A DNA stretch of 63,887 bases, filler included, from a bacterium (GTDB lineage Bacteria; JACRDZ01; JAQUKH01): assembly GCA_028719205.1 (NCBI GenBank). It is 3 parts of 3 records of this genome, joined end to end, with 100 filler letters (N's around TTAATTAATTAA, not from the genome) between each part and the next. Parts side by side here need not be neighbours in the genome. Positions count along the whole stretch, not along the records: positions 49,876 to 63,887 come from JAQUKH010000048.1; 2 more parts are not named here. The stretch is one strand, 5' to 3'. Position 1 is the first letter of the stretch. Each line of letters opens with the position of its first letter. The notes beneath the pieces were generated by a model. That model searched no databases, was not told where the DNA came from, and worked only from the letters and a program-made list of their open reading frames with translations. Of this stretch, positions 1 through 63,887 are shown piece by piece. A program made the position numbers and the translations under genes.

Positions 1-313
1 TTGAATGATCCGGATGGCTGTCAGCCGATATTGCTATAAATACCACATTTTCATTGCATAAATCTTCTATCTTTCTGGAACTGGTTATTCCTCTTGAATA
101 GGCTAGCAATACTATCTTTAACAATATTGAAGGGTCAAAAGCGGTTGCTCCGGTTTTATCGTTTTTGTATTTTGATTCAAAAACTGACAAATCAATATAA
201 TTGTCTACTATCTGGTTTATCGCTTCTTCGAAACTTCCGGGTAATATTTGCTGATCGTATCGGACAGGGAGCATAATGGTCTGTTCATAAGAATAGTTTT
301 TAAAGCGGGCCAT
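1..313 (-). CDS. IS1182-family transposase, N-terminal part (runs off the window edge)
   Basis: Not in the ORF track. Hand translation from ATG 313, with SD GAAAGGAG upstream, gives MARFKNYSYEQTIMLPVRYDQQILPGSFEEAINQIVDNYIDLSVFESKYKNDKTGATAFDPSILLKIVLLAYSRGITSSRKIEDLCNENVVFIAISADSHPDHS. This is the typical DUF772/IS1182 N-terminus (G..AFDP..LLK..LLAY..G..SSR.IE..C..N......PDH). Confidence 0.85.
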   Translation of the reverse strand, partial: MARFKNYSYEQTIMLPVRYDQQILPGSFEEAINQIVDNYIDLSVFESKYKNDKTGATAFDPSILLKIVLLAYSRGITSSRKIEDLCNENVVFIAISADSHPDHS

Positions 314-415
314 TTAAATACTTTCTCCTTTCAGTTATAATATAATATTTACATTATACCTGATATTTTAATCAAAAGAAAGTATTTATTAGGGGAAAAT
401 GGGGTTTTTCGACAG

Positions 416-419
<4 letters not shown>
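1..419 (-). mobile_element. IS1182-family insertion sequence, left part; its end abuts the attC core
   Basis: Transposase above, plus a terminal-looking GAAGCTGTCGAAAAACCCC (419-401, minus strand) directly after the GTT of the last attC. The other end is outside the window. Confidence 0.65.
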
Positions 420-1148
<729 letters not shown>

Positions 1149-1154
1149 GTTTGG

Positions 1155-1163
1155 ATTATAGCA
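1155..1163 (-). promoter_or_regulatory. Extended -10 promoter (TGCTATAAT) for the MNT-HEPN pair, probably leaderless
   Basis: TGnTATAAT lies 6 nt before the MNT ATG; no SD is present. Confidence 0.6.
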
Positions 1164-1263
1164 TTTTTTTATATTTTTATCTATGTTGATTTAAAAATCT
1201 GTATTTACCATAATTGTCGATAAAATTATAGAGTAGGGTTGGTAAGTGTTAATATTCATAACG

Positions 1264-1521
1264 TTATTTTTTTATCTTATTTTTTATTACAATTGCAGAA
1301 AATACTAATCCAATGCTTGCTAATAAATATTGTTTGCCTGCAATAAGAGCAAAAAAAGCACTCGATGAACAAAGAAAGGCTCCAGGTTTAATTAATTTTA
1401 GGCCGAAAGGTTTATATAAAACATAAGATGATATCATTCCAATAAAAAGAATAATAAATCCTAAGATTAAACATATTATGGCTATTCCGCCCAATATTAG
1501 AGGAAAATTATTAAAATTCAT
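1264..1521 (-). CDS. Small integral membrane protein (cassette 6, first gene)
   Basis: 85 aa with 2-3 hydrophobic segments; starts about 35 nt after the cassette GTT. Confidence 0.65.
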   Translation of the reverse strand: MNFNNFPLILGGIAIICLILGFIILFIGMISSYVLYKPFGLKLIKPGAFLCSSSAFFALIAGKQYLLASIGLVFSAIVIKNKIKK

Positions 1522-1549
1522 ATATATTTATGTTTTATTATTTAATTGT

Positions 1550-1608
1550 TTTTAACGTTGAAAACTCAGGCGCCGCCATAGGCGGTCGCCTGTAGTGCGA
1601 TGTTAAGA
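1550..1608 (-). other. attC site (cassette 5)
   Basis: Plus strand TTTTAAC-GTTGAAAACTCAGGCG-CCGCCATAGGCGG-TCGCCTGTAGTGCGAT-GTTAAGA. Confidence 0.88.
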
Positions 1609-1646
1609 CTTTTATTTAAACATTATCTCATCAATCTTTTTTTTAG

Positions 1647-2282
1647 CTATTGTATTTCTTTCCAAGCCCTAAAATCAAAAGTGCCACCTATCCATTGGGT
1701 ATTAGAGATATTTTCTGTTGGGGATTTAAGTACGCAATTTGTAGTATTAAATCCCATAAAAAAAGTCCCTGAGTTTTGAGAATAAAAGCCAAAATTAATA
1801 GTTGCTAATAATCCATCACCACTTACTCCCACGGTATCATTTTCACGATTAATTTCAATACTTATTTTTCTTTTATCTTTAACAGTAGTTGAAAAAGTTG
1901 TTATTCCCCCATCTTGTTTTAAGAAATCACCTTCAATGTACTTCTCGGCACTCATACCATAATAGGAAGTAGAAGTATCATAAAATATCTCTAATTTTAT
2001 ATTAGATACATGTTCAACTCTTTTTGCTCTTACTTCTATAGAAACACCTCCACCATGATGAATATGAGTAGTACCATAGCTATTATATAAATAAATTGAA
2101 TTGTTAATTGGGGTTTCATCTGGTTTAAAAGAAATAGCGTTATCATAGGAAACCTCTGGGCCATCAAAACCCCAAATAAGAAAATCACTAAAAGCTTTAT
2201 CATCTTTCTTACTACAGGAAATAAGAAAAGAAAGACTTAAAATAATTATTCCTATTAAAACAAATTCAATATTATTTTTCAT
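1647..2282 (-). CDS. Cassette lipoprotein with cohesin-like beta domain
   Basis: Lipobox-like LISC; YD...EGDFLKQDGG...GVSGDGLLATINF resembles cohesin domains. Confidence 0.65.
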   Translation of the reverse strand: MKNNIEFVLIGIIILSLSFLISCSKKDDKAFSDFLIWGFDGPEVSYDNAISFKPDETPINNSIYLYNSYGTTHIHHGGGVSIEVRAKRVEHVSNIKLEIFYDTSTSYYGMSAEKYIEGDFLKQDGGITTFSTTVKDKRKISIEINRENDTVGVSGDGLLATINFGFYSQNSGTFFMGFNTTNCVLKSPTENISNTQWIGGTFDFRAWKEIQ

Positions 2283-2327
2283 TTTTAACGAACTAGCTCA
2301 GGCGCGGCTATAAGCCGTCGCCTGAAG
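2283..2327 (-). other. attC site (cassette 4), larger fragment, interrupted by IS
   Basis: TTTTAAC...TCAGGCG-CGGCTATAAGCCG-TCGCCTGAAG. Joining it to 3727-3739 restores a family-typical attC with 9 nt between CTG and GTT. Confidence 0.85.
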
Positions 2328-2407
2328 TGATAGTATGAAAACGTGCCTACCATAGGTTATAATATTTCCGCCAAGAAAAAACAATAACCTTAAAAAAGGA
2401 GGCACGT

Positions 2408-3424
2408 ATGTATACTATCGGTTGTGATCAACACAAAAAATATTCGTATTTAGTATCGAAAGATCAGAACGGTAACACCATTGATCAACAGAAATTATAC
2501 CACTCTGATAAGGAAAAGATAAGAGATTATTTTAAGTCTGTACCAAAAGATTCAATTGTAGTTTTGGAGAGTTGCGGTTTTGATCACTGGCTGGGAGATA
2601 TGGTAGAAGAAATAGGGTTGACAGTTAAATTAGCACATACCGCAAAAACAAAAGCAATAGCCGAAGAGAAAATAAAAACTGATAAAATAAGTGCGAACGT
2701 TTTGGCGGATCTATTGAGAGCAAATATGCTACCTGAGGCTTATCGTGCGCCCCGTGAAACGAGGGATGCCCGGGCAATGATGCGATACCGGCTAAGATTA
2801 ATTTCGATAAGGACTAATTTGAAGAATAAAATTCATTCGACAATTGATTACCAAGGGATACAGCAATCTTTTACTGATTTATATGGTAAAAGCGGTAGGA
2901 TATTTTTAGCCCAGTTAAATTTAAAAGAACCCTACAATTCTATAATAAAGAATTATTTATCGATAATAGATGAATTAACTGTTCTGATAAATAAAGTAGA
3001 TGTTCACTTAAGAAAACATTTAAAAATAAATAAGGATGCTCAACTTCTTAACACAATACCGGGAATAGGTGTTATTACAACACATACGATTTTAGCTGAG
3101 ATCGGAGACATAAGCCGGTTTAAAAACAGGCACAAGCTTGCGAGATATATCGGGATAGTTCCTTCATTGCATCAGAGCGGCCAGGTTTTATATCAGGGCA
3201 GAATAACTAAGCAGGGAAATAAATATTTAAGAACAGCTTTTGTGGAAGCTGCGCATACTGCTATGAAAAATGATCCATACTTAAAAAGTCATTTTGATAA
3301 AATATGTAATAAAAAAGGGTATGGAGTCGCGATAGTAGCAGTTACGCATAAACTTGTAAAATCGGTATATAAAATTTTAACTGAAAAAGTGGAATATAGA
3401 TATAGAGCCATATATAATGGGTGA
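2408..3424 (+). CDS. IS110-family (DEDD-type) transposase/recombinase
   Basis: IGCDQHK, ESCG, KTDKISA, TIPGIG, HQSG and GRITKQGNKYLR motifs; SD AAGGAGG. Confidence 0.95.
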   Translation: MYTIGCDQHKKYSYLVSKDQNGNTIDQQKLYHSDKEKIRDYFKSVPKDSIVVLESCGFDHWLGDMVEEIGLTVKLAHTAKTKAIAEEKIKTDKISANVLADLLRANMLPEAYRAPRETRDARAMMRYRLRLISIRTNLKNKIHSTIDYQGIQQSFTDLYGKSGRIFLAQLNLKEPYNSIIKNYLSIIDELTVLINKVDVHLRKHLKINKDAQLLNTIPGIGVITTHTILAEIGDISRFKNRHKLARYIGIVPSLHQSGQVLYQGRITKQGNKYLRTAFVEAAHTAMKNDPYLKSHFDKICNKKGYGVAIVAVTHKLVKSVYKILTEKVEYRYRAIYNG

Positions 3425-3700
3425 TGCCGTTAACAAGGCTGGCATAAATAAAGGCCGTTGAAGTGATTGGCACACCCTGTCATAATTACTATTGTGCGCA
3501 AAGACAGCGCGAATGGATGAATTGGCTATATTTTTTTGTCAGCTGGAATGCTCTATATTTAAATGAATTGTGAATAGTGCCGTTCTGTTGATAATAAAAT
3601 CTTATCAACAGAACTTGGATAACTACTTCGTAGTTACCCACACTCTTCACAATATGATTATTGATATCTCTTCCTGAAAGGACGTATAGGTTATTTTTTG
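3424..3700 (+). ncRNA. Candidate bridge/seek RNA region of the IS1111-type element
   Basis: Non-coding right end with four short segments matching the target and the circle junction, plus several hairpins. Boundaries are inferred. Confidence 0.6.
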
Positions 3701-3726
3701 CTTGACAGGAGGTACGTTTTCATGGA

Positions 3727-3739
3727 CGCCTGGTTAAAA
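3727..3739 (-). other. attC site (cassette 4), R'' fragment
   Basis: CGCCTG-GTTAAAA completes the site split by the IS and complements the cassette 4 start GTTAAAA. Confidence 0.8.
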
Positions 3740-3762
3740 GTTTCTATTTACTATTAAATTAT

Positions 3763-4251
3763 TTAATTAAAATTGTTTGAATCTATTATCAATTTTATAT
3801 CTTCGGCAATCGTTGTTGTGTCAGTATACCAGTTACCTGCTGTATCAAGTAGCCTTCTGTTATCGAAGAAAGCGTTAGATTCAATATTAAATTCTTTTAA
3901 TTTTCCAACATCATCTCTTATTGTTATAGTTTTATTATAATAACTTGGAGCTTGAGATGAGGGCCCTTGTGACCAAGCCATATTTAGTGTTCTTGATTCG
4001 TTTGCAGGAATAATTTCTTCTTTATCACTGACACGTTGCTCAGGGAATTGTGAATCATTTGGTCCTTGCCAAATTGAAAATATTTCACCTGAAAAAACTT
4101 TATATTTTGCAATAATATTTTTTGATAATTTGTTTTCTATAACAAGCGTTGCACGTTCTTGACGATATTCTTTATCTCCAGCAATTCCGCAACCATTGAA
4201 AAACAAAAATACTGTTAATAAAAACATGAGCTTCAAAAAAATATTTTTCAT
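3763..4251 (-). CDS. Cassette lipoprotein, unknown function
   Basis: Signal peptide with FNGC lipobox; SD AAGGA right after the cassette GTT. Confidence 0.75.
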   Translation of the reverse strand: MKNIFLKLMFLLTVFLFFNGCGIAGDKEYRQERATLVIENKLSKNIIAKYKVFSGEIFSIWQGPNDSQFPEQRVSDKEEIIPANESRTLNMAWSQGPSSQAPSYYNKTITIRDDVGKLKEFNIESNAFFDNRRLLDTAGNWYTDTTTIAEDIKLIIDSNNFN

Positions 4252-4261
4252 TATTTTCCTT

Positions 4262-4339
4262 TTTTAACATTAGAAATCAGGGAATCGCCGAAGGGCAATC
4301 GCCTACTGGCGATCGATTTCCTGCATTGAGTTGTTGCCC
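4262..4339 (-). other. attC site (cassette 3)
   Basis: TTTTAAC...CAGGGAATCG...CGATTTCCCTG...GTTGCCC. The R'' end is the exact complement of the cassette start at 4876-4883. Confidence 0.85.
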
Positions 4340-4352
4340 GTTTCTAATTGAA

Positions 4353-4856
4353 TTATTTTATTAATTTATTTTTTATTAAATATTTTCGTCCTGTATGGGT
4401 TAAACTCCATGTATAGTAATCGTTAAAGTCGTTTGCATAGATAACATGGACTTTGTTAATTAGATTTTTTATTTTGAGTTCATTTATATAAAACTCAATA
4501 ATTGTTTCTTCTATATTTAAGAATTTTGAAATTTGTTCTGGTGTTACTTCTTGATTTGTTTGATATTTTGATAGAAATAAAAGAATTTTTATTTCAATAT
4601 CATTAAGCTTTATATATATTTTTTTAAATAACAACAGGAGGATAAAAAATGACATTAACATCAATGATAAATTGGTTTCTACCTGCAATAATAGCATTTT
4701 TAATATACGATTGGTTATTATTCCCTTGTGGAAAAAGGGTAGAAATATTTGAAGCAAGAGATAAGATATTGAAAATAAAGCTGAAAGAAACTGAATGGGA
4801 GATACACAAAATTCTTGATAAATCTTATGTACGAGGTTTATTAATTTTTTTCTCAT
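4353..4856 (-). CDS. Cassette protein, two TM segments plus winged-helix-like C-terminus
   Basis: Hydrophobic N-half; C-half EIKILLFL...ISKFLNI...FYINELKIKNLI...SLTHTGRKYL is wHTH-like. Confidence 0.6.
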   Translation of the reverse strand: MRKKLINLVHKIYQEFCVSPIQFLSALFSISYLLLQIFLPFFHKGIITNRILKMLLLQVETNLSLMLMSFFILLLLFKKIYIKLNDIEIKILLFLSKYQTNQEVTPEQISKFLNIEETIIEFYINELKIKNLINKVHVIYANDFNDYYTWSLTHTGRKYLIKNKLIK

Positions 4857-4876
4857 TTTATTTATTTATTATCTTC

Positions 4877-4958
4877 GGGCAACGCTACAAACTCAGCGGT
4901 TCTTAATGGCGGCGGTTTTTCGCCGCTATTAAGAATCCGCTGCAGTGCTTTGTTGAAA
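4877..4958 (-). other. attC site (cassette 2)
   Basis: GGGCAAC...CAGCGGTTCTTAATGGCGGCG-loop-CGCCGCTATTAAGAATCCGCTG...GTTGAAA. Confidence 0.9.
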
Positions 4959-4965
4959 ATTTAAT

Positions 4966-5757
4966 TTATTTCTGATTTTTGATTTCTTTTTTTAATTCAA
5001 TTATAGTAATTTCTTTTGGTATTTTATCAGTATCATTTTCCCAACACACGAGACACAGTGGGGATGTGTTTTTCCAACTGCCATTTTTAATTTCCTCGTG
5101 TGTAAAGATATTTGAGCTTTTATGCTCAAATTCAATATATATTGGAAAATATTTATCTTTTTTTATTTTTGATTTTATTAATGCTTTACAATCTGGGAAT
5201 TTATGTGTCCATAGTTCTTCTATAATTAAGTTATAATTATGACATAAATGTCCAAATAAAAGAATTACAGAATTTTCATTAGTAGGTTCACTAGAAAAAA
5301 TAGAATCAGTTAAAGGCTTAGGTTTATAATTTGTTTCATTGTCAGGCTCAGAAATTTGCAACATTTGCCATAATTCACTTTTGTATGTTCTTTTTCCTAC
5401 TTTTTGCCTTAGCGTAGGGTCATTTTTATATTGACTTTCTTTTGATTTTTTTTGCTTTTTTGAAAAATTTTGAGAATGAAGAAGGTCATTAGGATATTTT
5501 ATGGAATATGCTTTAGAAGTCATATTATGTTTTTTTTCTAAATGTCCACCTGACAAACGAGAACATTTTTCTTTACATATTTGACATACAACGTAGTCTT
5601 CACCCTCATTAAAAGCAGAGCCATGTTTTTCCATGAAATCATAGTAATTAGTTTTATGGGAATTAGGTATGTGGAAATATTTAAAGCCTTCTTCTGTCAT
5701 TGTAGTTTTACATTCAGGGCATGTAATAAGTTGATTGCTTTTTGATTTATTTGTCAT
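4966..5757 (-). CDS. Zn-finger plus PD-(D/E)xK restriction-endonuclease-like protein (cassette 2)
   Basis: CPEC..H..H and CQIC...HLEKKH (Ros/MucR-like) fingers; C-terminal PTNE...FPDC...IEFEHKS...LVCWE nuclease-like motif. Confidence 0.6.
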   Translation of the reverse strand: MTNKSKSNQLITCPECKTTMTEEGFKYFHIPNSHKTNYYDFMEKHGSAFNEGEDYVVCQICKEKCSRLSGGHLEKKHNMTSKAYSIKYPNDLLHSQNFSKKQKKSKESQYKNDPTLRQKVGKRTYKSELWQMLQISEPDNETNYKPKPLTDSIFSSEPTNENSVILLFGHLCHNYNLIIEELWTHKFPDCKALIKSKIKKDKYFPIYIEFEHKSSNIFTHEEIKNGSWKNTSPLCLVCWENDTDKIPKEITIIELKKEIKNQK

Positions 5758-5815
5758 ATTATGTATTTCCTTACTTTCATTTCGGTATATTTATCTAATA
5801 CCTATTTAATCAATA

Positions 5816-6238
5816 TTATTCTATTACAAAACAAGGAATCTCTTTCATTATTTTATCAATTATTATATTACAATATTCTATCCCTTCAAGATTTATTTTC
5901 GGCGCCATAATTTCTTTGTAAAAATGATTGGTGTAGTATGGAGACCTATAAGGTATATAAATTAACGCGTCTAGAGGCATATCTTGTGAAGGTGGTATTG
6001 TTTCAAATTTGATTTTTAAAAATCCAAATATTTCTGTAAAATTTTTTACCCATTCAATGGGTTCCGTTTCAATGTCAGGAGAGGATATTACAAGAGGTGC
6101 ATCCAGAAGTAAATTAATAGTTCCGGTATGATAACTATCAATATTAGGTATATATTTTTTAAAAAATGGCTTTTGTTTTGGAATATTAATACTTGATGCT
6201 GCCCCGAAACCTTTTTGTATTTTTCCTTTTATTTTCAT
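5816..6238 (-). CDS. CTP-dependent riboflavin-kinase-like fold protein (cassette 2)
   Basis: KGKIQKGFGAA and YHTGTINL resemble archaeal RFK motifs (G.V.SG.G.G and YPGTLN). Start moved to ATG 6238 because TTG 6253 lies inside the attC core. Confidence 0.5.
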   Translation of the reverse strand: MKIKGKIQKGFGAASSINIPKQKPFFKKYIPNIDSYHTGTINLLLDAPLVISSPDIETEPIEWVKNFTEIFGFLKIKFETIPPSQDMPLDALIYIPYRSPYYTNHFYKEIMAPKINLEGIEYCNIIIDKIMKEIPCFVIE

Positions 6239-6247
6239 TATATTATT

Positions 6248-6322
6248 TTTCAACGATGAAGTTCAGGGAGCCGGCGAAGCGAACCCCCGAAGGGGGCGGG
6301 TTCCTGCAACGCCTTGTTAGCC
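6248..6322 (-). other. attC site (cassette 1)
   Basis: TTTCAAC...CAGGGAGCC...CCCCCGAAGGGGG...GGTTCCTG...GTTAGCC. The end complements the attI-side start CGGCTAAC. Confidence 0.88.
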
Positions 6323-6369
6323 GTCTTAATATATTTTTCTTAATCATCTTAATTCAAGGAGTGTAAATT

Positions 6370-6597
6370 ATGCAATTATTACCAAAAGACCAAATAAAAA
6401 TTATAGTTAATGACCTTGATAATACTGAAATTATTGCTGGCATTCATTCACATATTATTGATGGTCATAATATAAGATGTTGGGAAAAATATAAAGTTTC
6501 AGATCTTCCGAACGATCTCATTGATTCTAATGATTTGAAACGTTGTGGAATCAATTTGGTGGACGGAAGAGCCTTCGGGCGTACTAAAATATTCTAA
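6370..6597 (+). CDS. Hypothetical protein, antisense within cassette 1
   Basis: 75 aa with SD AAGGAG 8 nt upstream; overlaps a minus-strand ORF. Confidence 0.3.
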   Translation: MQLLPKDQIKIIVNDLDNTEIIAGIHSHIIDGHNIRCWEKYKVSDLPNDLIDSNDLKRCGINLVDGRAFGRTKIF

Positions 6598-6720
6598 TCC
6601 ATTTGTTTCAGTATATGAACCAAAATTATTAGATATTAATATTTCTTGAAAATGGATTATTGTATATCTTTTACCGGAATTTGATTTAGCAATAAATCTA
6701 TCAATTTCTTTTATTTTAAT
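6499..6720 (-). CDS. 73-aa hypothetical cassette protein with ATT start
   Basis: Not in the ORF track. SD AAGGAG, 6 nt, ATT, then an open frame IKIKEIDRFIAKSNSGKRYTIIHFQEILISNNFGSYTETNGLEYFSTPEGSSVHQIDSTTFQIIRINEIVRKI, in normal cassette orientation. Confidence 0.55.
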   Translation of the reverse strand: MKIKEIDRFIAKSNSGKRYTIIHFQEILISNNFGSYTETNGLEYFSTPEGSSVHQIDSTTFQIIRINEIVRKI

Positions 6721-6759
6721 TTTTTTCTCCTTTTTATTATTTATTTATTTATTATCTTC

Positions 6760-6790
6760 GGCTAACAATTAATATACGAACTTCTTATTT
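6760..6790 (-). other. attI site (core GTTAGCC at 6766-6760)
   Basis: GTTRRRY-like core with no attC hairpin, between cassette 1 and intI. GTTAGCCG is complementary to the R'' of cassette 1. Confidence 0.75.
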
Positions 6791-6806
6791 ACGACAAATT
6801 ATAAAA

Positions 6807-6835
6807 ATATTAGCCCTATATTTGGCAATAGTCAA
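6807..6835 (-). promoter_or_regulatory. Putative cassette promoter Pc
   Basis: TTGACT-17 nt-TAATAT pointing into attI. Confidence 0.55.
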
Positions 6836-6854
6836 GAGGATTTTATAACTTGTC

Positions 6855-6883
6855 TTGATTTTATTTCGTAAAACTTATATAAT
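6855..6883 (+). promoter_or_regulatory. Putative intI promoter
   Basis: TTGATT-17 nt-TATAAT, back to back with Pc. Confidence 0.65.
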
Positions 6884-6937
6884 ACCCTGAAATACGAAGT
6901 TCGCTTTTTGGGGGAAATTTGTCATTTTGAGGATTTT

Positions 6938-8248
6938 ATGCTGGATAATATACTGCCTGAATACCAGAAATATTTAATTTTAAATAAGCTGGTTCCTGAA
7001 AAAAATATTCAGTTTTACGCCTTATGGGTGAGTAAATTTTTGTCATTTTCAAACAGGAATGATAATATTGTGTTTGAAAATAGAATGAATAAGTTTTTAG
7101 AGTTATTATCCGGCGATGAGGCAATAAAAGACTGGCAGATAGCGCAAGCAGAAACGGCTTTGAATTTATATGTTAATAATTTTCTTAAAGGCAACAAATC
7201 GTTAATCGATCCGGATTGTAACAGCAAAAACAGCCGATTAGACGGCTTTAATTCTATAATAAATAAATTACGCGAATTAATACGTTTAAAACATTATTCA
7301 TACAGCACGGAGCAGACTTATATTGAATGGGCAAAAAAATTTCATAAATATATTTTAGAGTCAAAAGAAAATAAATTTGAAATAGATAAATTATCTTCAA
7401 ATGATGTCCAGAATTATTTAAGCCATCTGGCATTGAAGCAAAGGGTGTCATCTTCAACACAGAACCAGGCGTTTAACGCCCTGGTTTTTTTATTTAAAAA
7501 TGTTTTGGGAATTGAACTTAACGGCCTTAATGATACAGTCAGGGCAAAACGGGGGCAAAAACTTCCTGTTGTACTGACGGTTGAAGAAGTACAGGAACTG
7601 TTTAAACATATAGAAGGCAAAAACCTTCTTATTATTCAATTATTATATGGTTCAGGTCTAAGACTTATGGAACTGGCACGATTAAGGGTAAAGGATATTG
7701 ATTTTAATTCTAATTTGTTATTTGTGCGAAGCGGCAAAGGAGATAAAGACAGGTCGACTATTCTTCCTGAATTTGTTAAAAAAGATTTAAAATTATATCT
7801 GGATAAAGTTAAAACGCTTCATGATAAAGATATTAAAGAGGGATATGGAGAAGTTTATCTCCCAAACGCGTTAGAGCGGAAATACCCAAATGCCTCAAAA
7901 GACTGGGGATGGCAGTGTGTTTTCCCGGCAGAAAGGCTTTCGGTTGATCCGCGAAGCGGCAAAATCAGAAGGCACCATATAAGCGATAAAACTATACAGA
8001 ATATTGTCAGGGAAGGCGTAAGAAAAGCGGGTATAATAAAAAGCGCGACTGTGCATACTCTGAGGCATAGTTTTGCGACGCATCTTCTGATGAACGGTGT
8101 TAATATAAGAGAAGTGCAGGACCTGCTGGGGCATAAGAAACTTGAAACAACGATGATTTATACTCATGTTATGCGGGACATGTCAAACGCGCCGAAGAGC
8201 CCGCTGGATATGTTGTATGGAAAAATGAATGAGGAAAATAAAATTTAA
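6938..8248 (+). CDS. intI: Integron integrase, long N-terminal form
   Basis: Tyrosine recombinase residues (GLRLME, GKGDK, HTLRHSF, GHK, TTMIY) plus the IntI-specific insertion VYLPNALERKYP...WQCVFPA...VDPRSG..RRHH. Likely start ATG 6938 after GAGG. Confidence 0.96.
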   Translation: MLDNILPEYQKYLILNKLVPEKNIQFYALWVSKFLSFSNRNDNIVFENRMNKFLELLSGDEAIKDWQIAQAETALNLYVNNFLKGNKSLIDPDCNSKNSRLDGFNSIINKLRELIRLKHYSYSTEQTYIEWAKKFHKYILESKENKFEIDKLSSNDVQNYLSHLALKQRVSSSTQNQAFNALVFLFKNVLGIELNGLNDTVRAKRGQKLPVVLTVEEVQELFKHIEGKNLLIIQLLYGSGLRLMELARLRVKDIDFNSNLLFVRSGKGDKDRSTILPEFVKKDLKLYLDKVKTLHDKDIKEGYGEVYLPNALERKYPNASKDWGWQCVFPAERLSVDPRSGKIRRHHISDKTIQNIVREGVRKAGIIKSATVHTLRHSFATHLLMNGVNIREVQDLLGHKKLETTMIYTHVMRDMSNAPKSPLDMLYGKMNEENKI

Positions 8249-10239
8249 TGAAATACGCTAAGATAGCCTTGTCCACCCCGATCAATAAACTTTTTACATA
8301 TCAGGTACCGGATGATTTCCAGGAAAAAATAGCGGTCGGCCAGAGGGTTTTGGTTCCGTTTGGAAAGAAGAAATTAACAGGTTATGTTATTGAGCTGGCT
8401 GGCGAGACCGACGTTCCCAAATTGAAGGAAATTGAAAAAATAATTGATGAACAACCGGTTATTATTCCTTCGATATTAAAATTATCAAAGTGGATGTCGG
8501 AATATTATCTTTGCCCGTTGGGAGAGGTTCTGGCGTCCGCGTATCCGTCCGCGTTGAAAAAACCAAAAAGAAAGCAAAATTCATTACCAAAAAAATCTGA
8601 CAAGCAAGGCGGTTTTGTGCTGACAGAGGAACAAAGTAATGCGCTTGATTCGATCAAAAAAGACATAGACGCGGAAAAAGCAGGCATATTCCTTTTGTTC
8701 GGAGTTACCGGGAGCGGAAAGACCGAGGTTTATGTCCGGGCGGTACAGCATGTCCTCGAAAAAAATAAACAAGCGGTCATTCTTGTGCCGGAGATCGGTA
8801 TTACCCCGCAGATCGTGGAGCGTTTCAAAAGCCGTTTTAACAATGAGGTCGCGGTCCTTCACAGCCGCCTGAAACCGAATGAACGGTATCTTGAATTTGA
8901 GCGGATCCTAAAGGGAGAGGTCAATATTGTGATCGGTGTCCGTTCAGCGGTATTCGCGCCACTTAAAAATCTGGGATTGATCATTGTCGATGAGGAACAT
9001 GACTCATCTTACAAACAAACAGAAACTCCGAAATACAACGCCCGCGATGTGGCGATCATGCGGGCGAAACTTGAAAACGCGGTTTGTCTTTTGGGGTCGG
9101 CAACACCGTCTTTGGAATCATATCATAAAGCGCAAAAGGGCGATTATAAGATCTTATCCCTTACTGAAAGAATAGAAAAGAGGGCGCTTCCAAAAGTGGA
9201 GATCATCGATTTACGGGAAGAATTTGTTAAAAAAGGAAGACCGGAGATCTTTTCGGATGTTCTGAAAGAAGCGATTGCCACCCGTTTAGAGAAAAAAGAA
9301 CAGGTGATATTATTTATAAACCGCAGGGGTTTTTCGAATTTTGTGCTTTGCCGTGAATGCGGCGAAGTGCTTACCTGCCGCAATTGCGATGTATCCCTTA
9401 CTTTTTATAAGAATAAAAATGTCGGCAAGTGCCATTATTGCGGTGATCAAAAAAAGATACCTGAACTTTGTCCGAAATGCGGAGGAGGCAGCCTTCAAAA
9501 TTTTGGTTTTGGAACAGAGCAGGTGGAAACGGAATTAAAAAACTATTTTCCAGATGCTAAAATCAAACGGATGGATCTTGAATCCACCCGCGGCAGGGAA
9601 TCCTTTGAAGATATTTACAAGGCGTTCCTTAATCAGGAAATCGATATCCTTGTCGGCACGCAAATGGTGACAAAAGGTTTTGATTTTGAAAATGTCACGC
9701 TGGTTGGAGTTATCTCCGCCGACACAAATTTAAATCTTCCGGATTTCCGGGCAAGCGAACGGACTTTCCAGCTTCTGACGCAGGTAGCGGGCAGGGCGGG
9801 CCGCGGTGAAATTCCGGGAGAGGTGATCATCCAGACCTATCTTCCTGAACACTACGCGATCCAGGCAAGCAGGGAACACGACTATAAAAATTTTTATGCC
9901 GAGGAACTTTCTTTCCGCGAAGGCCTGAATTATCCGCCGTTTTCTTTTCTTACTAATATTTTTATAAAAGGCCCTAACGAGGAGAGGGTTAAAGAGGCCT
10001 CGCAAAAGCTTGTTCTTTCGCTCTGCCGGGAGAAAAAGGACGCGAAAGCCCGGCTTGTGATTTTAGGCCCGGCAGAGGCGTCGATCTCAAAAATAAAAAG
10101 ACAGTACCGCTGGCAGATAATTTTAAAAACCAATGTCCGTTCGTTCGCGCGCAAGGCCCTGGTATCCGCGATCGAAAGAACGGAACTTCCAAAAGGCGTA
10201 ACGATCCATTTTGATATTGACCCGCAGGGGATAATGTGA
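8248..10239 (+). CDS. priA: Primosomal protein N' (replication restart helicase), compact form
   Basis: 3'-DNA-binding N-terminus (FTY.VP, RVLVPFG), GVTGSGKTEVY, DEEHD, four CxxC, QVAGRAGR. Confidence 0.97.
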   Translation: MKYAKIALSTPINKLFTYQVPDDFQEKIAVGQRVLVPFGKKKLTGYVIELAGETDVPKLKEIEKIIDEQPVIIPSILKLSKWMSEYYLCPLGEVLASAYPSALKKPKRKQNSLPKKSDKQGGFVLTEEQSNALDSIKKDIDAEKAGIFLLFGVTGSGKTEVYVRAVQHVLEKNKQAVILVPEIGITPQIVERFKSRFNNEVAVLHSRLKPNERYLEFERILKGEVNIVIGVRSAVFAPLKNLGLIIVDEEHDSSYKQTETPKYNARDVAIMRAKLENAVCLLGSATPSLESYHKAQKGDYKILSLTERIEKRALPKVEIIDLREEFVKKGRPEIFSDVLKEAIATRLEKKEQVILFINRRGFSNFVLCRECGEVLTCRNCDVSLTFYKNKNVGKCHYCGDQKKIPELCPKCGGGSLQNFGFGTEQVETELKNYFPDAKIKRMDLESTRGRESFEDIYKAFLNQEIDILVGTQMVTKGFDFENVTLVGVISADTNLNLPDFRASERTFQLLTQVAGRAGRGEIPGEVIIQTYLPEHYAIQASREHDYKNFYAEELSFREGLNYPPFSFLTNIFIKGPNEERVKEASQKLVLSLCREKKDAKARLVILGPAEASISKIKRQYRWQIILKTNVRSFARKALVSAIERTELPKGVTIHFDIDPQGIM

Positions 10240-10310
10240 AAATGATTACATCAATTGAATATTTAACTATAATAAGGTATACTATAACTAAAATAAGAAA
10301 ATACAATTAT

Positions 10311-10423
10311 GAACTCCTCCCAACCTCCTCTTTTCACGAAGTGATCGCTTTGCGAAAAAAAAGAGGAGGAGTAAGAGAGAATTATTTCCCCTCTTTTTTC
10401 AAAGAGGGGATTAAGGGGAGTTC
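10311..10423. repeat. Two-hairpin REP/MITE-like palindromic element
   Basis: Outer IR GAACTCC...GGAGTTC enclosing stems CCTCCTCTTTT/AAAAGAGGAGG and TCCCCTCTTT/AAAGAGGGGA. Confidence 0.7.
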
Positions 10424-10445
10424 GGATTGGTAACAGGAGGAAAAA

Positions 10446-11168
10446 ATGAAAAAAGTTATATGCGCAGTTTCAATTTTATTAATGTCTAATAATATTTTAT
10501 TCGCAATAGAGCCTCAGCAGTTAACCAAGCCTGGGTGTATGACGGCCTCATGCAAAATGGAACCTCAGCAGTTTTCTGTGACAGGTTATGGGAAAGTGCT
10601 CTATACAGTTGACTTAGTCGATATCCGTTTCAGCGTTTCGGTACGGGATAGCGATGCTGAATCAAGCAAAAAAAAACATGATAAAATTATGGTCAAAGTG
10701 AATAAATACCTCAAGGAAAAGGAGTATCCTGATGGAATTCTTTCCCTTCAGGATTCTATCCTTCAGCGCCAAATCAGTTCAACCGGAAAACGTGATGATG
10801 ATTTCTATCTGGCGCGGTCGGAATACTTGATACGTACAGACCGTGTTCAGGACACGAACTCTTTGCAGATCGATCTTGTTGAGATCGGTGTTGATGAAAT
10901 TCAATCCGTTACGCTTTTGTCATCAAAACAGCGCCAGCTTGAGGATGAAGCCCGAAAACTCGCGATAAAAGACGCGCTTGAGAAAGCGGATCTTACGGCT
11001 AAAACGCTTGGTTTGAAACTTGGTAAACCGGTTAATATGCGCTATGAGATCCCTTCCGCGGTATCGGCTAATTTTGTTGAAGTTACGGTTAAAGTAACAT
11101 TCTCTTTTCAAGCGGAGACAAATACTCAGGAAACAGCTCCCGCGGACGCGGTTAAAACTCAGCAGTAG
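10446..11168 (+). CDS. SIMPL/DUF541 family exported protein
   Basis: Signal peptide; SVTGYGKV...D...FSV and EARKLAIKDALEKA...AKTLGLKLG; SD AGGAGG. Confidence 0.85.
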   Translation: MKKVICAVSILLMSNNILFAIEPQQLTKPGCMTASCKMEPQQFSVTGYGKVLYTVDLVDIRFSVSVRDSDAESSKKKHDKIMVKVNKYLKEKEYPDGILSLQDSILQRQISSTGKRDDDFYLARSEYLIRTDRVQDTNSLQIDLVEIGVDEIQSVTLLSSKQRQLEDEARKLAIKDALEKADLTAKTLGLKLGKPVNMRYEIPSAVSANFVEVTVKVTFSFQAETNTQETAPADAVKTQQ

Positions 11169-12327
11169 AGGCGCGTTCATAGCAGGTTTGCCAGAGGTGC
11201 GGCCTGTGCGGAGAACGGTAATTTCCGTTCAGGTTTAGATCAGGGTAATATTTCGGCCAGCGGTATATCTGGTTCCTTCCCAGTTTGATAACTTCTTTAT
11301 AATAAAATCCGGCCTGTTTGTTATTTTTTCGATAAGAATAATATTCAGCAAGAAGAAGATCAATGTGCGGAAGGTTTGATCCTTTTAGTTTTTCTTTTAT
11401 TGCTTTTTCAAAAACAACGCAAAAATCTTCATTTTTAAAAAGTTCGAGAAGTTTACCCAGAACATAAACAGTGCTTCTCGCGTTATAGGTTATCCTTTTG
11501 TAGGTAAGCTGGTCGCAGGGCGGATTTATGATCAGGGTGTTAAGGTAAATATTCGCGAGAAGCCCATAATCTTTCTCTTGGAGGCATAATTCTTCTTCCG
11601 CCGTGCGCATTGTTTCCGGCTCGATGGTCAGATAAGGTTTTCCCTCATTGATCAATTTTAATTTTTTTAACGCGTCTTTTGATTTTTTCTGCATCAACGC
11701 CATTATCTGGATCTTTATTCTTTCATATTTGATGTCCGTACTCCCTGATGTTATTCTTCCATCAGAGGTTATTGACTTTGTGAAGCTGAGGATCGCGTAA
11801 GCATCATCGAATTTGCCCGCGCGGGCGTAATTGAGGCTCGCGCTGACGGCAGTTTCATCCCATAGGGATATGCCATTCATGCCGTTTTTTATAAAATCTT
11901 CACGGGAGAGGAATTTTGGATCTTTGCCCGATAATACGCATCCTGACGCGAACGCCTTGTCATAATAAATAACAGCTTCCTTAAAATCTTTTTGTTTCGC
12001 GAGCGTTTCCGCGACCGGGATAATGATCCAGATCCTGCTTTTTTCTGACGGGATATTTTTTTTAAGAAGCCATTTGCCTTGCTTAAGTAAAAGTTTATCC
12101 AGAGAATGTTTTTGATAATAATGATTGAGGTCCAGAAAGATCCGGATCCTGTCATTTATACCGGGGAAATCATCCCATAAATTTTCGATTTTTTTTGCCC
12201 CGTCATAAGGGGAATGACGGTAATCATCGCGGATCTCACGAAGCCTGAGTTCCAGCGGAGTTATCGCTACCGGGGGAACGGCCAGAACCTGTAAAAATAA
12301 GACAAATAAAATAAAAATTTTTTTCAT
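11152..12327 (-). CDS. Exported TPR-like helical protein
   Basis: Signal peptide and TPR-like segments (AETLAKQKDFKEAVIYYDKA). Confidence 0.65.
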   Translation of the reverse strand: MKKIFILFVLFLQVLAVPPVAITPLELRLREIRDDYRHSPYDGAKKIENLWDDFPGINDRIRIFLDLNHYYQKHSLDKLLLKQGKWLLKKNIPSEKSRIWIIIPVAETLAKQKDFKEAVIYYDKAFASGCVLSGKDPKFLSREDFIKNGMNGISLWDETAVSASLNYARAGKFDDAYAILSFTKSITSDGRITSGSTDIKYERIKIQIMALMQKKSKDALKKLKLINEGKPYLTIEPETMRTAEEELCLQEKDYGLLANIYLNTLIINPPCDQLTYKRITYNARSTVYVLGKLLELFKNEDFCVVFEKAIKEKLKGSNLPHIDLLLAEYYSYRKNNKQAGFYYKEVIKLGRNQIYRWPKYYPDLNLNGNYRSPHRPHLWQTCYERASTAEF

Positions 12328-12368
12328 ATAATTTTTTTAACTTATCACTTGTGACTTACGGCTTATGA

Positions 12369-14306
12369 CTATTTTGTTTTAAACCATTGTATCCGGCTGA
12401 AAGGGCTCCAGAGCCCGTTCCGGCCTTTTCCTTTTACACGGAAAAAGTAGAGGCTGTTGTGATTTAGTTTTTCTTCCGGTTTTATTTTGTAGCCCGCCTC
12501 CCACAAAAGGTTAGTTTTATCTGATTTTATTATTGGCGTGGCAAATGTTTTATCCATGATTAATTTATGGGACGTGTTAAATATCTGGACCTGCCATTGT
12601 TCAATGATCCGGTCATCTGTCCCATCGATATTAACACCGTAATTTTTCATATTTTCATTTTCAAAAGTGACAATTCCGGGATTGATCTCGTTAAGGGTTT
12701 CATCTTCTTTGTCAAAAGCGGCTTTATATTCAGGGGAAAAATAACCCCAGCTTAAAACAGGAGTAAGATTTTTTGTTTCAAATCTTTTATCTGAAATGTT
12801 TTCGCGTTCGGGGAAATATGCCGGATAATAATTAAAAATTAATTTTTTAGGATCATTTGGATTTGGAATAAGATTAGGTATATTTTCAACCATAAGGCAG
12901 TCAGGAGCGCGGGGCGCGTTAATATCCAGATCAACAGGTTTGCTTACAGTAACCCGTTTTTTTTGAGGGAAAGAATAAGTGGCCGGCTGATAGGAATACC
13001 AGTAAATTAATTTATTATTATCAGGATTAGAATCTCCAAGATCAGCAAATGTATCCTTTTCATATTCAGGATGGTACAATATTGAAGGCGCCAAAAACAT
13101 ATGGAATATCTCTTCATTTTTTTTCCATCCTTCCACGATAGAATCATTATGGTTTAAACATTCATCTATCAGGGCATGGTCGGATTTTCCGGTCGCGGCA
13201 AAACCGATAATTCCATGAAGGCCGGAACTTTTATTAAGGAGATTTTTCGCGAAAAAAAGACCCGGGCGGGTGTCATACCAGGAGTTATATTTAGCGTCAT
13301 GGAAATTAGCCCATTCAGAGGTAATTTCTCCGTCATAATCAAGCACTGAACAGCCCGCGAGATAAACCCATTCAAGGTCCAGGTTCCAGTTATCGCCGAT
13401 CTCATCATTCAGAGTATGATAATAATAATCATCAAGCATATAGCGTGTTTTTTTAGGAACGATCTGTGCCGGCCAGCGTTTTGATAATTTCCAGTCATCA
13501 CGCAATACCTTGGAGATCAAAGCCCCGTTTGATTCATGTTCGCCATGAAATGAATAGTAAAAGATGTCAGCCTGATTTCTTACAAGCAGCCAGTCTTTAG
13601 CCGGATTGAAACCGGGGGAGTCCCATTCGGAGGATGTAATAAAATAAGGGCGTTCACTGCTATTATCAAAATTCGCGTCAATGATAATTTTTTCCACACC
13701 CGCGGATTGAAGATATTCGTTATTTAAGACAGGCACACCTTCATTTTCATGTTCTTCAACCGTTCCTTCGTCCGTGAATGAAAAAAATGTCGCGTTGCCG
13801 CGGTTTTTATATCCTTTTTTAACAAGTTTTTCCAGGAAATATTCCGCTTCCCATCCGCCGTCAGGAGCGCCTTCGGCACTGCACACTTCGAGGACCCCGT
13901 CATCCCCCTGCGGGATCGCGACAGTGTTTTCAGATCTGTTATCCGCTTTATCATCGATAAAAATAACCTCTCCCAGAAATTCATTGATATTTTTTGTCTG
14001 GTTAAGTTCAATGGTTTTAAATTTTCCGTTGGGGTAATCATCCTGCCTGAAAATCTTAATTTTGTATGAAAGGCCGGCAAATTCTTTCAGGCCTTTTGTT
14101 TTTAAAAGGATCTTTATTTTCCTGCCTTCTTTAGCCGGGACAACGATCTCATCCCATGGAAGTTTTTCTAAAACAGGTTTTTTAGTTTCGACTGATATGG
14201 TTTCTTTATAAAAATCTAAATTTGCCGGTTCTATTTTGGGATTAGCGGAGTATGAATTTATATTTGATATAAAAAAAATAATGAAAATTAAATAATAATA
14301 TTTCAT
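12369..14306 (-). CDS. Secreted protein with DUF6345/caspase-gingipain-like domain and Fn3-like tail
   Basis: Signal peptide; DIFYYSFHG...DLEWVYLAGCSVL...GLHGIIGF; C-terminal YFFRVKG...GLWSPFS. Confidence 0.55.
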   Translation of the reverse strand: MKYYYLIFIIFFISNINSYSANPKIEPANLDFYKETISVETKKPVLEKLPWDEIVVPAKEGRKIKILLKTKGLKEFAGLSYKIKIFRQDDYPNGKFKTIELNQTKNINEFLGEVIFIDDKADNRSENTVAIPQGDDGVLEVCSAEGAPDGGWEAEYFLEKLVKKGYKNRGNATFFSFTDEGTVEEHENEGVPVLNNEYLQSAGVEKIIIDANFDNSSERPYFITSSEWDSPGFNPAKDWLLVRNQADIFYYSFHGEHESNGALISKVLRDDWKLSKRWPAQIVPKKTRYMLDDYYYHTLNDEIGDNWNLDLEWVYLAGCSVLDYDGEITSEWANFHDAKYNSWYDTRPGLFFAKNLLNKSSGLHGIIGFAATGKSDHALIDECLNHNDSIVEGWKKNEEIFHMFLAPSILYHPEYEKDTFADLGDSNPDNNKLIYWYSYQPATYSFPQKKRVTVSKPVDLDINAPRAPDCLMVENIPNLIPNPNDPKKLIFNYYPAYFPERENISDKRFETKNLTPVLSWGYFSPEYKAAFDKEDETLNEINPGIVTFENENMKNYGVNIDGTDDRIIEQWQVQIFNTSHKLIMDKTFATPIIKSDKTNLLWEAGYKIKPEEKLNHNSLYFFRVKGKGRNGLWSPFSRIQWFKTK

Positions 14307-16684
14307 TCCTGTTCTTTTTCCTGGAGCAGCCTGAAAGATTTATTTTCCATATTTGACTGGGTTTCGTCCAAATCGCATTCCCTGGCCGGTTCAGTGCCTT
14401 TAATGAACGCCTGAACAACGATTTCTTTGCATTTAGGCGTGGCGAGCAGTCCTGACTGGTTATCTATTTCTTTAAAAATAATATTTTTGGGTACCGGAAA
14501 ATCGCGGATCTCTGATTGGTCATAAATATCCTTCATTGTATACGCCCACACCGGGCCTGTCATTTCTTCTCCTGTCGCGTGCAGGCCCATGGAGGTCCGG
14601 TCGTCAAAACTTATATGTATTCCTAAAGCGAGGTCTGGTGTGAAACCAATGAACCACGCGTCCGTGGCATTATCGGTTGTTCCTGTTTTCGCGCCTATCG
14701 GCCTTCCCACTATACTTCGGACAGACCTTCCTGTTCCTTCCTTTGTTACCGCCTCAAGAATATCAACCATAACATAGTTAACATCCTCTTTTAAAGCAAT
14801 ATGTTCAATATTATTATATTTTTCAAGTATATTTCCGTTGACATCTTTTATCATTTTTATTGCCATTGGTTCAACATTGACGCCTTCGTTGGCATATGTG
14901 GAATATGCTGATGTAATTTCAAGAAGCGAAACCTCCGAGGTTCCCAGAGCCAGAGTAAGATTAGGTGTAAGGGGGCTTTTTATACCTAAACGGCCGGCAT
15001 ATTCAACCGCCTTGCCGGTTCCGATCTCCTGTAAAAGTTTAATAGAAGCAATGTTTAATGAAAGTGAAAGTGCTTTTCGTAGCGTGACCGGGCCATAATA
15101 AATTCCATAATAATTACTTGGAGACCATTCTTTATCCTGAGAACTATCTGTAAAAGTAACAGGAGAATCCACAACCGACCTCGCCCCTGTAATGCCCATA
15201 TCAATAGCCGCGGTATAGATAAACGGTTTGAACGCTGAACCCGGCTGTCTCTTTGTCTGTACCGCGCGGTTTAAGGGAGACTCCGCGTAATCATATCCGC
15301 CGATCATAGCCTTGATAAGGCCTGTTTGCGGCTCTATTGCTATTACCGCACCCTGAAGTGTTTGTTCCTGAATTAATGAGAGCTGGATATTTTTCTTTTT
15401 ATTGTCAATGGATGTTATTTTTACCCTGACAAGATGGTCTTTACCAAGCGCGTCATTGACTTTGGTTATTCCAAAACGGTAAAAACCGGTTTTCTTTTTT
15501 TCTTCGAATTCCCTGTATTCCTGCCTTTTGATCCATTTCATTCCGTCCAGGGGAAGGCTGCCTTTTATATCCCATCCAAGCGAGACAGTCGCTTTTTCTT
15601 TATCGGCAGTGTCTATAACACCCCATGTTATTTTATTTACATTGAGGAATTCCAAAAGCTCTTTTTTCCCTGTAATGCCGGTTTCTTTTTGTATTTTCTC
15701 TTCGAGAGTCTGCCCTTTTGCCAGAAACTTCGGTTCATATTTTCCAAGAACATCATTTTTTTCTTTTAGAACTTTTTTAAAATTTATTTCAGCGATCCTC
15801 TGGATCCTGAGATCCAGCGAGGTATAAACCGAAAGGCCGCCTTCATATAAGGTTTTCTCATCGAATTTTTTTTCAAGGATCTTGCGTATGTATTCGGTGA
15901 AATACGGCGCTTTATTCTGCCGGTATTTATAAGGAGCAAAATTTACTTTTTTATCTTTCGCCGCGTCATATTCTTTTTCGGTAATAAAATTTGATTTCAG
16001 CATCCTTTTTAAAACAAACAACTGCCGGTCTTTCGCGAGTTTCGGATTTTTATACGGGGAATAAAGGGTCGGAGCCTGGATAGATCCTGCTAAATATGCC
16101 GCTTCCGCCAGGTTCAGTTTTGAAACCGGTTTTTCAAAAAAGGTTTGCGCGGCGGATTCTACTCCGTATGCCCCCTGGCCGAAGAATATTTGATTACAAT
16201 AAAATTCAAGGATCTCTTTTTTTGAATAATGCATTTCAATCTGTAGGGTTAAAATAAGCTCTTTCAGTTTCCTGATAATAGTTCTTTCTGAACTTAAAAA
16301 AAGGTTTTTTGCCAGCTGCTGGGTTAGTGTGCTTCCTCCCTGAACGACTTCTCCCGCGAGAACATTTTTTAAAAAGGCCCTTATGATGGATGTAATATCT
16401 ATGCCCCAGTGCTGATAAAATTGGTGGTCTTCGGTCGCGATAATCGCGTTAATAAAATAATCAGGCACGTTTTTAAGCGGGACCACGGTCCGTTTTTCAT
16501 TAAAAAATTCAGAGATTAATTTATTGTTAATGTCAAAAAGCCTCGTTGCCTGAAAAGGCTGGTAGTTCTCAAGTTCCCTCACATCGGGCAGGGAAAAGAA
16601 ATACCAGAAAATTATTGTCGATAAGATGGTGGTAAATATAAAAACACTGATAATTGTAATAGACGAATTTTTACTAAGCTTCAT
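14303..16684 (-). CDS. mrcA: Class A penicillin-binding protein 1A
   Basis: TM anchor; transglycosylase EDHQFYQH and QGGSTLTQQL; transpeptidase SAFK, SLN and KTG. Start set at ATG 16684. Confidence 0.93.
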   Translation of the reverse strand: MKLSKNSSITIISVFIFTTILSTIIFWYFFSLPDVRELENYQPFQATRLFDINNKLISEFFNEKRTVVPLKNVPDYFINAIIATEDHQFYQHWGIDITSIIRAFLKNVLAGEVVQGGSTLTQQLAKNLFLSSERTIIRKLKELILTLQIEMHYSKKEILEFYCNQIFFGQGAYGVESAAQTFFEKPVSKLNLAEAAYLAGSIQAPTLYSPYKNPKLAKDRQLFVLKRMLKSNFITEKEYDAAKDKKVNFAPYKYRQNKAPYFTEYIRKILEKKFDEKTLYEGGLSVYTSLDLRIQRIAEINFKKVLKEKNDVLGKYEPKFLAKGQTLEEKIQKETGITGKKELLEFLNVNKITWGVIDTADKEKATVSLGWDIKGSLPLDGMKWIKRQEYREFEEKKKTGFYRFGITKVNDALGKDHLVRVKITSIDNKKKNIQLSLIQEQTLQGAVIAIEPQTGLIKAMIGGYDYAESPLNRAVQTKRQPGSAFKPFIYTAAIDMGITGARSVVDSPVTFTDSSQDKEWSPSNYYGIYYGPVTLRKALSLSLNIASIKLLQEIGTGKAVEYAGRLGIKSPLTPNLTLALGTSEVSLLEITSAYSTYANEGVNVEPMAIKMIKDVNGNILEKYNNIEHIALKEDVNYVMVDILEAVTKEGTGRSVRSIVGRPIGAKTGTTDNATDAWFIGFTPDLALGIHISFDDRTSMGLHATGEEMTGPVWAYTMKDIYDQSEIRDFPVPKNIIFKEIDNQSGLLATPKCKEIVVQAFIKGTEPARECDLDETQSNMENKSFRLLQEKEQE

Positions 16685-17693
16685 TTGAAATTTTTTCTTC
16701 TCCATATACCAATTGTCCGCAGGCGGCATTCAGGCGTTCTCCAAAACGATACCGCTGGGTTACGGTAATGCCTTCCTCCTCAAGTATCTCTTTAAATCTC
16801 TTTATTTTTTCGCCGCTGGACGACTGGAGTGTTCTTTCTGTCGGATTATAAGATATCAGGTTCACAAAATAAAGATTTTTTTTCATTAGATCAGCCAATT
16901 TTACGGCGCATTCATTTGAATCATTAAGGTCTTTTATCATAACGTATTCAAACATAACCCTGCGGTTGGTCTTTAAGATATAATCATCCACACAGGAAAT
17001 TATTTCACTGATCGGATATTTTTTATTTATCGGAATTATCTTTGAACGAAGTTCATCTGTCGGGGCGTGAAGCGATATAGCAAGATTTACCTGCAGATTT
17101 TCATTGGCAAATTTTTTAATTCCTTCAGGGATTCCTACGGTTGAGACTGAAAAATGCCTTGCTCCAAGATTAAATCCGTCCTTGTCATTTAAAAGCCTTA
17201 TAGCGTTTAACAGATTGTCGTAGTTTAAAAAAGGTTCTCCCATACCCATAAAAACAATATTGGTGATCTTCTCATTTTCTTTTTTTAATAACCTCGCGAA
17301 AAATATAACCTGTTCAATTATCTCAAAAACCTCAAGGTTTCTTTTGAATCCCAGCTTACCTGTAGCGCAGAAAGAACAATTAAACATACATCCGGCCTGG
17401 GAGGATACGCAAACCGTGTTCCGTCCGTCGCGGCTTTTCATTAGAACTGATTCGATCCGGATCATGTCTTTTAAGGTTATAATAGCCTTAATAGTATTTT
17501 TGTCGGAAGATTCAAAGGGTTCACCATTAATTGAAAGCGGGCATGCTTCATTTAATTTTTTGCGAAGGTCGAGCGGCAAGGTGCTGGCGTTCATCCAGTT
17601 TTCAATCAGATCGATAAATAGTGCCTTCTTTATCTGTTTTGTCCTGTAATTAGGGTACTGATTTAGAATATCGGATAAATTTAATAAATCCAT
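16674..17693 (-). CDS. rlmN: 23S rRNA m2A2503 radical SAM methyltransferase
   Basis: CVSSQAGCMFNCSFC, MGMGEP and AACGQL. Start is ATG 17693 or 17711. Confidence 0.95.
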   Translation of the reverse strand: MDLLNLSDILNQYPNYRTKQIKKALFIDLIENWMNASTLPLDLRKKLNEACPLSINGEPFESSDKNTIKAIITLKDMIRIESVLMKSRDGRNTVCVSSQAGCMFNCSFCATGKLGFKRNLEVFEIIEQVIFFARLLKKENEKITNIVFMGMGEPFLNYDNLLNAIRLLNDKDGFNLGARHFSVSTVGIPEGIKKFANENLQVNLAISLHAPTDELRSKIIPINKKYPISEIISCVDDYILKTNRRVMFEYVMIKDLNDSNECAVKLADLMKKNLYFVNLISYNPTERTLQSSSGEKIKRFKEILEEEGITVTQRYRFGERLNAACGQLVYGEEKISNEA

Positions 17694-17716
17694 AGCTGTT
17701 AATTCTACCATATATT

Positions 17717-17851
17717 TGAGCTATCGGATAGGTTTTCCCTTTAGCCGATAGCTCATCCTGAAAGAGCGTTAGCGAATGAAGGATCTAATTTATTAAAGAT
17801 CCTTTGTCGTTCCACTTCTCAGGATGAGTGGCCGAAATTTCCGGCAACTCA
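17717..17851. repeat. Composite palindromic REP-like element between divergent rlmN and glgX
   Basis: Stems TGAGCTATCGG/CCGATAGCTCA, CTCATCCTGA/TCAGGATGAG, AAGGATCT/AGATCCTT and TGAGTGGCCG/CGGCAACTCA. Confidence 0.7.
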
Positions 17852-17918
17852 TTTAGATATAGACAAAATGATGTTTAGTATTATAATGTTAATATAATGT
17901 GAACTAGGGGAAATTTGA

Positions 17919-20018
17919 ATGCCTGACAGGTTAAAACATAAAACAGATAAAAAGATATCACAGGGAAAATATTATCCCTTAGGAGCGACACTGCAAAAAG
18001 ACGGTGTTAATTTCGCGATTTATTCCCAGCACGCGGAGGATGTATTTCTTCTTTTATTTGATAATGCCGCCGGCGGGCCGACAGATGTAATAAAGATCGG
18101 GCATAGAGAAAAAAATGTCTGGCATGTTTTTGTGCATGGATTGAAAAAGGGGCAATTATACGGCTTTAAGGCCAGGGGTGAGTATAATCCCGGAAAAGGC
18201 ATGCGGTTCAATGAACATAAGCTTTTGATCGATCCTTACGCGAAAGCCCTGACCGGTAAATTTATAAATACAGACAATCTTCTTTTTGGATATGACGCGG
18301 ATCCTTTGAAGAAAGATCAAAAAAAAGATAATCGCGACAATATTCATATTGTTCCGAAATCAATTGTTATAGATGAAAATTTTGACTGGCAGAACGATTC
18401 CCATCCCGATATCCCGTTCGATAAATTAATAATCTATGAAGTGCACTTAAAAGGATTTACAGCGCATCCGTCCTCAGGGGTGAAACATCCCGGCACATAT
18501 CTGGGCTTTATTGAAAAAATCCCTTATCTTAAAAGTCTTGGGGTAAATGTGGTTGAATTTCTTCCTCTTCAGGAGTTTTATGCGGAGGATTTTCTGGTAA
18601 AAAAAGGGCTCACTAATTATTGGGGATATAACACAATAGGTTTTTTCAGCCCTGAATCATCGTATAGTTCAAAAAGTTTTCCGGGATGCCAGGCAGATGA
18701 GTTTAAAATTCTCGTTAGAGAGCTTCACAAGGCGGGACTTGAAGTGATAATGGATGTTGTTTATAACCATACAGGTGAGAGTGATGAGTTGGGCCCCACA
18801 GTTTGTTTCAGGGGAATAGATAATATTACATATTATTGCCTTAAGGGAGAAAAAGAGGAACCATATCGTTCCTACGCGAATTATTCCGGGTGCGGAAACA
18901 GCCTTAATCTGGCTAATCAGGCCGTTTTAGAATTTATAATGGATTCACTGCGTTATTGGGTGACAGTAATGCATGTGGATGGTTTCAGGTTTGACCTTGC
19001 TACAATTTTGGGGCGTAAAGACGGCCTCTTCCAGAAAACCGCGTCTTTCTTTGACGCGATCTCTCAGGATCCGGTTTTAAACAAGGTAAAACTGATCGCT
19101 GAGCCATGGGATATAGAAACATACCAGGTAGGGAATTTCCCCCCGGACTGGGCTGAATGGAACGGGAAATTCAGGGATACCGTGAGAATATTCGGAAGGG
19201 GAGATAATGGCATGATAAAAGATTTAAGTTTAAGATTATCAGGATCTTCTGATCTCTACCGTGATGACGGGAGGTCGCCTTATCACAGCATTAATTTTAT
19301 AACCAGCCATGACGGCCTGACACTGATCGACCTTGTTTCTTATAACAATAAACACAATGAATTAAATTTTGAGGACAGCAAAGACGGTATAAATGAAAAT
19401 TATTCCTGGAATTGCGGTGTGGAGGGAGAAACTGAGGATGCAAATATTGTAAGTTTCAGAAAACGGTTAATAAAAAATTATTTTTGTTATCTTTTGTTTT
19501 CCCTGGGAACGCCTATGATACTCGGAGGTGATGAATTCCTGCGTTCACAAAAAGGGAATAATAACGCGTATTGTCAGGATAATGAAATAAGCTGGTTTAA
19601 CTGGGAATTTATTTCAAAGAACAAAGATATTTTTGAATTTTGTAAAAAAGCTATTATTTTCAGAAAGAAACATATTAATTTGCAAAATAAAAAATTTATG
19701 GAAAAACTGCACGATAATGCTGACCTGATCATGAAGTGGTTTGGAAATGACGGATATGAGCCTTTATGGGATAACCAGGAGGCCCGGACTTTATGTTATG
19801 TTCTTGACGGTATTTTTGTAATATGCAACGCGGATAATAATTTGCAATATATTAAACTTCCTTGTCCTTCCGGCGGTAAAAAATGGTATAGAGTTATTGA
19901 TACAAGCCTTTCGGGCAATGAAGATTTTCTTGATGCCGGGAAAGAAATATTAATTGATCCGTCCGGTTATTATCTGGTTAATCCCAGAAGCACGGTTGTA
20001 ATTATAGAAAAAGGATAA
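17919..20018 (+). CDS. glgX: Glycogen debranching enzyme (GH13)
   Basis: YPLGAT, NYWGY, DVVYNH, DGFRFDLA, IAEPWD, SHDG. Confidence 0.95.
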   Translation: MPDRLKHKTDKKISQGKYYPLGATLQKDGVNFAIYSQHAEDVFLLLFDNAAGGPTDVIKIGHREKNVWHVFVHGLKKGQLYGFKARGEYNPGKGMRFNEHKLLIDPYAKALTGKFINTDNLLFGYDADPLKKDQKKDNRDNIHIVPKSIVIDENFDWQNDSHPDIPFDKLIIYEVHLKGFTAHPSSGVKHPGTYLGFIEKIPYLKSLGVNVVEFLPLQEFYAEDFLVKKGLTNYWGYNTIGFFSPESSYSSKSFPGCQADEFKILVRELHKAGLEVIMDVVYNHTGESDELGPTVCFRGIDNITYYCLKGEKEEPYRSYANYSGCGNSLNLANQAVLEFIMDSLRYWVTVMHVDGFRFDLATILGRKDGLFQKTASFFDAISQDPVLNKVKLIAEPWDIETYQVGNFPPDWAEWNGKFRDTVRIFGRGDNGMIKDLSLRLSGSSDLYRDDGRSPYHSINFITSHDGLTLIDLVSYNNKHNELNFEDSKDGINENYSWNCGVEGETEDANIVSFRKRLIKNYFCYLLFSLGTPMILGGDEFLRSQKGNNNAYCQDNEISWFNWEFISKNKDIFEFCKKAIIFRKKHINLQNKKFMEKLHDNADLIMKWFGNDGYEPLWDNQEARTLCYVLDGIFVICNADNNLQYIKLPCPSGGKKWYRVIDTSLSGNEDFLDAGKEILIDPSGYYLVNPRSTVVIIEKG

Positions 20019-20035
20019 TTGAAAGGAAGAGTCTG

Positions 20036-23000
20036 GTGAAAATAAAAATAACCTCAGTAATATTATTATTTATTTCCCTGTGTTTCAAAGGTTTATACGC
20101 GCAGCCTCCAAATATTCAATCGGTTTCTCCCCGTATGGGCAACAAGGCCGTTAAAACTGAAATAATTCTTACCGGCGAAAATTTTGATACTTCATGCAGG
20201 GTATATATTGAAGCCGGAGGCCCTTACCTGGCAGGTGGTTTGGAAACCAAAGGAAGAGGCTCCAGTGTCTATATATCCGGCTTTTACGCGTATGTCGCGG
20301 ATGCCTGGGAAGGGCTGCATATTATAGATATCAGCGACCCTTTTAACCCGAAAATGGTAAGCAGTGTAGATACTCCCGGTTACGCGTTTAGCGTTTTTAT
20401 TTCAGGTAATTACGCGTATGTCGCGGATTGGAACGCGGGATTACAAATTATAGATATCAGCGACGTTCGTTATCCCAGTATAGTAGGGCATTTGGATACT
20501 TTAGGCCGCGCGATAAAAGTATTTGTATCAGGTAATAATATTTGTGTTTTAGATGAAAGCGCCGGGATGCAAATTATAGACGCAAGTTACCCTTTTACCC
20601 CCAGCATTATAGGCAGCGTGGGAATCAGTAATAGCGCGACAGGATTATATGTATCAGGTGATTATGCTTATGTGTCAGACAAAGAAACGGGATTATATGT
20701 AATAGATATAAGTAATCCAGCAAATCCTTCTATTAAAGGACAAGTAGCCACTTCGGGATGCGCTTCGGGAGTTTATGTATCAGGCCGTTACGCCTATGTC
20801 GCGGATGGAATAGCAGGATTAGAGATAATAAATTTAAATAATCCTGCCAATCCTGTTATTGAAGGCCATATCAATATTCAAGGCAGCGCGCTTGGAATAT
20901 ATGTATCCGGTAATTACGCTTATGTCGCGGAAAAAGATAACGGGCTGCAAATTATAGATATAAGTGACCGCGTTAAACCTAACATAGTGAGTATGCTGAA
21001 CATTGCAGGCGCGAGAGAAATTTTTGTTTCGGGTAATCATGCGTATATAATCGAAGGATCGGGTTTAAAGATTGTAAATATCGGCAGTCCGGTGGATCCC
21101 AGCCTTATAGATATTATCGATACTGAGTCTGAAGATTCACACATTGCTCCGCAAAAATTAAAAACGGATAAAGGGGCCTTGAAATTTAACGTAACGGGGG
21201 CTATAAATACAGGTGGTAACGCGGTTGGAGTACATATATCAGATAAGTATGCTTATGTGGTGGATTGGCAAACAGGATTTAAGTTAATAGATATAAGTGA
21301 CCCTGCCTATCCCGTTATAAAAAGCAGTGTCCAGATTGATTGCGCGTGGGGAGTAGAGATATCAGGCAATTATGCTTTGATAGCGGATGGAATGGCGGGA
21401 TTGAAAATAATAAATGTAAGCGATCCGAATAATCCGGTTATAGCCGGAAGTTTAAATACCGGGGGTAACGCGGTTGCTGTTTTTGTAAAAGATAATTACG
21501 CGTATGTTGCCAATGAGGGGGGAGAATTAAAAATAATAGATATAACCAGTCCTGATAATCCTGTTATAAAAGCCAGTTTAGCTACTCCCGGTTCCTTAAA
21601 AGGGGTTTGGGTATCGGATAAATTCGCGTATATCGCGGATGGAGAAAAAGGTTTAACGGTAATAGAAATAAGTAATCCCCTCAAACCTGTGATTAAAAGC
21701 AATGTTAATATTTCAGGTGAAACCCGGGGGATATATGTATCAGGTAATTATGCCTATGTTAGTGCCGGAAATAATGGATTAGTCATAATAGATATAAGCG
21801 ATTCCTCTAAACCTATTGTAATGGGCAGTATAACAATTGATTACGCGTGGGGAGTTTTTGTTTCGGGTAAATATGCTTATATAGCAAACAGTTTAAAAGG
21901 ATTATCGGTAATAGATATAAGCAATCCGAATAATCCAAAATTAATAAGTAATATTAATATGCCAAGTAGCGCGGTTGGGGTTCATGTAATAGGAAATTAT
22001 GCCTACGTTGCGAATTGGGACGCGGGATTGACGGTAATAGATATAAGCGCTCTGGCTAACTTTGATTTTTCAAATGAAAATAAAAAAGATACTTTCCAAT
22101 CTTATGGAAATATAAATGGGCTCTATGCGACAGATGATTATGCTTATGTTGTAAATAATAATACAGGATTTAATATCGTTAAAATAGGTGCTCCGGCTAA
22201 TTCTAAATTAATAACCAGTGATAAAAAACAGAATAGGGCATATGAGATCAGTGTATCGCGTAATTATGCCTATATCGCGAACGGGAAAGACGGATTGCAG
22301 ATAATGGATGTGATAAATCCGTTCAATACCAAAATAAAAGGAAATTTAGAAATTGATGGAAATACAGTTTGTGTTTTTACAGCGGGTAATTACGCGTATG
22401 TTTCAAGTGACGAGGGTTTTTTTAGGATTTTAAATATAAATGATCCTAATAATCCTAAAATCGTCGGCAATATTAATAATAATTACTGTCCCTTTGAGAT
22501 TGTTGCCGCTGGAAATTATATATATGCCGCGGACGGATTATCAGGATTAGGGATAATAAATATAAATAACCGGACTGAGCCTAAAATTGCCGGCCGTATC
22601 AGCACTGATGGAAATGTAGCGGGAGTAGATATAGCCGGTAATTATGCCTATGTCGCGGATGGGAATGCCGGATTTAAGGTGCTGGATATACAACATAGCA
22701 GGACTGAGGGAAATAGGGTATTAAGCAGTATTGGAACCCCGGGTTACGCGAATGGGGTTTGTGTGTCAGATGATTTTGCCTATGTCGCGGACGAAAGAGG
22801 CGGGCTTCAGATAATAGATATAAATGATCCCGCTTATCCGGTATTAGCAGGTTATGTGAATGCTTATTACGCGACAGAAGTATTTACATCGCCTAAATAT
22901 ATATATGTCGCTGATGGAGATTCGCTGCTCGTGCTGCATAAATTAAGCACAAGTGATTTTCTTCGCCAGACAAAAGTAATTAGCAATAAAATAATAAAGG

Positions 23001-23113
23001 CTATAGTCCCGGAGGGGTTAATTCCCGGCAAATACAACATAAAGATAATAAATTCCTTAAATGAGCAAACTATCCTTCATAACGAGTTTATTCTTGCCGC
23101 TTCAGATAAGTGA
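20036..23113 (+). CDS. Secreted LVIVD-repeat protein (21 repeats) inside a split IPT/TIG domain
   Basis: Signal peptide; about 42-aa repeats V.VSGNYAYVAD...GL.IIDIS.P in three blocks of seven. Confidence 0.85.
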   Translation: MKIKITSVILLFISLCFKGLYAQPPNIQSVSPRMGNKAVKTEIILTGENFDTSCRVYIEAGGPYLAGGLETKGRGSSVYISGFYAYVADAWEGLHIIDISDPFNPKMVSSVDTPGYAFSVFISGNYAYVADWNAGLQIIDISDVRYPSIVGHLDTLGRAIKVFVSGNNICVLDESAGMQIIDASYPFTPSIIGSVGISNSATGLYVSGDYAYVSDKETGLYVIDISNPANPSIKGQVATSGCASGVYVSGRYAYVADGIAGLEIINLNNPANPVIEGHINIQGSALGIYVSGNYAYVAEKDNGLQIIDISDRVKPNIVSMLNIAGAREIFVSGNHAYIIEGSGLKIVNIGSPVDPSLIDIIDTESEDSHIAPQKLKTDKGALKFNVTGAINTGGNAVGVHISDKYAYVVDWQTGFKLIDISDPAYPVIKSSVQIDCAWGVEISGNYALIADGMAGLKIINVSDPNNPVIAGSLNTGGNAVAVFVKDNYAYVANEGGELKIIDITSPDNPVIKASLATPGSLKGVWVSDKFAYIADGEKGLTVIEISNPLKPVIKSNVNISGETRGIYVSGNYAYVSAGNNGLVIIDISDSSKPIVMGSITIDYAWGVFVSGKYAYIANSLKGLSVIDISNPNNPKLISNINMPSSAVGVHVIGNYAYVANWDAGLTVIDISALANFDFSNENKKDTFQSYGNINGLYATDDYAYVVNNNTGFNIVKIGAPANSKLITSDKKQNRAYEISVSRNYAYIANGKDGLQIMDVINPFNTKIKGNLEIDGNTVCVFTAGNYAYVSSDEGFFRILNINDPNNPKIVGNINNNYCPFEIVAAGNYIYAADGLSGLGIININNRTEPKIAGRISTDGNVAGVDIAGNYAYVADGNAGFKVLDIQHSRTEGNRVLSSIGTPGYANGVCVSDDFAYVADERGGLQIIDINDPAYPVLAGYVNAYYATEVFTSPKYIYVADGDSLLVLHKLSTSDFLRQTKVISNKIIKAIVPEGLIPGKYNIKIINSLNEQTILHNEFILAASDK

Positions 23114-23202
23114 GCCGAAGGCCCTGTTAGTTTTATTTTTAATTTGATTTATGGGGTTTTGTGGTAATATTTAGGCTGTAAGGATGGTTTCAAGGGGTAA
23201 AA

Positions 23203-24771
23203 ATGCAAAAGGAAATTAATATTCTTATAGTGGATGATGACGCGGTGTTTTGTCAGCTTCTGATAGATATTTTCAGTGAAAATAATTGTAAGCTGGTAAA
23301 TGTAGGAAGTATTGCCCTTGCCAAAAATGAGTTATCGAAAAAATTTTATAACATTATTTTACTTGACCTAAAGCTCCCTGATGGTTCAGGATTGGATCTG
23401 ATAAAATACATAAAAAAAATAAATGAAGACATAGCCATAATTGTTTTCACAGGGTTCGCGTCATTAGAGACTTCAATCTCCGCTATGAACGAAGGTGCCT
23501 TTTCTTATATGAAAAAGCCGGTTAATATTGATGAACTTAAGGTAATAATCAGTAAAGCTCTTAAAATGCAGGAACTTTCTTATAAGAATAAAGAATTGCT
23601 GATCAGGCTGAAAGAGCTTAGCTTGAAAGATTCTCTGACAGGTTTATATAATTATGGATATATGACAGAAAGGTTATCTTCTGAACTTAAAAGAGCAAGA
23701 AGGTATGCTCTGCCTTTTTCAATTATTATGATGGATCTGGATTATTTTAAATCCGTTAATGATACTTACGGACACGAATTTGGAGATCTTGTCTTGAGGG
23801 AGTTAGCGCATTTCTTAAAAAAATCCGCGAGAAGCAATGATGTTGTTGTGAGGTATGGCGGTGAGGAATTTGTTGTGCTTATGCCAGATACAGACAAAGA
23901 AGGCGCTATTAAATTCGGCAGGCAGTTGCTGTCATCAATAAGAGAGCTCAACTTTAAAGATAAAGATAAAAATATAAAGATCAAATTAAGTATGGGAATA
24001 ATAAGTTTTCCCGATGACGGGGTTGAGGAAGATTCTGATTTTTTGAGTCTGGTGGACCGTGTCGTGCGCTATATTAAAGAAACAGGAGGAGACAGGTTAT
24101 GTACCTTTGAAATGATAGATACAAAGGATTTGAAATCTATTGGAGAAGAGAACGTTCCTGTTGATATAAATAAATTAAAACAAAAACTTTCCAGAATGGA
24201 GGATAGGGTAAGCCATGCTCTGTTAGAATTGCTTTATGGTTTTGCCAGAAAAGCGGAATCTAATGATAGTTATTCTAATGACCATATTGAAAAAATGGTT
24301 TTAATAGTCACAAAAATCGGAAAAGAAATGGCTCTTTCTGCCAGGGAAATGGAGACTTTGAAGTATGCCGCTATGTTTCATGACTTAGGTAAGATAGCGG
24401 TTCCAAATAAAATTTTGCAAAAAGGCGGAAAGCTTACCGTAAGTGAATATAATAAGGCGAAAAAACACCCGGAAATCGGGGCGGATATTATTAAAGGCGC
24501 TATTTTTTTGAAGGATATAGTTCCAATAATTTATCATCACCATAAAAGATTTGATGATACAAAAATTTCCAAGCGTGATATCCATAAAGAAATACCCTTA
24601 GGCGCAAAAATTGTGGGAATAGCGGATGTATATCTGGCATTGATCTCGGACAGGCCGTATCGAAAAGCCCATAGTAAGGATGAAGCTTTAAAGATCATCA
24701 AAGAAAATTCCGGCAAACTATTTGATCCGAAGATAGTTAAAATATTTTTAAAAATATTGGAATCTATTTAA
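23203..24771 (+). CDS. Response regulator with GGDEF and HD-GYP-like domains
   Basis: REC (VDDD, LDLKLPD, KP), GGEEF with RxxD I-site, HDLGK. The GYP loop is absent. Confidence 0.9.
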   Translation: MQKEINILIVDDDAVFCQLLIDIFSENNCKLVNVGSIALAKNELSKKFYNIILLDLKLPDGSGLDLIKYIKKINEDIAIIVFTGFASLETSISAMNEGAFSYMKKPVNIDELKVIISKALKMQELSYKNKELLIRLKELSLKDSLTGLYNYGYMTERLSSELKRARRYALPFSIIMMDLDYFKSVNDTYGHEFGDLVLRELAHFLKKSARSNDVVVRYGGEEFVVLMPDTDKEGAIKFGRQLLSSIRELNFKDKDKNIKIKLSMGIISFPDDGVEEDSDFLSLVDRVVRYIKETGGDRLCTFEMIDTKDLKSIGEENVPVDINKLKQKLSRMEDRVSHALLELLYGFARKAESNDSYSNDHIEKMVLIVTKIGKEMALSAREMETLKYAAMFHDLGKIAVPNKILQKGGKLTVSEYNKAKKHPEIGADIIKGAIFLKDIVPIIYHHHKRFDDTKISKRDIHKEIPLGAKIVGIADVYLALISDRPYRKAHSKDEALKIIKENSGKLFDPKIVKIFLKILESI

Positions 24772-24781
24772 GGAGTACGGA

Positions 24782-25973
24782 TTGTCTTACAAAAATATTT
24801 TAATTCCCAATTATGAAATTATTGAAAAACTCGGGGAGAGTTCTCAATCGATTGTTTACAAAGCTTTTAATAAAAAAGACCCTCAAAAATTATTGGTTAT
24901 TAAAGTTCTAAAAGTAGGCTATCTTCAGGAACATCAAAAATTGCATTTCCAGCAGAAGATCGAAAGGCTGAAAGTTTTAACTGATCCGATGCTTTTAAGG
25001 CCGTTGTTTTTTGGCGTATCTGATGGTGTTCAATATATTGTAAGGGAATACTTTGACGGGATTCCTCTTGATGCCTGGGCGGAAGCGCAGGATAAAATAA
25101 GTTTAAAAGATTTTTTTACAATAAGCTGTCTTTTGGCGCAGGCAATCAGTAAAATCCAGGAAGCCGGTATCATTCACGGAGGTTTTAAACCCCACAATAT
25201 TTTAATACATCCAAAGAGCCTTGATATAAAAATCAGCGGTTTTATTTCATCTCTGGATGTCAGGGAAGTCAGCCATTTTATTTATGACCATTTTTTTGTA
25301 AAAGGCACGCTCGCGTATACGTCGCCGGAGCAAACCGGACGGATAAATCACAGGGTGGGTTTTTCTTCAGATCTTTATTCTTTAGGAATTATTTTTTATG
25401 AACTTTTGACCCGAAGGCTTCCTTTTTTCTCGCTGGACCCTCTGGAATTAATTCATTCGCATTTAGCGGAAGAATCGCCAAATCTCAGTGATTTGGATCC
25501 TAAAATTCCTAAAATTCTAAGCAAGATAGTGACAAAATTAATATTTAAGCAGCCTGAAAAACGTTATCAGAGCGGTACAGGATTGCTTGCCGACCTCCTC
25601 CAGTGCCAGAATGAATATTTAACCAAAGGAACTATTTCTGAGTTTGCCCTGGGGAACTATGATTATACGCGGCGTGTTACATTTGTTTCAAAAATAGTAG
25701 GGCGCGACAATGAAGCAAAAATGATCCTGGATGAATATGAGGAAGTTTCAAAGGGTTCTTTCCGTTCAATGTTTATTTCCGGTTTGCCCGGTATCGGTAA
25801 GACCCGTTTAATACAGGAACTTCAAAGGCCTATTATAAAGCGGCGGTGTTATTTTGTTTCAGGAAAATTTGATCTATACCAGAAAAATATTCCCTATAGC
25901 GCTCTTATCCAGAGCTTAAGAAATTTAATCAGGACCTATTTAACGGAAAGCGATAAACGGGTTGAGACCTGGA
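24782..25973 (+). CDS. Ser/Thr kinase-like plus AAA ATPase sensor protein, truncated by contig end
   Basis: GTLAYTSPEQTGR, DLYSLG, VGRDNE and Walker A GLPGIGKT. Confidence 0.85.
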
Positions 25974-26073
25974 NNNNNNNNNNNNNNNNNNNNNNNNNNN
26001 NNNNNNNNNNNNNNNNNTTAATTAATTAANNNNNNNNNNNNNNNNNNNNNNNNNNNNNNNNNNNNNNNNNNNN
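25974..26073. other. Artificial contig spacer
   Basis: 100 nt of N with a central TTAATTAATTAA (stops in all frames). Confidence 0.97.
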
Positions 26074-26164
26074 TTGACGGAGCGGCAAATGCAACGGCGG
26101 ATAAAAATGTAATTATCAGAACTAAGGCACAAAAGATACTTTTTGTACTGCGTTTTAAAACCAT
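26074..26164 (-). CDS. Start of an exported protein, truncated by contig end
   Basis: SD AAGGGGG, then MVLKRSTKSIFCALVLIITFLSAVAFAAPS (Sec signal with AFA cleavage site). Confidence 0.6.
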
Positions 26165-26210
26165 TTAGCCCCCCTTTTTGGTTTTGTTTAAAAAATCATG
26201 TTATTAAACT

Positions 26211-26243
26211 AAAAAGGCCAGCCGTTTACCAAACGACTGGCCT
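26211..26243 (-). terminator. Intrinsic terminator downstream of the sbcC-like gene
   Basis: Stem AGGCCAGTCGTTT/AAACGGCTGGCCT followed by a T run on the minus strand. Confidence 0.7.
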
Positions 26244-26358
26244 CAGTAAGCATGTTTCTCATTTAAGAATTAACTTGCCCTTTTGTTATCTCATAATATT
26301 ATCAACTAAATTTATTTTCTACCTATTCGTATTATTTGTCAAGTACTATTTTTAATTC

Positions 26359-29300
26359 CTATTGTTTAACCTTACCGTCAACCATTTCGATTTTATTTGA
26401 AAATTCTTCTTCCAGTTCTTTAAAATGGCTGATAATAAATATCTGGTCAAAGGCATCGGATAATTCACCTGTTATAAGCAGTTTAACCAACGCATCCCTT
26501 CTTTCTTCATCAAAGGCGCTTATCGGTTCGTCAAGGAATATAAAAGACGGAGCCGCGCCTAGTTCTTCGGGCAGTGTCGCGAGCGCGAATGAAAGCCTTA
26601 AAGCCAAAGAAATCTGGTCTTTTGTACCACCGCTGAACATTTTTTTAGGAATGTAAGTATTTGCCTGGTCATCAAACATTTCCAGGCGGTAATCAGAAGG
26701 ATCGATTCTTACATCCATATACCTGTCCGCGGTCATATATGGAATTAACCGGGCCATATTCAGTTCACATCTTGGAAGTACATCCTCAAAAATCCTTTTT
26801 CTTGTGGTAACCAGTATTTCTCTTGCTTTTGACATTACCTCTGAAGTCTTTCTCATTTTATTTAATCCGTCTTCACCTTTATCCAGTTCTTTTTTTGTTA
26901 AACTTACGCCTGCACTCCTTATTTCATCTCTTTTCAGGGTGCAAAATCTGATTGTTCCTATTAGATCCTCTTTCTTCGCTAAAAATTCGGCTTTTTTAGT
27001 TCTATCAATATTTTGTCCATGCAATTTTTCACTGATAAATATCAATCTTTTTTCACTATTATCTTTATTGATTATTTCCAGCTTTAACCTTGACTCTTTT
27101 TGCAGTTTTAAATCATTTAATTCTTTTTTTGATTCAAGTTCAGAACGGTCCTTTTCAATCTCTTTCATTATGTAACCCATTTGTTCAATGATTTTTTCAG
27201 GATCATTGCCAAGTTTATATTTCTCACTAAGTGTATTTAGTTTCTTTATATATTCATTTTTTTCTTCTTTCATAAATTCAATATCTTTTTTTAAAGTATC
27301 AACATCCAGCTGAACATTTTCTCCGACAATTTCCTGAGCTTCTTTCATATATCCTTCAATAAGAAATTTATGATCCTTGATCTTGGATTCCAAAAGCGCT
27401 AAATTTTTAGAAGTATCCATTAAAGAACCCGGCATATATGTACTTTGCAAAGATATTACTTTGCTTTTAACATTTGCCAGAATTTCATTATTTTCCGATA
27501 TATCAAGCAAATCCAGATCTTTTTCAGGCAAAAATGTTTTCAGTACCGGATGCGCGATTACCATTTTTTCCAGTTCTGTTTTATGTGATAAATACAATTT
27601 ATTTTTCTCCGCCAATTGCGATTCTATGGCGGTTATTCTTCCGCTGTCTTCGATTTGCCTCTCTATTTCTTTTTCAACCCGGACAATCTCCGATTCAATT
27701 TTCACATTATCATCATTATTAAATGAAGACTTTTTCGTTAACTCACCTATTTGCGCATTTATAGCACGCTCTTTTTCCATAAAAATATTCAGATCATTAT
27801 CGATCTTTTCAGGGGTTGTTTCTCCTGAAAATTCATCCAGGACAAAATCTTCTTCTATATGCTTTATATGTGATTCAATTTCGAGAAGATTCTCTTTGAT
27901 CTGATTAACTTTTTCTTCAATATCATCTTTCTTTAAACCGCCAAAAGCATTTTCAATTTCCTTTATCCTGTTCCTGCCGGCTTCTAAACTGGATGGAACA
28001 GAAACGCCCTTTTTTTTCATCAAATCTTCCAGCTCATTTTTTGCTTCTGAATCACTTATTTGCTCGCTGACATCCTGTTTCCGGCCATCAAGTTTAGATA
28101 GATTTTCCTTAATATTCCTGATACTCTTTAGTTTTTCTGAAATTTCTGAGGAATAGGCCATGATTATTTTTTTATCTAAATAGGCCCTGTACAATAATAG
28201 TAATCCCAGCACACCGCTGAATATTCTTAAATACCACGGGATAACGCCTATGTTAATAACCACTATTATAAAACTCATAACCACTATTAAAATATACGAA
28301 TAAATTCTTTTATTTAATTCCTTGGAATCTGTCTCTAATTTTTCAACAGCATAATTGATATCTGCTATTTCCTGTTCTTTTGAATGGATCTCTTTTGTAA
28401 TTGAAGCTTTTTTATCAAAAGATGAGGATATTTTCTCCCATAAAGACAGCAAATCTTTTTCCTTAAAACTATCTGTTTTTGCTCTTATACTCTTTAATTC
28501 AGCAAGCAATATTTCTTCATTTTTCTTAAATTCTATTATTTCCTTTTCCTTGTTTTTCCGCAGTATTTTACCCTCAATAAAATATTTTTCTTTGAAACTT
28601 TCCTTCAGGTTTTTAAGGTCTTTTAATCTATTCTGTAATAAATCAATATTTTTACCTTTACTTGACCAATCTTTTATATCTTTTTTCCTTTCAGCCAGGT
28701 CAAGCTTTTCCTGAAGCAATCTTTCAATTAAAGGCAATACTTTCTCTAAAGCATCCTTTATCTCCCTGATTTCTCTATATGCTTCTTCTTTATCCTGTAA
28801 TTCATCTTTAACCATAGAGAGTTCTTGTATCATCTTTTCTTTGTGTACAATTCCATTTGTATTTTCTTCAATAAATTCAGTTAAATAAGATAATTTTTTT
28901 ATGGATCCTTCTTTTTTACCTATCTGGGTTATAATATTCTTCATTTCCCCCATAGAATTCAGATCTTGCTGTTTTTTCTCCAGATTTATCTTATCAATTA
29001 TATTTAAATTTTTTTCCAGGTCACGCAGGTCATTTTCAAGATATTTAATTTCGGATTCTTCCTGTTTTATCCTATCTACAAGTATTTCTTTTTCATCCTG
29101 CAGGCTTAAAAAATCCAGATAATTATCAAGATCTTCTTTTTCCTTTGTGATAACAGGCAATTTTTTAAGAATAGACATTAGTTCTTTTTTCTTTTCAATT
29201 AATTTAAGGTCATTTTCCAGGCTATTACATTCTTCTTTTAATTTTTCTTCAAGACAAATAAAAGCATCCATATTTAAAAGCTTAGCGATCGCTTTTTCTC

Positions 29301-29766
29301 TTTGCTGATGGCTTATATTTTCAATTTTATCCAGATTTTGCTGTTCAACAAAACAGCTATTCAGCAGTGATTCACTATCCAGTCCAATTTCCTGTATTAT
29401 CCTGCTGTTTACCGCAATAGCATTTTCCAGTACTTCTTTTTTGCCATCGGCACAAGTAATATTCAGATAATGATGGTTTTCTCCATCACGACTGCATTTC
29501 CTATTGATAGTCATATATGAATCCTTCAAAGCTACTCCTAGCTCGACTTCTAATTCATCGCTTGAATATGAAATAAGAGAAATATTTCCTCCTTGCCCGA
29601 CTACAAGCCCTCTTCCAAAAAGCGCGAAAAATATTGCCTCAAACAGAGTACTTTTTCCGGATTCATTTTTTCCAATTATCAAAATTGACCCCTTTTCGGG
29701 AAACGTAAGCCTGTCAATATCTAATTGTTTAAATCCTTTAGCTTTTAAGCTTAATATCTTTACCAA
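26359..29766 (-). CDS. Rad50/SbcC-like SMC ATPase with central hydrophobic hairpin
   Basis: Walker A GKNESGKST, Q-loop, long coiled coils, signature FSGG, Walker B FLDEP, ISH. No central CxxC. Confidence 0.88.
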   Translation of the reverse strand: MVKILSLKAKGFKQLDIDRLTFPEKGSILIIGKNESGKSTLFEAIFFALFGRGLVVGQGGNISLISYSSDELEVELGVALKDSYMTINRKCSRDGENHHYLNITCADGKKEVLENAIAVNSRIIQEIGLDSESLLNSCFVEQQNLDKIENISHQQREKAIAKLLNMDAFICLEEKLKEECNSLENDLKLIEKKKELMSILKKLPVITKEKEDLDNYLDFLSLQDEKEILVDRIKQEESEIKYLENDLRDLEKNLNIIDKINLEKKQQDLNSMGEMKNIITQIGKKEGSIKKLSYLTEFIEENTNGIVHKEKMIQELSMVKDELQDKEEAYREIREIKDALEKVLPLIERLLQEKLDLAERKKDIKDWSSKGKNIDLLQNRLKDLKNLKESFKEKYFIEGKILRKNKEKEIIEFKKNEEILLAELKSIRAKTDSFKEKDLLSLWEKISSSFDKKASITKEIHSKEQEIADINYAVEKLETDSKELNKRIYSYILIVVMSFIIVVINIGVIPWYLRIFSGVLGLLLLYRAYLDKKIIMAYSSEISEKLKSIRNIKENLSKLDGRKQDVSEQISDSEAKNELEDLMKKKGVSVPSSLEAGRNRIKEIENAFGGLKKDDIEEKVNQIKENLLEIESHIKHIEEDFVLDEFSGETTPEKIDNDLNIFMEKERAINAQIGELTKKSSFNNDDNVKIESEIVRVEKEIERQIEDSGRITAIESQLAEKNKLYLSHKTELEKMVIAHPVLKTFLPEKDLDLLDISENNEILANVKSKVISLQSTYMPGSLMDTSKNLALLESKIKDHKFLIEGYMKEAQEIVGENVQLDVDTLKKDIEFMKEEKNEYIKKLNTLSEKYKLGNDPEKIIEQMGYIMKEIEKDRSELESKKELNDLKLQKESRLKLEIINKDNSEKRLIFISEKLHGQNIDRTKKAEFLAKKEDLIGTIRFCTLKRDEIRSAGVSLTKKELDKGEDGLNKMRKTSEVMSKAREILVTTRKRIFEDVLPRCELNMARLIPYMTADRYMDVRIDPSDYRLEMFDDQANTYIPKKMFSGGTKDQISLALRLSFALATLPEELGAAPSFIFLDEPISAFDEERRDALVKLLITGELSDAFDQIFIISHFKELEEEFSNKIEMVDGKVKQ

Positions 29767-30941
29767 TCTCTCATCTCCTCAAACCTTTTTGTTATTAATT
29801 TTATTGAATCTTCGATTATTTCTTTTTCATAATCCGTTTTCGCGTTTTTTTTCATTTCAGCCGCTACTCTATAAACCTCTTTTTTCTGGCTTAATCTTCC
29901 CCTGTTCAGCTTAATGCTGTCTCTTTCCATATCATGAATATAAAAACCTTCTCTTGATAATTCAAAGTAAAAATTTAATTTTTCGCCAATATGCCATATA
30001 TTATGAAATTTAATTTTCTGGTACACATCCCTGTTTATATTCCCTGATATTACTAATTTTAACATTTGTTTAGAATCTGAAGCCTTGATCAACTGGTTAA
30101 TTATAAATGTATTAGGGTCATCCTTATTATAAAAACTGTTAAAATCAACACAGACCTCTTCTCTTTTCTGGCAGGTAACTGGAACAAATTCAATATGGGG
30201 TTTTTTATTATTATCGATATCCAGGTAATAAAATCCCGTTTCTTTTTTTTCTGAAAAATCCAGTTTTTCGGTCGCACCCGGTAAAACAAATATTTTTTCA
30301 TTATGATAAAAATTATTCGCGGATTGAATATGTCCGGAAAATATATAATTAAAAGGATAATCATTGAAAAAATCCAAAGGTATTACAGGTTCATTTGCCT
30401 TTGGAGAGATATAACCTTCCAATCCGTAATGCATTAATAAAATATTTATTTTTACGCCATTTCCTGAATAATTGGATAAAGCTGTTTTCAAAGGATTAAT
30501 ATCACGGCACAAAATCGAATTAGTTGTCAGACCTGCGATATTTATTTCAATACCTTTAATATTAAGTTTTATATTTTCTACAATATCCTGTTTGTAAAAT
30601 ATGCTGACATTTTCCTGACGCGCAAAGATCAACTGCGGTATGATCCCGCTTCCTTTGGGAGTATCATTTGTTCCGCCGATAAAAAACGCTTTAATTCCGG
30701 CTTTTTTCAGATCATTCAATCCTTCAGCGACAGTTAACAAAGCATCGTTCCGGGGATTAGGCATGTCAAACAGGTTCCCCACATTAATATAAAGGTCCAC
30801 CTTATTTTCCAAAGCGTAGTCTATTGTTTTCCTGAAATTATCTTTTAATTTCTTACGCCTTTGCTCGACTTGAAACGGCCTCATTCTCGAAGAGTAAGCA
30901 TTTAAATGATTATCGCCTGTTAAAACTATTTTTATTCCCAT
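29760..30941 (-). CDS. Mre11/SbcD-like metallophosphoesterase with degenerate active site
   Basis: Motifs DNH, GNLFD, GTND, H, GHIQ and PGATEKLDFSE; overlaps the SMC gene start. Confidence 0.85.
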   Translation of the reverse strand: MGIKIVLTGDNHLNAYSSRMRPFQVEQRRKKLKDNFRKTIDYALENKVDLYINVGNLFDMPNPRNDALLTVAEGLNDLKKAGIKAFFIGGTNDTPKGSGIIPQLIFARQENVSIFYKQDIVENIKLNIKGIEINIAGLTTNSILCRDINPLKTALSNYSGNGVKINILLMHYGLEGYISPKANEPVIPLDFFNDYPFNYIFSGHIQSANNFYHNEKIFVLPGATEKLDFSEKKETGFYYLDIDNNKKPHIEFVPVTCQKREEVCVDFNSFYNKDDPNTFIINQLIKASDSKQMLKLVISGNINRDVYQKIKFHNIWHIGEKLNFYFELSREGFYIHDMERDSIKLNRGRLSQKKEVYRVAAEMKKNAKTDYEKEIIEDSIKLITKRFEEMRDW

Positions 30942-30960
30942 AATATTTGTTCATTCCTTA

Positions 30961-33900
30961 TCATTTTTTCCCAAATGGCCATATGATCTTAAAAACCCCT
31001 TCAATAACACTGATGCCTGCCCGGACAGTTTCACGCAAAACTTTGCCGCCCATTAAAACCGTTGTTTCAATTGTTTTTTTGCCAAAATTTAGAGTAGTTT
31101 CTAAAGTCTTTCCGGCGGCATTTTCCAGAAATTCCATGCTATTTTGCAGTCCTATCTTAATAACTACCGCTGTAATCAATCCCCAATCGCCCTTTATCTC
31201 GGGATTTTCTATCTTTCCCGTTATTTTTAGATTCAGACTGACTTTTTCATTTTTATCCCTGAGAGAATAAAATTTTTTAATGATATTTTGTCCTTCAGGG
31301 GTATCTGCTAATATCATTTTTACTTCAGGATAATATATTTCACCTGCCAAACTCAGGTCCAGGATCGGTTCAGTGGTAATTTTGTCAATTTTACCGGATA
31401 AATCCAACCGGGAATTGTTCCAGACAAAACTTAATGTGTCAAAATCAACACTATCTTCCTTTTTAACAATATTAAAAACTACTTTACTATCCAAACCTTC
31501 AGGCTTAGCAATAATATTCTTATATGAAAAATAATTATCCTTTAGATCGATATCTCCCTGAAAATTAAATATTTTACCATAATTTTCAATTTTTAAGTTA
31601 ATTTTACCGGCACCGGCTACATTTAAATCCTCTAATTCTCCGGCCATTTTAGGGGAAAAATACGAAATGATCCCTTTAATGAGCAGTTTATCACAATTTG
31701 CATCCAAATTTATATGTAAGTTATCATTTTGTTTTTTGATATTTCCTTTTACTTTAAACACAGACTGATCAATTGTATATTGGCCTGAATCAATATAAAT
31801 AATATCTTCACCCTCAGTCGTTAACCATACAAAGTTATCTGTTGAAGCGTTTGTTCTATAAGTATGGCCCTTATAAGAAATATCAATGTTATATAAATTA
31901 ATTTTTCCTTTTATTTTTTGCAGGTTTTTTTCTTTATATAAATTTGTTTCACCTTTTAATAAGCCCTTGATTTTTATATCTTTAAGCCATCCAAATGATG
32001 GTAAATATCCTGTTAACGAACTTCCGTTAAAATCATTTACTCCCCATGTTAAAATTAATTTTTTATTTTCTGAGTTGAAGTTTTCAAGTTTACCGGCTCC
32101 GTTTATTTCAAAATTATTTAACGATACATCTATATTATTGATAATAAAATTATTCTGGCCAAACGAAAAATCAAAATTAATTTCATGGTCGACATTTTTT
32201 GGTTTTCGCAGTAATTCTTTCCAGCGTGTTTCTGATTTATCAAGGTTTAATACTCCTTTGAGGTTTAAAAATTTCTTTTGCCCCGTAATATTGATTTTAA
32301 CGCCAGACATACCTGATAATTTGTAATCCTCAAAGCCCTGTATATAGTTCGGAGTTAATTCACCCCAATAAAAAGAATCAGAAATAACCATTAAATCATA
32401 TTGAGGCTGTTCTTTGTCGTAATCCACTATCTCTCCGCTAAGTGTATATTTACTTTTTAGTGAATTCAATTGTAAATTATCAATAATAAATGTATTTCCT
32501 TTCCACGTTATATCAAACAGCAAATTACCGGGAATTCCTGTATTTTTAGTAATAAAATTCCCGTACTTTAATTTTGAACCCTGAACATCCGCAATTCCTT
32601 TCAAATTTAATTTGTCACTCGTGGAATTCAAATTAAATTTTGTACTGCAATAACCATCCGGTTCGAAACTTTCTTCTTTAAACAAATTAGAAATTTTACG
32701 CACATCATCAAACACTAATTTTTTGAAATCAAGTTCCATACTTAAACCATCTGAATTTTGCGGATATATTTCAATTACTTTTGTCCTCACTTCTGATTCT
32801 CCGAAAGTCAATACGGGCTCCGAAATTAATATTTTATCCTTTTCAGGAACCAGATCAAAATTTATTTTACTTTCCATTCCATAAGGCTTATTAAATAATT
32901 TCGCGTACTGCCACATTAATGGAGTTCCATTAATACTGACAGAGTATATTGTTTTAGAAAGCTCATTATTAAATATTCTTACATTTAATTTATTGGTTAC
33001 CCCAAAAAGCCTTATTTCTTTAGGCCAGGGAGGTAAAAATGCTATAAGGTCTTCAACCCGTCCCTGCCTTAATGTTATATTTAAATCCATTTTAGGTTCA
33101 TTATCCAAAAGATTATTGATTTCTCCTTTACCGTCAACAACTAATGAATTTGATTTAACCTTAAAATCTCCCCATATTTTTACATTTTTCTCATAATTTA
33201 TATCGAAAATCAGGCCGCACATTTTATTTTTTGGTTTATATAAAACCTTTCCCCAATCCAGTTCAGCTTTTTCGAGATTAGCTTCACCAACATATTTGAA
33301 ATTATCTCCATCCACATAAAGCCTAAAAGCAAGCCTGCCATTTCCTGTAATATTAAGGTCTTTTTTTAATCCTCCCTTTAGAATATACCTCTCTTTACCC
33401 ATAAGATAATTTAAATTGTCCAGATCAATTAATAGTTCATATCTATCCCTATTTTCAACAGCGGGCCAGATCTTACCGGAAGCCTTAATGGATGAGCATT
33501 CATTTATAACCCCTGAAATATCTTCCAACACAACAATATTGGGGCTTGATGTAAAAGCCACTCTTCCGTTAACGGCGTGAACCGGTTTTTGGCCTTCAAA
33601 ATATATAAAATCAAAATTCTGGAATTTTATATCTCCCTTGTTGCGGTAGGAATCATTATTCCCTGTCAAATTCAGGGATATTTCCGTAACAATACCGTTT
33701 AAAACCGGATAATTAAAATATTGTTTATAATATGGATTAAATTTCAGCGCGTCCAATTGTTTCCCGTTGAAATGAATTTTATAACTATTTGTTTCATTTT
33801 CCACAGAGCCTAAAATTTTAAGCTCTCCTTTTGTATTTTTTATTGAAGCGCTTATTTCATAACTGATTTTTTCGCCCAGATCGAAATATCCTTTTACATT

Positions 33901-34410
33901 ATTTAAATCGGTAACAACCCTTTCCGCCGCTTTGGGTGCTGCCCTATCGTCTATTATTCTTATCTCCCCATTTTCAATAAAAATCTTTTTCAATTCAATT
34001 TTTATTTTTCCTTTTTGATCAATTTTATCGTTTTCAGTGTAAATCGGCGATATCCATTTACCATCAGGCTGGTGATAAACAGTAGTTTGAGGCTTGATCA
34101 TTCTAATTTGTTCAATAATAAATTCTTTATTTATTAATGGTTTTAATGAAAAATAAATATAAATTTTATTGCATGTAAATATCTCAGTATTATTTTCATC
34201 TTTTATCTTTACGCCGTACATTTTTATACCATAAAATCCCAAACTAATTCCTGATATTTCTATTTTTTTATGCAGATATGTTTCCACGGAGGGAAGAATA
34301 TGCTTTAAAACAACTTTATCAAGATACACATTAATTGTAATAACACTTGATATGATAATCAGCAGGATAATAAAAGTTATAGAAAAAGGGGGTTTTTTAT
34401 TTTTTGACAT
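30961..34410 (-). CDS. AsmA/DUF748-like large periplasmic beta-rich protein
   Basis: N-terminal TM helix, AsmA-like N-domain, repeated beta-strand modules, and C-terminal L.ITG.IENP followed by helices. Confidence 0.7.
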   Translation of the reverse strand: MSKNKKPPFSITFIILLIIISSVITINVYLDKVVLKHILPSVETYLHKKIEISGISLGFYGIKMYGVKIKDENNTEIFTCNKIYIYFSLKPLINKEFIIEQIRMIKPQTTVYHQPDGKWISPIYTENDKIDQKGKIKIELKKIFIENGEIRIIDDRAAPKAAERVVTDLNNVKGYFDLGEKISYEISASIKNTKGELKILGSVENETNSYKIHFNGKQLDALKFNPYYKQYFNYPVLNGIVTEISLNLTGNNDSYRNKGDIKFQNFDFIYFEGQKPVHAVNGRVAFTSSPNIVVLEDISGVINECSSIKASGKIWPAVENRDRYELLIDLDNLNYLMGKERYILKGGLKKDLNITGNGRLAFRLYVDGDNFKYVGEANLEKAELDWGKVLYKPKNKMCGLIFDINYEKNVKIWGDFKVKSNSLVVDGKGEINNLLDNEPKMDLNITLRQGRVEDLIAFLPPWPKEIRLFGVTNKLNVRIFNNELSKTIYSVSINGTPLMWQYAKLFNKPYGMESKINFDLVPEKDKILISEPVLTFGESEVRTKVIEIYPQNSDGLSMELDFKKLVFDDVRKISNLFKEESFEPDGYCSTKFNLNSTSDKLNLKGIADVQGSKLKYGNFITKNTGIPGNLLFDITWKGNTFIIDNLQLNSLKSKYTLSGEIVDYDKEQPQYDLMVISDSFYWGELTPNYIQGFEDYKLSGMSGVKINITGQKKFLNLKGVLNLDKSETRWKELLRKPKNVDHEINFDFSFGQNNFIINNIDVSLNNFEINGAGKLENFNSENKKLILTWGVNDFNGSSLTGYLPSFGWLKDIKIKGLLKGETNLYKEKNLQKIKGKINLYNIDISYKGHTYRTNASTDNFVWLTTEGEDIIYIDSGQYTIDQSVFKVKGNIKKQNDNLHINLDANCDKLLIKGIISYFSPKMAGELEDLNVAGAGKINLKIENYGKIFNFQGDIDLKDNYFSYKNIIAKPEGLDSKVVFNIVKKEDSVDFDTLSFVWNNSRLDLSGKIDKITTEPILDLSLAGEIYYPEVKMILADTPEGQNIIKKFYSLRDKNEKVSLNLKITGKIENPEIKGDWGLITAVVIKIGLQNSMEFLENAAGKTLETTLNFGKKTIETTVLMGGKVLRETVRAGISVIEGVFKIIWPFGKK

Positions 34411-34411
34411 T

Positions 34412-35110
34412 CTATTTCTTCATAAGTTCATTTAATTTATTTCCCATTTGAAATAATAAGGAAACAATAAGAAAATATATTTCTTTTGATTTATAATAAG
34501 ATATTTTTATAAAATCTATATATTTAATCTCTAATGGAAATATCATTTTTATGATAAGCATTATTATTAGAATATTTACAACATAAATAAAACTGAGAGA
34601 AAACACATATCCAATTTCATGGACATCGGATTGCTTTTGACGAAGCGCGAAAAAATTCAGGGCTAAATGAAAAGCTAAGGTAAAACCAATAAGGAATAAA
34701 AAAACAGCAAAATACTTTTCGACATAGAACATAAATGAAAAAAGCCAATAAAACAAAAAAATTAGAAAAGTATAAAACGGGAAAAAATATGGGGCTAGAT
34801 TAATCAAAAAATTTGATTTAGTAACAACAACACTACCCCCTTTTGAGGTAGCCTTCAATGATTTTACACTTCCTCCAAACATAAATGCCCAAATTGCGTG
34901 TGTAAGTTCATGCCCGAATACATACATCGTCAGAGGCTTGTATAGCAAAATATGTATTAGAAAATATCCTCCAAAACCACCTAAAAAATAATAGTGTTCC
35001 TGTGTCAATAACGTTACACCGGATACAATCTTTACAAAAGCAAAAGTAAGCCCGATTCCAAACGGGATAAGCATTAATCCTATTATAAAGAAAATAATTG
35101 AAATTATCAT
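34412..35110 (-). CDS. M50B-like intramembrane metallopeptidase
   Basis: Multi-TM protein with FGHELTH (HExxH) and NLAPYFFP. Confidence 0.65.
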   Translation of the reverse strand: MIISIIFFIIGLMLIPFGIGLTFAFVKIVSGVTLLTQEHYYFLGGFGGYFLIHILLYKPLTMYVFGHELTHAIWAFMFGGSVKSLKATSKGGSVVVTKSNFLINLAPYFFPFYTFLIFLFYWLFSFMFYVEKYFAVFLFLIGFTLAFHLALNFFALRQKQSDVHEIGYVFSLSFIYVVNILIIMLIIKMIFPLEIKYIDFIKISYYKSKEIYFLIVSLLFQMGNKLNELMKK

Positions 35111-35146
35111 TGTATTATAGACTTTTTCGGCAGGAAATGCAATTAC

Positions 35147-35175
35147 TTGACATTTTTAAGATTTTATGGTGTAAT
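35147..35175 (+). promoter_or_regulatory. Putative sigma70 promoter of iscS
   Basis: TTGACA-17 nt-TGTAAT. Confidence 0.55.
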
Positions 35176-35199
35176 TGCATGAAAATTTAGGAATTATAT

Positions 35200-36366
35200 A
35201 TGAAATTTGTTTATTTAGATCATAACGCAACATCGCCAACAAGGGCTGAAGCTGTAAAAGAAATGATGCCATATTTTACAAAGATATATGGTAATGCTTC
35301 AAGTATCCATTCTTTCGGGAGAGACGCAAAAAGGGCTTTGGAAGAATCCAGAACTAAAGTCGCAGTTTCGCTTGGGGTTTTAGATCCTAAAGAAATAATT
35401 TTTACCAGCGGAGGAACTGAATCCGATAACCTTGCAATTAAAGGTGTAGCCTATAAAAATCAAAAAAAGGGAAATCATATAATTACTACCCAAATAGAAC
35501 ATCACGCGGTTTTAAATTGCTGTAAATTTTTGGAAAAAGACGGATTTGAAACCACTTATCTGCCGGTAAATGAGTTTGGTGAAGTTGATCCGGACAATTT
35601 AAAAAAATCTATTAGAAAAAACACTATACTCATCTCAATAATGCACGCTAATAATGAAATAGGAACTATTGAGCCTATTTCTGAAATTGGAAAAATAGCA
35701 AAAGAAAATGGAGTTCTTTTCCATACTGACGCGGTACAAAGCATCGGTAAAATTCCTGTAAATTTAAATGAAATGAATATAGATCTTTTGTCTTTATCAG
35801 GACATAAATTTTACGGGCCAAAAGGTGTCGGAGCGTTGTATATCCGCAAAGGAACCAATATTGGGGCTCTACAACATGGCGGCCATCATGAAAAAAATCA
35901 TAGAGCGGGCACTGAAAATATCCCAGGAATTGTCGGCCTTGCAAAAGCGCTTGAACTTAATATTAATGAAATCCAATCAGAAAACCAAAGGCTTACCTCT
36001 CTGCGGGAGAAATTATGGAAGGGATTATCGGATAGTATCCCTGAAATAGTCCGCAATGGATCTGTTAAAAATTGCCTCCCTAATACATTAAATATTTGCA
36101 TTAAATATATTGAAGGCGAATCCATGCTTCTTTCTTTAGATAACGTGGGCATTGCTATTTCAACAGGATCCGCGTGTACTTCTGCGAGCCTGGAGCCTTC
36201 TCATGTATTGCTCGCCATTGGACGTTCGCCTGAAATGGCTCATGGCTCGATAAGATTTTCTTCAGGTAAATATACCACGGATGAAGATATAAATTACGTG
36301 ATAGATAATTTACCTCCTATTGTAGACCGATTGCGAAAAATGTCACCGCTGTATGTACATAAGTAG
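35200..36366 (+). CDS. iscS: Cysteine desulfurase (IscS/NifS)
   Basis: YLDHNAT, FTSGGTESDN, SGHKFYGPKG and STGSACTS. Confidence 0.93.
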   Translation: MKFVYLDHNATSPTRAEAVKEMMPYFTKIYGNASSIHSFGRDAKRALEESRTKVAVSLGVLDPKEIIFTSGGTESDNLAIKGVAYKNQKKGNHIITTQIEHHAVLNCCKFLEKDGFETTYLPVNEFGEVDPDNLKKSIRKNTILISIMHANNEIGTIEPISEIGKIAKENGVLFHTDAVQSIGKIPVNLNEMNIDLLSLSGHKFYGPKGVGALYIRKGTNIGALQHGGHHEKNHRAGTENIPGIVGLAKALELNINEIQSENQRLTSLREKLWKGLSDSIPEIVRNGSVKNCLPNTLNICIKYIEGESMLLSLDNVGIAISTGSACTSASLEPSHVLLAIGRSPEMAHGSIRFSSGKYTTDEDINYVIDNLPPIVDRLRKMSPLYVHK

Positions 36367-36384
36367 TATAACGGAAGGAGAAAA

Positions 36385-36807
36385 ATGGTTTCACATCGTA
36401 TTGTCCTGATTTTTTCCAAAGATATAGTTGATAAACCTTATACTTATCATTTGGTTAAGGATTACAATCTGTTGGTCAATATACTTAGAGCAAAAATATC
36501 TCCTGAAGAAGAAGGCCTTTTAGTCCTGGAAGTTGAAGGTAAAAGAACTGATTTTGAAAACGGAATGAAATATTTAAAAGAATATGGCGTTAAAATATTA
36601 CCGCTTGTAAAAGAAATAAAACGTGATAAAGACCGCTGTTACAATTGCGGCGCATGCACTGCGGTATGTCCCAGCGGCGCGCTGCATATTAATAAAAGCA
36701 ACTGGTTTGTAGATTTTGATGAAAAAAAATGTGTTTTATGCGAGGCTTGTGTAAAAGGCTGCCCTACCAGATCAATAAAAATATTATTCCCGGACTTTGT
36801 GAATTAA
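36385..36807 (+). CDS. NIL domain plus 2x[4Fe-4S] ferredoxin
   Basis: NILRA motif and two CxxCxxCxxxCP motifs. Confidence 0.88.
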   Translation: MVSHRIVLIFSKDIVDKPYTYHLVKDYNLLVNILRAKISPEEEGLLVLEVEGKRTDFENGMKYLKEYGVKILPLVKEIKRDKDRCYNCGACTAVCPSGALHINKSNWFVDFDEKKCVLCEACVKGCPTRSIKILFPDFVN

Positions 36808-38915
36808 TACTTATAACTCCTTTCGGCATGGCATGCTCCGCTGCATTTACCGCCTTGGGAATCCTTAATAAAATTTATCTTGATCTTGATCTTTGTTTGA
36901 TCTTCCCTGATCAACGATTGTTGATTCGATGAATGAGAATCATGGCAAGTACTGCAATTTCTTCCCCGTTTATTGTTTACATGGATAAAATGCAGATTTT
37001 TATCTCCATCGCGGAATTTTGTCTCACTATTCTTATCCGGCCGGCTGATCACGGCATTTTCCGCAAACTTGCGATTGTGGCATTCGAAACAAAGATTATA
37101 AGCATTCTCATTATAGACAACATAAGTATCTACCGGGAAGGCTGCTTTTAATAAAAATGGATATTGAGAATTGTGTGATTGATGACAATCAATACAGCCA
37201 TTCCTATCTAAAGGCTGATGCACATATTTCTTTTTTAAGATATCTTTTGTATTTTGATGGCATAGAACACACAACTTCTCTTTTTCTTCCTTAAGCTGAT
37301 ATTTATAATCCGACTCATGAGAAGTATGGCACCCAGTACATTCATTTTTCTTTATCGGCGCATGTATATAAGCGGATTTTTCAATCCTTTCATGGCATAA
37401 ATAACAAACTTCCGCGCCATCTTTTATCAGTAAATTCTTATTACTTGAACTATGCGGTTGATGGCAAACTGAGCATTGCCCTTCAGCCAGCGGCCCATGC
37501 GTATATTTTTTCGCAAGCTTAGCGCCATGGCATGTTTTACAAAGTTTTATTTCTACTCCCTGCAATAAATATTTATTTTCTGAGTTATGAGGTTCATGGC
37601 ATATTACACAATTTCCATTACTTATCGGTTTATGAACATAGGCTTCCTTTTTTTGTAATTCAATAAATTCTTTATGACAAATTTCACACAATTCCACATC
37701 TTTTTTTATCAAAAGATTTTTATTATCTGAACTATGCGGAAAATGGCAAATAATACAATCCTCATTTCCCAGTGGCCCATGGAGATAACTTTTATCGGTC
37801 ATCTTTTGCAGGTGACATCCAAAACACAGTGAGCTTTTTGCTACATTGATTCCATTGACTCCGATGCTGGTATTAACAGTATGACAGGTTGCACAAAAAT
37901 CCTTATCTTTACTCGGATGTAAATTTGATTTTTGGAATTGATCTTTTAGGTCAGCGTGACAATCTAAACACTTCTTATTCATCTGATCAGGATGAAATTT
38001 GGTTGAAAATATTTGTATTCTATTGTTTTTATTATCAACAACATATATATTCTCATCCTTATCTACAAATATTTTTTTGGGGGATAAAAAATTGCCTGAT
38101 TTTTTCCCTATTTTCCCGAATTTAAAAAGAAAACGACCCGATTGATCAAAAACCTGAATTCTATTATTATTCTCATCACAAACATAAATCAGGTCTCTGG
38201 GACTAACCATTATACCTATCGGTTCAGAAAAGTCTCCTATCTGAGAACCCGGCTGGCCGAATCTGGAAATAAAACGGCCTCTTTCATCAAATATTTGTAT
38301 ACGATTATTTCCGGAATCAGCTACATATACCTTTTTATTATATAATGCTATATCTTTAGGATTATAAAACTCTCCGTTCCTGCTGCCTTTTGAACCAAAA
38401 GTAAAAAGGTATTCACCCTCAGGATTAAAGATCTGTATTCGATTATTCCAGGTATCTACAACGTAAACATTATCTTTTTTATCAAGTTCAAGGGCAAATG
38501 GCATAATAAACTCACCCTTACCATCGCCCTTTTCTCCAAATTGAGAAACGTATTTACCTCGCATATCAAAAATAAGAATTCTATGCTGGCCTATATCGCT
38601 AACATAAATTTTGTTATTTTTACCTATCGCGATATCCCATGGAAGAGATAATTTGCCTCTTCCCATTCCCCTTTCTCCGAATTCGCTTAATAATTTCCCG
38701 TTATTTTTATTAAAAATCTGAATTTTGCCAATAAGTGTATTAGTAACGAATACCTTATCCTCACTAACCGCCACTCCAACCGGGGAATTTAAATCATTAA
38801 TATTTTTGGGGATTATATTTATTATATCTGATGTGTTTTCTGAAAAAAGACTGTGCCATGATAAAATAACAAGGAAAGAAACCAACAAAAAAACCAGCCT
38901 GTTTTTGTTTAACAT
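36804..38915 (-). CDS. Exported NHL beta-propeller fused to a multiheme cytochrome c
   Basis: Signal peptide, six NHL repeats, 14 CxxCH motifs plus terminal CSGACH. Confidence 0.9.
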   Translation of the reverse strand: MLNKNRLVFLLVSFLVILSWHSLFSENTSDIINIIPKNINDLNSPVGVAVSEDKVFVTNTLIGKIQIFNKNNGKLLSEFGERGMGRGKLSLPWDIAIGKNNKIYVSDIGQHRILIFDMRGKYVSQFGEKGDGKGEFIMPFALELDKKDNVYVVDTWNNRIQIFNPEGEYLFTFGSKGSRNGEFYNPKDIALYNKKVYVADSGNNRIQIFDERGRFISRFGQPGSQIGDFSEPIGIMVSPRDLIYVCDENNNRIQVFDQSGRFLFKFGKIGKKSGNFLSPKKIFVDKDENIYVVDNKNNRIQIFSTKFHPDQMNKKCLDCHADLKDQFQKSNLHPSKDKDFCATCHTVNTSIGVNGINVAKSSLCFGCHLQKMTDKSYLHGPLGNEDCIICHFPHSSDNKNLLIKKDVELCEICHKEFIELQKKEAYVHKPISNGNCVICHEPHNSENKYLLQGVEIKLCKTCHGAKLAKKYTHGPLAEGQCSVCHQPHSSSNKNLLIKDGAEVCYLCHERIEKSAYIHAPIKKNECTGCHTSHESDYKYQLKEEKEKLCVLCHQNTKDILKKKYVHQPLDRNGCIDCHQSHNSQYPFLLKAAFPVDTYVVYNENAYNLCFECHNRKFAENAVISRPDKNSETKFRDGDKNLHFIHVNNKRGRNCSTCHDSHSSNQQSLIREDQTKIKIKINFIKDSQGGKCSGACHAERSYKY

Positions 38916-38945
38916 TATTGATCCTTTACTTCAAAAAGCGCTGAA

Positions 38946-40145
38946 TCACTCAACTGATATGAGGTTACTTATTACATTTTTGTATAATATATTTGCCTGT
39001 GCGAGTTTTGTCAGGCTTTTATCTTCCTGTTTCAGCTCACCGGCAATTATACCCAGTTCATAATATGTATGAGCCAGATTTAAATTCGGTTCACCGTTTT
39101 TGTTCTCTTCAAAAATGCGAATTGCTTCTTCAAATTCGCTAATTGCTTCATCGTATTTTTTCTGGATCCTATACATTGTTCCCAGTCCATAATGGCCATT
39201 ACCTGAATCCGGATTCAATGCTAAAACTTTTTCGAATTCTGCCTGAGCGCATTCACCCATATCCCTGTCCCTGCAAAAAATGCCATAATCAAAATACGTT
39301 TCGGCATTCGTTGTATCTAACTCAAGCGATAATTTAAAATTTTTCTCCGCAAGCTCAACGTTTCCTTTTTTGGAAAATACATTTCCTAAAAGAGCGTATG
39401 CGTCAGCATAAGCAGTGTCAATTGCTATTGCCTGATTTAAATTACTTTCGGCCTTCCCGTAAAAAGCGGAATTATACATCCTTTTCGCGATTCCATAATA
39501 GCGTTCAGCTTTTTTATCCGGTTGATAACCTTTAACAAGACTTTCTTTTTTAGGAACTTCAATACCAAGCATACTCAAAACACTATTAGTTAAATTCTTT
39601 TTTCCGCTGAATTTAGGGAAGCCAGCCATAATCTCAAATACAGTTCCATCTTTCGAAACTAACGCAAGGCTGGGGAATGTCAAAACACCATATTTATTGT
39701 AAATATTTAAATCAGTATCAATAAAAACCTGAAATGAATAATTTTTATCAGCTATTACTTCGTACATTTTTGACATTTCTTCATCACCTACACCATTTGA
39801 GGTTGCAGGAGAATAAACAGCTATAACCTCAAAACCCTTGTCTTTATATTGATTGTAAAGCTCCTGCAGAATACTCATTTCATCTATGCAGCGTTCACTG
39901 GGATATTTCCAGAAAACTATAGCTAGAGCGCTTTTCCCTTGATATGAATCAATCGAAACTGTTTGGCCCGCAAGATTTTTTAGTGTAAAAGGGATTATCT
40001 TATCATTTTTAGCAACTCTTTTAAACGCCTGTGCCTTTGTTGATAAAGAAAAGAGGCATATAAATAATACCAAAGCTATCAAGACTGACATCAAATATCT
40101 TATCTTAATCTTTTTCATAATTCTATTCCCCTTTCTTTTTAACAT
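38946..40145 (-). CDS. Exported redoxin (TlpA-like, SxxC) plus TPR protein
   Basis: FTLKNLAG, FWKYPSERC, YGV..FP, then TPR repeats. Confidence 0.8.
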   Translation of the reverse strand: MLKRKGNRIMKKIKIRYLMSVLIALVLFICLFSLSTKAQAFKRVAKNDKIIPFTLKNLAGQTVSIDSYQGKSALAIVFWKYPSERCIDEMSILQELYNQYKDKGFEVIAVYSPATSNGVGDEEMSKMYEVIADKNYSFQVFIDTDLNIYNKYGVLTFPSLALVSKDGTVFEIMAGFPKFSGKKNLTNSVLSMLGIEVPKKESLVKGYQPDKKAERYYGIAKRMYNSAFYGKAESNLNQAIAIDTAYADAYALLGNVFSKKGNVELAEKNFKLSLELDTTNAETYFDYGIFCRDRDMGECAQAEFEKVLALNPDSGNGHYGLGTMYRIQKKYDEAISEFEEAIRIFEENKNGEPNLNLAHTYYELGIIAGELKQEDKSLTKLAQANILYKNVISNLISVE

Positions 40146-40228
40146 TAGCTAATGCTTCATTTTAACTCAAGTTTATAACATTTTTGAATATAATGAAAGA
40201 AAATTTTTAATAATATTTTAAATTTAAT

Positions 40229-40873
40229 TTATTCCGGTTTCCCGATAATCTGGATTACCAGAAGGATACCATCCCTAAAATTAATTTTGCCCTCTTTTGA
40301 AGTTATAATATTGCTGATACCTCTGGCTTTATCACGGGATAATAAATCATTTTTAAGTTTGAATTTCAGGCCTGAGGTTGTAATGCCTTTTACTTTTCTG
40401 CTTAGCGGAATAAGAGATATCAAGTGCCCGTTTTTTCTGTAAATTTTAATATGTCCTTTTACAACTGATAGCCGGGTGAAACTGTTTACAAATAAGGTAT
40501 TTATTATCCCTTTTTCAGCAAGGCATTCTAAAAGAAAAATATTATTTAAACTGTGGTCTATTCTTGACATGCTTGTCATCCCGAAAAGGAGGATCTCAGA
40601 CGCTTTATTCTTTATCGCGAATTGAATCGCGATCTCTGTATCTGTTTCATCTTTTTGTCTTGGATATTTCATGATCCTGGTTGAAAGGTTATTTTTGGGA
40701 AGGTTTTTAATGGAGTCCAAATCACCGATCAAATAATCCGGCTTTAAAGGTAACTTATTTATATGCTCATAACCTCCGTCAACGGCTATTATTATATCGC
40801 TTTTTCTGAGAGCATTTTTAATAATTTCAGGATCATCGATCTCGCCATTTCCGATAATTACAAATCTTTTCAT
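40229..40873 (-). CDS. thiN: Thiamine diphosphokinase
   Basis: AVDGG, GDLDS, KDETD, RIDH and GISN. Confidence 0.92.
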   Translation of the reverse strand: MKRFVIIGNGEIDDPEIIKNALRKSDIIIAVDGGYEHINKLPLKPDYLIGDLDSIKNLPKNNLSTRIMKYPRQKDETDTEIAIQFAIKNKASEILLFGMTSMSRIDHSLNNIFLLECLAEKGIINTLFVNSFTRLSVVKGHIKIYRKNGHLISLIPLSRKVKGITTSGLKFKLKNDLLSRDKARGISNIITSKEGKINFRDGILLVIQIIGKPE

Positions 40874-41712
40874 TTTTTTCTAAAACGAATAGGAATTATT
40901 CCCCACTGGTTTTCCTGCAAAACATTTGCAGGTAATGGGTCAAAAGTCCATTTTCGAAGATAATCGATCGCTGTTTTTTCTAAAAACGCGTCACCTTTTT
41001 TTTCAGGGACAACATCAAATACCTGCCCCAGCGGCGTAACATAAAATTTCAGCATCAGTGTCACTTCCTTGTCAACTTCCGGATTTGGTTTTTGCTGCGG
41101 CTTGCTTCGAACCCCTCTTTTCCCAACCGTACCTCCAAAATCAAAACCAACATCATCCCCTTCTTTTTCCTCTGAAGACATGGAGAACGGGCTTATTTTA
41201 TCCCCTGTTCCTGTCCCTGCAAAAAGTTCCCCTTCTCCTTTTTGCCCCGCTTCCGCGTCTATCGAACCTTTTAAAGAAAGGTTTTCATTTGAATATGATA
41301 TTCTTTTATCTTCCGGGAAAAAAGATGTTCCTTTGCTTGTAACGATTTTACCTGCTTTACTGTCTAAAATATCAAACCTTGAAAAATCTTTTTTCTCAAT
41401 ATTTCTTTTCGAATCAAGCGGAGTTCCTTTTCTGTTTACCTGGCCCAATCCCGGCCCGATATTCGACGCGCTGCGGCGGGCACCGGTTACATCCTGCAAT
41501 AGATCCGGTGTTTTCCCTTTGGAAAATAATATTTCCTTTCTTTTCTTCACAGGTTCAACATCAATAAGATCGACAGGAGTCAAATTAACTATCGGAACAT
41601 ACTTTACATTCTGTGGAAGATAATACAGAGGCAGTGACAATATAAGAAAGTGAATTAATATTGATAGTAAAAAGGAATTATTCAGGTCAAGATAATGTGT
41701 AAGCCTATTCAT
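40870..41712 (-). CDS. tonB: TonB-family energy transducer
   Basis: TM helix with SxxxH, long linker and TonB-like C-domain (AIDYLRKWTF.P). Confidence 0.78.
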   Translation of the reverse strand: MNRLTHYLDLNNSFLLSILIHFLILSLPLYYLPQNVKYVPIVNLTPVDLIDVEPVKKRKEILFSKGKTPDLLQDVTGARRSASNIGPGLGQVNRKGTPLDSKRNIEKKDFSRFDILDSKAGKIVTSKGTSFFPEDKRISYSNENLSLKGSIDAEAGQKGEGELFAGTGTGDKISPFSMSSEEKEGDDVGFDFGGTVGKRGVRSKPQQKPNPEVDKEVTLMLKFYVTPLGQVFDVVPEKKGDAFLEKTAIDYLRKWTFDPLPANVLQENQWGIIPIRFRKK

Positions 41713-42112
41713 TTTTTACCTTATGTTCGGTGGCAATTACAATTTTATTTACACCATTTGTTTTCGCTATATCCATAACATTCACAACTACTTCATGATA
41801 TACTTTTTTATCCGCCTTAATTATCAGTAATTTTTCCTGAAGATTGCCTATTTTCTTTAATTTATCAGAAAAATTATCTAATGTCACACGATCACTATTT
41901 AAAAATATCGCCCCATTCTGACTTATTGATACCACGAGATCCCTGATCGGCTGAATTTCTCTTACGGATGTCCTGGGAAGTGTTATTTTAAAACCTGTCT
42001 GCAGGACAAATGTTGTTGTAACCATGAAAAACAATACAAGCTGAAGAACAACATCAACCAGCGGCGTAACATTTAATTGAGCCTCTATTCTTCTTTTTTT
42101 TCTATTAAACAT
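41705..42112 (-). CDS. exbD: ExbD/TolR family protein
   Basis: NVTPLVDVVLQL.FFMV and IKADK. Confidence 0.9.
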   Translation of the reverse strand: MFNRKKRRIEAQLNVTPLVDVVLQLVLFFMVTTTFVLQTGFKITLPRTSVREIQPIRDLVVSISQNGAIFLNSDRVTLDNFSDKLKKIGNLQEKLLIIKADKKVYHEVVVNVMDIAKTNGVNKIVIATEHKVKNE

Positions 42113-42126
42113 TTTTTCTCCAATAG

Positions 42127-42729
42127 TTATTTTGTAATCATTTTTAAAATTTCAGTTGATTCTTTCTCCATACCTAAAGCGATATTATCCGCGATGTTTA
42201 ATAAATAATGATTAGCGATCAGGCACGGGATACCGATAAATAATCCGGCGGCTGTAGTAATAAGCGCTTCTGAAATTCCTCCTGCCAGACCGGGAGAATA
42301 AACTAATCCCTGCTGAGCGATAACACTGAAGGCCCGTATCATTCCGGTAACTGTTCCAAGAAGACCGAGCAGAGGTTCAACATTCGCGATTATCCCCAAT
42401 ATATTAAGATATTGTTCTAACTTAGGCAGTTCATAATCTCCGGCTTCAATAATTGCCGTTTTAACAGAATCTTTTCCACTGTTAATGTTCATAAGTCCCG
42501 CGAGAATAATATTTGCCATTGGTTCATTTTCATTTTGACGGCATAACTCTATCGCGGAATTTATATCTTTATTATTTAACGCTCTTTTTATTTGTGCGCT
42601 GAAAACAGGGGTAAATCTTTTTACCCTGATAAAATATATTATTCTTTCAATTAAAATTGTTAAAGCGAAAACAGACCCGATTATTATCGGGATCATGATT
42701 ATTCCGCCTTTTACGATTAAACTATACAT
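42127..42729 (-). CDS. exbB: ExbB/TolQ family proton channel
   Basis: PLLGLLGTVTGMI and GISEALITTAAGL. Confidence 0.92.
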   Translation of the reverse strand: MYSLIVKGGIIMIPIIIGSVFALTILIERIIYFIRVKRFTPVFSAQIKRALNNKDINSAIELCRQNENEPMANIILAGLMNINSGKDSVKTAIIEAGDYELPKLEQYLNILGIIANVEPLLGLLGTVTGMIRAFSVIAQQGLVYSPGLAGGISEALITTAAGLFIGIPCLIANHYLLNIADNIALGMEKESTEILKMITK

Positions 42730-42757
42730 ATATCATCTCCTTTTTTTTTATTATACA

Positions 42758-44335
42758 CTAAAAAATATATTTAAATCCCAGCAAAAATCTTGCGCGTTCA
42801 CCCGGATAATTTTTTATAATATCATATCTTTTGTCCAGGATATTATCCGCTTTCGCGTAAATTGCTAATTTCTCTGAAATTGTTCTTCCTGCCAAAAATC
42901 CTAACAAACAATAACCGCCCAATTTTTCATTTTTATCCTTATCATAATATCTTTCACCAACATATTTCCCGTCTATTAATAACTGATATAACTGATTATC
43001 ATATTTGATAACAGTGCTTATGTTATCTGATTGCCGAGGAACAGTTTGAGCCTTGTTTTCATTCCATGTTTCTAAATACTTATAATCTATCTGTCCCGAA
43101 AACTTTTCAGAAAACTTTTGCAGATAAGTTATCTTTACGCCGTCTCTCTGAATATTCCCTAAATTTATCGGCGTCCAAAAGCCGTCCGCATTAGCCTCAT
43201 CCTCGTCGAAAACCACATAATTTTCGATCCAATCATGAAATATTTTTGCTTCTATCGAATTATCGTCCTTAAGCCTCTTTAAAGCTTTTGAATATATCTG
43301 CCAATAATTTATACGCTTCAGCGGCAAAAGATTCAATTCCACAAAATTATTTTTTCCATATAAATCATAAAATTCAATTTTTTTATTCTGGCGTTTAACA
43401 CCAGCCTCGAGATCTGTTGAATAATTATATTTGTATGAAACAATTAATTTGGGATTTAGATATAACTTTTCTCCGCCTTCACGGCTTAAACCCGCGCCAA
43501 TTTTTGCCTGGCTTTTTTCGTTTAACAGAATTGCCTGATTTTCCAGATCAAATGAATAAAACGCGTAACTATACCGGCCGGCTAATTTATTTTTCTCTAT
43601 TTCAGAAGTAACCTCGTATGGGCTTGAATTTTTATTAAAATCATATATTACTTTAAAACCAAAGGATTGATCCTTCTCGCTTGTTTTGTCTTTAATATTT
43701 GTATTTTCCCCGTTAATAATAATGAATAAATTTTTAATCGTTTTTATATCAAAACTAAATTTATAATTTTCGCTTTTTCGCGACAGATCTGAAATACGGT
43801 TATCTATCATTCCAGGCAGGTCAAATTTATTATGGTTTAACTTAAAGGCAAAATCAATTTTATTACTGAATAATTGTCCGCCGAAAGTATAATGATCATA
43901 AATACTATCCGGCCTGGACCTGTTCCCGTATTCCTTATCAAACTCAAGAGAATAGCTTAATTTTTTAAGATCTTGCTTATGATTGAATGAGAAATTAAAA
44001 CCGTAATAATTGCCGGCTGAAATATCCAGTTCATTTTGCGAATTTCTTTTACTTTGAGTTTGTATCTTACTTTGCTCCCGTTCTTTTAATCCTAAATCCG
44101 GTATTATTTTTTCGGATGAGGATTTTTCCAATTCATATTTTTCTTCTACCCGGGCGTCCTTCTTGCCATCCGTTTCATCTTTTTCCTTTTCCTTCCCCAT
44201 TATCGTTTCTTCTGGAAGTTTAAAAGCCGGATCATCCTTTTTTTCTTCAGCCGTTACAATATATATATTAAATAATATAATTATAAATATTATATATTTA
44301 ATTTTTGTTTTATTCTTGAGTTTTTTTGGCATCAT
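42758..44335 (-). CDS. Outer-membrane beta-barrel, TonB-dependent-receptor-like
   Basis: Signal peptide, amphipathic beta strands, C-terminal DNILDKRY...PG..FLLGFKYIF. Confidence 0.75.
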   Translation of the reverse strand: MMPKKLKNKTKIKYIIFIIILFNIYIVTAEEKKDDPAFKLPEETIMGKEKEKDETDGKKDARVEEKYELEKSSSEKIIPDLGLKEREQSKIQTQSKRNSQNELDISAGNYYGFNFSFNHKQDLKKLSYSLEFDKEYGNRSRPDSIYDHYTFGGQLFSNKIDFAFKLNHNKFDLPGMIDNRISDLSRKSENYKFSFDIKTIKNLFIIINGENTNIKDKTSEKDQSFGFKVIYDFNKNSSPYEVTSEIEKNKLAGRYSYAFYSFDLENQAILLNEKSQAKIGAGLSREGGEKLYLNPKLIVSYKYNYSTDLEAGVKRQNKKIEFYDLYGKNNFVELNLLPLKRINYWQIYSKALKRLKDDNSIEAKIFHDWIENYVVFDEDEANADGFWTPINLGNIQRDGVKITYLQKFSEKFSGQIDYKYLETWNENKAQTVPRQSDNISTVIKYDNQLYQLLIDGKYVGERYYDKDKNEKLGGYCLLGFLAGRTISEKLAIYAKADNILDKRYDIIKNYPGERARFLLGFKYIF

Positions 44336-47210
44336 CTTTTTTAATTAAATTTTCTAATTTTTCTTTGCTTTGCTCGGCCCATTGGTTTTTTGGTGATTCT
44401 TTAACAATAGCCCGTAATAAAGATACAGCATCGTTTTTCCGTTTCGCGAATTCATACAACTCAGCTTTCCTGAACATTGCTTCGTATTTGACTTCGCCTT
44501 TGGATTTTTTAATGACCTGGTCTAAATAATCATATGCCATCTTATCATTTTTTTCCTCATGATATATCAATGCTTCATGGATAAAAGACTTAAATTTATT
44601 TTCAAGAACCGCAGTTTTGGAATTAGTATATTTCTGGAAATAGACATGCGACATTTTCCATTCTCGTAATTCCTCATAGATCTGCGCTAAATTGTAATAT
44701 ACGTTATCAATAAGCTGAGATTTAGGATATTTTTCAATTAAAATAAGATATTCATCTCTGGCTTCTTTTAACTTGCCCTGCGTATATAAAATTACACCGA
44801 TCTTATAATACGTTTCAGAGGAAAATTCTGAATTAGGATATTCTTTTACGATCCGGGTAAATACTTTAACGGCATTTGGTAATTGATTTAAGGAATAATA
44901 GCTGTTGCCTATCCAAAACATCGCGTTTACAGCCAGGCTGTGATCCGGAAAGATCTCTAAAATTGAATCCCACATTTCGATAGCTTTCTGATATTTTTTC
45001 TGGTTATAGAAATATTCTCCGAGTTTAAACTTAATTTCAGGAAGGAACTGGCTTTTCGGATACCTTTTTGAAAATTTATCAGCCAAATTTATCATTTTAT
45101 CTGTCTGCTGCAGCTGGTAATAAACCCATATCTGGGCGTAGAATGCGTCATCAGCAAAATCGCTATCAGGATAATTTACAGCCACCTTATCATAATGTTC
45201 CAGCGCCATCTTAAAATTTTTCTGGTTATAATAGCAGTCCCCTATTCTATAATATGCTTCAGGAATATAAACACTTTTAGGATATTTTTTTATTAAGATC
45301 TCCCATTCACTCACAGCCTGCGGATAAACCTCTTTTCTAAAATAACCCCACCCGATCCAGTATTGCGCGTTTTCTTTCCAGGGTTCATTTATTATCTTGC
45401 GCCATATATTAATAGCTTCCGTGAATTTTTCCTGGACATAATAAATGGTTCCCAATTGGAATAATGACCTGTCCTTTAAAATAGACTTCGGGTATTCTTT
45501 AACAACCCGTTCATAATACGAAATTGCCTTTAAATAATTTTTCTCATTAAAATATGTTTCACCGATCTGAAATACCGCGTCAGGCTTTAATTTTGTATCC
45601 GGCAATATCTCTAAAAGCTTTGTTAATTCCTCCCTGCTTTTTGGATATTTCTCCTGCCTGAAATAACACCACGCAATCCCGTAATAACTCGCGTCAACTA
45701 AAACGTGTTTAGGCCATTTTTTTATTACTTCTTCGTAGCGCCCGGCAGCCTCATTATATTTTTTCTGATTATATAAACTTTCCGCGATCCAGAACAGGGC
45801 ATCCGGTTCTAATGCGGATGGCGGGTTTTTTTTAGACAAAAGTTTAAAAAAAGATATTGCCTTTTCATAATCTTTTAACTGATAATTTGACCGCCCTATT
45901 TTTAAAATTGATCTGTCATTCATATCCCCGCTTGAATATTTTTCCTGAATAACAAGGTATGACTTTATAGCGTTATCATAATTCTGCAGTTGATAATTAT
46001 TCTCACCGAGCATGAACCATGAAGCACCAGCGAATTCGCCATTCGGATAGTTTTCCGCGAGTTTTTTATACTGCTCAAGGCTTTTCGGATAATCATTTAA
46101 AATATAATACGCGTAACCGGACGCTGAAAGAGAATTTTCCATCAACTCACTTTTAGGATATTTAGTAATGACTTCCTGATAATAATTAACTGCCTGCGTA
46201 TAATCCTCCAGATTATAGTAAATACCTCCGATCCAGAATAAACATGCGGGAACAAGCTCACTTTCAGGCCTTTCCTTGATCAAATCCTTCCATATTGTTA
46301 ATGCCTCGTTATAATTTTTCACTTTAAAATATGTCCAGCCAATACCATATTTTGCTTTTTCATAAAATATTCCATTATTGAAGCGGCTGATTATTATCTG
46401 ATATTTTTCCCTGGCTTTTTCATAATTCTTTAAAAGGTAATATGATTCACCAAGCCAGAAGTAAGCCTGCTCTTCCGTGGCCCCCTGGGGATAATTCGTA
46501 ATATATTTTTCGTACTCGACTGCGGAATTCTGATAATTCCCATTTTTAAATAAGCTTTCAGCAAGATAATATTGAGATGATTCAATGACCTCGCTGCCCG
46601 GATATTTTATTAAAACCGCTTTGAATGAATCGGAGGCTTTCTGATATTCGCCTTTGTTAAGCCAGATCCATCCGAGAGAGTATTGCGTGAACGCAGCATA
46701 CTTATTATCCGGATAAAGTTCTAAAAATCTAAAATATGATTTTTCTGCCTCATCATATTTCTTTTGCTGAAAAAGGCATTCCCCTGTCCAATATTGCACG
46801 GCCGGAGTAAATGAACTTTGCGGGAACTGTATCATTACTTTCTGAAAATAAACCTGCGCTTCACTATAACGTTTCATCCTGAAATGGCATTCCGCTATGC
46901 GAAAAACGAATTTATCCGCTATACTTGAATTCGGATAGATGCGATAGCCATTCTCATACAAATTCAACGCCTCATCATATTTCTCCATATTAAATACATT
47001 TTCAGCCATATAATATTGGGCTGAATCGGCCATCCTGGAATCAGAAAAAGAAGAAAGATATCTCTTGAACTGGTTATAAGACAGGTCGAACAGTTTATTA
47101 TTATAGGAATCTAAGGCATTCTGATAAAGGCTTTCTTCTTCAGAAGAAAAACTCGGAGCTATTTTAATAAATGATAAAATTATAAATATAATTAAAAAAT
47201 ATTTCTTCAT
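44310..47210 (-). CDS. Long periplasmic TPR protein (BamD/CpoB-like repeats)
   Basis: Signal peptide and more than 20 repeats of A.Y..GE.Y....Y..A...Y......YP.S. Confidence 0.9.
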   Translation of the reverse strand: MKKYFLIIFIILSFIKIAPSFSSEEESLYQNALDSYNNKLFDLSYNQFKRYLSSFSDSRMADSAQYYMAENVFNMEKYDEALNLYENGYRIYPNSSIADKFVFRIAECHFRMKRYSEAQVYFQKVMIQFPQSSFTPAVQYWTGECLFQQKKYDEAEKSYFRFLELYPDNKYAAFTQYSLGWIWLNKGEYQKASDSFKAVLIKYPGSEVIESSQYYLAESLFKNGNYQNSAVEYEKYITNYPQGATEEQAYFWLGESYYLLKNYEKAREKYQIIISRFNNGIFYEKAKYGIGWTYFKVKNYNEALTIWKDLIKERPESELVPACLFWIGGIYYNLEDYTQAVNYYQEVITKYPKSELMENSLSASGYAYYILNDYPKSLEQYKKLAENYPNGEFAGASWFMLGENNYQLQNYDNAIKSYLVIQEKYSSGDMNDRSILKIGRSNYQLKDYEKAISFFKLLSKKNPPSALEPDALFWIAESLYNQKKYNEAAGRYEEVIKKWPKHVLVDASYYGIAWCYFRQEKYPKSREELTKLLEILPDTKLKPDAVFQIGETYFNEKNYLKAISYYERVVKEYPKSILKDRSLFQLGTIYYVQEKFTEAINIWRKIINEPWKENAQYWIGWGYFRKEVYPQAVSEWEILIKKYPKSVYIPEAYYRIGDCYYNQKNFKMALEHYDKVAVNYPDSDFADDAFYAQIWVYYQLQQTDKMINLADKFSKRYPKSQFLPEIKFKLGEYFYNQKKYQKAIEMWDSILEIFPDHSLAVNAMFWIGNSYYSLNQLPNAVKVFTRIVKEYPNSEFSSETYYKIGVILYTQGKLKEARDEYLILIEKYPKSQLIDNVYYNLAQIYEELREWKMSHVYFQKYTNSKTAVLENKFKSFIHEALIYHEEKNDKMAYDYLDQVIKKSKGEVKYEAMFRKAELYEFAKRKNDAVSLLRAIVKESPKNQWAEQSKEKLENLIKKDDAKKTQE

Positions 47211-47236
47211 TCCACAACCTTTTTTTATTTAATATT

Positions 47237-47264
47237 ATTATAGAGTCTGCCTGCAAAATGTCAA
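47237..47264 (-). promoter_or_regulatory. Consensus sigma70 promoter of the TPR-barrel-exbBD-tonB-thiN run
   Basis: TTGACA-16 nt-TATAAT. Confidence 0.7.
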
Positions 47265-47267
47265 GTT

Positions 47268-47744
47268 TTAATCAATATTTCTTATTTTAATATATTTTTC
47301 CAGGCCCAGCAGTATTTTTTTCCATTTAATACCGGCTGAATACCCTCCCAATTCCTCATTGTTTTTAATAACACGATGGCAGGGAATAACAATTGGCACA
47401 GGATTCCTGTTCAATGCGTTTCCCACAGCCCTGCATGCTTTAGGATGGCCGGTGTCTTTTGCTATTTGAGAATATGATCTTGTATTTCCATAGGGAATTA
47501 ATTTTATTTTATCTAATACCTTTTTCTCAAACTCAGTTAAATTATCTTGAATAATTTTATATTTATTAAAATCAGTTTTCCCCCCGCTGAAATATTCAGA
47601 CAGATCATCTTTTAATCCCTTATACACTTTATAATACTTATCTCTCTTTTGAAATCCAGCATTTAAATCTATTGTTAATAAATTCTTTCCGCTGTATTCA
47701 ACTTTAATATATCCGTATTTAGTTTTAAATTGGAACCAGAACAT
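47268..47744 (-). CDS. ogt: Methylated-DNA-protein-cysteine methyltransferase
   Basis: IPYG.T.SY, RAVG and NPVPIVIPCHRV. Confidence 0.93.
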   Translation of the reverse strand: MFWFQFKTKYGYIKVEYSGKNLLTIDLNAGFQKRDKYYKVYKGLKDDLSEYFSGGKTDFNKYKIIQDNLTEFEKKVLDKIKLIPYGNTRSYSQIAKDTGHPKACRAVGNALNRNPVPIVIPCHRVIKNNEELGGYSAGIKWKKILLGLEKYIKIRNID

Positions 47745-47766
47745 ATTTTTATATTTAAATTAACAT

Positions 47767-48507
47767 TTACGGCAAATAGTCCAACGGGTCAAGGGCATCC
47801 CCTTTATAACGGATCTCGAAATGGAGATGAGGCCCTGTTGACCAGCCCGTACTGCCTGATAACGAAATAGGCTGCCCCTTTTTTACTTTCTGTTCAACTT
47901 TAACTAAAATTTTCGAATTGTGGCCATAAACCGTTATAAAATCATTTTCATGCCTTAAAATTATAACGTTGCCTAATCCCCTCGGGCGGGATTCTACAAG
48001 CGCTACTTCGCCGTCATACGCTGCTAATACTTTCGTCCCAGAAGGAACCGCAATATCAATTCCTTTATGTGGTATTCCAAGCCTGAAACCAAATCTTGAG
48101 GTTAGCTGCCCTTTTAAAGGCCAGATGATCCTTATTGGCGGAATTTTATCGTGTGAAATCTTTTTGCGTTTTTTAATTTTCTTGTATGAAGCCTCCGGTT
48201 TTTCAGATGATGGAAAGTAAATTTTTTTACCGGGTTCTATTTCTTTCGGATTTGTTATAAGATTATATTGTATCAGTTTTTTTGGCGGGATATTATATTT
48301 CCTGGAGATCGAATATAAAGTATCGCCTTTTTTAACAATATAATAATCTTTAGTAATAGTTTGTTTTTGATAATACGGCCTGCTGCTTCCGCATCCAAAA
48401 TCAAAAACAAATAACGGGAGAACCATTAAATAAATATAGAAGAATACTTTTTTTTTACTAATATCTGATCGTAAATCCTTTAAATTCTTCTTTATATTTA
48501 TCCTCAC
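47767..48507 (-). CDS. LysM plus M23 peptidase lipoprotein (true start probably downstream)
   Basis: VKKGDTLYSIS, HKGID and TGPHLHFE. Confidence 0.88.
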   Translation of the reverse strand: MRINIKKNLKDLRSDISKKKVFFYIYLMVLPLFVFDFGCGSSRPYYQKQTITKDYYIVKKGDTLYSISRKYNIPPKKLIQYNLITNPKEIEPGKKIYFPSSEKPEASYKKIKKRKKISHDKIPPIRIIWPLKGQLTSRFGFRLGIPHKGIDIAVPSGTKVLAAYDGEVALVESRPRGLGNVIILRHENDFITVYGHNSKILVKVEQKVKKGQPISLSGSTGWSTGPHLHFEIRYKGDALDPLDYLP

Positions 48508-48739
48508 TTTTTATAATATCCCTCACTACTGCCATCGAAGGGCCTTTCCATAATTCATTGATAAAAGACTCAATATTATTTCTGTCACCTTCAGCGGCAA
48601 TTTCAACATCTCCTGATGATAAATTCCTCGCATAACCCCTGATTTTATATTGATGGGCGAGATCTTCCGCAAAAGCCCGGTAGCCAACTCCCTGCACTCT
48701 TCCCTGAACAATTAATTTCACTCTGATATTTTCGGTCAT
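48458..48739 (-). CDS. acyP: Acylphosphatase
   Basis: GRVQGVGYR and GYARN. Confidence 0.93.
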   Translation of the reverse strand: MTENIRVKLIVQGRVQGVGYRAFAEDLAHQYKIRGYARNLSSGDVEIAAEGDRNNIESFINELWKGPSMAVVRDIIKSEDKYKEEFKGFTIRY

Positions 48740-48887
48740 AAAGCGGTTTTCCTTAACATTAACAAGATTTATCTGATATTAATATCAGATAAAAAGCAAT
48801 ATATTCAATTTTTTAGTAAAGTTATTATTTTAGACAAGGAAATGGTTATCAAATTCAATTCCGTACAATTTCCGGCAAAACTATTAT

Positions 48888-49775
48888 TTATTTTCCCAGA
48901 TTGAATTCTTTATGGATGATCTTAAGGGCTTTGTCGGCGTCATCCTGGTTTACAACGCAGGAAATTTTTATTTCTGAGGTGCTGATCATCTGGATGTTTA
49001 TTCCGGCTTTTCCGAGGATCTGGAACATTTTCGCGGCGACGCCTGAATGGCTGCGCATGCCTATGCCTACAGCTGAAACTTTGGCGATGTTTTTATCATA
49101 AATGACTGTTTTGGCCTTGAGTTTTTTCGCCATTTTTTTCATTACAACAAGCGCTTTTTCAAGGTCATCTTTCATAACAGTAAAAGAAATGTCGTTCTTG
49201 CCGTCCTCGCCCGCGCTCTGGATGATCATATCCACGATAATATTTTCATCGGCCAGTTCACCGAAGACCTGCGCGGCTATTCCCGGCCGGTCAGGTATTT
49301 CAACGATCGAGATCTTTGCTTCTTTTTTGTCACACGCGACACCGCTAACCAATATCTTTTCCATATTTTTGTTTTCCTTTACATATTTTTCTTCAGACAA
49401 AAGCATAGTGCCCTTATCCTTTGAAAAAGTTGAACGGACACTTAAAGGTATATTATATTTTTTCGCGATCTCCACAGACCTTGAGTGCAGGACCTGCGCG
49501 CCCAAACTTGCCAGTTCAAGGATTTCATCATAAGTGACAAACGATAATTTCCTGGCTTCCGGGATTATTCTCGGATCGGCTGTGTAGATCCCGTCCACAT
49601 CGGTGTAGATCTCACAAAGATCCGCTTTTAAAGCGGCGGCTATCGCTACAGCAGTCGTATCGGATCCGCCGCGACCGAGTGTTGTTATTTCCTGATTTTC
49701 TCCTAACCCTTGGAATCCCGCGACAATAACTATTTTATCCTTAGCAAGTTCCTTCCGGATCCGGGCGCCGTTTAT
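48888..49775 (-). CDS. lysC: Aspartate kinase, 5'-truncated by contig end
   Basis: Frame is open to the contig end ([21 protein letters not shown]) and has two ACT domains. Confidence 0.95.
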
Positions 49776-49875
49776 NNNNNNNNNNNNNNNNNNNNNNNNN
49801 NNNNNNNNNNNNNNNNNNNTTAATTAATTAANNNNNNNNNNNNNNNNNNNNNNNNNNNNNNNNNNNNNNNNNNNN
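49776..49875. other. Artificial contig spacer
   Basis: Same N/TTAATTAATTAA/N layout as the first spacer. Confidence 0.97.
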
Positions 49876-50049
49876 CATAAAATCTTCAGAAAGACGCAAA
49901 AAACTTATTATCTTTAGTAAAATTTTCATAATAACGAATTATACTCTTTTTTCTTTTAAATTTAAAGAATATTTATTAAAATAAAGCGATTAAAAGATAA
50001 AAAGTTCTTGTAAATAAACTGAGAGAGGATTCGAACAGGAAAAAAGGTT

Positions 50050-51444
50050 TTATTTTTTTGTTTCTAAACTACTCTCGCCTTTTTTAACTTCCTCGCTTAT
50101 TGTTTCTTCCGTTAATACGCGGGGAGTGACGAATACGTAGAGGTCGGTTCTTTCAATAGCGTCTTTTTTAGACCTGAAAAGATATCCCAGGAGAGGTATG
50201 TCACCCAACAAGGGAACTTTTTTTATTGTTTGAGTTTTTTTATTTTTGATCAGGCCGCCGATAACAATAGTTTTACCGTCTTTGACCTTAAGCTGGGTAT
50301 CCGCTTTGCGGGTAGAGACTATCGGCTTTTCATTTTGTCCGGACGGACCTGTTATCCAGCCGGTAATTTCGCTTACCTCCGGCACTATTTCCATAATAAC
50401 ATAACCTTCAGGGGTTATATGCGGGGTTACCGTAAGAGTTATTCCAACGTCCTGATCTGAATAACCGGTAATTTCCCAGCCGCCCCTTTGAATATTATAG
50501 GCATAGACAGGGATCGGAACAACCTCGCCGATCACGATCCTCGCCTCCTGATTATCCAATGTGGAAATGCTTGGGCTGGACAATACGTTAAAATCTGTTT
50601 TACCCTGCGTGGCTTGTAAAATCGCGGTAAAATTCGCGAAATCCAGAGCCCCAAAAGCAAATTGCCCGCTGTTTGAATAGGGGAATATTTTATCTTGAGG
50701 AAAACTTCCATCGCTAGGAGCCGGTGGGATCCCGACATTCATATTTTTGTTGGCCATTGGGAAAGTAGTAGGCACTTTTGAACCGGAAACTGCAGCCTGA
50801 ACATTCCAGTCTATTCCAAGGTTCTTATCCTGGCCTAAACCAACCTCAACAATTTTCGCCTCGATAAGCACCTGCGAAGAGGGAGTATCAAGCTGGATTA
50901 TTACATCTTCAATCTTTTTCAAATTGCCCGGCACATCGGTAACAACAAGGATCTTCGACCTGTCTTTAGTTCTTTCGCTTCCCACGCCGTTTCTTCTGAC
51001 CATAGTTTCAATGGACCCATATTGAGAGATCATCGCGCCTAAAGACGCTTTAATATTGGCGGCATCGACATGCTTTAATGTGAATACCCTGCTTTCGGTC
51101 TCTACCCCCGGCTGCCCCAATTTTATTATCCTGATAATATTATCTTTTTTTACATAATCATACCCGTTAACCCTTAATATTGAGGCAAGCGCGTCATCCA
51201 GCGTAACATTATTAAAACTTACGGTTACTTTACCTTTAATATCCGTCCCCGCTACAATATTTAACTGGAACTCCTCCGCGAGTATACGCAGGACATCGCT
51301 GATCTCCGCGTCAACAAAATCCATATTTGACAATTTTTTTTCGGATGAAGTATTTCCGCTGCCCGCGGTTTCAGAGAACGCGCGGCCAAAAGAAAAAATA
51401 CCGCAAACTAATAATATAGCGATAAAAAGTTTTTTATTTTTCAT
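50050..51444 (-). CDS. Secretin (PilQ/GspD family)
   Basis: N0 domain, QVLIEAKIVEV and KVPLLGDIPLLGYLF. Confidence 0.93.
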   Translation of the reverse strand: MKNKKLFIAILLVCGIFSFGRAFSETAGSGNTSSEKKLSNMDFVDAEISDVLRILAEEFQLNIVAGTDIKGKVTVSFNNVTLDDALASILRVNGYDYVKKDNIIRIIKLGQPGVETESRVFTLKHVDAANIKASLGAMISQYGSIETMVRRNGVGSERTKDRSKILVVTDVPGNLKKIEDVIIQLDTPSSQVLIEAKIVEVGLGQDKNLGIDWNVQAAVSGSKVPTTFPMANKNMNVGIPPAPSDGSFPQDKIFPYSNSGQFAFGALDFANFTAILQATQGKTDFNVLSSPSISTLDNQEARIVIGEVVPIPVYAYNIQRGGWEITGYSDQDVGITLTVTPHITPEGYVIMEIVPEVSEITGWITGPSGQNEKPIVSTRKADTQLKVKDGKTIVIGGLIKNKKTQTIKKVPLLGDIPLLGYLFRSKKDAIERTDLYVFVTPRVLTEETISEEVKKGESSLETKK

Positions 51445-51488
51445 TTTAATTAATTATCGGCAAATTCCCTTGATAAATTCAATATTCA

Positions 51489-51998
51489 TTAACGATTTTC
51501 ACCTTTTAACTCTATAGTATATTTTCTGCCGTTACTTAATAAAATTACCTTATTTTTTTCTATCCCGATTATTTTTCTAACACCCAAGGCATCCCCTTCC
51601 CGTAGTATCTTCCTGTCAAGGATCGCTGTCCTGCGGCCCTCTGAAAAAACTATACCGGAAAGAGTGATTTTGGAAATTTCTTCCTCATCGGCTTTTTGCG
51701 CCAGGGCCATTTCTTCCTGTCTTTTCTGTTCTTCCTGCCTTTCCTGATCCTCCCGCGCTTCCTTCTCCTGCTGTTTAGCCTGTTCCTCTGCCGCTATGGC
51801 ATTTGCCCTATCATCTAAATTTTCTTTAATCTCTTCTTTTGACTTTACTGCCGCCGGAGCGTTATTTTTTTCTAATGCCGTTTCGATCTCCATAGGAAGC
51901 CTGAACGGATCACGCCCTTTATTTTCCTGCGCGTATACGCCGGAATTTACTGTAAACATGGCGCAGACCAAAAATAGATAAATTAAATAAACCTTCAT
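51489..51998 (-). CDS. PilP/GspB-like alignment protein
   Basis: RDPF, LSGIV...A......LREGD; position between pilO and the secretin. Confidence 0.65.
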   Translation of the reverse strand: MKVYLIYLFLVCAMFTVNSGVYAQENKGRDPFRLPMEIETALEKNNAPAAVKSKEEIKENLDDRANAIAAEEQAKQQEKEAREDQERQEEQKRQEEMALAQKADEEEISKITLSGIVFSEGRRTAILDRKILREGDALGVRKIIGIEKNKVILLSNGRKYTIELKGENR

Positions 51999-52005
51999 AA
52001 ATTCC

Positions 52006-52533
52006 TCACAACATATAAATTACCGCCATCATTTCAACATTCAATTTAGGCGGCACAGTTTCATTATTTTTTACTTTAATTTCACTAATATCTATAACCT
52101 TGTCAAAATTTTTCAATTTTTTCAGATATTCCGCGATACCGTAAAATTCTCCGTTCAGCTTTATTTGTATCGGTATCTCGCTGTATTTATCCTGTTTAAC
52201 AGCCGGCATGGAATCAATCGAAACAAGATTGACACCTGTTTCGTTTGCTGTTTTTGTTAAATACTGCATTACAAGTTCAGTCTGGCCGGTTTTACAAAAT
52301 TTACCCTTTAACGAATCCAGTTCTTTATTCAATTCCTGCTCATTTTTCCCGCCTAATCTGTCTTCCAGCATTTTTTCCTCAAGAAAAACAGCACTGAGCT
52401 CCATTTTTGATCTGGAGATATTATCCAAAGCGGGCAGACAGAAAAATTTCAGCCCGATCGCCGCGGTTATTATGAAAATTATTACAGTGATCTTATTTTT
52501 ATCAGTTTTTGTTTTTGGAGTTTCCTGCTTCAT
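52006..52533 (-). CDS. pilO: PilO-like protein
   Basis: TM helix, coiled coil and Y.EIPIQIKLNG.F motif. Confidence 0.78.
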   Translation of the reverse strand: MKQETPKTKTDKNKITVIIFIITAAIGLKFFCLPALDNISRSKMELSAVFLEEKMLEDRLGGKNEQELNKELDSLKGKFCKTGQTELVMQYLTKTANETGVNLVSIDSMPAVKQDKYSEIPIQIKLNGEFYGIAEYLKKLKNFDKVIDISEIKVKNNETVPPKLNVEMMAVIYML

Positions 52534-54284
52534 TTCAATTCCATTGTTATATTAAAATTAGTTACATTTCGCCCTGAAAAATGTTCAATATTGCTTGTTG
52601 AAAGCAGAGACGCGTTTTTCAATAAAGATGAATTGCTTAAATTTGTCAAAAATCCGGTAACCAGCTGGTTTGAAACGGACCTTCCGGTTATATTAATCGC
52701 GCCTTTTTTATTCACTGATAACGTTATTATCCAAACGCCGTCAGGTATCAATCTCGATATTTCATCTAAAACACCTTTTCCCTGCCGTTCAGCATCCAAA
52801 TGTTTCAAAACATCTATTTCTTTAACCATATCAGCCATCGCGGTTAACTTCGAAAAACGGCCATTCTCCAAAATTATTTTTTGTTTATAACCTTTATCCA
52901 CATAAGACAATGCCATGTACGCGGTAAAAAAGAACAAGATAACCGCGGCGGCCGCGTACTTAATTAATCCGCCGCCCAGTTTAAAATTAAATGTAAATCT
53001 TTTTTTAGCGACTACTTTCGCTGAAAGTAAATTGATACCTTTATCTTCGCCTAAAACCGCCCCCGCGGCAACAACAAATTGAGTATCCAGCCCGCAGTTA
53101 TTTATATACGGCGCATAAACCTTTACCGCCATATTCAGTTTTTCGCTTAAGAATTTATCCAACCCGTTAAGCTTCGCGCCCCCGCCGCTTATAAATATAT
53201 TTTTAGCCTTTCCGCCGACACTCATCGAAAAATAATCAAAGGACCGTTCTATTTCAAGCGAGATCCTCTCCAGCACCGGCCTGATAATAGCAAACTCCCG
53301 CGCGTTTACACTCATCAGATCCTGTTTATTCTTTTTTAATTCTTCGGCCTCTTTAATATTGATCCTCAGGTCCTGTGAAAGAATAGCAGTAATACTGTTC
53401 CCGCCTATTGAAACCTGCCTGTTAAAGAGAAGGGACTGTCCTTTTACTATGCTTATATTAGTCTTGCCCGCCCCGATATCAATAAGCGCGGTTAATTCTT
53501 CAGGCCCTGCTTTCTCCGATTTGCCGAATACCTCCAATAAAGCAAACGGAGAAACATTAACCTTAACAGGTTTAAGCCCTGCTTTACGGATAGACGAAAG
53601 ATACGCCTGGAACTTTTTCTCCTCAGCGGCAGCCAGGATCATCTCTTCTTTTTTAGCCCCTTTATCTATAGTTTCCCTTAACACGACAAAATCTAAAATA
53701 ATATCTTTAATATTTGAAGGAATATATTTCTTTGCTTCCCATACAACCGTATTTTTGAGTTCGTCTTCAGTCATCATTGGAAGCCTGAAATGGTGGACAA
53801 AAACAAAATCACCGGAAAAAACACACCTGGCTTTTTTACATTCAGGTTTATTTTCTTTAATTATCTTCTCAAGGCCTTTGATGATCAGTTGATATTTTTC
53901 CGCGTCCGGCGTTTCAAACGGAATATCATATACCGCCGTCTCTATTTTGCCTTTTTTCACCCAAACCGCTTTTATTGAACTGCTGCCGATATCCAGCCCC
54001 AAAACGCCTTTTGTGCTCTCAATATCAAATTTACCCCCGGACTCTTTGTTGTATCCTGTTTCCAGAGAAGCTACTTTTCTAAACGTTTTTTTTAGAACGG
54101 AAGAAGGGTTACTTTCGGGCCCGCTCTTTTCATCCCCGCCAAAAATAGAAGCAACATCTTTTGTAAGGCCTGTATTCTTCTGAGGCTTAACCTCTTCAGT
54201 TATTACATCTTTCGGCTCTTCTTTGACAATATCTCCAAAGATGGAGGATATTTCCTTATTAAGCCCCGTATTTTTGTCTGACAC
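52530..54284 (-). CDS. PilM-PilN fusion with N-terminal extension
   Basis: GLDIGSSSIK, IDIGAG.T and SGGGA (actin-like PilM); INLL, TM helix and IPDGVWI (PilN). Confidence 0.88.
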   Translation of the reverse strand: MSDKNTGLNKEISSIFGDIVKEEPKDVITEEVKPQKNTGLTKDVASIFGGDEKSGPESNPSSVLKKTFRKVASLETGYNKESGGKFDIESTKGVLGLDIGSSSIKAVWVKKGKIETAVYDIPFETPDAEKYQLIIKGLEKIIKENKPECKKARCVFSGDFVFVHHFRLPMMTEDELKNTVVWEAKKYIPSNIKDIILDFVVLRETIDKGAKKEEMILAAAEEKKFQAYLSSIRKAGLKPVKVNVSPFALLEVFGKSEKAGPEELTALIDIGAGKTNISIVKGQSLLFNRQVSIGGNSITAILSQDLRINIKEAEELKKNKQDLMSVNAREFAIIRPVLERISLEIERSFDYFSMSVGGKAKNIFISGGGAKLNGLDKFLSEKLNMAVKVYAPYINNCGLDTQFVVAAGAVLGEDKGINLLSAKVVAKKRFTFNFKLGGGLIKYAAAAVILFFFTAYMALSYVDKGYKQKIILENGRFSKLTAMADMVKEIDVLKHLDAERQGKGVLDEISRLIPDGVWIITLSVNKKGAINITGRSVSNQLVTGFLTNLSNSSLLKNASLLSTSNIEHFSGRNVTNFNITMELK

Positions 54285-55038
54285 GACCTAATACCTCATC
54301 TGTAAGTTTAAAATAATCTTCGGTGCCTTTTGATTTAGCATCATAAATATTTATCGGCTTCCCCGCGCTTGGCGCCTCAGCCAGTTTAATTGTGTCATTT
54401 ATTATTGTTTCAAAAACCTTTTCCTTAAAATAACCCTTTATTCCGCTAAGCACATCTTTGCATAAATTCGTCCTCCCGTCATACAGTGTCGGAAGAATTC
54501 CTAAAATGTTAAGATTACTATTTAATCTTTTTGTGACGATATCCACCGTCTTAAATAATTGCTTCATTCCTTCCATCGGATAATATTGCATTTGAAGCGG
54601 TATAAGCAATTCCTGAGCCGCGGTCAGGGCGTTAACCGTTAAAAGGCTAAGTGACGGCGGGCAATCAATGATCATAAAATCATATTTCGGCGGCAATGTA
54701 TTCACACAGCCTTTAAATACACCTTCCCGCCCGATAGTATTTACCAGGTCAATTTCCACCCCTGAAAGGCTTAGAGTCGCCGGAGCGATATCCAGCCCGG
54801 CTACTTCCGTTTTACAGATAATTTCTTCAAGTTTAATTTCCTGATTAATAAGCACATTGTACATGGATCTTTCAATTTTATAAATATCAATTCCGACACC
54901 AAGGCTCGCGTGAGACTGGGGATCCATGTCTACCAATAAAATTTTATAGCCTTTGCTCGCGAGACATGAACTTAAATTAACGGATGTAGTTGTTTTCCCG
55001 CAGCCGCCTTTTTGATTACAAACAGCGATAGTTATCAT
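54259..55038 (-). CDS. ParA/Soj family ATPase
   Basis: NQKGGCGKTT, DMDPQ, IDCPPSL and LAEAPS.G. Confidence 0.93.
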   Translation of the reverse strand: MITIAVCNQKGGCGKTTTSVNLSSCLASKGYKILLVDMDPQSHASLGVGIDIYKIERSMYNVLINQEIKLEEIICKTEVAGLDIAPATLSLSGVEIDLVNTIGREGVFKGCVNTLPPKYDFMIIDCPPSLSLLTVNALTAAQELLIPLQMQYYPMEGMKQLFKTVDIVTKRLNSNLNILGILPTLYDGRTNLCKDVLSGIKGYFKEKVFETIINDTIKLAEAPSAGKPINIYDAKSKGTEDYFKLTDEVLGRVRQKYGA

Positions 55039-55048
55039 AATTACCTCA

Positions 55049-55447
55049 TTACCTCGTCATCCTTACCATTACTTTTCTGGTACTATTATTAACGGTACCG
55101 ACCGATGTTATTTCAATGTCGTCCTTGCCTCTATTACTCAAGGTTACCGTATAGGTTCCCGTGTATGGGACATCTCCCCCCGCTGAATAACTCAGGGTTT
55201 CATTTGTATAAAGGGAAGATACCGGTGTACTATCACTCCAGTCACTATCTGAATTAAGCGTATAAGCCGCCCTTTCAATCCCCGCTTCGGCGGTATATAT
55301 CGCCCTCTTCAAATCCCGTTCCGCGTAAGATATTTTAAAGTCTGTGGCCCGCAACACCATTACCGCGGTAGCCAAAAGGAACAGGCCGAACATTATCATC
55401 AAAACAAGAGAAACTATCGCGCCGTGTTCGTTACACCGCTTACTCAA
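55049..55447 (-). CDS. PilX-like minor pilin
   Basis: G|AIVSL hydrophobic N-terminus, A.Y.AEAGIE and ITSVG. Confidence 0.75.
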   Translation of the reverse strand: MSKRCNEHGAIVSLVLMIMFGLFLLATAVMVLRATDFKISYAERDLKRAIYTAEAGIERAAYTLNSDSDWSDSTPVSSLYTNETLSYSAGGDVPYTGTYTVTLSNRGKDDIEITSVGTVNNSTRKVMVRMTR

Positions 55448-56966
55448 AAATCTCCTCCCATTTATAAATATACGGCGCGGTGCTGGCGCCGCCGGTTAAA
55501 GCTGTGTCATAAGTAATTGTAACACTGTTAAGCTTAGGTGTTAAAGTACTGTCCAGAGTATTCAAATAAGCCTTGTATTGGAAGTATCGGCTGTTTGCCG
55601 CGTTTATATTATTCCCGGAACCGTCGGCTCCGTCCGGATCAGTAAAATAAGATGCACTCGTGCTATCGGGCCCGATATAATTTCCTGTTATAGGATTAGT
55701 ATTTCCCGACCTGACCTGAAATTTTATATCCGTGCTGTTATAAAGCGCCTCGTTCCAGTTGAATTTATTCCACCGCACAACCTGGGACGCATCCTTGACT
55801 GATGATTCATACACCCCTGAATCATAATAGGCCGTCTGCCGCTCCAGATATAAAATCACCGACCAGCCGTCGTTGCCTGATCCCCTGTATGCCACAAGAT
55901 AATTTGTCGCATCTATTCCTGATACATCCGGTTCATATCCGGTATTATCAAATTTAAACATGGTTCCCATTGTTACTGTCTTAGCAACCGTATCTACCGT
56001 TAAAATTACCGACCTGCCTGAATTTACAGGCCCGGTATATGTCAATAAATAATCCGCCGCGTCTATCTGTTCTAATGAATTGGCACTAATTGAGCCTGCT
56101 TCAAATATGAACGGTGCTCCTCTTGTTATGGTCCTTGCGGCCACATTAACTGTCAGGATCACAGCAGTACCGGCATTGCCCGAACCTTGATAAGCTACCA
56201 GATAATTTGCCGCGTCTACCTTAATTATTGCCGGAACCAAACCATTATTTGTATCATATTCGAACGGAGTACCCCTTGTTATCGTTCTGGTTGCCGTATT
56301 TACCGTCAGAATTACTGCCCAGCCGTCACTACCAGGGCCTCCATAAACTACAAGATAATTTGTCGCATCTATTTGGGCTATAGCCGGAGATACACCATTA
56401 CTTGCGTCAAATTCAAACGGCGTACCCATTGTTATTGCCTTCGTAGCCGGATTTTCTCTCAACATTACAGCCCAGCCGTCACTGCCTGGACCCGTATAGG
56501 CTACAAGATAATTTGTCGCATCTATCCTAGCTATTGCCGGAGACACACCATTACTTGCGTCAAATTCAAACGAAAAGCTTGTCGTTACGGTTCCTGCGCC
56601 TGTATTTACGGTTAAAACCTTGGACCAGCCGTCACTGCCCGGCCCTGTATAAACCAAAAGAAAGTCATCTGAATCAATCTGTGCCAAGCCGGTTCCCGAT
56701 GCCGCGCTCGCGTCAAATGTAAAAATCGTCCCGCGGGTAACTGACTTTGAACCAGTATTCGCGGTCAAAATTACCGCATTGCCGCAGTTCGCCGGCCCTA
56801 CATAGGCCGAAAGATAGTTAGTCGAATCTATCCGCGCCAAAGCCGGCTCCCTTCCTAAATTAATATCATAATCAAACGGCGTGCCTTTATTAATAGTTGT
56901 TGCGGCAGTAAAAACTCCTTTACTAAATCCGCAAATAAAAAATAGTAAAATAATTTTTTTTATCAT
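55440..56966 (-). CDS. Secreted protein with seven 51-aa repeats (putative pilus adhesin)
   Basis: Signal peptide; repeats GTPFEFDA.NG..PAIA.IDATNYLVAY.GPGSDGWAVILTVN with 153-nt periodicity. Confidence 0.75.
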   Translation of the reverse strand: MIKKIILLFFICGFSKGVFTAATTINKGTPFDYDINLGREPALARIDSTNYLSAYVGPANCGNAVILTANTGSKSVTRGTIFTFDASAASGTGLAQIDSDDFLLVYTGPGSDGWSKVLTVNTGAGTVTTSFSFEFDASNGVSPAIARIDATNYLVAYTGPGSDGWAVMLRENPATKAITMGTPFEFDASNGVSPAIAQIDATNYLVVYGGPGSDGWAVILTVNTATRTITRGTPFEYDTNNGLVPAIIKVDAANYLVAYQGSGNAGTAVILTVNVAARTITRGAPFIFEAGSISANSLEQIDAADYLLTYTGPVNSGRSVILTVDTVAKTVTMGTMFKFDNTGYEPDVSGIDATNYLVAYRGSGNDGWSVILYLERQTAYYDSGVYESSVKDASQVVRWNKFNWNEALYNSTDIKFQVRSGNTNPITGNYIGPDSTSASYFTDPDGADGSGNNINAANSRYFQYKAYLNTLDSTLTPKLNSVTITYDTALTGGASTAPYIYKWEEIFE

Positions 56967-58912
56967 CTCTCGCTCAATTCTACATGATCTGTAGAATAAC
57001 TTGTTGAGTTATATGTTCCTGAATCAAAAAGATTTTTAGTATAATCGCTGAATCCCGATATGTTTCTTATTTCCGCGGTTGAAAGCGCGCTGTTATAAAT
57101 AACAACCTCGTCTATTCTTCCTTTAAAATAGCTATTTCCAGCTCCGCCATCGTGAAAACGGGTATTGCCGTTCATGGCGATGCGAACATTCCCGCTGTGC
57201 GAATAAACCCGGCCTCCGCTCCCGTTGCCGAACTCATTTCCAAAAATATACGCCTTAAACTTGTTCGCCTCAACGATAGGATTCGCGTTATTCAATAACA
57301 AAGTAACATGATACCATGTATCCGGCCTGACATCCGTGCTGTGCCAGGTCCCTGTCCAGTCGGGCGAATAATCACCTATATCCCAGCCCCCGGCATATAA
57401 TTTATCCGACAATAAATAAATATTAAAACCTCTTGCACTATCTCCTTCTTCATACAGCACCTGCCTTGCCGTTGTACTGTCCGCCCTGAACCATAAGGCA
57501 ATCGTCCTGTTTGAATAAGGCCCGCCTGTGTTTATTAAACTTGAATTCGGGATATCAACATAATCATCTATTCCGTCAAAAATTCCGGCCCTGCCAAGCT
57601 TGCCGGCTATTGTCGTCGTCGGCCCGTTCTTTGAAGCCCCGTTAATACCATTGCCTGAATTATCCAATACATCCTCGGGCAGCCCATTCCAATTGTTTTC
57701 ATCCATATGCCATAACGCGGTAATTGTAGTATCGGATGATGCAGGAGCCCTTGAAACTTCTCTTCTCAAAGTAATAATGTTCTCCAAATTAAATGTCTCA
57801 CCGCTTTTTTCCAGTCCCATTAATATTTTCACTGATTTTATCGTGTTTCGCTTCGTCTGGGTATCCGTCCCTCCCGGCATTGTTAACAAATTATAACCGG
57901 TATCATAATAACTTATCTGAAAGGTTGTCGTGTAGCCGCCCTCTAACACAAAGCTTCTGTCATTAACAGCCAAAGTTAATTTATCGCCCGCCCCGGTCCA
58001 TGAAATTTTTGATCTCCTGACATTATTTGAAACCCGGGCCTCATCTATAATCCCGGCAAAAGGATATTGCGTGCTATCCTGATCACGGCCTATATACAGG
58101 TTATTCGAAGACACTGCTATAAAATCGCTATTATCAGCTGTGCCTTCTATAACACCGTTAATATAAACCTTAAGTTCCTCCGTTCCGCCTTCATCCTTAT
58201 TATAGCTAAGGGCTGTATGCGCCCACGAGGTTCCGTTTCTGATGACCTGTGAAGAACTTATCGCGTCGTGCCACGCCCCTGAATAATAAATGCTTCCGAC
58301 TAATTTATTTGAAGAGTTGAGATAAAGCCGGTACGCGGCGGTTTTATAAAATATCGCGCCGGTCGCGTTCCCGGGATCAGGCCGTATCCATGCCTCTAAT
58401 TCCAGTTTGGATGTAATATTCAAGGTGGCGCCATTACCACAGTCAACATAATCATTTGAGCCGTCAAAATTAAGCGCGGTACAGTCTTCGCCATTTGTCG
58501 TCCAGGCCGGTGTCGAGCCCACAGGCCCCAAACTCACGTTATTATTCCCCGCGGTATCAACGGCGTTCATCCCCGAACCGTCATTAAAATGCCAGAGACT
58601 TACAGTATAACTATCAACCGGCGGGCTATTTAAAGGAAAGGTTCCAAACTCCATCGCGGTATCCAGCGCCACTGTTATATTGCTTGCCTTTTTTAATTCT
58701 CTCTCGATCCTGTTCATAGCGAAACCCGCCTCCTGTTGAACAAGAGATTTGGGGTTTTCCACTTCCCAGACTTTTAATCCTGAAATAAATACTCCGTATA
58801 TGGCGGTAAAAATAATCGCGGATAGAGCTATGGTCAATAATAATTCTAAAACCGTTATTCCCTTATTAAAGTTGCTAATCCGCAAGAGTTTATCACTCCT
58901 TTCTCCTGCCAA
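56963..58912 (-). CDS. Minor pilin (PilW/GspJ-like) with two LamG domains
   Basis: KG|ITVLE prepilin motif; FDGSNDYV...FAGIIDEARV and FDGIDDYV...FKGRIDEV. Confidence 0.8.
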   Translation of the reverse strand: MAGERSDKLLRISNFNKGITVLELLLTIALSAIIFTAIYGVFISGLKVWEVENPKSLVQQEAGFAMNRIERELKKASNITVALDTAMEFGTFPLNSPPVDSYTVSLWHFNDGSGMNAVDTAGNNNVSLGPVGSTPAWTTNGEDCTALNFDGSNDYVDCGNGATLNITSKLELEAWIRPDPGNATGAIFYKTAAYRLYLNSSNKLVGSIYYSGAWHDAISSSQVIRNGTSWAHTALSYNKDEGGTEELKVYINGVIEGTADNSDFIAVSSNNLYIGRDQDSTQYPFAGIIDEARVSNNVRRSKISWTGAGDKLTLAVNDRSFVLEGGYTTTFQISYYDTGYNLLTMPGGTDTQTKRNTIKSVKILMGLEKSGETFNLENIITLRREVSRAPASSDTTITALWHMDENNWNGLPEDVLDNSGNGINGASKNGPTTTIAGKLGRAGIFDGIDDYVDIPNSSLINTGGPYSNRTIALWFRADSTTARQVLYEEGDSARGFNIYLLSDKLYAGGWDIGDYSPDWTGTWHSTDVRPDTWYHVTLLLNNANPIVEANKFKAYIFGNEFGNGSGGRVYSHSGNVRIAMNGNTRFHDGGAGNSYFKGRIDEVVIYNSALSTAEIRNISGFSDYTKNLFDSGTYNSTSYSTDHVELSER

Positions 58913-59415
58913 AACACTGTCACCTGAACTTTTTTGTATGTATTTATTCCTTCCGCCCAGCTGACTTGAGTAATCCTGTCCACGCGCCGGGGAGGATTCA
59001 TTTTAGACAATGATACAGCCGCACTGGAATATGAGTTTGATTCAGTAAGGTGAAGATTGCCGGAAAAAAAATTATCTGTATTTACATCGTTCAGATCCGG
59101 CAAAAAACTATCCCCGGAATTACTGCCTGTCCCTACGCTGATTTTAGTCCCGGTCAAAACGAGATTTTTTACATCTTCCATTCTTTGCTGGGCCAAATTT
59201 AGAGCGATGGATAAATTTTCCGCCTGCCTTCCGGCTCTGGATGCGGAATTAAAAATATCTATTATAGCAATCAGAGCTATACCAGTCACAGCCACAGCAA
59301 TTAATACTTCAAGCAGGGTAAACCCCGCCAGAGATTTTTTTTCTCTAACGGGGACCCTTTTAAAAATACTAAATGCTTTACACCTCAAATTGATCACTCT
59401 AATAACTTTCAGCAT
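58855..59415 (-). CDS. PilV/GspI-like minor pilin (start uncertain)
   Basis: AG|FTLLE, ALNLAQQRME and KKVQVTVFW. Confidence 0.8.
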   Translation of the reverse strand: MLKVIRVINLRCKAFSIFKRVPVREKKSLAGFTLLEVLIAVAVTGIALIAIIDIFNSASRAGRQAENLSIALNLAQQRMEDVKNLVLTGTKISVGTGSNSGDSFLPDLNDVNTDNFFSGNLHLTESNSYSSAAVSLSKMNPPRRVDRITQVSWAEGINTYKKVQVTVFWQEKGVINSCGLATLIRE

Positions 59416-59473
59416 TCAGCGTTCAGCATCTTTCAGCTAATTATTGCTTTTGCTGATAGCTGATAACTAACCG
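59407..59473. repeat. Inverted heptamer-repeat element (TCAGCnn / GCTGAnA), copy 1
   Basis: TTTCAGCATTCAGCGTTCAGC...TTTCAGCTAATTATT...GCTGATAGCTGATAACT. Confidence 0.7.
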
Positions 59474-59487
59474 CTTGTTTGCTATTC

Positions 59488-59940
59488 TTACGGATTATGG
59501 TTACCTGTCTTTACATTGCTCACCCAGATATTATCTGTTCCCGCTCCGCTGGCTGTCACCGCATCGGCGCCAAGCGTTATCGTTCCGGGTGCTCCATCAG
59601 GCCCGACGCTGTAAATAACATAATAACTGCTCGTTGTCGTATCCAAATCGTATGAATATTTTGTTGTACCGAAAGGATCGTTCGGAACCTCATCAATAAT
59701 CCTGTTTGTCTGATTCACTAAAAGTGTATCCCATCCGGCTTTTGCAGGGTACGCGTTATTATTATTTTTATATATCTCAACAGCCGTTTTAAGAGACCTC
59801 AACTCTGACATTGCCTGCTTTTTCTTCGCGTCAGTTTGGATCCCGGAAAACCTCGGAACAAGAATAGCCACCAAAATTCCAATAACAGCGATTACAACTA
59901 AGATTTCCAACAAAGTAAAACCTTTTTCTTTTTGCGACAT
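59488..59940 (-). CDS. Major pilin/pseudopilin (GspG-like), copy 1
   Basis: KG|FTLLE, YP, DPFG..Y.Y and YSVGPDG; SD AAGGAGG. Confidence 0.88.
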   Translation of the reverse strand: MSQKEKGFTLLEILVVIAVIGILVAILVPRFSGIQTDAKKKQAMSELRSLKTAVEIYKNNNNAYPAKAGWDTLLVNQTNRIIDEVPNDPFGTTKYSYDLDTTTSSYYVIYSVGPDGAPGTITLGADAVTASGAGTDNIWVSNVKTGNHNP

Positions 59941-59960
59941 TTTTGTCACCTCCTTTAAAA

Positions 59961-60038
59961 TTATTTAATAACCTTCATCATGTCAAAGATCGGCAAAAAT
60001 AGCGATAAAGCTATAAATCCAATCACAACTGCTATAAA
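59961..60038 (-). pseudogene. Duplicated last 26 codons of pilC/gspF
   Basis: Translates FIAVVIGFIALSLFLPIFDMMKVIK*; 69/78 nt identical to 60519-60596. Confidence 0.9.
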
Positions 60039-60045
60039 ATAGTTC

Positions 60046-60498
60046 TTATGGGTTATGGGTACCTGTCTTACAATTGCTCACCCAGATATTATCCGCTCCT
60101 GCTCCGCTGGCTGTCACCGCATCAGATCCAACCGTTATCGTACCAACGGATCCATCAACTCCAACGCTGTAAATAACATAACACCCGCTCGTTGCAGTAT
60201 CCAAATCGTATGAATATTTTGTTGTACCGAAAGGATCGTTCGGGACCTCATCAATAACCCTGCTCGTCTCCGCTAATAAAAGTGTATCCCATCCAGCCGC
60301 CGCAGGATACGCATTATTATTATTTTTATACATTTCTACAGCCATTTTAAGAGACTTCAAATCTGCCATTGCCTGTTTTTTCTTCGCGTCAGTTTGAATA
60401 CCGGAAAATCTCGGAACAAGAATAGCCACCAAAATTCCGATAACAGCAATTACAACTAAGATTTCCAACAAAGTAAAACCTTTTTCTTTTTGCGACAT
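60046..60498 (-). CDS. Major pilin/pseudopilin (GspG-like), copy 2
   Basis: Same length and identical N-terminal helix as copy 1; differences lie in the globular part. Confidence 0.88.
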   Translation of the reverse strand: MSQKEKGFTLLEILVVIAVIGILVAILVPRFSGIQTDAKKKQAMADLKSLKMAVEMYKNNNNAYPAAAGWDTLLLAETSRVIDEVPNDPFGTTKYSYDLDTATSGCYVIYSVGVDGSVGTITVGSDAVTASGAGADNIWVSNCKTGTHNP

Positions 60499-60518
60499 TT
60501 TTGTCATCTCCTTTAAAA

Positions 60519-61739
60519 TTATTTAATTACTTTCATCATATCAAAGATCGGCAAAAATAGCGACAGTGCTATAAACCCGATCACAACTGCCATAAAACTG
60601 ATTATTAAAGGTTCTATCATCGTGGTTAGATTCTTGACCGCGTAATCCACCTGCCGGTCATAATCATCAGCCACACGCCCCAGTGCTTGATCCAATCTGC
60701 CTGTTTCCTCGCCGATACTGACCATCTGCGAAACTATCGCAGGAAACTCGCCGGTTTTCTCTATCGCCTTCGTAACTTTTTCACCTTCCCTGATCGATTT
60801 GATAATATCATTTACCGTATTCTCGATTATCACGTTATCCAGATTTTCCCGGGAAACCTCCAGAGATTTCAATATATCTAATCCGCTTTCTAACATTATT
60901 TCCATTGACCTGCTGAACCTGGAAACAGATATTTTACGGAATAGTTTTCCAAAAACAGGAAGTTTAAGCTTTAACCTGTCAAGATTGTATCTTCCAATTT
61001 CCGTCCTAATATAAAATTTAGCAGACGCTATGAATATTGCAATACCTATCAGGACAAAATGCCAATCGTCTTTAATAAAACGTCCCAGCACATATATAAC
61101 CTTCGTCGGGCCGGGCAGTTCCACCCCTGCCTTCGTGAAAACCGCGATAAATTTTGGAAAAACAAATATAACCAGAAAAAGGATCACCATCATAGCCACG
61201 GTTATTAATATTATCGGATAACTCAGCGCAGACTTTACCTTTGCGCCAAGGTCAACCTCTTTTTCCAAAAATATCGCCATTCTCTCGAAAACATCATCTA
61301 AACGGCCCGTCTCTTCTCCAACCTTTACAGTGCTGACAAATAAATTATTAAATACTTCAGGATATTTTGATAACGCGTCTGAGATCGATACCCCTTCTTC
61401 TATATCGGTTTGTATTTTTTTCAGTATATTTTTAAATTTTTTATTTTCTATCTGGTCGACAAGAACAGAAAACGCCCGTGTTATTGTTAAACCCGACCGC
61501 AGCATGGAGGATAACTGCCTGGCAAAATATGCCGTCTCGGATTTTTTTATTGATGATAGATCTCTAAGCAAAATGTTTTTAAAAAAAAATTCCTTTTCCG
61601 TTTCCACCCGTTCAATACTTGAAATAAAATGTCCCTGATCAGTAAGGCGTTTTAATATTTCATCTTCATCGGAGGCATCTATCGTTCCTTCAACCGGCTC
61701 TCCGGATTCGTCTCTTCCTTGATATTTATATTTTGGCAT
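60519..61739 (-). CDS. pilC: Type IV pilus/T2SS inner membrane platform protein (PilC/GspF)
   Basis: RQLSSML.SG, GEETG.L twice, A..YP and IEP. Start set at ATG 61739. Confidence 0.92.
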   Translation of the reverse strand: MPKYKYQGRDESGEPVEGTIDASDEDEILKRLTDQGHFISSIERVETEKEFFFKNILLRDLSSIKKSETAYFARQLSSMLRSGLTITRAFSVLVDQIENKKFKNILKKIQTDIEEGVSISDALSKYPEVFNNLFVSTVKVGEETGRLDDVFERMAIFLEKEVDLGAKVKSALSYPIILITVAMMVILFLVIFVFPKFIAVFTKAGVELPGPTKVIYVLGRFIKDDWHFVLIGIAIFIASAKFYIRTEIGRYNLDRLKLKLPVFGKLFRKISVSRFSRSMEIMLESGLDILKSLEVSRENLDNVIIENTVNDIIKSIREGEKVTKAIEKTGEFPAIVSQMVSIGEETGRLDQALGRVADDYDRQVDYAVKNLTTMIEPLIISFMAVVIGFIALSLFLPIFDMMKVIK

Positions 61740-61742
61740 AAT

Positions 61743-61822
61743 TTTCAAGCTTTCAGCAATCAGCATTCAGCTTTCAGCTAATTATTTTCTTGTTTTTGCT
61801 GACAACTGATAGCTGATAGCTA
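61743..61822. repeat. Inverted heptamer-repeat element, copy 2
   Basis: TTTCAGCAATCAGCATTCAGCTTTCAGCTAATTATT...GCTGACAACTGATAGCTGATAGCT. Confidence 0.72.
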
Positions 61823-63508
61823 TCTTATCACTTCATCCTGCGTCACTCTTATAAGTTCTTCAATTGTAGTTTTTCCTTCCGTAACTAAATATAGTCCTTC
61901 CTCCCGCAAACTAAGCATTCCCATTTTTCTGGCCTCTTTAGTAATAACCTCAGGCGCCGCCTTCGACACGATCAGTGCTTTTATTTCATCATTAGGCACC
62001 ATAATTTCATAGATACCGAGCCTTCCCTTATAACCTGTATAACTGCATTGTTTACAGCCTTTGCCTCTGTGAAAAACCGGGAGATTCTTTTTATCCGGGA
62101 ATAATCCTTTTATTATATCTTCTCTGGGTTTATATTCTTCTTTGCAATTCGGGCATATAAGCCGCACAAGCCGCTGAGCTATCGCTCCGATCAACGAGGC
62201 GGATACAAGAAAAGGCTCAACCCCCATATCAATAAGCCTGGTTGCCGTGCTCGGGGCATCGTTAGTATGAAGCGTGCTTAATACGAGATGCCCGGTAAGA
62301 GCAGCCTGAATAGCTATTTCCGCTGTTTCCAGATCCCTTATTTCACCCACCATAATTACGTCCGGATCCTGCCTTAATATGGACCTTAAACCTGCGGCAA
62401 AAGTCCAGCCCGCTTTTGGATTGATCTGCGACTGGTTTAATATATTCATCTGGTATTCCACGGGATCCTCAAGTGTTATTATATTTCTTTCAAGGGTATT
62501 TATTTCCTGCAGAGCGGCATACAAGGTTGTTGTCTTTCCGCTTCCTGTAGGCCCCGTTACAAGCATTATCCCATAAGGCTGTTTTATTATATTATTAAAA
62601 AGATCAAATTCTTTAGATGTAAATCCCAGTTCCTTAATGCCATACATCACTCCTGTCTTTCTGAGTAGTCTTATTACTATTTTCTCGCCTAAAATAACAG
62701 GATATGACGACACTCTTAGATCTATTTTTTCACCTTCATAAGTAAACTCAATATGTCCATCCTGCGCGATACGTTTTTCGGCGATATTCATACCCGCCAA
62801 TACCTTTATTCTCGAGACAATAACCGGCTGAAGACGCGTCGGCAGCTGCAGAACTTCATGCAGAACACCGTCAATGCGATAACGAACCCTTAAAACATTC
62901 TGGTTGGGTTCAATATGAATATCCGAAGCCTTATCCTTGACCGCCTGCATGATCATCAAATTTACCGCTTTAACTACCGGTACCTCTTCAATCGCTTCTA
63001 TCCCCTTTTTTCCGGTTCTTTTAATTTCAATCTCCAATCCCGCGCCTATATCATCCACTGTTTTTGCTATAGCCTCTGAAATTTTATAGCTCTGTAGAAT
63101 GGCATTCATAATATCAGTCTCGCCGGAAACCACCACCTCTACAGTTTTCCCTGTTTCGTTGTATATCTTATCAATGGCCGATATATCCAGAGGGTCCGCC
63201 ATCGCGACCGTCAGGGTATCGGCGATTTTAAACAAAGGGATCAGTTTGCATTTCCTCGCCGTATCTTCCGGTATTAATTTTATAACCTCCGGATCGATCG
63301 CGTAATCCGTCAGATCCATATAGGGCACATTCAAGGCATCCGCGCGCGTCCGGGCAATATCTTTTTCAGTAACAAAGCCCAGGTTCTCCAGTGTCTTTTC
63401 CAAAGGCAAATTTTTCCGCTTTGATTCTTCCTTTGCCTTGTCGATCGCGTCTTGAGTAATTAAATTCCGGCTTAACAATAATTCAATTATATCTATTTTT
63501 TGAGGCAT
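61820..63508 (-). CDS. pilB: Assembly ATPase (PilB/GspE)
   Basis: ASDIHIEP, GPTGSGKTT, RQDPDVIMVGEIRD, TLHTN and two CxxC. Confidence 0.93.
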   Translation of the reverse strand: MPQKIDIIELLLSRNLITQDAIDKAKEESKRKNLPLEKTLENLGFVTEKDIARTRADALNVPYMDLTDYAIDPEVIKLIPEDTARKCKLIPLFKIADTLTVAMADPLDISAIDKIYNETGKTVEVVVSGETDIMNAILQSYKISEAIAKTVDDIGAGLEIEIKRTGKKGIEAIEEVPVVKAVNLMIMQAVKDKASDIHIEPNQNVLRVRYRIDGVLHEVLQLPTRLQPVIVSRIKVLAGMNIAEKRIAQDGHIEFTYEGEKIDLRVSSYPVILGEKIVIRLLRKTGVMYGIKELGFTSKEFDLFNNIIKQPYGIMLVTGPTGSGKTTTLYAALQEINTLERNIITLEDPVEYQMNILNQSQINPKAGWTFAAGLRSILRQDPDVIMVGEIRDLETAEIAIQAALTGHLVLSTLHTNDAPSTATRLIDMGVEPFLVSASLIGAIAQRLVRLICPNCKEEYKPREDIIKGLFPDKKNLPVFHRGKGCKQCSYTGYKGRLGIYEIMVPNDEIKALIVSKAAPEVITKEARKMGMLSLREEGLYLVTEGKTTIEELIRVTQDEVIR

Positions 63509-63528
63509 TATTAACTCCCATGAATCTA

Positions 63529-63887
63529 TTAATTATTCAATAATTTTTTTATTCTTTGAAGCAGATCCTTTGAGTCAAACGGTTTGGTAACATAATCATC
63601 AGCACCGACTGATTTTCCCATTTCTTTATCAGAATCCTGCACACGCGCGGAAAATAAAATTATAGGGATTTTTTTGTATTTATCATCGAATTTAAGCAAC
63701 CTGCAGACTTTGTAACCGTCCAGTTTCGGAAGCATCAGATCCAAAACTATCAAATCCGGATTTTCACTTTTAGCTTTTTCCAAACCCTCCTGCCCGTCGC
63801 CGGCGGTAACGACCTCATAATTATTTGCCTCCAGCCTTGCTTTCAGAACATCAACCAGTTCAGTTTCATCATCGACTATTAATATCT
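63529..63887 (-). CDS. Single-domain response regulator, 5'-truncated by window edge
   Basis: Frame is open to the edge: ILIVDDE...LDLMLP.LDG...KPF. Confidence 0.9.
   Translation of the reverse strand, partial: ILIVDDETELVDVLKARLEANNYEVVTAGDGQEGLEKAKSENPDLIVLDLMLPKLDGYKVCRLLKFDDKYKKIPIILFSARVQDSDKEMGKSVGADDYVTKPFDSKDLLQRIKKLLNN

Follow-up and report, generated by a model that had tools for sequence, protein, structure and literature searches.

The insertion sequence at positions 2328-3726 of the window (the whole stretch of DNA that was analysed, 63,887 nt including filler) is very probably an RNA-guided element of the IS1111 group, whose RNA would join the circle junction of the element and an attC site while the recombinase exchanges strands at the core. 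The element splits an attC of a chromosomal integron. We could follow its anatomy, the structure of its RNA and the covariation of its guides with flanks and ends directly in this copy and its relatives, and, by analogy with published work on ISEc11, ISKpn4 and IS621, the RNA would be made and bound by the transposase, a circle would form and strands would be exchanged by the same chemistry. The RNA-guided mechanism as such is already known and has been textbook knowledge since 2024. The finding chiefly serves to confirm that the guide words of such elements are legible in raw sequence; the novelty, a modest one, is a distant, undescribed lineage from uncultured bacteria. The element and its surroundings comprise the following features, all on the plus strand:

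2283-2327: portion of the interrupted attC to the left of the insertion, ending in the 5-nt left-target word (2323-2327)
2328-3726: IS1111-type insertion sequence, 1399 bp, whose ends were set from its subterminal inverted repeats and from comparisons to relatives and a sister attC
2328-2334: left terminal extension of 7 nt, of which the first two bases (TG) are the core and 2330-2334 the right-donor word read by the RNA
2335-2348: left subterminal inverted repeat, 13 of 14 bases complementary to 3710-3723
2335-2363: promoter-like site in the left end, upstream of the transposase gene, by consensus match only (10 of 12 positions, 17-nt spacer)
2408-3424: transposase gene, 338 aa, with conserved D7, E54, D92, S257 and G258, and S95 where IS621 has D105
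3567-3653: extra Y-shaped structured insert in the 3′ non-coding region (z -8.81), absent from relatives
3702-3707: -35-like hexamer of a presumed circle-junction promoter, 19 nt from the IS end
3710-3726: right subterminal inverted repeat (3710-3723) with a 3-nt extension (3724-3726)
3727-3739: right part of the interrupted attC, with CG at the core position (3727-3728), a spacer and the R box (3733-3739)
6908-8248: integron integrase gene IntI (TIGR02249, 428 bits, cut-off 265)

Both boundaries recur among the relatives: the start of the left end is invariant in the nine that have a left end, and the right flank opens with the two identical core bases (TG) in 10 of 10. The right end of the present IS had no exact match in a search of the genome contigs. 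The inverted repeats are subterminal, with extensions of 7 nt on the left and 3 nt on the right, and the non-coding DNA is longer 3′ of the transposase gene (302 nt) than 5′ of it (80 nt), both of which are characteristic of the IS1111 group. A reading of the boundaries with a GA core was also considered and ruled out, because the boundaries given in an earlier sequence-only reading of this DNA agree with the left-donor guide and with the 7-nt/3-nt layout. A similar arrangement is described for ISEc11 (bioRxiv 10.1101/2024.04.26.591405), where the first bases of the 7-nt left extension are likewise common to the right flank and are read as an overlap rather than a duplication. The ISEc11 transposase is also of comparable size (about 339 aa); unlike the present element, ISEc11 uses a linear, non-attC target, and the two are likened by description.

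Removal of 2328-3726 restores an attC, as had been proposed from the sequence alone: the joined site of 58 nt folds as a canonical attC with a 7-bp outer stem and a bulged inner stem (-17.2 kcal/mol), and it has 45 of 61 aligned columns in common with the intact attC at 1550-1608. The R box begins at +7 of the right flank, which places the insertion point 6 nt 5′ of the R-box GTT. The same distance separates the two in ISPa21 and in the targets printed for ISKpn4, ISPst6 and ISPa25 (PMC13604230, Table 1), where insertion is, as here, after ...GA(A/G) and before CG. Further features shared with these three elements, according to PMC11187229, are the position of the RNA directly 3′ of the transposase gene and a target consisting of one attC end. 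Since the IntI and transposase genes lie on the same strand, the IS is antisense to the cassettes. In this orientation, as in the order of its guides, it agrees with ISKpn4, ISPst6, ISPa25 and ISPa21. The element fits the definition of the IS1111-attC group (Tetu and Holmes, 2008) in the form relayed by PMC3001079.

The transposase carries the Pfam domains PF01548 and PF02371 and matches the NCBIfam model NF033542 “IS110 family RNA-guided transposase” with 221.8 bits (cut-off 140). Its DEDD_Tnp_IS110 domain at the N-terminus, Transposase_20 domain at the C-terminus, P----SG motif and length within 330-350 aa are typical of IS1111/IS110 transposases, and S257 and G258 are invariant or nearly so among homologues. 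Of the DEDD motif, D7, E54 and D92 are present, and S95 aligns with D105 of IS621 in an alignment that is weak by E-value and anchored on the K-T-D motif. This serine is no peculiarity of the present copy: among 121 aligned homologues the fourth position is S in 72 and D in 49, and the substitution is clade-wide, with carriers that include elements from several contexts. In IS621, mutation of D105 abolished recombination (PMC11208158). The lineage offers a compact 338-aa recombinase clade with an altered catalytic tetrad, which is directly testable.

The guide RNA is encoded immediately behind, and slightly overlapping, the transposase gene, again on the plus strand:

3419-3530: predicted bridge/seekRNA of about 110 nt, in which the target-binding loop spans 3419-3477 and the donor-binding loop 3479-3526
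3430-3439: right-target guide (segment 1), matching at 9 of 10 positions in the window and covarying with target positions +3 and +4 in relatives
3459-3467: left-target guide (segment 2), consisting of 5 nt identical to 2323-2327, the core (3464-3465) and 2 further nt
3488-3492: right-donor guide (segment 3), a conserved stretch of 5 nt with its partner at 2330-2334
3513-3520: left-donor guide (segment 4), consisting of 5 nt identical to the IS end 3722-3726, the core (3518-3519) and 1 further nt
3531-3537: run of seven T after the closing helix, a possible RNA 3′ end

All four guide segments sit in the two internal loops of this RNA. Its five helices were found independently by RNAalifold and by a single-sequence fold and are backed by compensatory changes; the z-score of the single-sequence fold, made on 3417-3530, was -2.67, and a fold of 3422-3545, with a poorly placed start, was uninformative (z -0.72). 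Within a set of 12 related RNAs, pairing holds in 94.7% of cells and compensatory change affects 6 of the 22 pairs, a result that none of 500 shuffles reached; in the model-fitted alignment, compensatory change is seen in 20 of 22 pairs. A covariance model gave 37 matches in 79 sources, all on the transposase strand and one of them within the window; wherever a transposase match was recorded as well, the RNA lies directly 3′ of it. An Rfam search of 2000-4000 returned no family, the sole match being a chance CPEB3 ribozyme in the coding region (17.3 bits, gathering score 35), and a terminator scan made no call at the T run. Of the span originally given for the RNA, 3424-3530, the end was retained and the start moved to 3419, within the final two transposase codons. 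The order of the guides agrees with that of published seekRNAs: top-strand pairing is by segment 1 and bottom-strand pairing by segment 2, which follows it, just as the match to the top strand lies 5′ of the one to the bottom strand in the seekRNAs of ISKpn4 and ISPst6, which co-purify with their own transposases (Siddiquee et al., 2024, PMC11187229).

The main evidence for guidance comes from relatives. The sequence-only reading had suggested covariation of guides and targets among homologous elements as a check, and in 11 related elements the guide words indeed change with each element's own flanks and ends, in line with its proposal of an IS1111 element in an attC with an RNA holding target and donor guides. 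Its segment coordinates were also recovered (3430-3439; 3459-3467, identical to 2323-2331; 3487-3492, the reverse complement of 2330-2335; 3513-3520), except that segment 3, while present as the reverse complement of the left end, has a conserved match of 5 nt (3488-3492) and not 6. The right-target guide forms 7-11 Watson-Crick pairs out of 10-11 (11 elements). The left-target word, of which three distinct 5-nt versions exist among the elements, agrees with its own left flank at 5/5 bases in 7 of 10 elements, at 4/5 in two and at 3/5 in one. For the donor, the left-donor word and the right end of its own element are identical at 5/5 bases in all 11 elements, although the clade has two different words, and the right-donor guide has five Watson-Crick pairs in 6 of 10 elements, four plus a wobble in three and one mismatch in the remaining one. 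When own pairings were compared with shuffled ones, the observed score was reached by 11 of 20000 permutations for the target guides and by 80 of 20000 for the donor guides, figures which overstate independence, the elements being related. Farther clades have different guides that match different, non-attC flanks. In a rough scan over all clades, an element's own words were found in 12/26, 19/24 and 16/29 cases and words of other elements in 73/936, 154/864 and 139/1044, with at least four left ends misplaced (L011, L019, L034 and L038) and L023 and L029, copies of L001a, counted. The relatives thereby supply a natural series in which covariation can be followed for each of the four guides and for the scaffold of an IS1111-type RNA; it extends to the donor loop, whose role the seekRNA paper did not settle.

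Within the window itself, such words are less telling. The 9-mer 3431-3439 has one further occurrence, at 6311-6319 on the minus strand, which is the attC match reported from the sequence alone; the chance expectation is 0.70, and two or more occurrences were seen in 12 of 100 shuffles. In shuffled versions of the non-coding stretch 3425-3700 (n=2000), an exact junction word of at least 9 nt appeared in 152 and one of at least 8 nt in 539. As long words are not rare in shuffles, the four matches in the window alone are weak evidence, and the finding exceeds chance because of the guide covariation in relatives and the RNA structure.

The suggestion that the guides are programmed for the attC family of this host held in part. 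The occupied attC is the best guide match of the six attCs in the window (14/15 vs 10-12/15), and the attC at 6311-6319 matches segment 1, yet fits the left-target word at only 3/5 bases. The fit to the family is a loose one: the right-target guide contains an A-G mismatch, and the right flank has C for T at its first core base (CG instead of TG). The points that speak against the RNA-guided reading include features of this particular copy, namely the A-G mismatch, the CG core, a 22-nt spacer in the presumed junction promoter and serine where IS621 needs D105.

In the mechanism we propose, the RNA encoded right after the transposase gene would pair, through the 3′ strand of its target loop (3459-3465), with the bottom strand left of the insertion point and across the 2-nt core. 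With its two internal loops it would bring the circle junction and the attC together, and the DEDD/Ser recombinase would swap strands at the core, which would leave the IS at the observed position and orientation in the attC.

Alternatively, the mechanism of the family could be RNA-guided and this copy a stranded, immobile relic, disabled by the core mismatch, a mis-spaced junction promoter and the 87-nt insert, which we consider unlikely. In favour of a relic, the right flank departs from the TG of all ten relatives, the spacer of the presumed junction promoter across the joint is 22 nt here vs 17 or 18 nt in the five relatives computed, and the copy carries the additional structured insert 3567-3653, of which no second copy was found in the window and in loci L001-L078. 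Moreover, neither a circle-junction nor an empty-site joint was found in the contigs of four runs, which hold fragments of related copies and one intact attC-like continuation (run X3). However, the reading frame, the ends and all four guides are intact, the left end carries its own promoter-like site, and proteins of the same 90%-identity cluster (representative 97% identical) are present on other contigs. A second contig in run X1 shows the IS right end beside a similar, non-identical flank (6 differences). As to the core, the guide U could still wobble-pair with the G opposite C, and the printed targets of ISKpn4, ISPst6 and ISPa25 likewise have CG at this place.

Another possibility concerns segment 3, which might not be a DNA guide but be conserved by pairing with segment 4 in the RNA, with the protein recognising the left end of the IS via the subterminal repeat; we judge this to be quite improbable. 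RNAalifold does pair the two segments (columns 84-87 with 132-135, with one-sided changes only), the left end is nearly invariant, so that the covariation depends on one position, and segment 3's 6-mer by itself does not reach significance within the window. In addition, many IS1111 RNAs have their donor-binding bases in less simple loops (PMC11208160). At the variable position, however, where guide C or U tracks G or A in the left end, C faces G in 5/5 cases and U faces A in 4/5, the fifth being a wobble, whereas internal pairing with an invariant G predicts no such covariation, and the permutation of donor guides favours own pairings as well. With segment 3 kept as the right-donor guide, its predicted pairing with segment 4 may mean that the free RNA closes its donor loop. 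That all matches are due to chance, the conserved 3′ region only serving the transposase gene as a terminator or for translational control, is hardly credible: word matches in the window are not rare among shuffles and the region belongs to no Rfam family, but the guide words vary between elements in step with each one's own flanks and ends, the five helices covary and published RNAs of the IS1111 family behave alike.

Among known systems, ISPa21 (plasmid NZ_CP041734.1) resembles the present element in several respects: it too interrupts an attC, runs antisense to the cassettes and shares its strand with intI; its ends have the 7-nt/3-nt layout; its R box begins at +7 of the right flank; and its target loop is laid out alike, giving model R1 its top hit within 22 kb, albeit a weak one (12.1 bits, E 0.58). 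In contrast, its transposase is only 19% identical, no closer than that of IS4321 (23%), its own guide core is CG rather than UG, its subterminal repeats are unrelated in sequence and it has Asp at its fourth DEDD position instead of Ser. The guide core also sets our element apart from ISKpn4, ISPst6 and ISPa25, which were compared via printed targets and descriptions; a further difference is that the donor loop is readable and covarying here, whereas PMC11187229 leaves it undecided what the long form of the RNA does.

In common with IS621 (Durrant et al., 2024, PMC11208160; Hiraizumi et al., 2024, PMC11208158), the element has a single RNA whose target- and donor-binding internal loops each read both strands, left guides that pair with the bottom strand and read the 2-nt core, right guides that pair with the top strand, and a recombinase that combines a RuvC-like domain with a Tnp domain bearing a Ser-Gly nucleophile. 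The layout of the two differs: the RNA is 3′ of the gene here but 5′, in the left end, in IS621, and the right guide comes first in both loops. Unlike in IS621, no right guide here covers more than one core base, long subterminal repeats are present and the residue aligned with D105 is Ser.

The presence of a distant lineage at exactly the same attC position bears on why this spot is favoured and on how often the integrons of uncultured bacteria have been invaded. In a tree of 28 rows, the eight attC-inserted relatives form a clade (100/99), whose sister group and wider neighbours are elements with other targets. A 100/99 branch separates ISPa21 from it, and the attC label needs at least two changes on this tree, which holds one IS1111-attC reference (ISPa21, with biased composition), has long branches and is midpoint-rooted. 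Consistent with the 19% identity, the transposase does not form one clade with ISPa21 and ISPst6, as judged with ISPa21 as the sole reference of that group. As the transposase nests among elements with other targets, the sequences suggest that attC targeting arose independently in this lineage. We see an even chance for the wider scenario that attC targeting arose at least twice in IS1111, an uncultured-anaerobe lineage having retargeted its guide RNA to the attC position and orientation of the classical proteobacterial IS1111-attC group, with a recombinase working with Ser at the fourth DEDD residue. The named relatives of the lineage are found in Omnitrophota and Syntrophaceae genomes.

The insertion sequence (IS) at 2328-3726, which splits an attC of a chromosomal integron, is well supported as a further example of the already known RNA-guided IS1111 type. 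Worth following are the possible independent origin of its attC targeting and a serine variant of the catalytic tetrad. The element and its setting comprise the following features.

Features of the IS and its integron (window coordinates)
2408-3424: transposase open frame, 338 aa, Pfam PF01548 and PF02371
2335-2348 and 3710-3723: subterminal inverted repeats, complementary at 13 of 14 bases
6908-8248, same strand as the transposase gene: integron integrase IntI, TIGR02249, 428 bits

The transposase matched the NCBIfam model NF033542 "IS110 family RNA-guided transposase" with 221.8 bits (cut-off 140). Its gene is flanked by 80 nt of non-coding DNA upstream and 302 nt downstream, and terminal extensions of 7 nt (left) and 3 nt (right) lie outside the repeats. 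Five intact attC sites are found within 417-6322. Since IntI and the transposase gene are encoded on one strand, the IS is antisense to the cassettes; read in cassette sense, it lies close to the attC 5' end. The IntI frame as listed starts with TTG (6908-7255), about 116 residues preceding the model-matched residues 117-436, and the true start may lie downstream.

Excision of 2328-3726 restores, as the sequence-only reading had proposed, an attC: a 58-nt site with an attC-like fold (-17.2 kcal/mol), identical to the intact attC at 1550-1608 in 45 of 61 aligned columns. The placement of four guide segments behind the transposase gene was likewise verified. Segment 1 (right-target guide, 3430-3439) is the reverse complement of the right flank at 9/10 bases, segment 2 (left-target guide, 3459-3467) is identical to 2323-2331, segment 3 (right-donor guide, 3487-3492) is reverse-complementary to 2330-2335, and segment 4 (left-donor guide, 3513-3520) joins the element's last five bases to its first three. 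Of the six attCs in the window, the occupied one matches the guides best (14/15 vs. 10-12/15). Judged from the window alone, such matches are not rare: words of at least 9 nt common to a junction and shuffled 3425-3700 occurred in 152 of 2000 shuffles (at least 8 nt: 539 of 2000), and the 9-mer of 3431-3439, with one further occurrence at 6311-6319 (minus strand), has a chance level of 0.70 expected matches, at least two being reached in 12 of 100 shuffles.

Transposase scans yielded 18 loci from genomes and 60 from metagenomes (L001-L078), and eleven elements, 64-71% identical, have a homologous 3' region (L001a, L001b, L002, L003, L011, L019, L020, L021, L022, L024 and L025; L023 and L029 were left out as copies of L001a). 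In all eleven, the left-donor word equals the element's own last five bases, its third base (G in five elements, A in six) tracking the element's end. The right-donor word forms five Watson-Crick pairs in 6/10 elements, four plus a wobble in 3/10 and has one mismatch in L021, the guide C/U tracking G/A at base 6 of the left end. Three forms of the left-target word exist within the clade; it agrees with its own left flank at 5/5 bases in seven of ten elements, at 4/5 in L019 and L022 and at 3/5 in L003, an element with an internal deletion in its transposase gene. The right-target guide forms 7-11 Watson-Crick pairs out of 10-11 (n = 11), and its bases facing target positions +3 and +4 covary with the target. 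For the nine complete elements, the observed own-pairing score was reached by 11 of 20000 permutations (target guides) and 80 of 20000 (donor guides), figures which are generous as the elements share kinship. Own guide pairings hence beat permuted ones among related elements, the kind of covariation by which the sequence-only reading had suggested checking the guides.

A GTT box begins at +7 of the right flank in all eight relatives with enough right flank, and an inverse box restoring an attC-like hairpin is present, likewise in the window, in four of six with a searchable left flank; none was detected at the threshold used in L021 and L003 (the left flank of L022 was too small and the right flank of L020 too short for this search). 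An IntI homologue (52% over 427 aa) adjoins L002, and a 66-aa piece of one adjoins L003. L003 (2359-3477) keeps the RNA and both ends beside its internally deleted gene, and its target guides fit their own flanks poorly (3/5 and 7/11); it may be a non-autonomous derivative mobilized in trans. Within the left-target guide region of L022 (1220-1240), the target word is duplicated in tandem (5 nt).

The segments are embedded in a proposed RNA structure.

Proposed helices of the guide RNA (5' strand with 3' strand)
P1: 3419-3423 with 3473-3477
P2: 3425-3428 with 3469-3472
P3: 3440-3443 with 3454-3457
P5: 3479-3482 with 3523-3526
P6: 3495-3499 with 3507-3511

The internal loop bounded by P2 and P3 has segments 1 and 2 as its two strands, and the one bounded by P5 and P6 has segments 3 and 4. 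In a 12-sequence MAFFT alignment, the five helices pair in 94.7% of cells with both-sided changes in 6/22 pairs, a pairing result matched by none of 500 shuffles; with partners slid, pairing drops to 26-41% of cells. RNAalifold recovered the same helices unaided, with an extra short helix joining segments 3 and 4, and the single-sequence fold of the window RNA agrees (z -2.67; 1/200 shuffles equally good). A covariance model based on this alignment gave 37 matches in 79 sources, every one on the transposase strand and, where a transposase match is recorded, directly 3' of it; the window was matched once. In the alignment fitted to this model, and to be read as such, 20/22 pairs show compensatory changes.

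Both left guides end in UG, corresponding to the first two IS bases, and the right flank opens with this TG core in 10/10 clade relatives; other clades among L001-L043 follow the same rule with other dinucleotides (GG, AG). The window copy is an exception with CG at 3727-3728, where the guide U could still wobble-pair with the G opposite C. CG also occupies the core position in the targets printed for ISKpn4, ISPst6 and ISPa25 (PMC13604230, Table 1). TG on the left with CG on the right could result from a crossover left of the core or, as in the description of IS621 (PMC11208158), from a staggered exchange spanning a mismatched core. In the ISPa21 copy examined, the CG of its guides is absent at both junctions.

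Frame, ends and guides of the window copy are all intact, and other contigs carry proteins of the same 90% cluster. A -35-like hexamer near the right end (3702-3726) lies 19 nt from the IS end and a -10-like hexamer forms bases 4-9 of the left end (2328-2336), so that a spacer of 22 nt is predicted across the circle junction, compared with 17 or 18 nt computed for five relatives and about 17 by eye for the remaining ones. Furthermore, an 87-nt Y-shaped structured insert (3567-3653; fold z -8.81) occupies the non-coding region; it was found in no relative, and neither the window nor L001-L078 holds a second copy. The long spacer, this insert and the differing core base count against activity of the window copy. 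In sequencing runs X2 and X3, related copies compared at window positions 2405 and 2604-2836 include some with a GC-rich palindromic insertion of 17-19 nt; in one case, the transposase gene has also lost 231 nt internally.

Several of these traits are known from characterized systems. The 3' regions of ISKpn4 and ISPst6 give rise to seekRNAs that are bound by the transposase, the top-strand match lying 5' of the bottom-strand match (PMC11187229). PMC11208160 defines left and right guides for both target and donor and predicts a right-end bridge RNA for 93% of IS1111 elements. As in the targets printed in Table 1 of PMC13604230, insertion of the window element occurred 6 nt 5' of a GTT box. ISPa21 and ISPst6 lie near the attC 5' end, antisense to the cassettes, and constitute a monophyletic subgroup (PMC3001079). 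ISPa21 (from plasmid NZ_CP041734.1) has its layout and landing point in common with the window element, and, with filters off, its target loop ranks first among the covariance-model matches across 22 kb, albeit weakly (12.1 bits, E 0.58). The ISPa21 transposase is only 19% identical to that of the window; for IS4321, which targets Tn21 ends, the value is 23%.

A tree of 28 rows groups the eight attC-inserted relatives in a single clade (100/99) with L026 as sister; L026 and the wider neighbours have other targets. A 100/99 branch separates ISPa21 and the attC label requires at least two changes, in a tree with a single reference, long branches, composition bias of ISPa21 and a midpoint root. 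Due to these caveats, we describe the element as working like the IS1111-attC group and do not place it in that clade; an independent origin of attC targeting in its lineage is possible. Moreover, codon 2690-2692 encodes a serine (S95) aligned with D105 of IS621, the fourth DEDD residue, mutation of which abolished recombination (PMC11208158). Across 121 aligned homologues, this position is Ser in 72 and Asp in 49, with Ser in nearly all of the closest ~60. The literature searched on IS1111, seekRNA, attC, the named elements and Omnitrophota with integron or IS110 contained nothing on this lineage; one preprint touches on IS110 transposases in Omnitrophota only in passing. For the host of the window, the nearest PriA found is 82% identical.

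Further arrangements were observed among more distant elements. In L027 (~2690-2714) and L028 (~2684-2743), which carry a 53%-identical IS, the right end directly abuts a repeat of the element's non-coding region. The repeat opens with the left-donor guide sequence, as though the element had undergone recombination with the stretch that encodes its guide and mimics the circle junction. In a 45-48%-identical clade (L004/L035, L032, L034, L039, L061, L076), right junctions fall between A and TG of apparent start codons (read by eye, 6/8 loci); here, the last IS base restores the ATG of the downstream gene, and just within the end there is a hexamer TTGACA.

Follow-up and report, generated by a model that had tools for sequence, protein, structure and literature searches.

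A putative nuclease-dead, membrane-anchored Mre11-Rad50 pair in an uncultured bacterium

Within the known hookless branch of the Mre11-Rad50 family, SbcE of Bacillus subtilis is described as having no CxxC motif and a central domain that is hydrophobic and insoluble and contains a conserved Pro; it pairs with the SbcD-like SbcF and is located at the competence pole (PMC2811018). In yeast, the Mre11 substitutions D56N and H125N, both within conserved phosphodiesterase motifs, are reported to leave no endonuclease activity in vitro, while the complex is still formed (PMC2625443). For Lamassu, it was proposed that LmuB and LmuC derive from SbcC and from the SbcC-binding tail of SbcD without the nuclease (PMC12663957).

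A locus with likenesses to each of these systems is found in an uncultured bacterium (genome G000, GCA_028719205.1; 92.7% complete, 68-contig assembly). The window, i.e. the whole stretch of 63,887 nucleotides that was analysed, filler included, consists of three contigs joined by N spacers, and the locus lies within the 23.7-kb middle contig, the edge of which is 285 nt from the end of the Rad50-like gene. Gene calls agree with the original prediction of four co-oriented genes at 26359..35110, all on the minus strand. The M50B-like and AsmA-like genes are separated by 1 nt, the AsmA-like and Mre11-like genes by 19 nt, and the Mre11-like and Rad50-like genes overlap by 7 nt.

34412..35110, minus strand, M50B-like polytopic membrane protein, 232 aa (HExxH as H67-E68-x-x-H71; PF13398 below cut-off)
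30961..34410, minus strand, AsmA-like (DUF748) protein, 1149 aa, with an N-terminal membrane anchor (PF05359 above cut-off; Atlas)
29760..30941, minus strand, Mre11/SbcF-like phosphoesterase, 393 aa, full length, with a degenerate active site (Pfam, NCBIfam, alignments)
26359..29766, minus strand, Rad50/SbcE-like ATPase, 1135 aa, TTG start, long coiled-coil arms, no CxxC (motifs, family matches)
26214..26244, minus strand, terminator-like hairpin (14-bp stem with 7 G-C pairs, T-run; consensus scan only)

The terminator-like hairpin is situated 115 nt past the Rad50-like stop. The same scan gave no terminator-like match in the gaps between the four genes, the three weaker same-strand ones falling within genes, and the two upstream genes are probably co-transcribed with the Mre11-Rad50 pair.

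Like SbcE/SbcF (YhaN/YhaO) as described, the window pair combines a hookless SMC/SbcC-like ATPase with an adjacent SbcD/Mre11-like partner, which in B. subtilis interacts with it (PMC2811018). Here too, the central domain of the ATPase is hydrophobic and the partner is encoded immediately upstream. The likeness to YhaN/YhaO is one of description. The window heads and the Mre11 partner score best against archaeal Rad50/Mre11 models. AAA_27, the YhaN N-terminal family, reaches 20.0 bits on the window protein (cut-off: 22 bits), and relatives exceed the cut-off at 27.7-29.4 bits. Furthermore, the context of the window family is NurA-HerA instead of yhaM, and the window Mre11 partner has a degenerate site. 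With the canonical archaeal NurA-HerA-Mre11-Rad50 and bacterial SbcCD systems the pair shares the two-subunit design, the head motifs, the Mre11 phosphoesterase fold and the Mre11-before-Rad50 order with overlapping stop and start, and its relatives occur in NurA-HerA operons. It differs from them by a hydrophobic hairpin in place of the zinc hook, by a genome that yielded no NurA and no clear HerA, and by changes in four of eight catalytic residues. The likeness to Lamassu is a Rad50/SbcC-derived ATPase next to an SbcD-derived partner that, as proposed for LmuC, no longer cuts (PMC12663957). In PADLOC, the window ATPase matches LmuB best (E 1.2e-17). Yet the Mre11-like protein keeps the full Mre11 fold and not the C-terminal tail only, and the account of Lamassu describes no membrane hairpin such as that of the window ATPase (PMC12663957). 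No PADLOC match was obtained for the Mre11-like, AsmA-like and M50B-like proteins, and the locus has no LmuA-type effector; with a match to LmuB alone and neither LmuA nor LmuC beside it, the locus does not qualify as Lamassu.

The Rad50-like protein matched SMC_N and, weakly, SbcC_Walker_B, as well as archaeal Rad50 models in NCBIfam; the closest solved relative of its heads is an archaeal Rad50 (E 7.7e-22). The ABC-type head is split, its halves being separated by long coiled coils that AlphaFold2 models as long helices. In a 41-sequence alignment, the columns of Walker A, the Q-loop, the signature SGG and the D-E of Walker B show no variation; the D-loop Asp is conserved in at least 90% of the sequences, and the H-loop consensus is ISH. 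The motifs of the Rad50-like gene are located as follows:

29647-29673, minus strand, Walker A
29338-29349, minus strand, Q-loop
28177..28311, minus strand, two-helix hydrophobic hairpin at the apex, aa 486-530, with IPWYLR as the turn (Kyte-Doolittle; AlphaFold2)
26623-26637, minus strand, signature
26524-26544, minus strand, Walker B
26509-26520, minus strand, D-loop
26425-26436, minus strand, H-loop

A motif search of the entire 1135-aa protein gave no CxxC zinc hook. Retention of Walker A/B, signature and H-switch by a partner without CxxC had been predicted and was confirmed, as was the central two-helix hydrophobic stretch, for which the position first given was 2 nt off. In the AlphaFold2 monomer model, a helix (375-503), a turn (504-510) and a second helix (511-569) are predicted with a pLDDT of about 81-86; the turn sits halfway along the hydrophobic stretch and is flanked by the two long helices. 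The hairpin, at 35-42% identity to close relatives, keeps its hydrophobic character. Among the 49 relatives listed (query included), 43 possess a central hydrophobic segment of 20-60 aa, mostly about 40-50, at a relative position of 0.38-0.51. None of these 43 has a hook-type CxxC, an incidental C-x-x-C occurring within the hydrophobic segment of one. The five most distant of the remaining six have a central CxxC without the segment, and one has neither. The hairpin is also present in each of the 14 family loci in which the Rad50-like gene extends to the apex. It is a family-wide trait, then, and not peculiar to the window locus. Judged by its hydrophobicity and the monomer model, the hairpin most likely anchors the protein in the membrane, in place of the zinc hook. 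The presence of the hairpin and the absence of the hook, both family-wide, lend support to the membrane tethering put forward in the original prediction.

The Mre11-like protein matched Metallophos (PF00149, 32.7 bits; cut-off: 21.5 bits) and the NCBIfam Mre11_Sulfo model (E 1.2e-24). Its residues 8-272 align to the solved Mre11 of M. jannaschii (3AUZ; phmmer, E 8.6e-13), and the calcineurin-like phosphoesterase fold with its five motifs can be recognized. From the alignment to 3AUZ and family members, the motifs read GDNH (intact), GNLFD (D56N), GGTND (N91T, H92N), H171 (intact) and GHIQ (H206Q). Instead of the complete D,H,D,N,H,H,H,H set, four of the eight metal-binding/catalytic positions are altered; D10, H12, H171 and H204 are intact. 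The altered codons and the canonical residues of the aligned family representatives are:

30774..30776, minus strand, motif II codon AAC, N56 of GNLFD (canonical bridging Asp, in 127/135)
30666..30671, minus strand, motif III codons ACA AAT, T91 N92 of GGTND (canonical Asn-His; His 131/140, Asn 94/139)
30324..30326, minus strand, motif V codon CAA, Q206 of GHIQ (canonical His, in 140/146)

At sites 56, 92 and 206, the canonical residue is retained in 94-96% of the aligned cluster representatives. Asn at 56 is unique to the window protein among 31 family sequences, as is Gln at 206 among the 30 that cover motif V, and Asn at 92 is shared with P0005 only (31 sequences). The same-genus orthologue in G001 (76% identical) displays GDLFD, GTHD and GHVH, with GAT, ACA-CAT and CAT where the assembled window sequence has AAC, ACA-AAT and CAA; a relative at 83% identity displays GDLFD, GAND and GHMH. 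N91T, in turn, is common to members from the Nitrospirota, Caldisericota and Armatimonadota, and is probably tolerated on its own because the Caldisericota carriers sit in full HerA/NurA contexts. Since close homologues keep more intact motifs, the site was lost recently and step by step. N91T is old, the relative at 83% identity also has H92N, and D56N together with H206Q are seen here only. The degenerate state is young, as the 76%-identical orthologue is almost canonical at the site.

With half of the metal-binding/catalytic residues lost, the window Mre11-like protein is very probably unable to cut DNA. In yeast Mre11, D56 is the Asp of motif II and H125 the His of motif III, corresponding to N56 and N92 here. 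The window protein carries the same Asp-to-Asn and His-to-Asn changes as the yeast alleles. The latter are single laboratory mutations, whereas here both changes are natural and occur together with N91T and H206Q. Of the originally predicted nuclease-dead Mre11, the three motif changes and the full length of the protein stand; a loss of cutting is supported for this species only, close homologues being more intact.

Taken together, the best explanation, given a probability of about 0.55, is a natural separation-of-function complex of Mre11 and Rad50 that would be nuclease-dead, ATPase-proficient and membrane-anchored. The two genes form a pair of the hookless SbcE/SbcF-like branch. The apex hairpin would insert into the cytoplasmic membrane, Mre11 and the ATPase heads would remain in the cytoplasm, and the resulting ATP-driven, anchored machine may still bind or tether DNA. 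Mre11 would serve as a structural subunit of Rad50, without nucleolytic processing.

The usual surroundings of the family point to DNA-end processing. NurA and HerA are found beside the pair in 15 of 24 loci on genome contigs, with HerA cut by the contig edge in one more, and in most family members the pair occupies the distal half of a DNA-end-resection operon with the order NurA-HerA-Mre11-Rad50. This operon is not seen in G000. NurA gave no match in G000, G001 or G002, and the HerA search of G000 returned two partial DUF87 matches (27-33 bits; cut-off: 23.2 bits), each covering less than a third of the profile. The search for a canonical sbcCD elsewhere in the genome found no other Mre11/SbcD-type gene and no other SbcC; besides the window gene, AAA_23 gave three other strong matches, candidates for SMC, RecN and RecF by frame length. 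As G000 is a 68-contig assembly (92.7% complete), these absences count as 'not found'.

An unlikely alternative is early decay, in which the pair became functionless in this lineage after the loss of NurA/HerA and is heading to loss, the site changes being the first visible damage. It would fit the stepwise, recent loss of catalytic residues, the missing NurA and the recurrence of degenerate sites in the family (at least two changes in 18 and at least three in 10 of 123 full-site representatives). It would also fit the same-genus G002 (92% complete, 250 contigs), in which neither a Mre11 nor a Rad50-like gene was found, so that the genus can do without the pair, and a region downstream of the locus that differs among the species G000, G001 and G002. 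Against early decay, the 4.6 kb of Mre11-Rad50 reading frame is intact in G000, G001 and the P0005/P0018 relative, and the damage is confined to the nuclease site, with the ATPase motifs spared. In comparison to G001, the Mre11-like and the Rad50-like gene each have a dN/dS of 0.089, against 0.056-0.114 in four genes nearby; because dS is saturated at 1.5-1.8, this value averages the whole divergence and cannot show selection still acting on the terminal branch. No rate acceleration was observed in this lineage: lineage-specific changes with respect to the nearest relative are 21 against 21 for Mre11 and 98 against 84 for the Rad50-like protein (p = 0.30). With 85% and 93% identity to G001, the ATPase heads exceed five of the six locus genes that were compared (71-83%). 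By these statistics, the pair is not a pseudogene but evolves at a rate normal for the locus, constrained by purifying selection. The C-terminal region of Mre11, presumed to bind Rad50, is less conserved, with 60% identity to G001 (78-79% elsewhere in the protein). This lower figure, the lack of the pair in G002 and the young age of the degenerate site count against the separation-of-function complex. Intact motifs in close homologues had been named beforehand as the mark of recent decay, and this is partly what G001 displays, yet the pattern is not one of plain pseudogenisation.

The original prediction went further and linked the pair to envelope function, the four genes forming one machine of a non-cutting membrane-tethered SMC module, an AsmA-like lipid bridge and an M50-like protease. 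This is improbable. The neighbours themselves are recognized with different confidence. The Peptidase_M50B call is weak, since PF13398 reaches 17.9 bits (cut-off: 26 bits); HExxH, N100, P107 and Q160-x-D162 are invariant in all five aligned homologues, and the Atlas neighbours are Peptidase_M50B clusters at 0.97, with PF13398 in 20-38% of members. The 232-aa protein is best, if tentatively, named M50B-like. The AsmA-like protein has a hydrophobic N-terminus, matched DUF748 (PF05359, 66.9 bits; cut-off: 50 bits) over residues 11-168 only of 1149, and has AsmA/DUF748 clusters as Atlas neighbours (0.95). A single envelope machine would account for the tight spacing with a strong terminator-like match only after the last gene, and for the predicted membrane segments in three of the four products. 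The same gene order in G001 is consistent with it, as is an AsmA-like gene that appears frameshifted in G002, where the pair is absent. A second envelope-spanning neighbour is known as well: in all three species of one genus in another phylum, the pair directly follows a secretin gene. However, the four-gene order was seen in one genus only (G000 and G001), and the gap between the AsmA-like and Mre11 genes widens to 88 nt in G001. The sister species G002 keeps the M50-like and AsmA-like genes, the latter with a type I dehydroquinase gene, infC and rpmI immediately downstream. In G003, from the same phylum, the M50-like gene (45% identical) has no AsmA-like or Mre11/Rad50-like neighbour, no AsmA-like protein was found in 26 other family loci, and the usual partners of the family are the DNA enzymes NurA and HerA. 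The two upstream genes, M50B-like and AsmA-like, behave as an older pair of their own. Their adjacency to Mre11-Rad50 is a genus-specific arrangement and not a functional unit, and it has the look of a chance local gene order; the proposed envelope link is left unsupported.

It is about as doubtful that the Mre11-like protein has remained a nuclease, or acts as some other phosphoesterase, by means of a non-canonical metal site. Asn, Thr and Gln side chains are capable of binding metals, so that residual or altered catalysis may remain, and in LpxH the motif III His is replaced by Arg. The four intact residues and the occurrence of N91T in other phyla, with HerA/NurA alongside in the Caldisericota, would agree with such a site. 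The strong conservation of positions 56, 92 and 206 in the family, and the combination of four changes in a single site, argue against it. Least probable is a Lamassu-like exaptation of all four genes, in which the membrane-anchored Rad50-like ATPase and a dead Mre11 adaptor would sense DNA ends at the inner membrane and signal, within the membrane, to the M50B-like intramembrane protease and the AsmA-like bridge; if true, it would link the entry of phage or transforming DNA to a remodelling of the envelope, and the secretin-linked pairs of the other phylum would be a parallel case.

The assembly consists of 68 contigs and is 92.7% complete. Three of these contigs (C35, C36 and C48) make up the window, and the locus lies on the middle one. 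It comprises four consecutive minus-strand ORFs; in the order of transcription, the first two junctions are gaps of 1 and 19 nt, and at the third the ORFs overlap by 7 nt.

Features of the locus
25974-26073 and 49776-49875: N spacers between contigs C35, C36 and C48
34412-35110, minus strand: M50-like protein, 232 aa, polytopic, with HExxH; Peptidase_M50B score 17.9 bits, under the cut-off of 26 bits
30961-34410, minus strand: AsmA-like protein, 1149 aa; DUF748/AsmA at 66.9 bits (cut-off 50 bits), over the N-terminal 160 residues only
29760-30941, minus strand: Mre11-like phosphoesterase, 393 aa; family matches
26359-29766, minus strand: Rad50-like ATPase, 1135 aa; family and solved-structure matches
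115 nt past the last gene (Rad50-like), minus strand: strong terminator-like hairpin (consensus scan only)

The observation behind the original prediction was borne out: the four co-oriented genes with their spacing, the motif changes in Mre11 and the hookless ATPase with a hydrophobic hairpin were all found. Three further terminator-like matches on the minus strand (again from the consensus scan only) are weak and lie within genes, none of them in the gaps between the four. For the M50-like protein the nearest Atlas clusters are Peptidase_M50B, and the HExxH is invariant in five of five homologues. Rfam gave no match in the window at the gathering score, and a promoter scan (54 sites, 42.8 expected) was uninformative. 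Products of flanking genes include a protein of 1025 aa that contains 13 LVIVD repeats (20036-23113), a response regulator whose domains are of the GGDEF and HD-GYP types (23203-24771) and a multihaem cytochrome of 703 aa with NHL repeats and CXXCH motifs in pairs (36804-38915). The ORF at 24782-26029 (protein kinase and AAA_16) enters the first spacer and is cut by the contig end; the 415-aa gene is not real. Recent horizontal transfer of the Mre11-Rad50 pair was rejected on composition, the GC content of the locus (0.31-0.33) being near that of its neighbours. A plasmid search with the ATPase returned head fragments only, from Halobacterium megaplasmids (five records, 13% coverage), and a metagenome scan with the Mre11-like protein a single weak, irrelevant locus.

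The states of the Mre11 motifs were read from an alignment to the solved M. jannaschii Mre11 and 30 family members. GDNH is intact, as are H171 and H204. GNLFD carries D56N, GGTND carries N91T and H92N, and GHIQ carries H206Q, so that four of the eight catalytic or metal-binding positions are changed. The codons at these sites are AAC, ACA-AAT and CAA, versus GAT, ACA-CAT and CAT in the orthologue of G001, another species of the same genus. A single base-calling error at D56N is argued against by the codon, which differs at two positions. Yeast D56 and H125 are taken here to correspond to the Asp of motif II and the His of motif III, which fits the GDLF and GNH motifs in the alignment. The yeast Mre11 D56N and H125N proteins have no endonuclease activity in vitro and still form the complex with Rad50-Xrs2 (PMC2625443).

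A conservation alignment comprised 152 sequences, among them 148 representatives from the search, the window protein and the protein P0006. Of the sequences covering each site, 127 of 135 keep the canonical residue at D56, 131 of 140 at H92 and 140 of 146 at H206. Degenerate sites are nonetheless scattered across the family: of the 123 sequences aligned across all eight positions, 18 have at least two changes and 10 at least three. As such sites recur, a nuclease-independent role may be more general in the Mre11-like family than in this species alone. Cluster representatives with at least three changed catalytic positions include P0140, P0158, P0166, P0167, P0184 and P0142; in several of those representatives an Arg takes the place of the motif III His, an LpxH-like state.

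The four changes differ in age. T91 is common to members of the Nitrospirota, Caldisericota and Armatimonadota and is therefore an old change. N56 and Q206, on the other hand, occur in the window sequence alone among 31 aligned family sequences (30 of which cover motif V). N92 predates the split of the window lineage from P0005, a relative whose Mre11-like protein is 83% identical. Intact motifs in close homologues, which the original prediction had counted against itself, were found in part: the G001 orthologue (76% identical) has GDLFD, GTHD and GHVH, and P0005 has GDLFD, GAND and GHMH. Taken together, the comparison indicates a dead nuclease site that is young and was acquired stepwise. The label "non-cutting" is consistent with the four changed positions, but it would describe a recent state at the level of the species. 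Assembly of reads from four sequencing runs yielded only short pieces of low depth, which do not extend over codons N56 and Q206, and the presumed source run gave no long contig. Short low-depth contigs from sequencing run X4, of a second study, are 88-93% identical to the Mre11-like gene (window 30606-30773). One contig keeps T91-N92 with synonymous changes only nearby, and another probably reads A91-H92; both have a depth of about 2 and are phased solely by the count of differences.

The ATPase carries a central hydrophobic two-helix segment (aa 486-530), referred to here as the hairpin. Among the 49 ATPase relatives listed (query included), 43 have such a segment of 20-60 aa, about 40-50 aa in most, at a relative position of 0.38-0.51. 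A hook-type CxxC is absent in all 43, one of which has an incidental C-x-x-C inside the hydrophobic segment. Of the remaining six, the five most distant relatives have a CxxC at the center but lack the segment, and the sixth lacks both. The source names cover Halobacteriota, Promethearchaeota, Nitrospirota, Chloroflexota and Pseudomonadota. The hookless, membrane-hairpin branch of Mre11-Rad50 is widespread across archaea and bacteria. In the AlphaFold2 model of the full ATPase (41 sequences, mean pLDDT 74.4), the apex consists of a helix (375-503), a turn (504-510) and a second helix (511-569) with a pLDDT of about 81-86, the turn falling midway along the hydrophobic stretch. From this we infer that the hairpin inserts into the membrane. 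The proposed membrane tether stands as a predicted anchor in place of the hook, but as a trait of the family rather than a peculiarity of this locus. With the hairpin at a relative position of 0.45, the C-terminal arm exceeds the N-terminal one by about 160 residues. Residues of about 570-780 are modelled as short broken helices (pLDDT below 50 at 642-656 and 676-687) and may form an extra element near the membrane.

A changed active site could also mean that the pair is in early decay. It was found that the NG86 dN/dS against G001 is 0.089 for both the Mre11-like and the Rad50-like gene, within the range of four neighbouring genes (0.056-0.114); since dS is saturated (1.5-1.8), these values are only an average over the whole divergence. 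Rate acceleration is absent: with G001 as outgroup, the window lineage and P0005 have 21 unique residue changes each in Mre11, and 98 and 84, respectively, in the ATPase (p = 0.30). Two of the 21 window-lineage changes in Mre11 fall on the eight catalytic positions (chance under uniform placement 0.067), which points to relaxed constraint specifically at the active site. In the ATPase, identity to G001 is 85% and 93% in the heads, 67-75% in the arms and 35% in the hairpin, where the hydrophobic character is retained, and the head motifs are invariant or nearly invariant columns of the 41-sequence alignment. Two results count against retained function. The C-terminal 58 residues of the Mre11-like protein are just 60% identical to G001, and neither gene of the pair was found in the same-genus genome G002 (92% complete). 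Within these limits, the sequence evidence speaks against a pseudogene, and early decay of the pair, though the main rival, is regarded as unlikely.

The usual surroundings of the family were obtained from a scan of species-representative genomes with a 9-sequence alignment as query, which gave 24 loci in Bathyarchaeia, Geothermarchaeota, Ktedonobacteria, Caldisericota, Nitrospirota and Armatimonadota. NurA and HerA adjoin the pair in 15 of these, and in one further locus HerA is cut by a contig edge. In one Ktedonobacterales locus both are absent from the 8.8 kb upstream, and in four loci the flank is too short to judge. The hairpin is present in all 14 loci whose ATPase gene extends to the apex. 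Three loci (L018 and L020 from Nitrospirota, L021 from Armatimonadota) hold a solitary GTHD-type Mre11-like gene and lack Rad50-like, NurA and HerA genes in its vicinity; L021 is neighbored by an N6 DNA methylase and an MrfA/Hrq1-type helicase. NurA was not found in the window's genome (92.7% complete), nor in G001, G002, the same-phylum genome G003 or genome G029, and in the window's genome the HerA central domain gave no more than two partial matches. No further SbcD/Mre11-type gene or SbcC-type ATPase was found elsewhere in that genome at the same completeness.

The AsmA-like and M50-like genes had been read as a link to the envelope. G001 repeats the four-gene order; its gaps measure 9 and 88 nt (the latter at the AsmA-like/Mre11-like junction, 19 nt in the window) and the 7-nt overlap is identical. 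The order is lacking in G002 and G003. Identity to the window is 80% in G001 versus 76% in G002 for the M50-like protein and 71% versus 67% for the AsmA-like protein, which makes G002 the most distant of the three species. There, the M50-like gene lies at a contig edge and the AsmA-like gene on a separate contig (L048, G002:C87, 1910-5367), where its reading frame breaks in two around residues 125-150, through either a frameshift or a misassembly. The genes directly after it, in place of the pair, are infC, rpmI and, ahead of these, one for a type I dehydroquinase. G003 has an M50-like gene (45% identical) with a TPR-PPIase protein downstream, and no match to the AsmA-like protein, Mre11 or the Rad50-like ATPase was found in it. 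Likewise, no AsmA-like protein was found in the other family loci (phmmer and Pfam scans of unassigned ORFs of at least 450 aa). As what lies downstream of the pair varies among the window's genome, G001 and G002 as well, the pair sits at a synteny breakpoint, adjoining an older M50-like/AsmA-like gene pair. The envelope link was thus not upheld, and the adjacency is probably an accident of gene order. A contrary result comes from another phylum, where in three of three species of one genus the pair directly follows a secretin gene and precedes a WYL regulator.

Secretin-linked locus
L052 (G041:C40) 1511-13798, also L043 and L053: Y4YQ-like membrane protein, secretin with STN domain, Mre11-like, Rad50-like, WYL regulator

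The Rad50-like proteins of these pairs are short (620-630 aa) and have the hairpin. In at least one of the three species (G041), type I-C cas genes (Cas3, Cas5d, Csd1) follow the WYL regulator. The secretin is a second envelope-spanning neighbor of the pair; secretins serve DNA uptake too.

The closest described system is SbcE/SbcF of B. subtilis. SbcE lacks a CxxC, and its central domain, in which a proline is conserved, is hydrophobic and insoluble; SbcE has an SbcD-like partner, acts in double-strand-break repair and transformation, and forms foci at the competence pole (PMC2811018). The window ATPase scores slightly below the Pfam AAA_27 cut-off of the SbcE/YhaN type, while its relatives score above it. 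By sequence, the closest matches of the ATPase heads and their Mre11 partner are archaeal Rad50 and Mre11. Lamassu serves as a precedent: it is proposed to be an SbcCD derivative in which the subunit descended from SbcD has lost its cutting activity (PMC12663957); in PADLOC the likeness to LmuB is limited to the window ATPase. No description of a transmembrane-hairpin Rad50 was found in the literature searched, where the hookless hairpin branch appears only as the "hydrophobic central domain" of SbcE.

The reading preferred here, with a probability of roughly 0.55, is a membrane-anchored, ATPase-proficient Mre11-Rad50 complex without nuclease chemistry. NurA and HerA would have been lost in the lineage of the pair, the complex would have lost its nuclease chemistry while keeping the ATPase and the membrane anchor, and what survives may be a module that binds or tethers DNA. 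The nuclease site runs, within a single genus, from nearly canonical to four changes, which amounts to a natural experiment. Two of the changes are those that serve as nuclease-dead alleles in yeast, whereas the ATPase and the open reading frames appear to remain under selection. If the complex is functional, the hairpin branch of Mre11-Rad50 would have a nuclease-independent job at the membrane.

Follow-up and report, generated by a model that had tools for sequence, protein, structure and literature searches.

A type IV pilus gene cluster with a Soj-type ParA and a PilM-PilN fusion bearing two ParB-like peptides: a possible tie between an envelope machine and a ParA positioning system

Why would a gene for a Soj-type ParA lie inside a pilus gene cluster, directly upstream of pilM? 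To our knowledge, the choice of place and number of type IV pili, or of machines for type II secretion, is largely open beyond a few model species. The known answers to placement are polar landmarks, peptidoglycan-binding secretins and, for Tad pili only, TadZ. The locus described here and its relatives point to another solution, in which a dedicated Soj-type ParA would be addressed by a short peptide in the machine that follows the logic of ParB. The window that we analyzed is a stretch of 63,887 nt joined from three parts of assembly GCA_028719205.1, and the gene cluster lies in the part taken from JAQUKH010000048.1. The cluster comprises the following features.

50050..51444, minus strand, secretin of the PilQ/GspD type (Secretin 3.7e-51)
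51489..51998, minus strand, GspB/GspC-like periplasmic protein, 169 aa, beginning with a signal/TM segment
52006..52533, minus strand, PilO/GspM-like protein, 175 aa (PilO 8.2e-14, T2SSM_b 1.1e-7)
52530..54284, minus strand, PilM-PilN fusion protein, 584 aa, GTG start
54259..55038, minus strand, ParA/Soj-type deviant Walker A ATPase, 259 aa, ATG start
55049..59415, minus strand, four minor-pilin-like genes (132, 508, 649 and 186 aa)
59488..60507, minus strand, two paralogous GspG-type major (pseudo)pilin genes, 153 aa each (59488-59949 and 60046-60507)
60519..61766, minus strand, PilC/GspF platform protein (T2SSF 1.4e-61)
61820..63508, minus strand, PilB/MshE-type assembly ATPase with an MshEN domain (T2SSE 6.6e-136, MshEN 3.9e-20)

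Pilin-type family matches were obtained for 58855-59415 (N_methyl) and 59488-59949 (T2SSG and N_methyl), and the remaining minor-pilin-like genes are so classed by an N-terminal hydrophobic segment alone. The 649-aa protein among them has two laminin-G-like domains (Laminin_G_3 for 56963-58912). The protein at 51489..51998 gives a weak NCBIfam GspB match (1.7e-7, under the cut-off), and its C-terminal domain resembles that of a Planctomycetota protein, here called X, that is discussed below (BLASTP against X of locus L016, E 5e-4, a single comparison). An initial annotation of this DNA had placed parA between minor pilins and pilM, with no parB nearby and a 26-nt overlap with the pilM start. 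The genes upstream of parA are indeed pilin-like, several by their hydrophobic N-termini alone; the ParB_N family was found neither among the 13 cluster proteins (E<=0.01) nor in 35 further window ORFs (E<=1e-5); and the ORF coordinates place the 26-nt overlap at 54259-54284. In the window, the gene downstream of parA encodes PilM-PilN rather than a ParB.

The ParA protein carries the signature lysine, motif 2 aspartate and Walker B aspartate of a deviant Walker A ATPase (KGGCGKTT, VDMDPQSH and IIDCPP, respectively) and matches AAA_31 (4.5e-61) and CbiA in Pfam. It is similar to solved chromosomal ParA/Soj proteins with near full-length coverage, the closest chain being M. xanthus ParA (8RAY, 2.3e-70), along with the Soj proteins of T. 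thermophilus (8.3e-53) and H. pylori (9.1e-53). Residues K10, K15, D37, D39 and D125 are invariant in all 18 pilus-cluster ParAs of our alignment and invariant or nearly so in its 44 other Soj-like rows. The score against the partition equivalog NF041546 (ParA_partition) is 95.1 bits, under the cut-off of 180, and the RepA, MinD and BcsQ models all score far under their cut-offs, including 49.4 bits vs 212.9 for minD_bact. The C-terminus of the protein is LTDEVLGRVRQKYGA. Histidine replaces the catalytic Asn64 of M. xanthus ParA in 18/18 pilus-cluster ParAs, which may mean altered or slow hydrolysis. None of 200 bootstrap trees (0%) united all pilus-linked ParAs in one clade, and the best tree gives this clade 57/24 support, so a single dedicated ParA lineage is unsupported; the window ParA has no supported sister in the tree. 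The sequence GAGGTA precedes the parA ATG and resembles a GAGGT upstream of pilM.

The PilM-PilN fusion and its upstream region are organized as follows.

54293..54297, minus strand, Shine-Dalgarno-like GAGGT, 8 nt upstream of the pilM GTG
54006..54284, minus strand, N-terminal extension outside the PilM fold, aa 1-93
54234..54275, minus strand, motif copy 1, KNTGLNKEISSIFG, aa 4-17 (key residues L8, K10, I12, I15 and F16)
54180..54233, minus strand, acidic 18-residue linker DIVKEEPKDVITEEVKPQ between the copies (6 acidic and 3 basic residues)
54138..54179, minus strand, motif copy 2, KNTGLTKDVASIFG, aa 36-49 (key residues L40, K42, V44, I47 and F48)
53103..54005, minus strand, PilM actin-like ATPase-fold domain, aa 94-394
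53025..53036, minus strand, INLL peptide in the PilM-PilN linker, aa 417-420
52899..52967, minus strand, putative transmembrane segment in the PilN half, aa 440-462, a hydrophobic stretch read by eye
52539..52772, minus strand, periplasmic PilN domain, aa 505-582 (PF05137 6.4e-16)

Both halves of the fusion are recognized in the same chain: PilM_2 matches at 1.7e-38 and the curated PilM model TIGR01175 at 153 bits vs a cut-off of 133, and PilN matches at 6.4e-16 (PF05137, 58.6 vs 22.8). The PilM domain spans residues 96-394 by Pfam and 94-394 by NCBIfam TIGR01175, and the PilN domain spans residues 505-582. The roughly 90 extra N-terminal residues of the initial annotation therefore come to 93 before the PilM domain. 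Such an extension is missing from ordinary PilM proteins as judged by their ORFs, the median N-terminal extension being 0 aa in 81 other PilM ORFs from 80 metagenome loci, and a homologue search with residues 1-95 returned the query alone. PilM-PilN fusions of about 520-560 aa are numerous among the homologues. The INLL peptide we take to be the usual PilN N-terminal peptide that is bound by PilM, so the PilM groove would have its own ligand; separate PilN genes of relatives begin with a related IDLLKGQG peptide (MFTIDLLKGQG in several).

Is the extension made into protein? In P0002, the PilM-PilN homologue nearest to the query (73% identity with 85% of it covered, 76% in the alignment), the gene call begins with a Met at the boundary of the PilM domain and lacks the extension. 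This call, and an AAAGG located 4-5 nt upstream of TTG codon 95, would suit a PilM that starts at that codon, with the 280 nt after parA being a non-coding spacer that is open by chance. We regard this as very improbable. A start at codon 95 leaves one residue before GLDIG, where the other PilM proteins examined have several, and the same peptide opens equivalent genes in other phyla. The only in-frame starts up to the PilM domain are GTG codon 1, TTG codon 95 and GTG codon 109, with no ATG, and a stop lies 2 codons upstream of codon 1, which has the Shine-Dalgarno-like site before it. The 94-codon extension stayed open in just 28/20000 mononucleotide shuffles, and the same stretch contains stops in 4 of the remaining 5 frames. 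Within it, the duplicated motif described at aa 4-17 and 36-49 stands: the copies have 10/14 residues in common, 3 with identical codons and 7 through synonymous but different codons, and are identical at 28/42 nucleotides. Since the copies are conserved at the protein level through different codons, the extension is, by this measure, translated and under selection, and the start upstream of the repeats is favored.

Both copies take the form KNTGL-x-K-[ED]-[IV]-[SA]-S-I-F-G. When the window is translated in all six frames, giving 233 open segments of >=60 codons, the strict motif turns up three times: two of the matches are the PilM copies, and the third falls in a 74-codon antisense segment. 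According to the excerpted text of PMC12462528, experiments on M. xanthus ParB define its ParA-binding motif as L-x-[R/K]-x-L-x-x-L-I, requiring L11, L15, L18 and I19 as well as the central R13; the central residue is K in about half of ParBs, and its role is to trigger ATP hydrolysis and not to bind. Both PilM copies match all five of these functionally mapped positions (aa 8-16 and 40-48, L-x-[KR]-x-h-x-x-h-h), with the spacing of a ParB-type peptide near the N-terminus. A profile of 21 such peptides searched against PDB sequences met no ParB and gave a chance GCN4 match (E 0.6), so the likeness to ParB lies in the five-position pattern and not in detectable homology.

The ParA side of such an interaction is also conserved. 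Mapping by hand on the alignment of ParA with 8RAY, the six hydrophobic residues that form the ParB-binding pocket in M. xanthus ParA (V116, L150, L152, L155, L187 and L192) are all kept hydrophobic in the window ParA as I96, L130, L132, V135, I167 and L172. Five of these positions are hydrophobic in 18/18 pilus-cluster ParAs, and the sixth (I96) varies. By the same mapping, M. xanthus Y81 corresponds to Y60, which is kept in 17/18 pilus-cluster ParAs, and R238, at the non-specific DNA-binding position, corresponds to the basic residue K218 (K or R in 17/18). Because a basic residue is kept at this DNA-binding position, the matrix of this ParA is probably the nucleoid.

Together with the duplicated motif, the initial annotation had proposed a check for co-occurrence of the motif with an adjacent parA. 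Such co-occurrence is present in Planctomycetota, in Omnitrophota and in a single MAG that bears the title Aegiribacteria, and every motif locus that we examined is a pilus/secretin cluster. The strict motif opens 13/64 ORFs located directly downstream of related ParAs vs 1/3263 other ORFs; that single ORF (L017:653-1675) encodes a GspM/PilO-like protein and itself follows a partial ParA. The broader pattern L-x-[KR]-x-h-x-x-h-h occurs within the first 40 aa of 30/64 ORFs directly downstream of related ParAs and of 28/3263 ORFs elsewhere, its matches comprising true ParBs (LGKGLRAII) and the pilus class (LHKEISSIF). pilM lies on the same strand in 15 of 80 ParA loci. Where parA is missing, so is the motif, apart from one atypical match: the 81 PilM ORFs of the 80 metagenome loci include 0 with ParA and 0 with the motif, and 38 of 39 parA-less Planctomycetota pilM loci have zero motif matches, the remaining one having an atypical match 4.5 kb away. 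In the one of 40 Planctomycetota pilM loci that does have a nearby parA, a motif ORF (GLQKKISSIF) begins at the parA stop.

The motif-bearing gene always begins at the parA stop, whichever protein it encodes. The motif is carried by PilM in the window and in L001, L003 and L006, by the GspB/C-like protein X in Planctomycetota and by the GspM/PilO-like protein in L017; a secretin gene follows right after X in all five annotated motif-X loci (L016, L017, L023, L024 and L025). The carrier subunit differs between lineages, and the peptide and ParA are constant. The proposal that the pilus alignment protein itself is the ParA partner is supported by motif, pocket and co-occurrence as far as the window is concerned, but the peptide is not a trait of PilM as such, being found on another machine subunit in most relatives. 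When borne by PilM, the motif is in two copies in 4/4 cases, which agrees with the avidity gain reported for linked ParB peptides (excerpted text of PMC12462528). Those of L001, L003 and L006 are degenerate, lacking the first hydrophobic residue and departing from the full pattern. The central Lys is kept in both window copies and in the 13 strict-motif proteins.

These distributions also bear on whether the motif has anything to do with ParA. Hydrophobic residues spaced i, i+4, i+7 and i+8 are those of a generic amphipathic helix, and the profile search gave no connection to ParB; the motif could therefore be a helix with another job, such as contacting the membrane or docking PilB, PilC or another pilus protein, with its adjacency to parA reflecting shared operon history. 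We find this improbable, given that the motif is present in 1/1 Planctomycetota pilM loci with an adjacent parA vs at most one atypical match in the 39 others, is found in 0/81 other PilM ORFs, and always opens the gene that starts at the parA stop. Moreover, protein X is already membrane-anchored and so needs no membrane helix, and the PilM groove has its own INLL ligand.

We therefore favor, with a probability of roughly 0.6, a reading in which PilM begins with a flexible 93-residue tail that bears two ParB-mimicking, ParA-binding peptides in tandem, the ParA encoded just upstream being their dedicated partner. The data show the anatomy of the locus, a motif that is translated, selected and in keeping with that of ParB, a pocket that is conserved, and a tight co-occurrence of motif and parA in pilus clusters of several phyla. 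Physical binding of ParA to PilM, ATPase stimulation, nucleoid binding and positioning are what this reading predicts. In the ATP-bound ParA dimer, two peptide pockets would be opposed at the dimer interface, each accepting a single amphipathic helix with the pattern L-x-K-x-[IV]-x-x-I-F, whose hydrophobic face would fill the pocket and whose central lysine would trigger ATP hydrolysis, as in ParB. With two copies and an 18-residue acidic linker, a single PilM tail could occupy both pockets of one dimer, comparable to the two tails of a closed ParB clamp. As the cytoplasmic ring of the pilus machine consists of PilM, many tails would be displayed per machine. The machine would then resemble a ParB-parS complex or a carboxysome in being a cargo that binds ParA multivalently and turns it off. 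Type IV pilus/T2SS-like machines would in this way be placed, spaced or licensed with respect to the nucleoid.

An assembled, secretin-anchored type IV pilus machine is fixed in the envelope and immobile, and for this reason fits poorly with transport by a diffusion ratchet. The peptide might accordingly bind ParA with the direction reversed, the envelope-anchored machine being a landmark that captures or sequesters ParA and thereby the nucleoid or origin region, much as scaffolds at the pole treat chromosomal ParA in other bacteria; or ParA might be an assembly hub or number regulator like TadZ/CpaE or FlhG, and ATP-driven transport would be slight or absent. Precedents include pole-associated scaffolds that can sequester ParA (excerpted text of PMC12462528) and TadZ/CpaE, a ParA/MinD protein acting as a pilus localization hub (excerpted text of PMC11407121 and PMC6668835), and the histidine at the catalytic-site Asn position in 18/18 pilus-cluster ParAs could mean slow hydrolysis. 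We nevertheless judge this rather unlikely: the retained central Lys corresponds to the residue that triggers hydrolysis in ParB, the Walker A, motif 2 Asp and Walker B of ParA are intact, and the protein is without the receiver-like domain of TadZ.

The partnership proposed here, of ParA with a peptide-bearing pilus subunit, resembles ParABS of M. xanthus (excerpted text of PMC12462528) in having a Soj-type ParA with a conserved hydrophobic pocket and Y81 equivalent, a partner gene directly downstream of parA, a partner N-terminal peptide with the same five-position pattern in a putatively unstructured head, and two linked peptides per ParA dimer. It differs in that the PilM partner has no ParB_N/Srx or HTH domain, parS and the CTP clamp are absent, and the peptide has been placed on a subunit of the pilus machine and duplicated in cis, whereas in ParB it is paired by dimerization; the last two hydrophobic residues are I-F here and L-I in ParB, and the window ParA has His for the catalytic-site Asn. 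Tad (Flp) pili likewise encode a ParA/MinD-superfamily protein in a type IV filament gene cluster, TadZ/CpaE, which is needed to place or assemble that machine (excerpted text of PMC11407121 and PMC6668835). TadZ, however, combines a receiver-like domain at its N-terminus with an atypical Walker A, falls on the FleN/MinD side of the family and serves Tad systems, whereas the window protein is a plain 259-aa Soj-type ParA in a PilB/PilC/PilMNO/secretin cluster. Its matches are of the AAA_31/CbiA type only, the CpaE_hom_Actino model reaching 20.2 bits vs a cut-off of 154.45 over residues 3-42 only, and the cluster is not Tad. No Tad component with a ParB-like activating peptide is described in the excerpts of PMC11407121 and PMC6668835. 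In PomX/PomY-PomZ, McdB-McdA, TlpT-PpfA and ParP-ParC, the ATPase is activated by a partner other than ParB that has a short, basic peptide at its N-terminus. Their cargo is a cytoplasmic body or array, whereas here it would be an envelope-spanning pilus or secretion machine, with a peptide that is carried on a structural subunit of the cargo, is close to the ParB pattern rather than merely basic, and is shifted between subunits across lineages.

Our literature search found no description of ParB-like ParA-docking peptides on a pilus machine, and the ParB-like peptides on PilM suggest an undescribed tie of an envelope machine to a ParA positioning system. We also lean, with less assurance, toward an undescribed and widespread class of ParA cargo in Planctomycetota, Omnitrophota and their neighbors, in which a Soj-type ParA would be wired to T4P/T2SS-like machines by a portable ParB-mimic peptide that has moved among at least three subunits (PilM, GspM/PilO-like and GspB/C-like) and was duplicated in cis in the window lineage. 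If so, the nucleoid would dictate, via ParA, the site or number of trans-envelope filaments, PilMNOPQ-type envelope-spanning nanomachines would join the list of ParA cargos, and the ParB peptide would be a modular "ParA handle" open to any cargo. For research on ParA/MinD proteins, the same handle of about 10 residues on unrelated carriers would be a natural experiment; its tandem form bears directly on the recent model in which two peptide pockets lie face to face and avidity plays a part, and searches with the motif could bring further hidden clients of ParA to light. Related genomes encode a separate ParB elsewhere in 5/5 cases checked, and in the two closest in architecture this ParB has its own ParA, directly adjacent in G005 and one ORF away in G001.

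The pilus genes of the window lie on its JAQUKH010000048.1 part, all on the minus strand, and their layout was derived from the ORF list together with Pfam and NCBIfam assignments.

Genes of the pilus cluster (coordinates, strand, product)
63529-63885, minus strand, response regulator
61820-63508, minus strand, PilB/MshE-type ATPase
60519-61766, minus strand, PilC/GspF
60046-60507 and 59488-59949, minus strand, two GspG-type pilins
58855-59415, 56963-58912, 55440-56966 and 55049-55447, minus strand, four minor-pilin-like genes
54259-55038, minus strand, ParA, 259 aa
52530-54284, minus strand, PilM-PilN fusion
52006-52533, minus strand, PilO/GspM-like
51489-51998, minus strand, GspB/C-like periplasmic protein, 169 aa
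50050-51444, minus strand, secretin

The initial annotation had described a ParA gene in this cluster that is followed, with a 26-nt overlap, by a PilM-PilN fusion with a duplicated N-terminal motif, and had noted the absence of a parB nearby. The ORFs, the domain starts and the motif copies at aa 4-17 and 36-49 of PilM-PilN bear out this arrangement, and no ParB was found in the window. The GTG start of pilM lies 26 nt before the parA stop, and the PilM fold is recognizable from residue 94-96 on, leaving an N-terminal extension of about 93 residues (the head). It is very probable that this extension is translated, because its frame is open over 94 codons (as open in only 28 of 20000 same-letter shuffles), because GAGGT stands 8 nt upstream of the GTG, and because the region contains no in-frame ATG and the next candidate start, a TTG at codon 95, leaves one residue only before the GLDIG strand. 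The codons point the same way: 10 of 14 residues are common to the two copies, 3 of them with the same codon and 7 with synonymous codons, a signature of selection on the peptide and not on the DNA. Likewise, a strict form of the motif, [GAS]L.K.[IVL]..[IVLF]F, is rare, occurring in the whole window as the two PilM copies and one match in a short antisense segment. A search with the extension alone (region 1-95), run over 87 candidates of 321-1022 aa, recovered nothing but the query, and an exact-peptide scan of genome contigs with the whole PilM-PilN gave 75 pattern matches and no relative.

We compared the two peptides with the ParA-binding motif of M. xanthus ParB, which consists of the hydrophobic residues L11, L15, L18 and I19 and a central R13, a position held by lysine in about half of ParBs (PMC12462528). 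The same account states that R13 is read by the Y81/E82 region beside motif 2 of ParA and matters less for binding than for stimulating the ATPase, and that the two peptide sites of the ParA dimer face each other, with linked peptides far better than single ones (PMC12462528). Copy 1 of the window motif reads L8-N-K10-E-I12-S-S-I15-F16 and copy 2 reads L40-T-K42-D-V44-A-S-I47-F48, and both match the ParB pattern at 5 of 5 positions. At the level of sequence the likeness is one of pattern and not of demonstrable homology; a profile of 21 peptides run against PDB sequences returned no ParB and one chance match. Co-folding of a ParA dimer with two ATP, two Mg and PilM residues 1-60 (alignments A3 and A2) gave a score of 0.01 against a mark of 0.32 in a run without controls, an outcome that counts neither for nor against binding. 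We also considered the motif as a PilN-type ligand of PilM itself and rejected this, as the fusion has its own INLL peptide and as relatives with a separate PilN gene have a related IDLLKGQG at its start.

Related loci were retrieved from reference genomes with an alignment of twelve ParAs sharing the Walker A Cys or DPQxH (A1); 577 of the 600 matches listed were relatives, and the best 80 loci of at least 577 were taken. Among the 120 listed PilM homologues, the 83 shorter than 400 aa served to build a PilM profile, which detected a same-strand pilM in 15 of these best 80 loci. The gene order parA-pilM(N), as in the window, is found in L001, L003 and L006, while twelve loci, nearly all titled Planctomycetota, have the order pilM-pilN-pilO-parA-X-secretin, where X is a motif-bearing, GspB/C-like protein. 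X is 220-370 aa long and belongs to no Pfam family. Its N-terminal peptide (for example KSGLHKEISSIFEG in L016, KLGLHKQISSIFDG in L036, KAGLHKEVSTIFDG in L014 and KAGLQKKIAFIFDG in L012) is followed by a proline-rich linker and then a hydrophobic segment, and its C-terminal domain is weakly like the 169-aa periplasmic protein of the window (E 5e-4 in a single comparison). The language-model neighbours of X, which serve as a lead only, are unnamed Planctomycetota clusters, with the GspC and GspB families lower down. Six other loci (L017, L023, L024, L025, L047 and L049) have a motif protein after parA and no pilM within the retrieved stretch; a secretin stands directly behind X in all four of the six that are annotated, and a T2SSE-type ATPase is also present in L024 and L025. 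A second motif protein of L017, GspM/PilO-like (T2SSM_b) and starting KAGLQKKISSIFKG, sits behind another, partial ParA. Two ParA genes per pilus cluster occur adjacent to each other in L016 (5064-6774) and one gene apart in L017 (5-2601), and in L017 a separate motif-bearing protein stands behind each of the two, GspM/PilO-like in one case and X-like in the other.

The strict motif was then counted in the first 40 aa of all ORFs of at least 60 aa in the best 80 of the at least 577 loci. It is present in 13 of 64 ORFs directly downstream of ParA, compared with 1 of 3263 other ORFs, and that sole exception is the GspM/PilO-like protein of L017. A broader ParB-type pattern is found in 30 of the 64 downstream ORFs and 28 of the 3263 others. 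The other genes downstream of ParA represent further partner classes with N-terminal peptides of their own, namely true ParB-like proteins in WOR-3 and Methanobacteriaceae (heads ALGKGLRAII and LGKGLDALI) and, in Omnitrophota, proteins of about 115 aa with the head KKTGLGKNPLAWI. These counts and partner classes indicate that a putative ParB-type handle, that is, a proposed ParA-binding peptide, opens whatever gene follows a ParA of this kind, with pilus clusters having a flavour of their own. The proteins of about 115 aa, which follow ParA in Omnitrophota and relatives (L005:6765-7109, L007:6752-7108, L008:909-1271 and L020:6765-7118) and start KK[ST]GLG[KR][DN]PL[AS]WI, look like an additional class of small partners of ParA that apparently has no name.

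As controls, we also started from PilM. In 80 metagenome loci with 81 PilM ORFs (at most 34% identity), we observed neither a ParA-like ORF nor the strict motif, though the shortness of many contigs makes this control weaker with respect to parA. The N-terminal extension of these 81 ORFs has a median length of 0 aa, and the one exceeding 40 aa lacks the motif. The second control covered 151 genomes of the phylum of L016, of which 67 have PilM (E<=1e-20), with up to 8 kb examined on each side of the best 40 PilM places outside the L016 genome. ParA occurs within 6 kb on the same strand at 1 of the 40 places, L196, which has the closest PilM (35% identity), and L196 also has the only motif ORF adjoining a ParA (MKRKSGLQKKISSIFDG, with its start 47 nt ahead of the parA stop). 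Of the remaining 39 places, 38 are free of any match, and the last has an atypical GLFRRIWPFF 4.5 kb from pilM. Both controls thus point to a motif that tracks ParA and not the pilus machinery as such. The co-occurrence of the motif with an adjacent parA, which the initial annotation had suggested checking, is seen both in the downstream-ORF counts and in L196.

PilM-borne versions outside the window are less regular. The PilM heads of L001, L003 and L006 contain a pair of shorter and degenerate copies, spaced by about 15 residues (NIVKDIFD and RNVSPIFT in L003, for example), in which K/R-x-[IV]-x-x-h-F is present and the first hydrophobic residue is absent. Similar strings were seen by eye in P0003, a metagenome PilM-PilN of 41% identity. 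Two copies are present in all four PilM-borne cases known from DNA, and X-borne cases have one. The closest of the 120 listed homologues, P0002 (73% identity over 85% of the query), has a gene call that begins at a Met on the PilM boundary; it was compared as a protein sequence, as the metagenome scan recovered the contig of neither P0002 nor P0003. This 625-aa protein has a PilO domain in the same chain in a precomputed Pfam list, which could reflect a fusion of PilM, PilN and PilO or else a gene call that reads through.

The window ParA is intact, with a deviant Walker A KGGCGKTT, a motif 2 VDMDPQSH and a Walker B. It belongs to a Soj-like family with 56,589 representatives at E<=0.001 and a top identity of 57%, and its Walker A Cys or DPQxH signature is also present in 22 of the best 150 matches. 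M. xanthus residues were mapped onto it by hand on an alignment with the ParA structure chain 8RAY (chain position +19 = M. xanthus number; anchors D58/A60/N64). The predicted ParB-peptide pocket comprises I96, L130, L132, V135, I167 and L172; Y60 and N61 correspond to M. xanthus Y81 and E82, and K218 to the DNA-binding R238. Each of the 18 pilus-cluster ParAs in alignment A3 has hydrophobic residues at five of these six pocket positions, the sixth being the variable position 96; Y60 and K/R218 are each conserved in 17 of the 18. Position 167 is I in 16 of these 18 whereas it is L in 22 of 44 others, and position 172 is F in 11 of 18 whereas it is L in 31 of 44 others. The catalytic-site Asn (M. 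xanthus N64) is replaced by His at H43 (codon 54910-54912), turning DPQGN into DPQxH, and the same alignment has His in 18 of 18 pilus-cluster ParAs compared with 6 of 44 other Soj-like proteins. This replacement hints at unusual kinetics and may mark a kinetic subclass.

Among the ParAs that are pilus-linked or closely related to these, several (L001:4437-5384, L003:4636-5622, L024:309-1190; P0122, P0129 and P0172) have a short N-terminal extension of their own that contains a string similar to the partner motif (EDVKSFFAK, EEIKSLFVE, LKKIAGKF, DLIAKFI or DIKSFF); the window ParA has no such head. These heads could be in-cis auto-regulatory copies of the handle, membrane helices or over-extended gene calls. 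The sequencing runs listed for this DNA include none of RNA. When contigs from four DNA runs were aligned at 80% likeness, they reached parts of parA, and their coverage excluded the motif region 53932-54239. The same comparison places 33 of 40 listed parA variant sites on third codon positions. It also reveals a gap of 8 nt at 55043 in contigs from two metagenome runs, within the 10 nt that separate parA from the last minor pilin gene.

A full-scoring ParB_N gene is present elsewhere in all five related genomes (those of L001, L016, L015, L055 and L006). The L006 and L001 genomes, the two of the five with the gene order of the window, have a separate ParA beside their ParB (directly adjacent in G005, with one ORF between in G001), and these ParBs have the classical heads LGKGLSALI or LGRGLDALI. 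In a quick tree, all 21 pilus-labelled ParAs and five embedded rows formed one group with support 83, but this monophyly is unsupported in a more careful tree (ultrafast bootstrap/SH-aLRT), where a single clade of all pilus-labelled rows appears in 0% of 200 bootstrap trees. The careful tree contains a Planctomycetota pilus clade (100/99) and an L001/L003/L006 clade (98/89), with the window ParA and L024 on long, unplaced branches. In the best tree a branch at 57/24 separates these 26 rows from the others, a result that leaves a single origin of the pilus-linked ParAs neither demonstrated nor refuted. The pilus labels are clustered on the tree (4 changes, where shuffled labels need 18.9 on average and none of 500 shuffles gets as low), a pattern that also arises from relatedness alone. 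The ParAs of L056, from a MAG titled Bacilli, and L048, from Methanobrevibacter, are nearly identical sisters (99 in the quick tree; end branches 0.017 and 0.0085) whose downstream proteins start alike, which suggests a mis-binned contig or recent transfer.

The initial annotation had read PilM as the partner of ParA, and the comparative tests that it proposed support this reading, with binding and function as predictions. In the favoured mechanism, the PilM head would serve as a handle for ParA in tandem form. Dimers of ATP-bound ParA, probably on the nucleoid via K218 and its neighbours, would grip the head through the conserved pocket, and the head lysines would stimulate ATP hydrolysis and release. 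With many heads on a PilM ring, the machine would be a multivalent ParA cargo, and as an outcome, assembly sites could be spaced or licensed with respect to the nucleoid. An assembled, secretin-anchored machine is not transportable; in the reverse direction, a fixed machine could capture ParA and the nucleoid. In the passages considered, a 2024 review of ParA/MinD cargos has TadZ/CpaE, BcsQ and VirC1 as its only examples from secretion machines and pili (PMC11407121), and a type IV filament survey mentions TadZ alone (PMC6668835). Short basic N-terminal activating peptides are put forward as a general rule in a PomX paper (PMC7993993). We found no link by an activating peptide between ParA and PilM, a PilMNOPQ-type pilus or a T2SS in the full-text literature, a scope that leaves out subscription journals and supplements. 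The principle of a ParA with a partner peptide is already known; in the light of these searches, what appears to be new is the cargo class and the putative portable ParB-like handle.

The window has a G+C content of 36.5%. Its PriA shares 79-82% identity with proteins of unclassified 'bacterium' MAGs and, over the full length, 45-49% with Candidatus Omnitrophota proteins, and on these identities the host is probably an uncultured relative of Omnitrophota. Two of the minor-pilin-like proteins of the pilus cluster (55440-58912) are very large: the 649-aa protein has two laminin-G/concanavalin-like domains, and the 508-aa protein has internal repeats (IDATNYLVAYTGPGSDGW and similar) and no Pfam family. 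Elsewhere, positions 36804-38915 encode a 703-aa protein with NHL/beta-propeller repeats and multiple paired CXXCH haem motifs. An ORF with a HepT-like toxin domain, an IS110-family transposase and a tyrosine integrase (470-886, 2408-3424 and 6908-8248) are grouped at the left end of the window and may form a mobile-element border.
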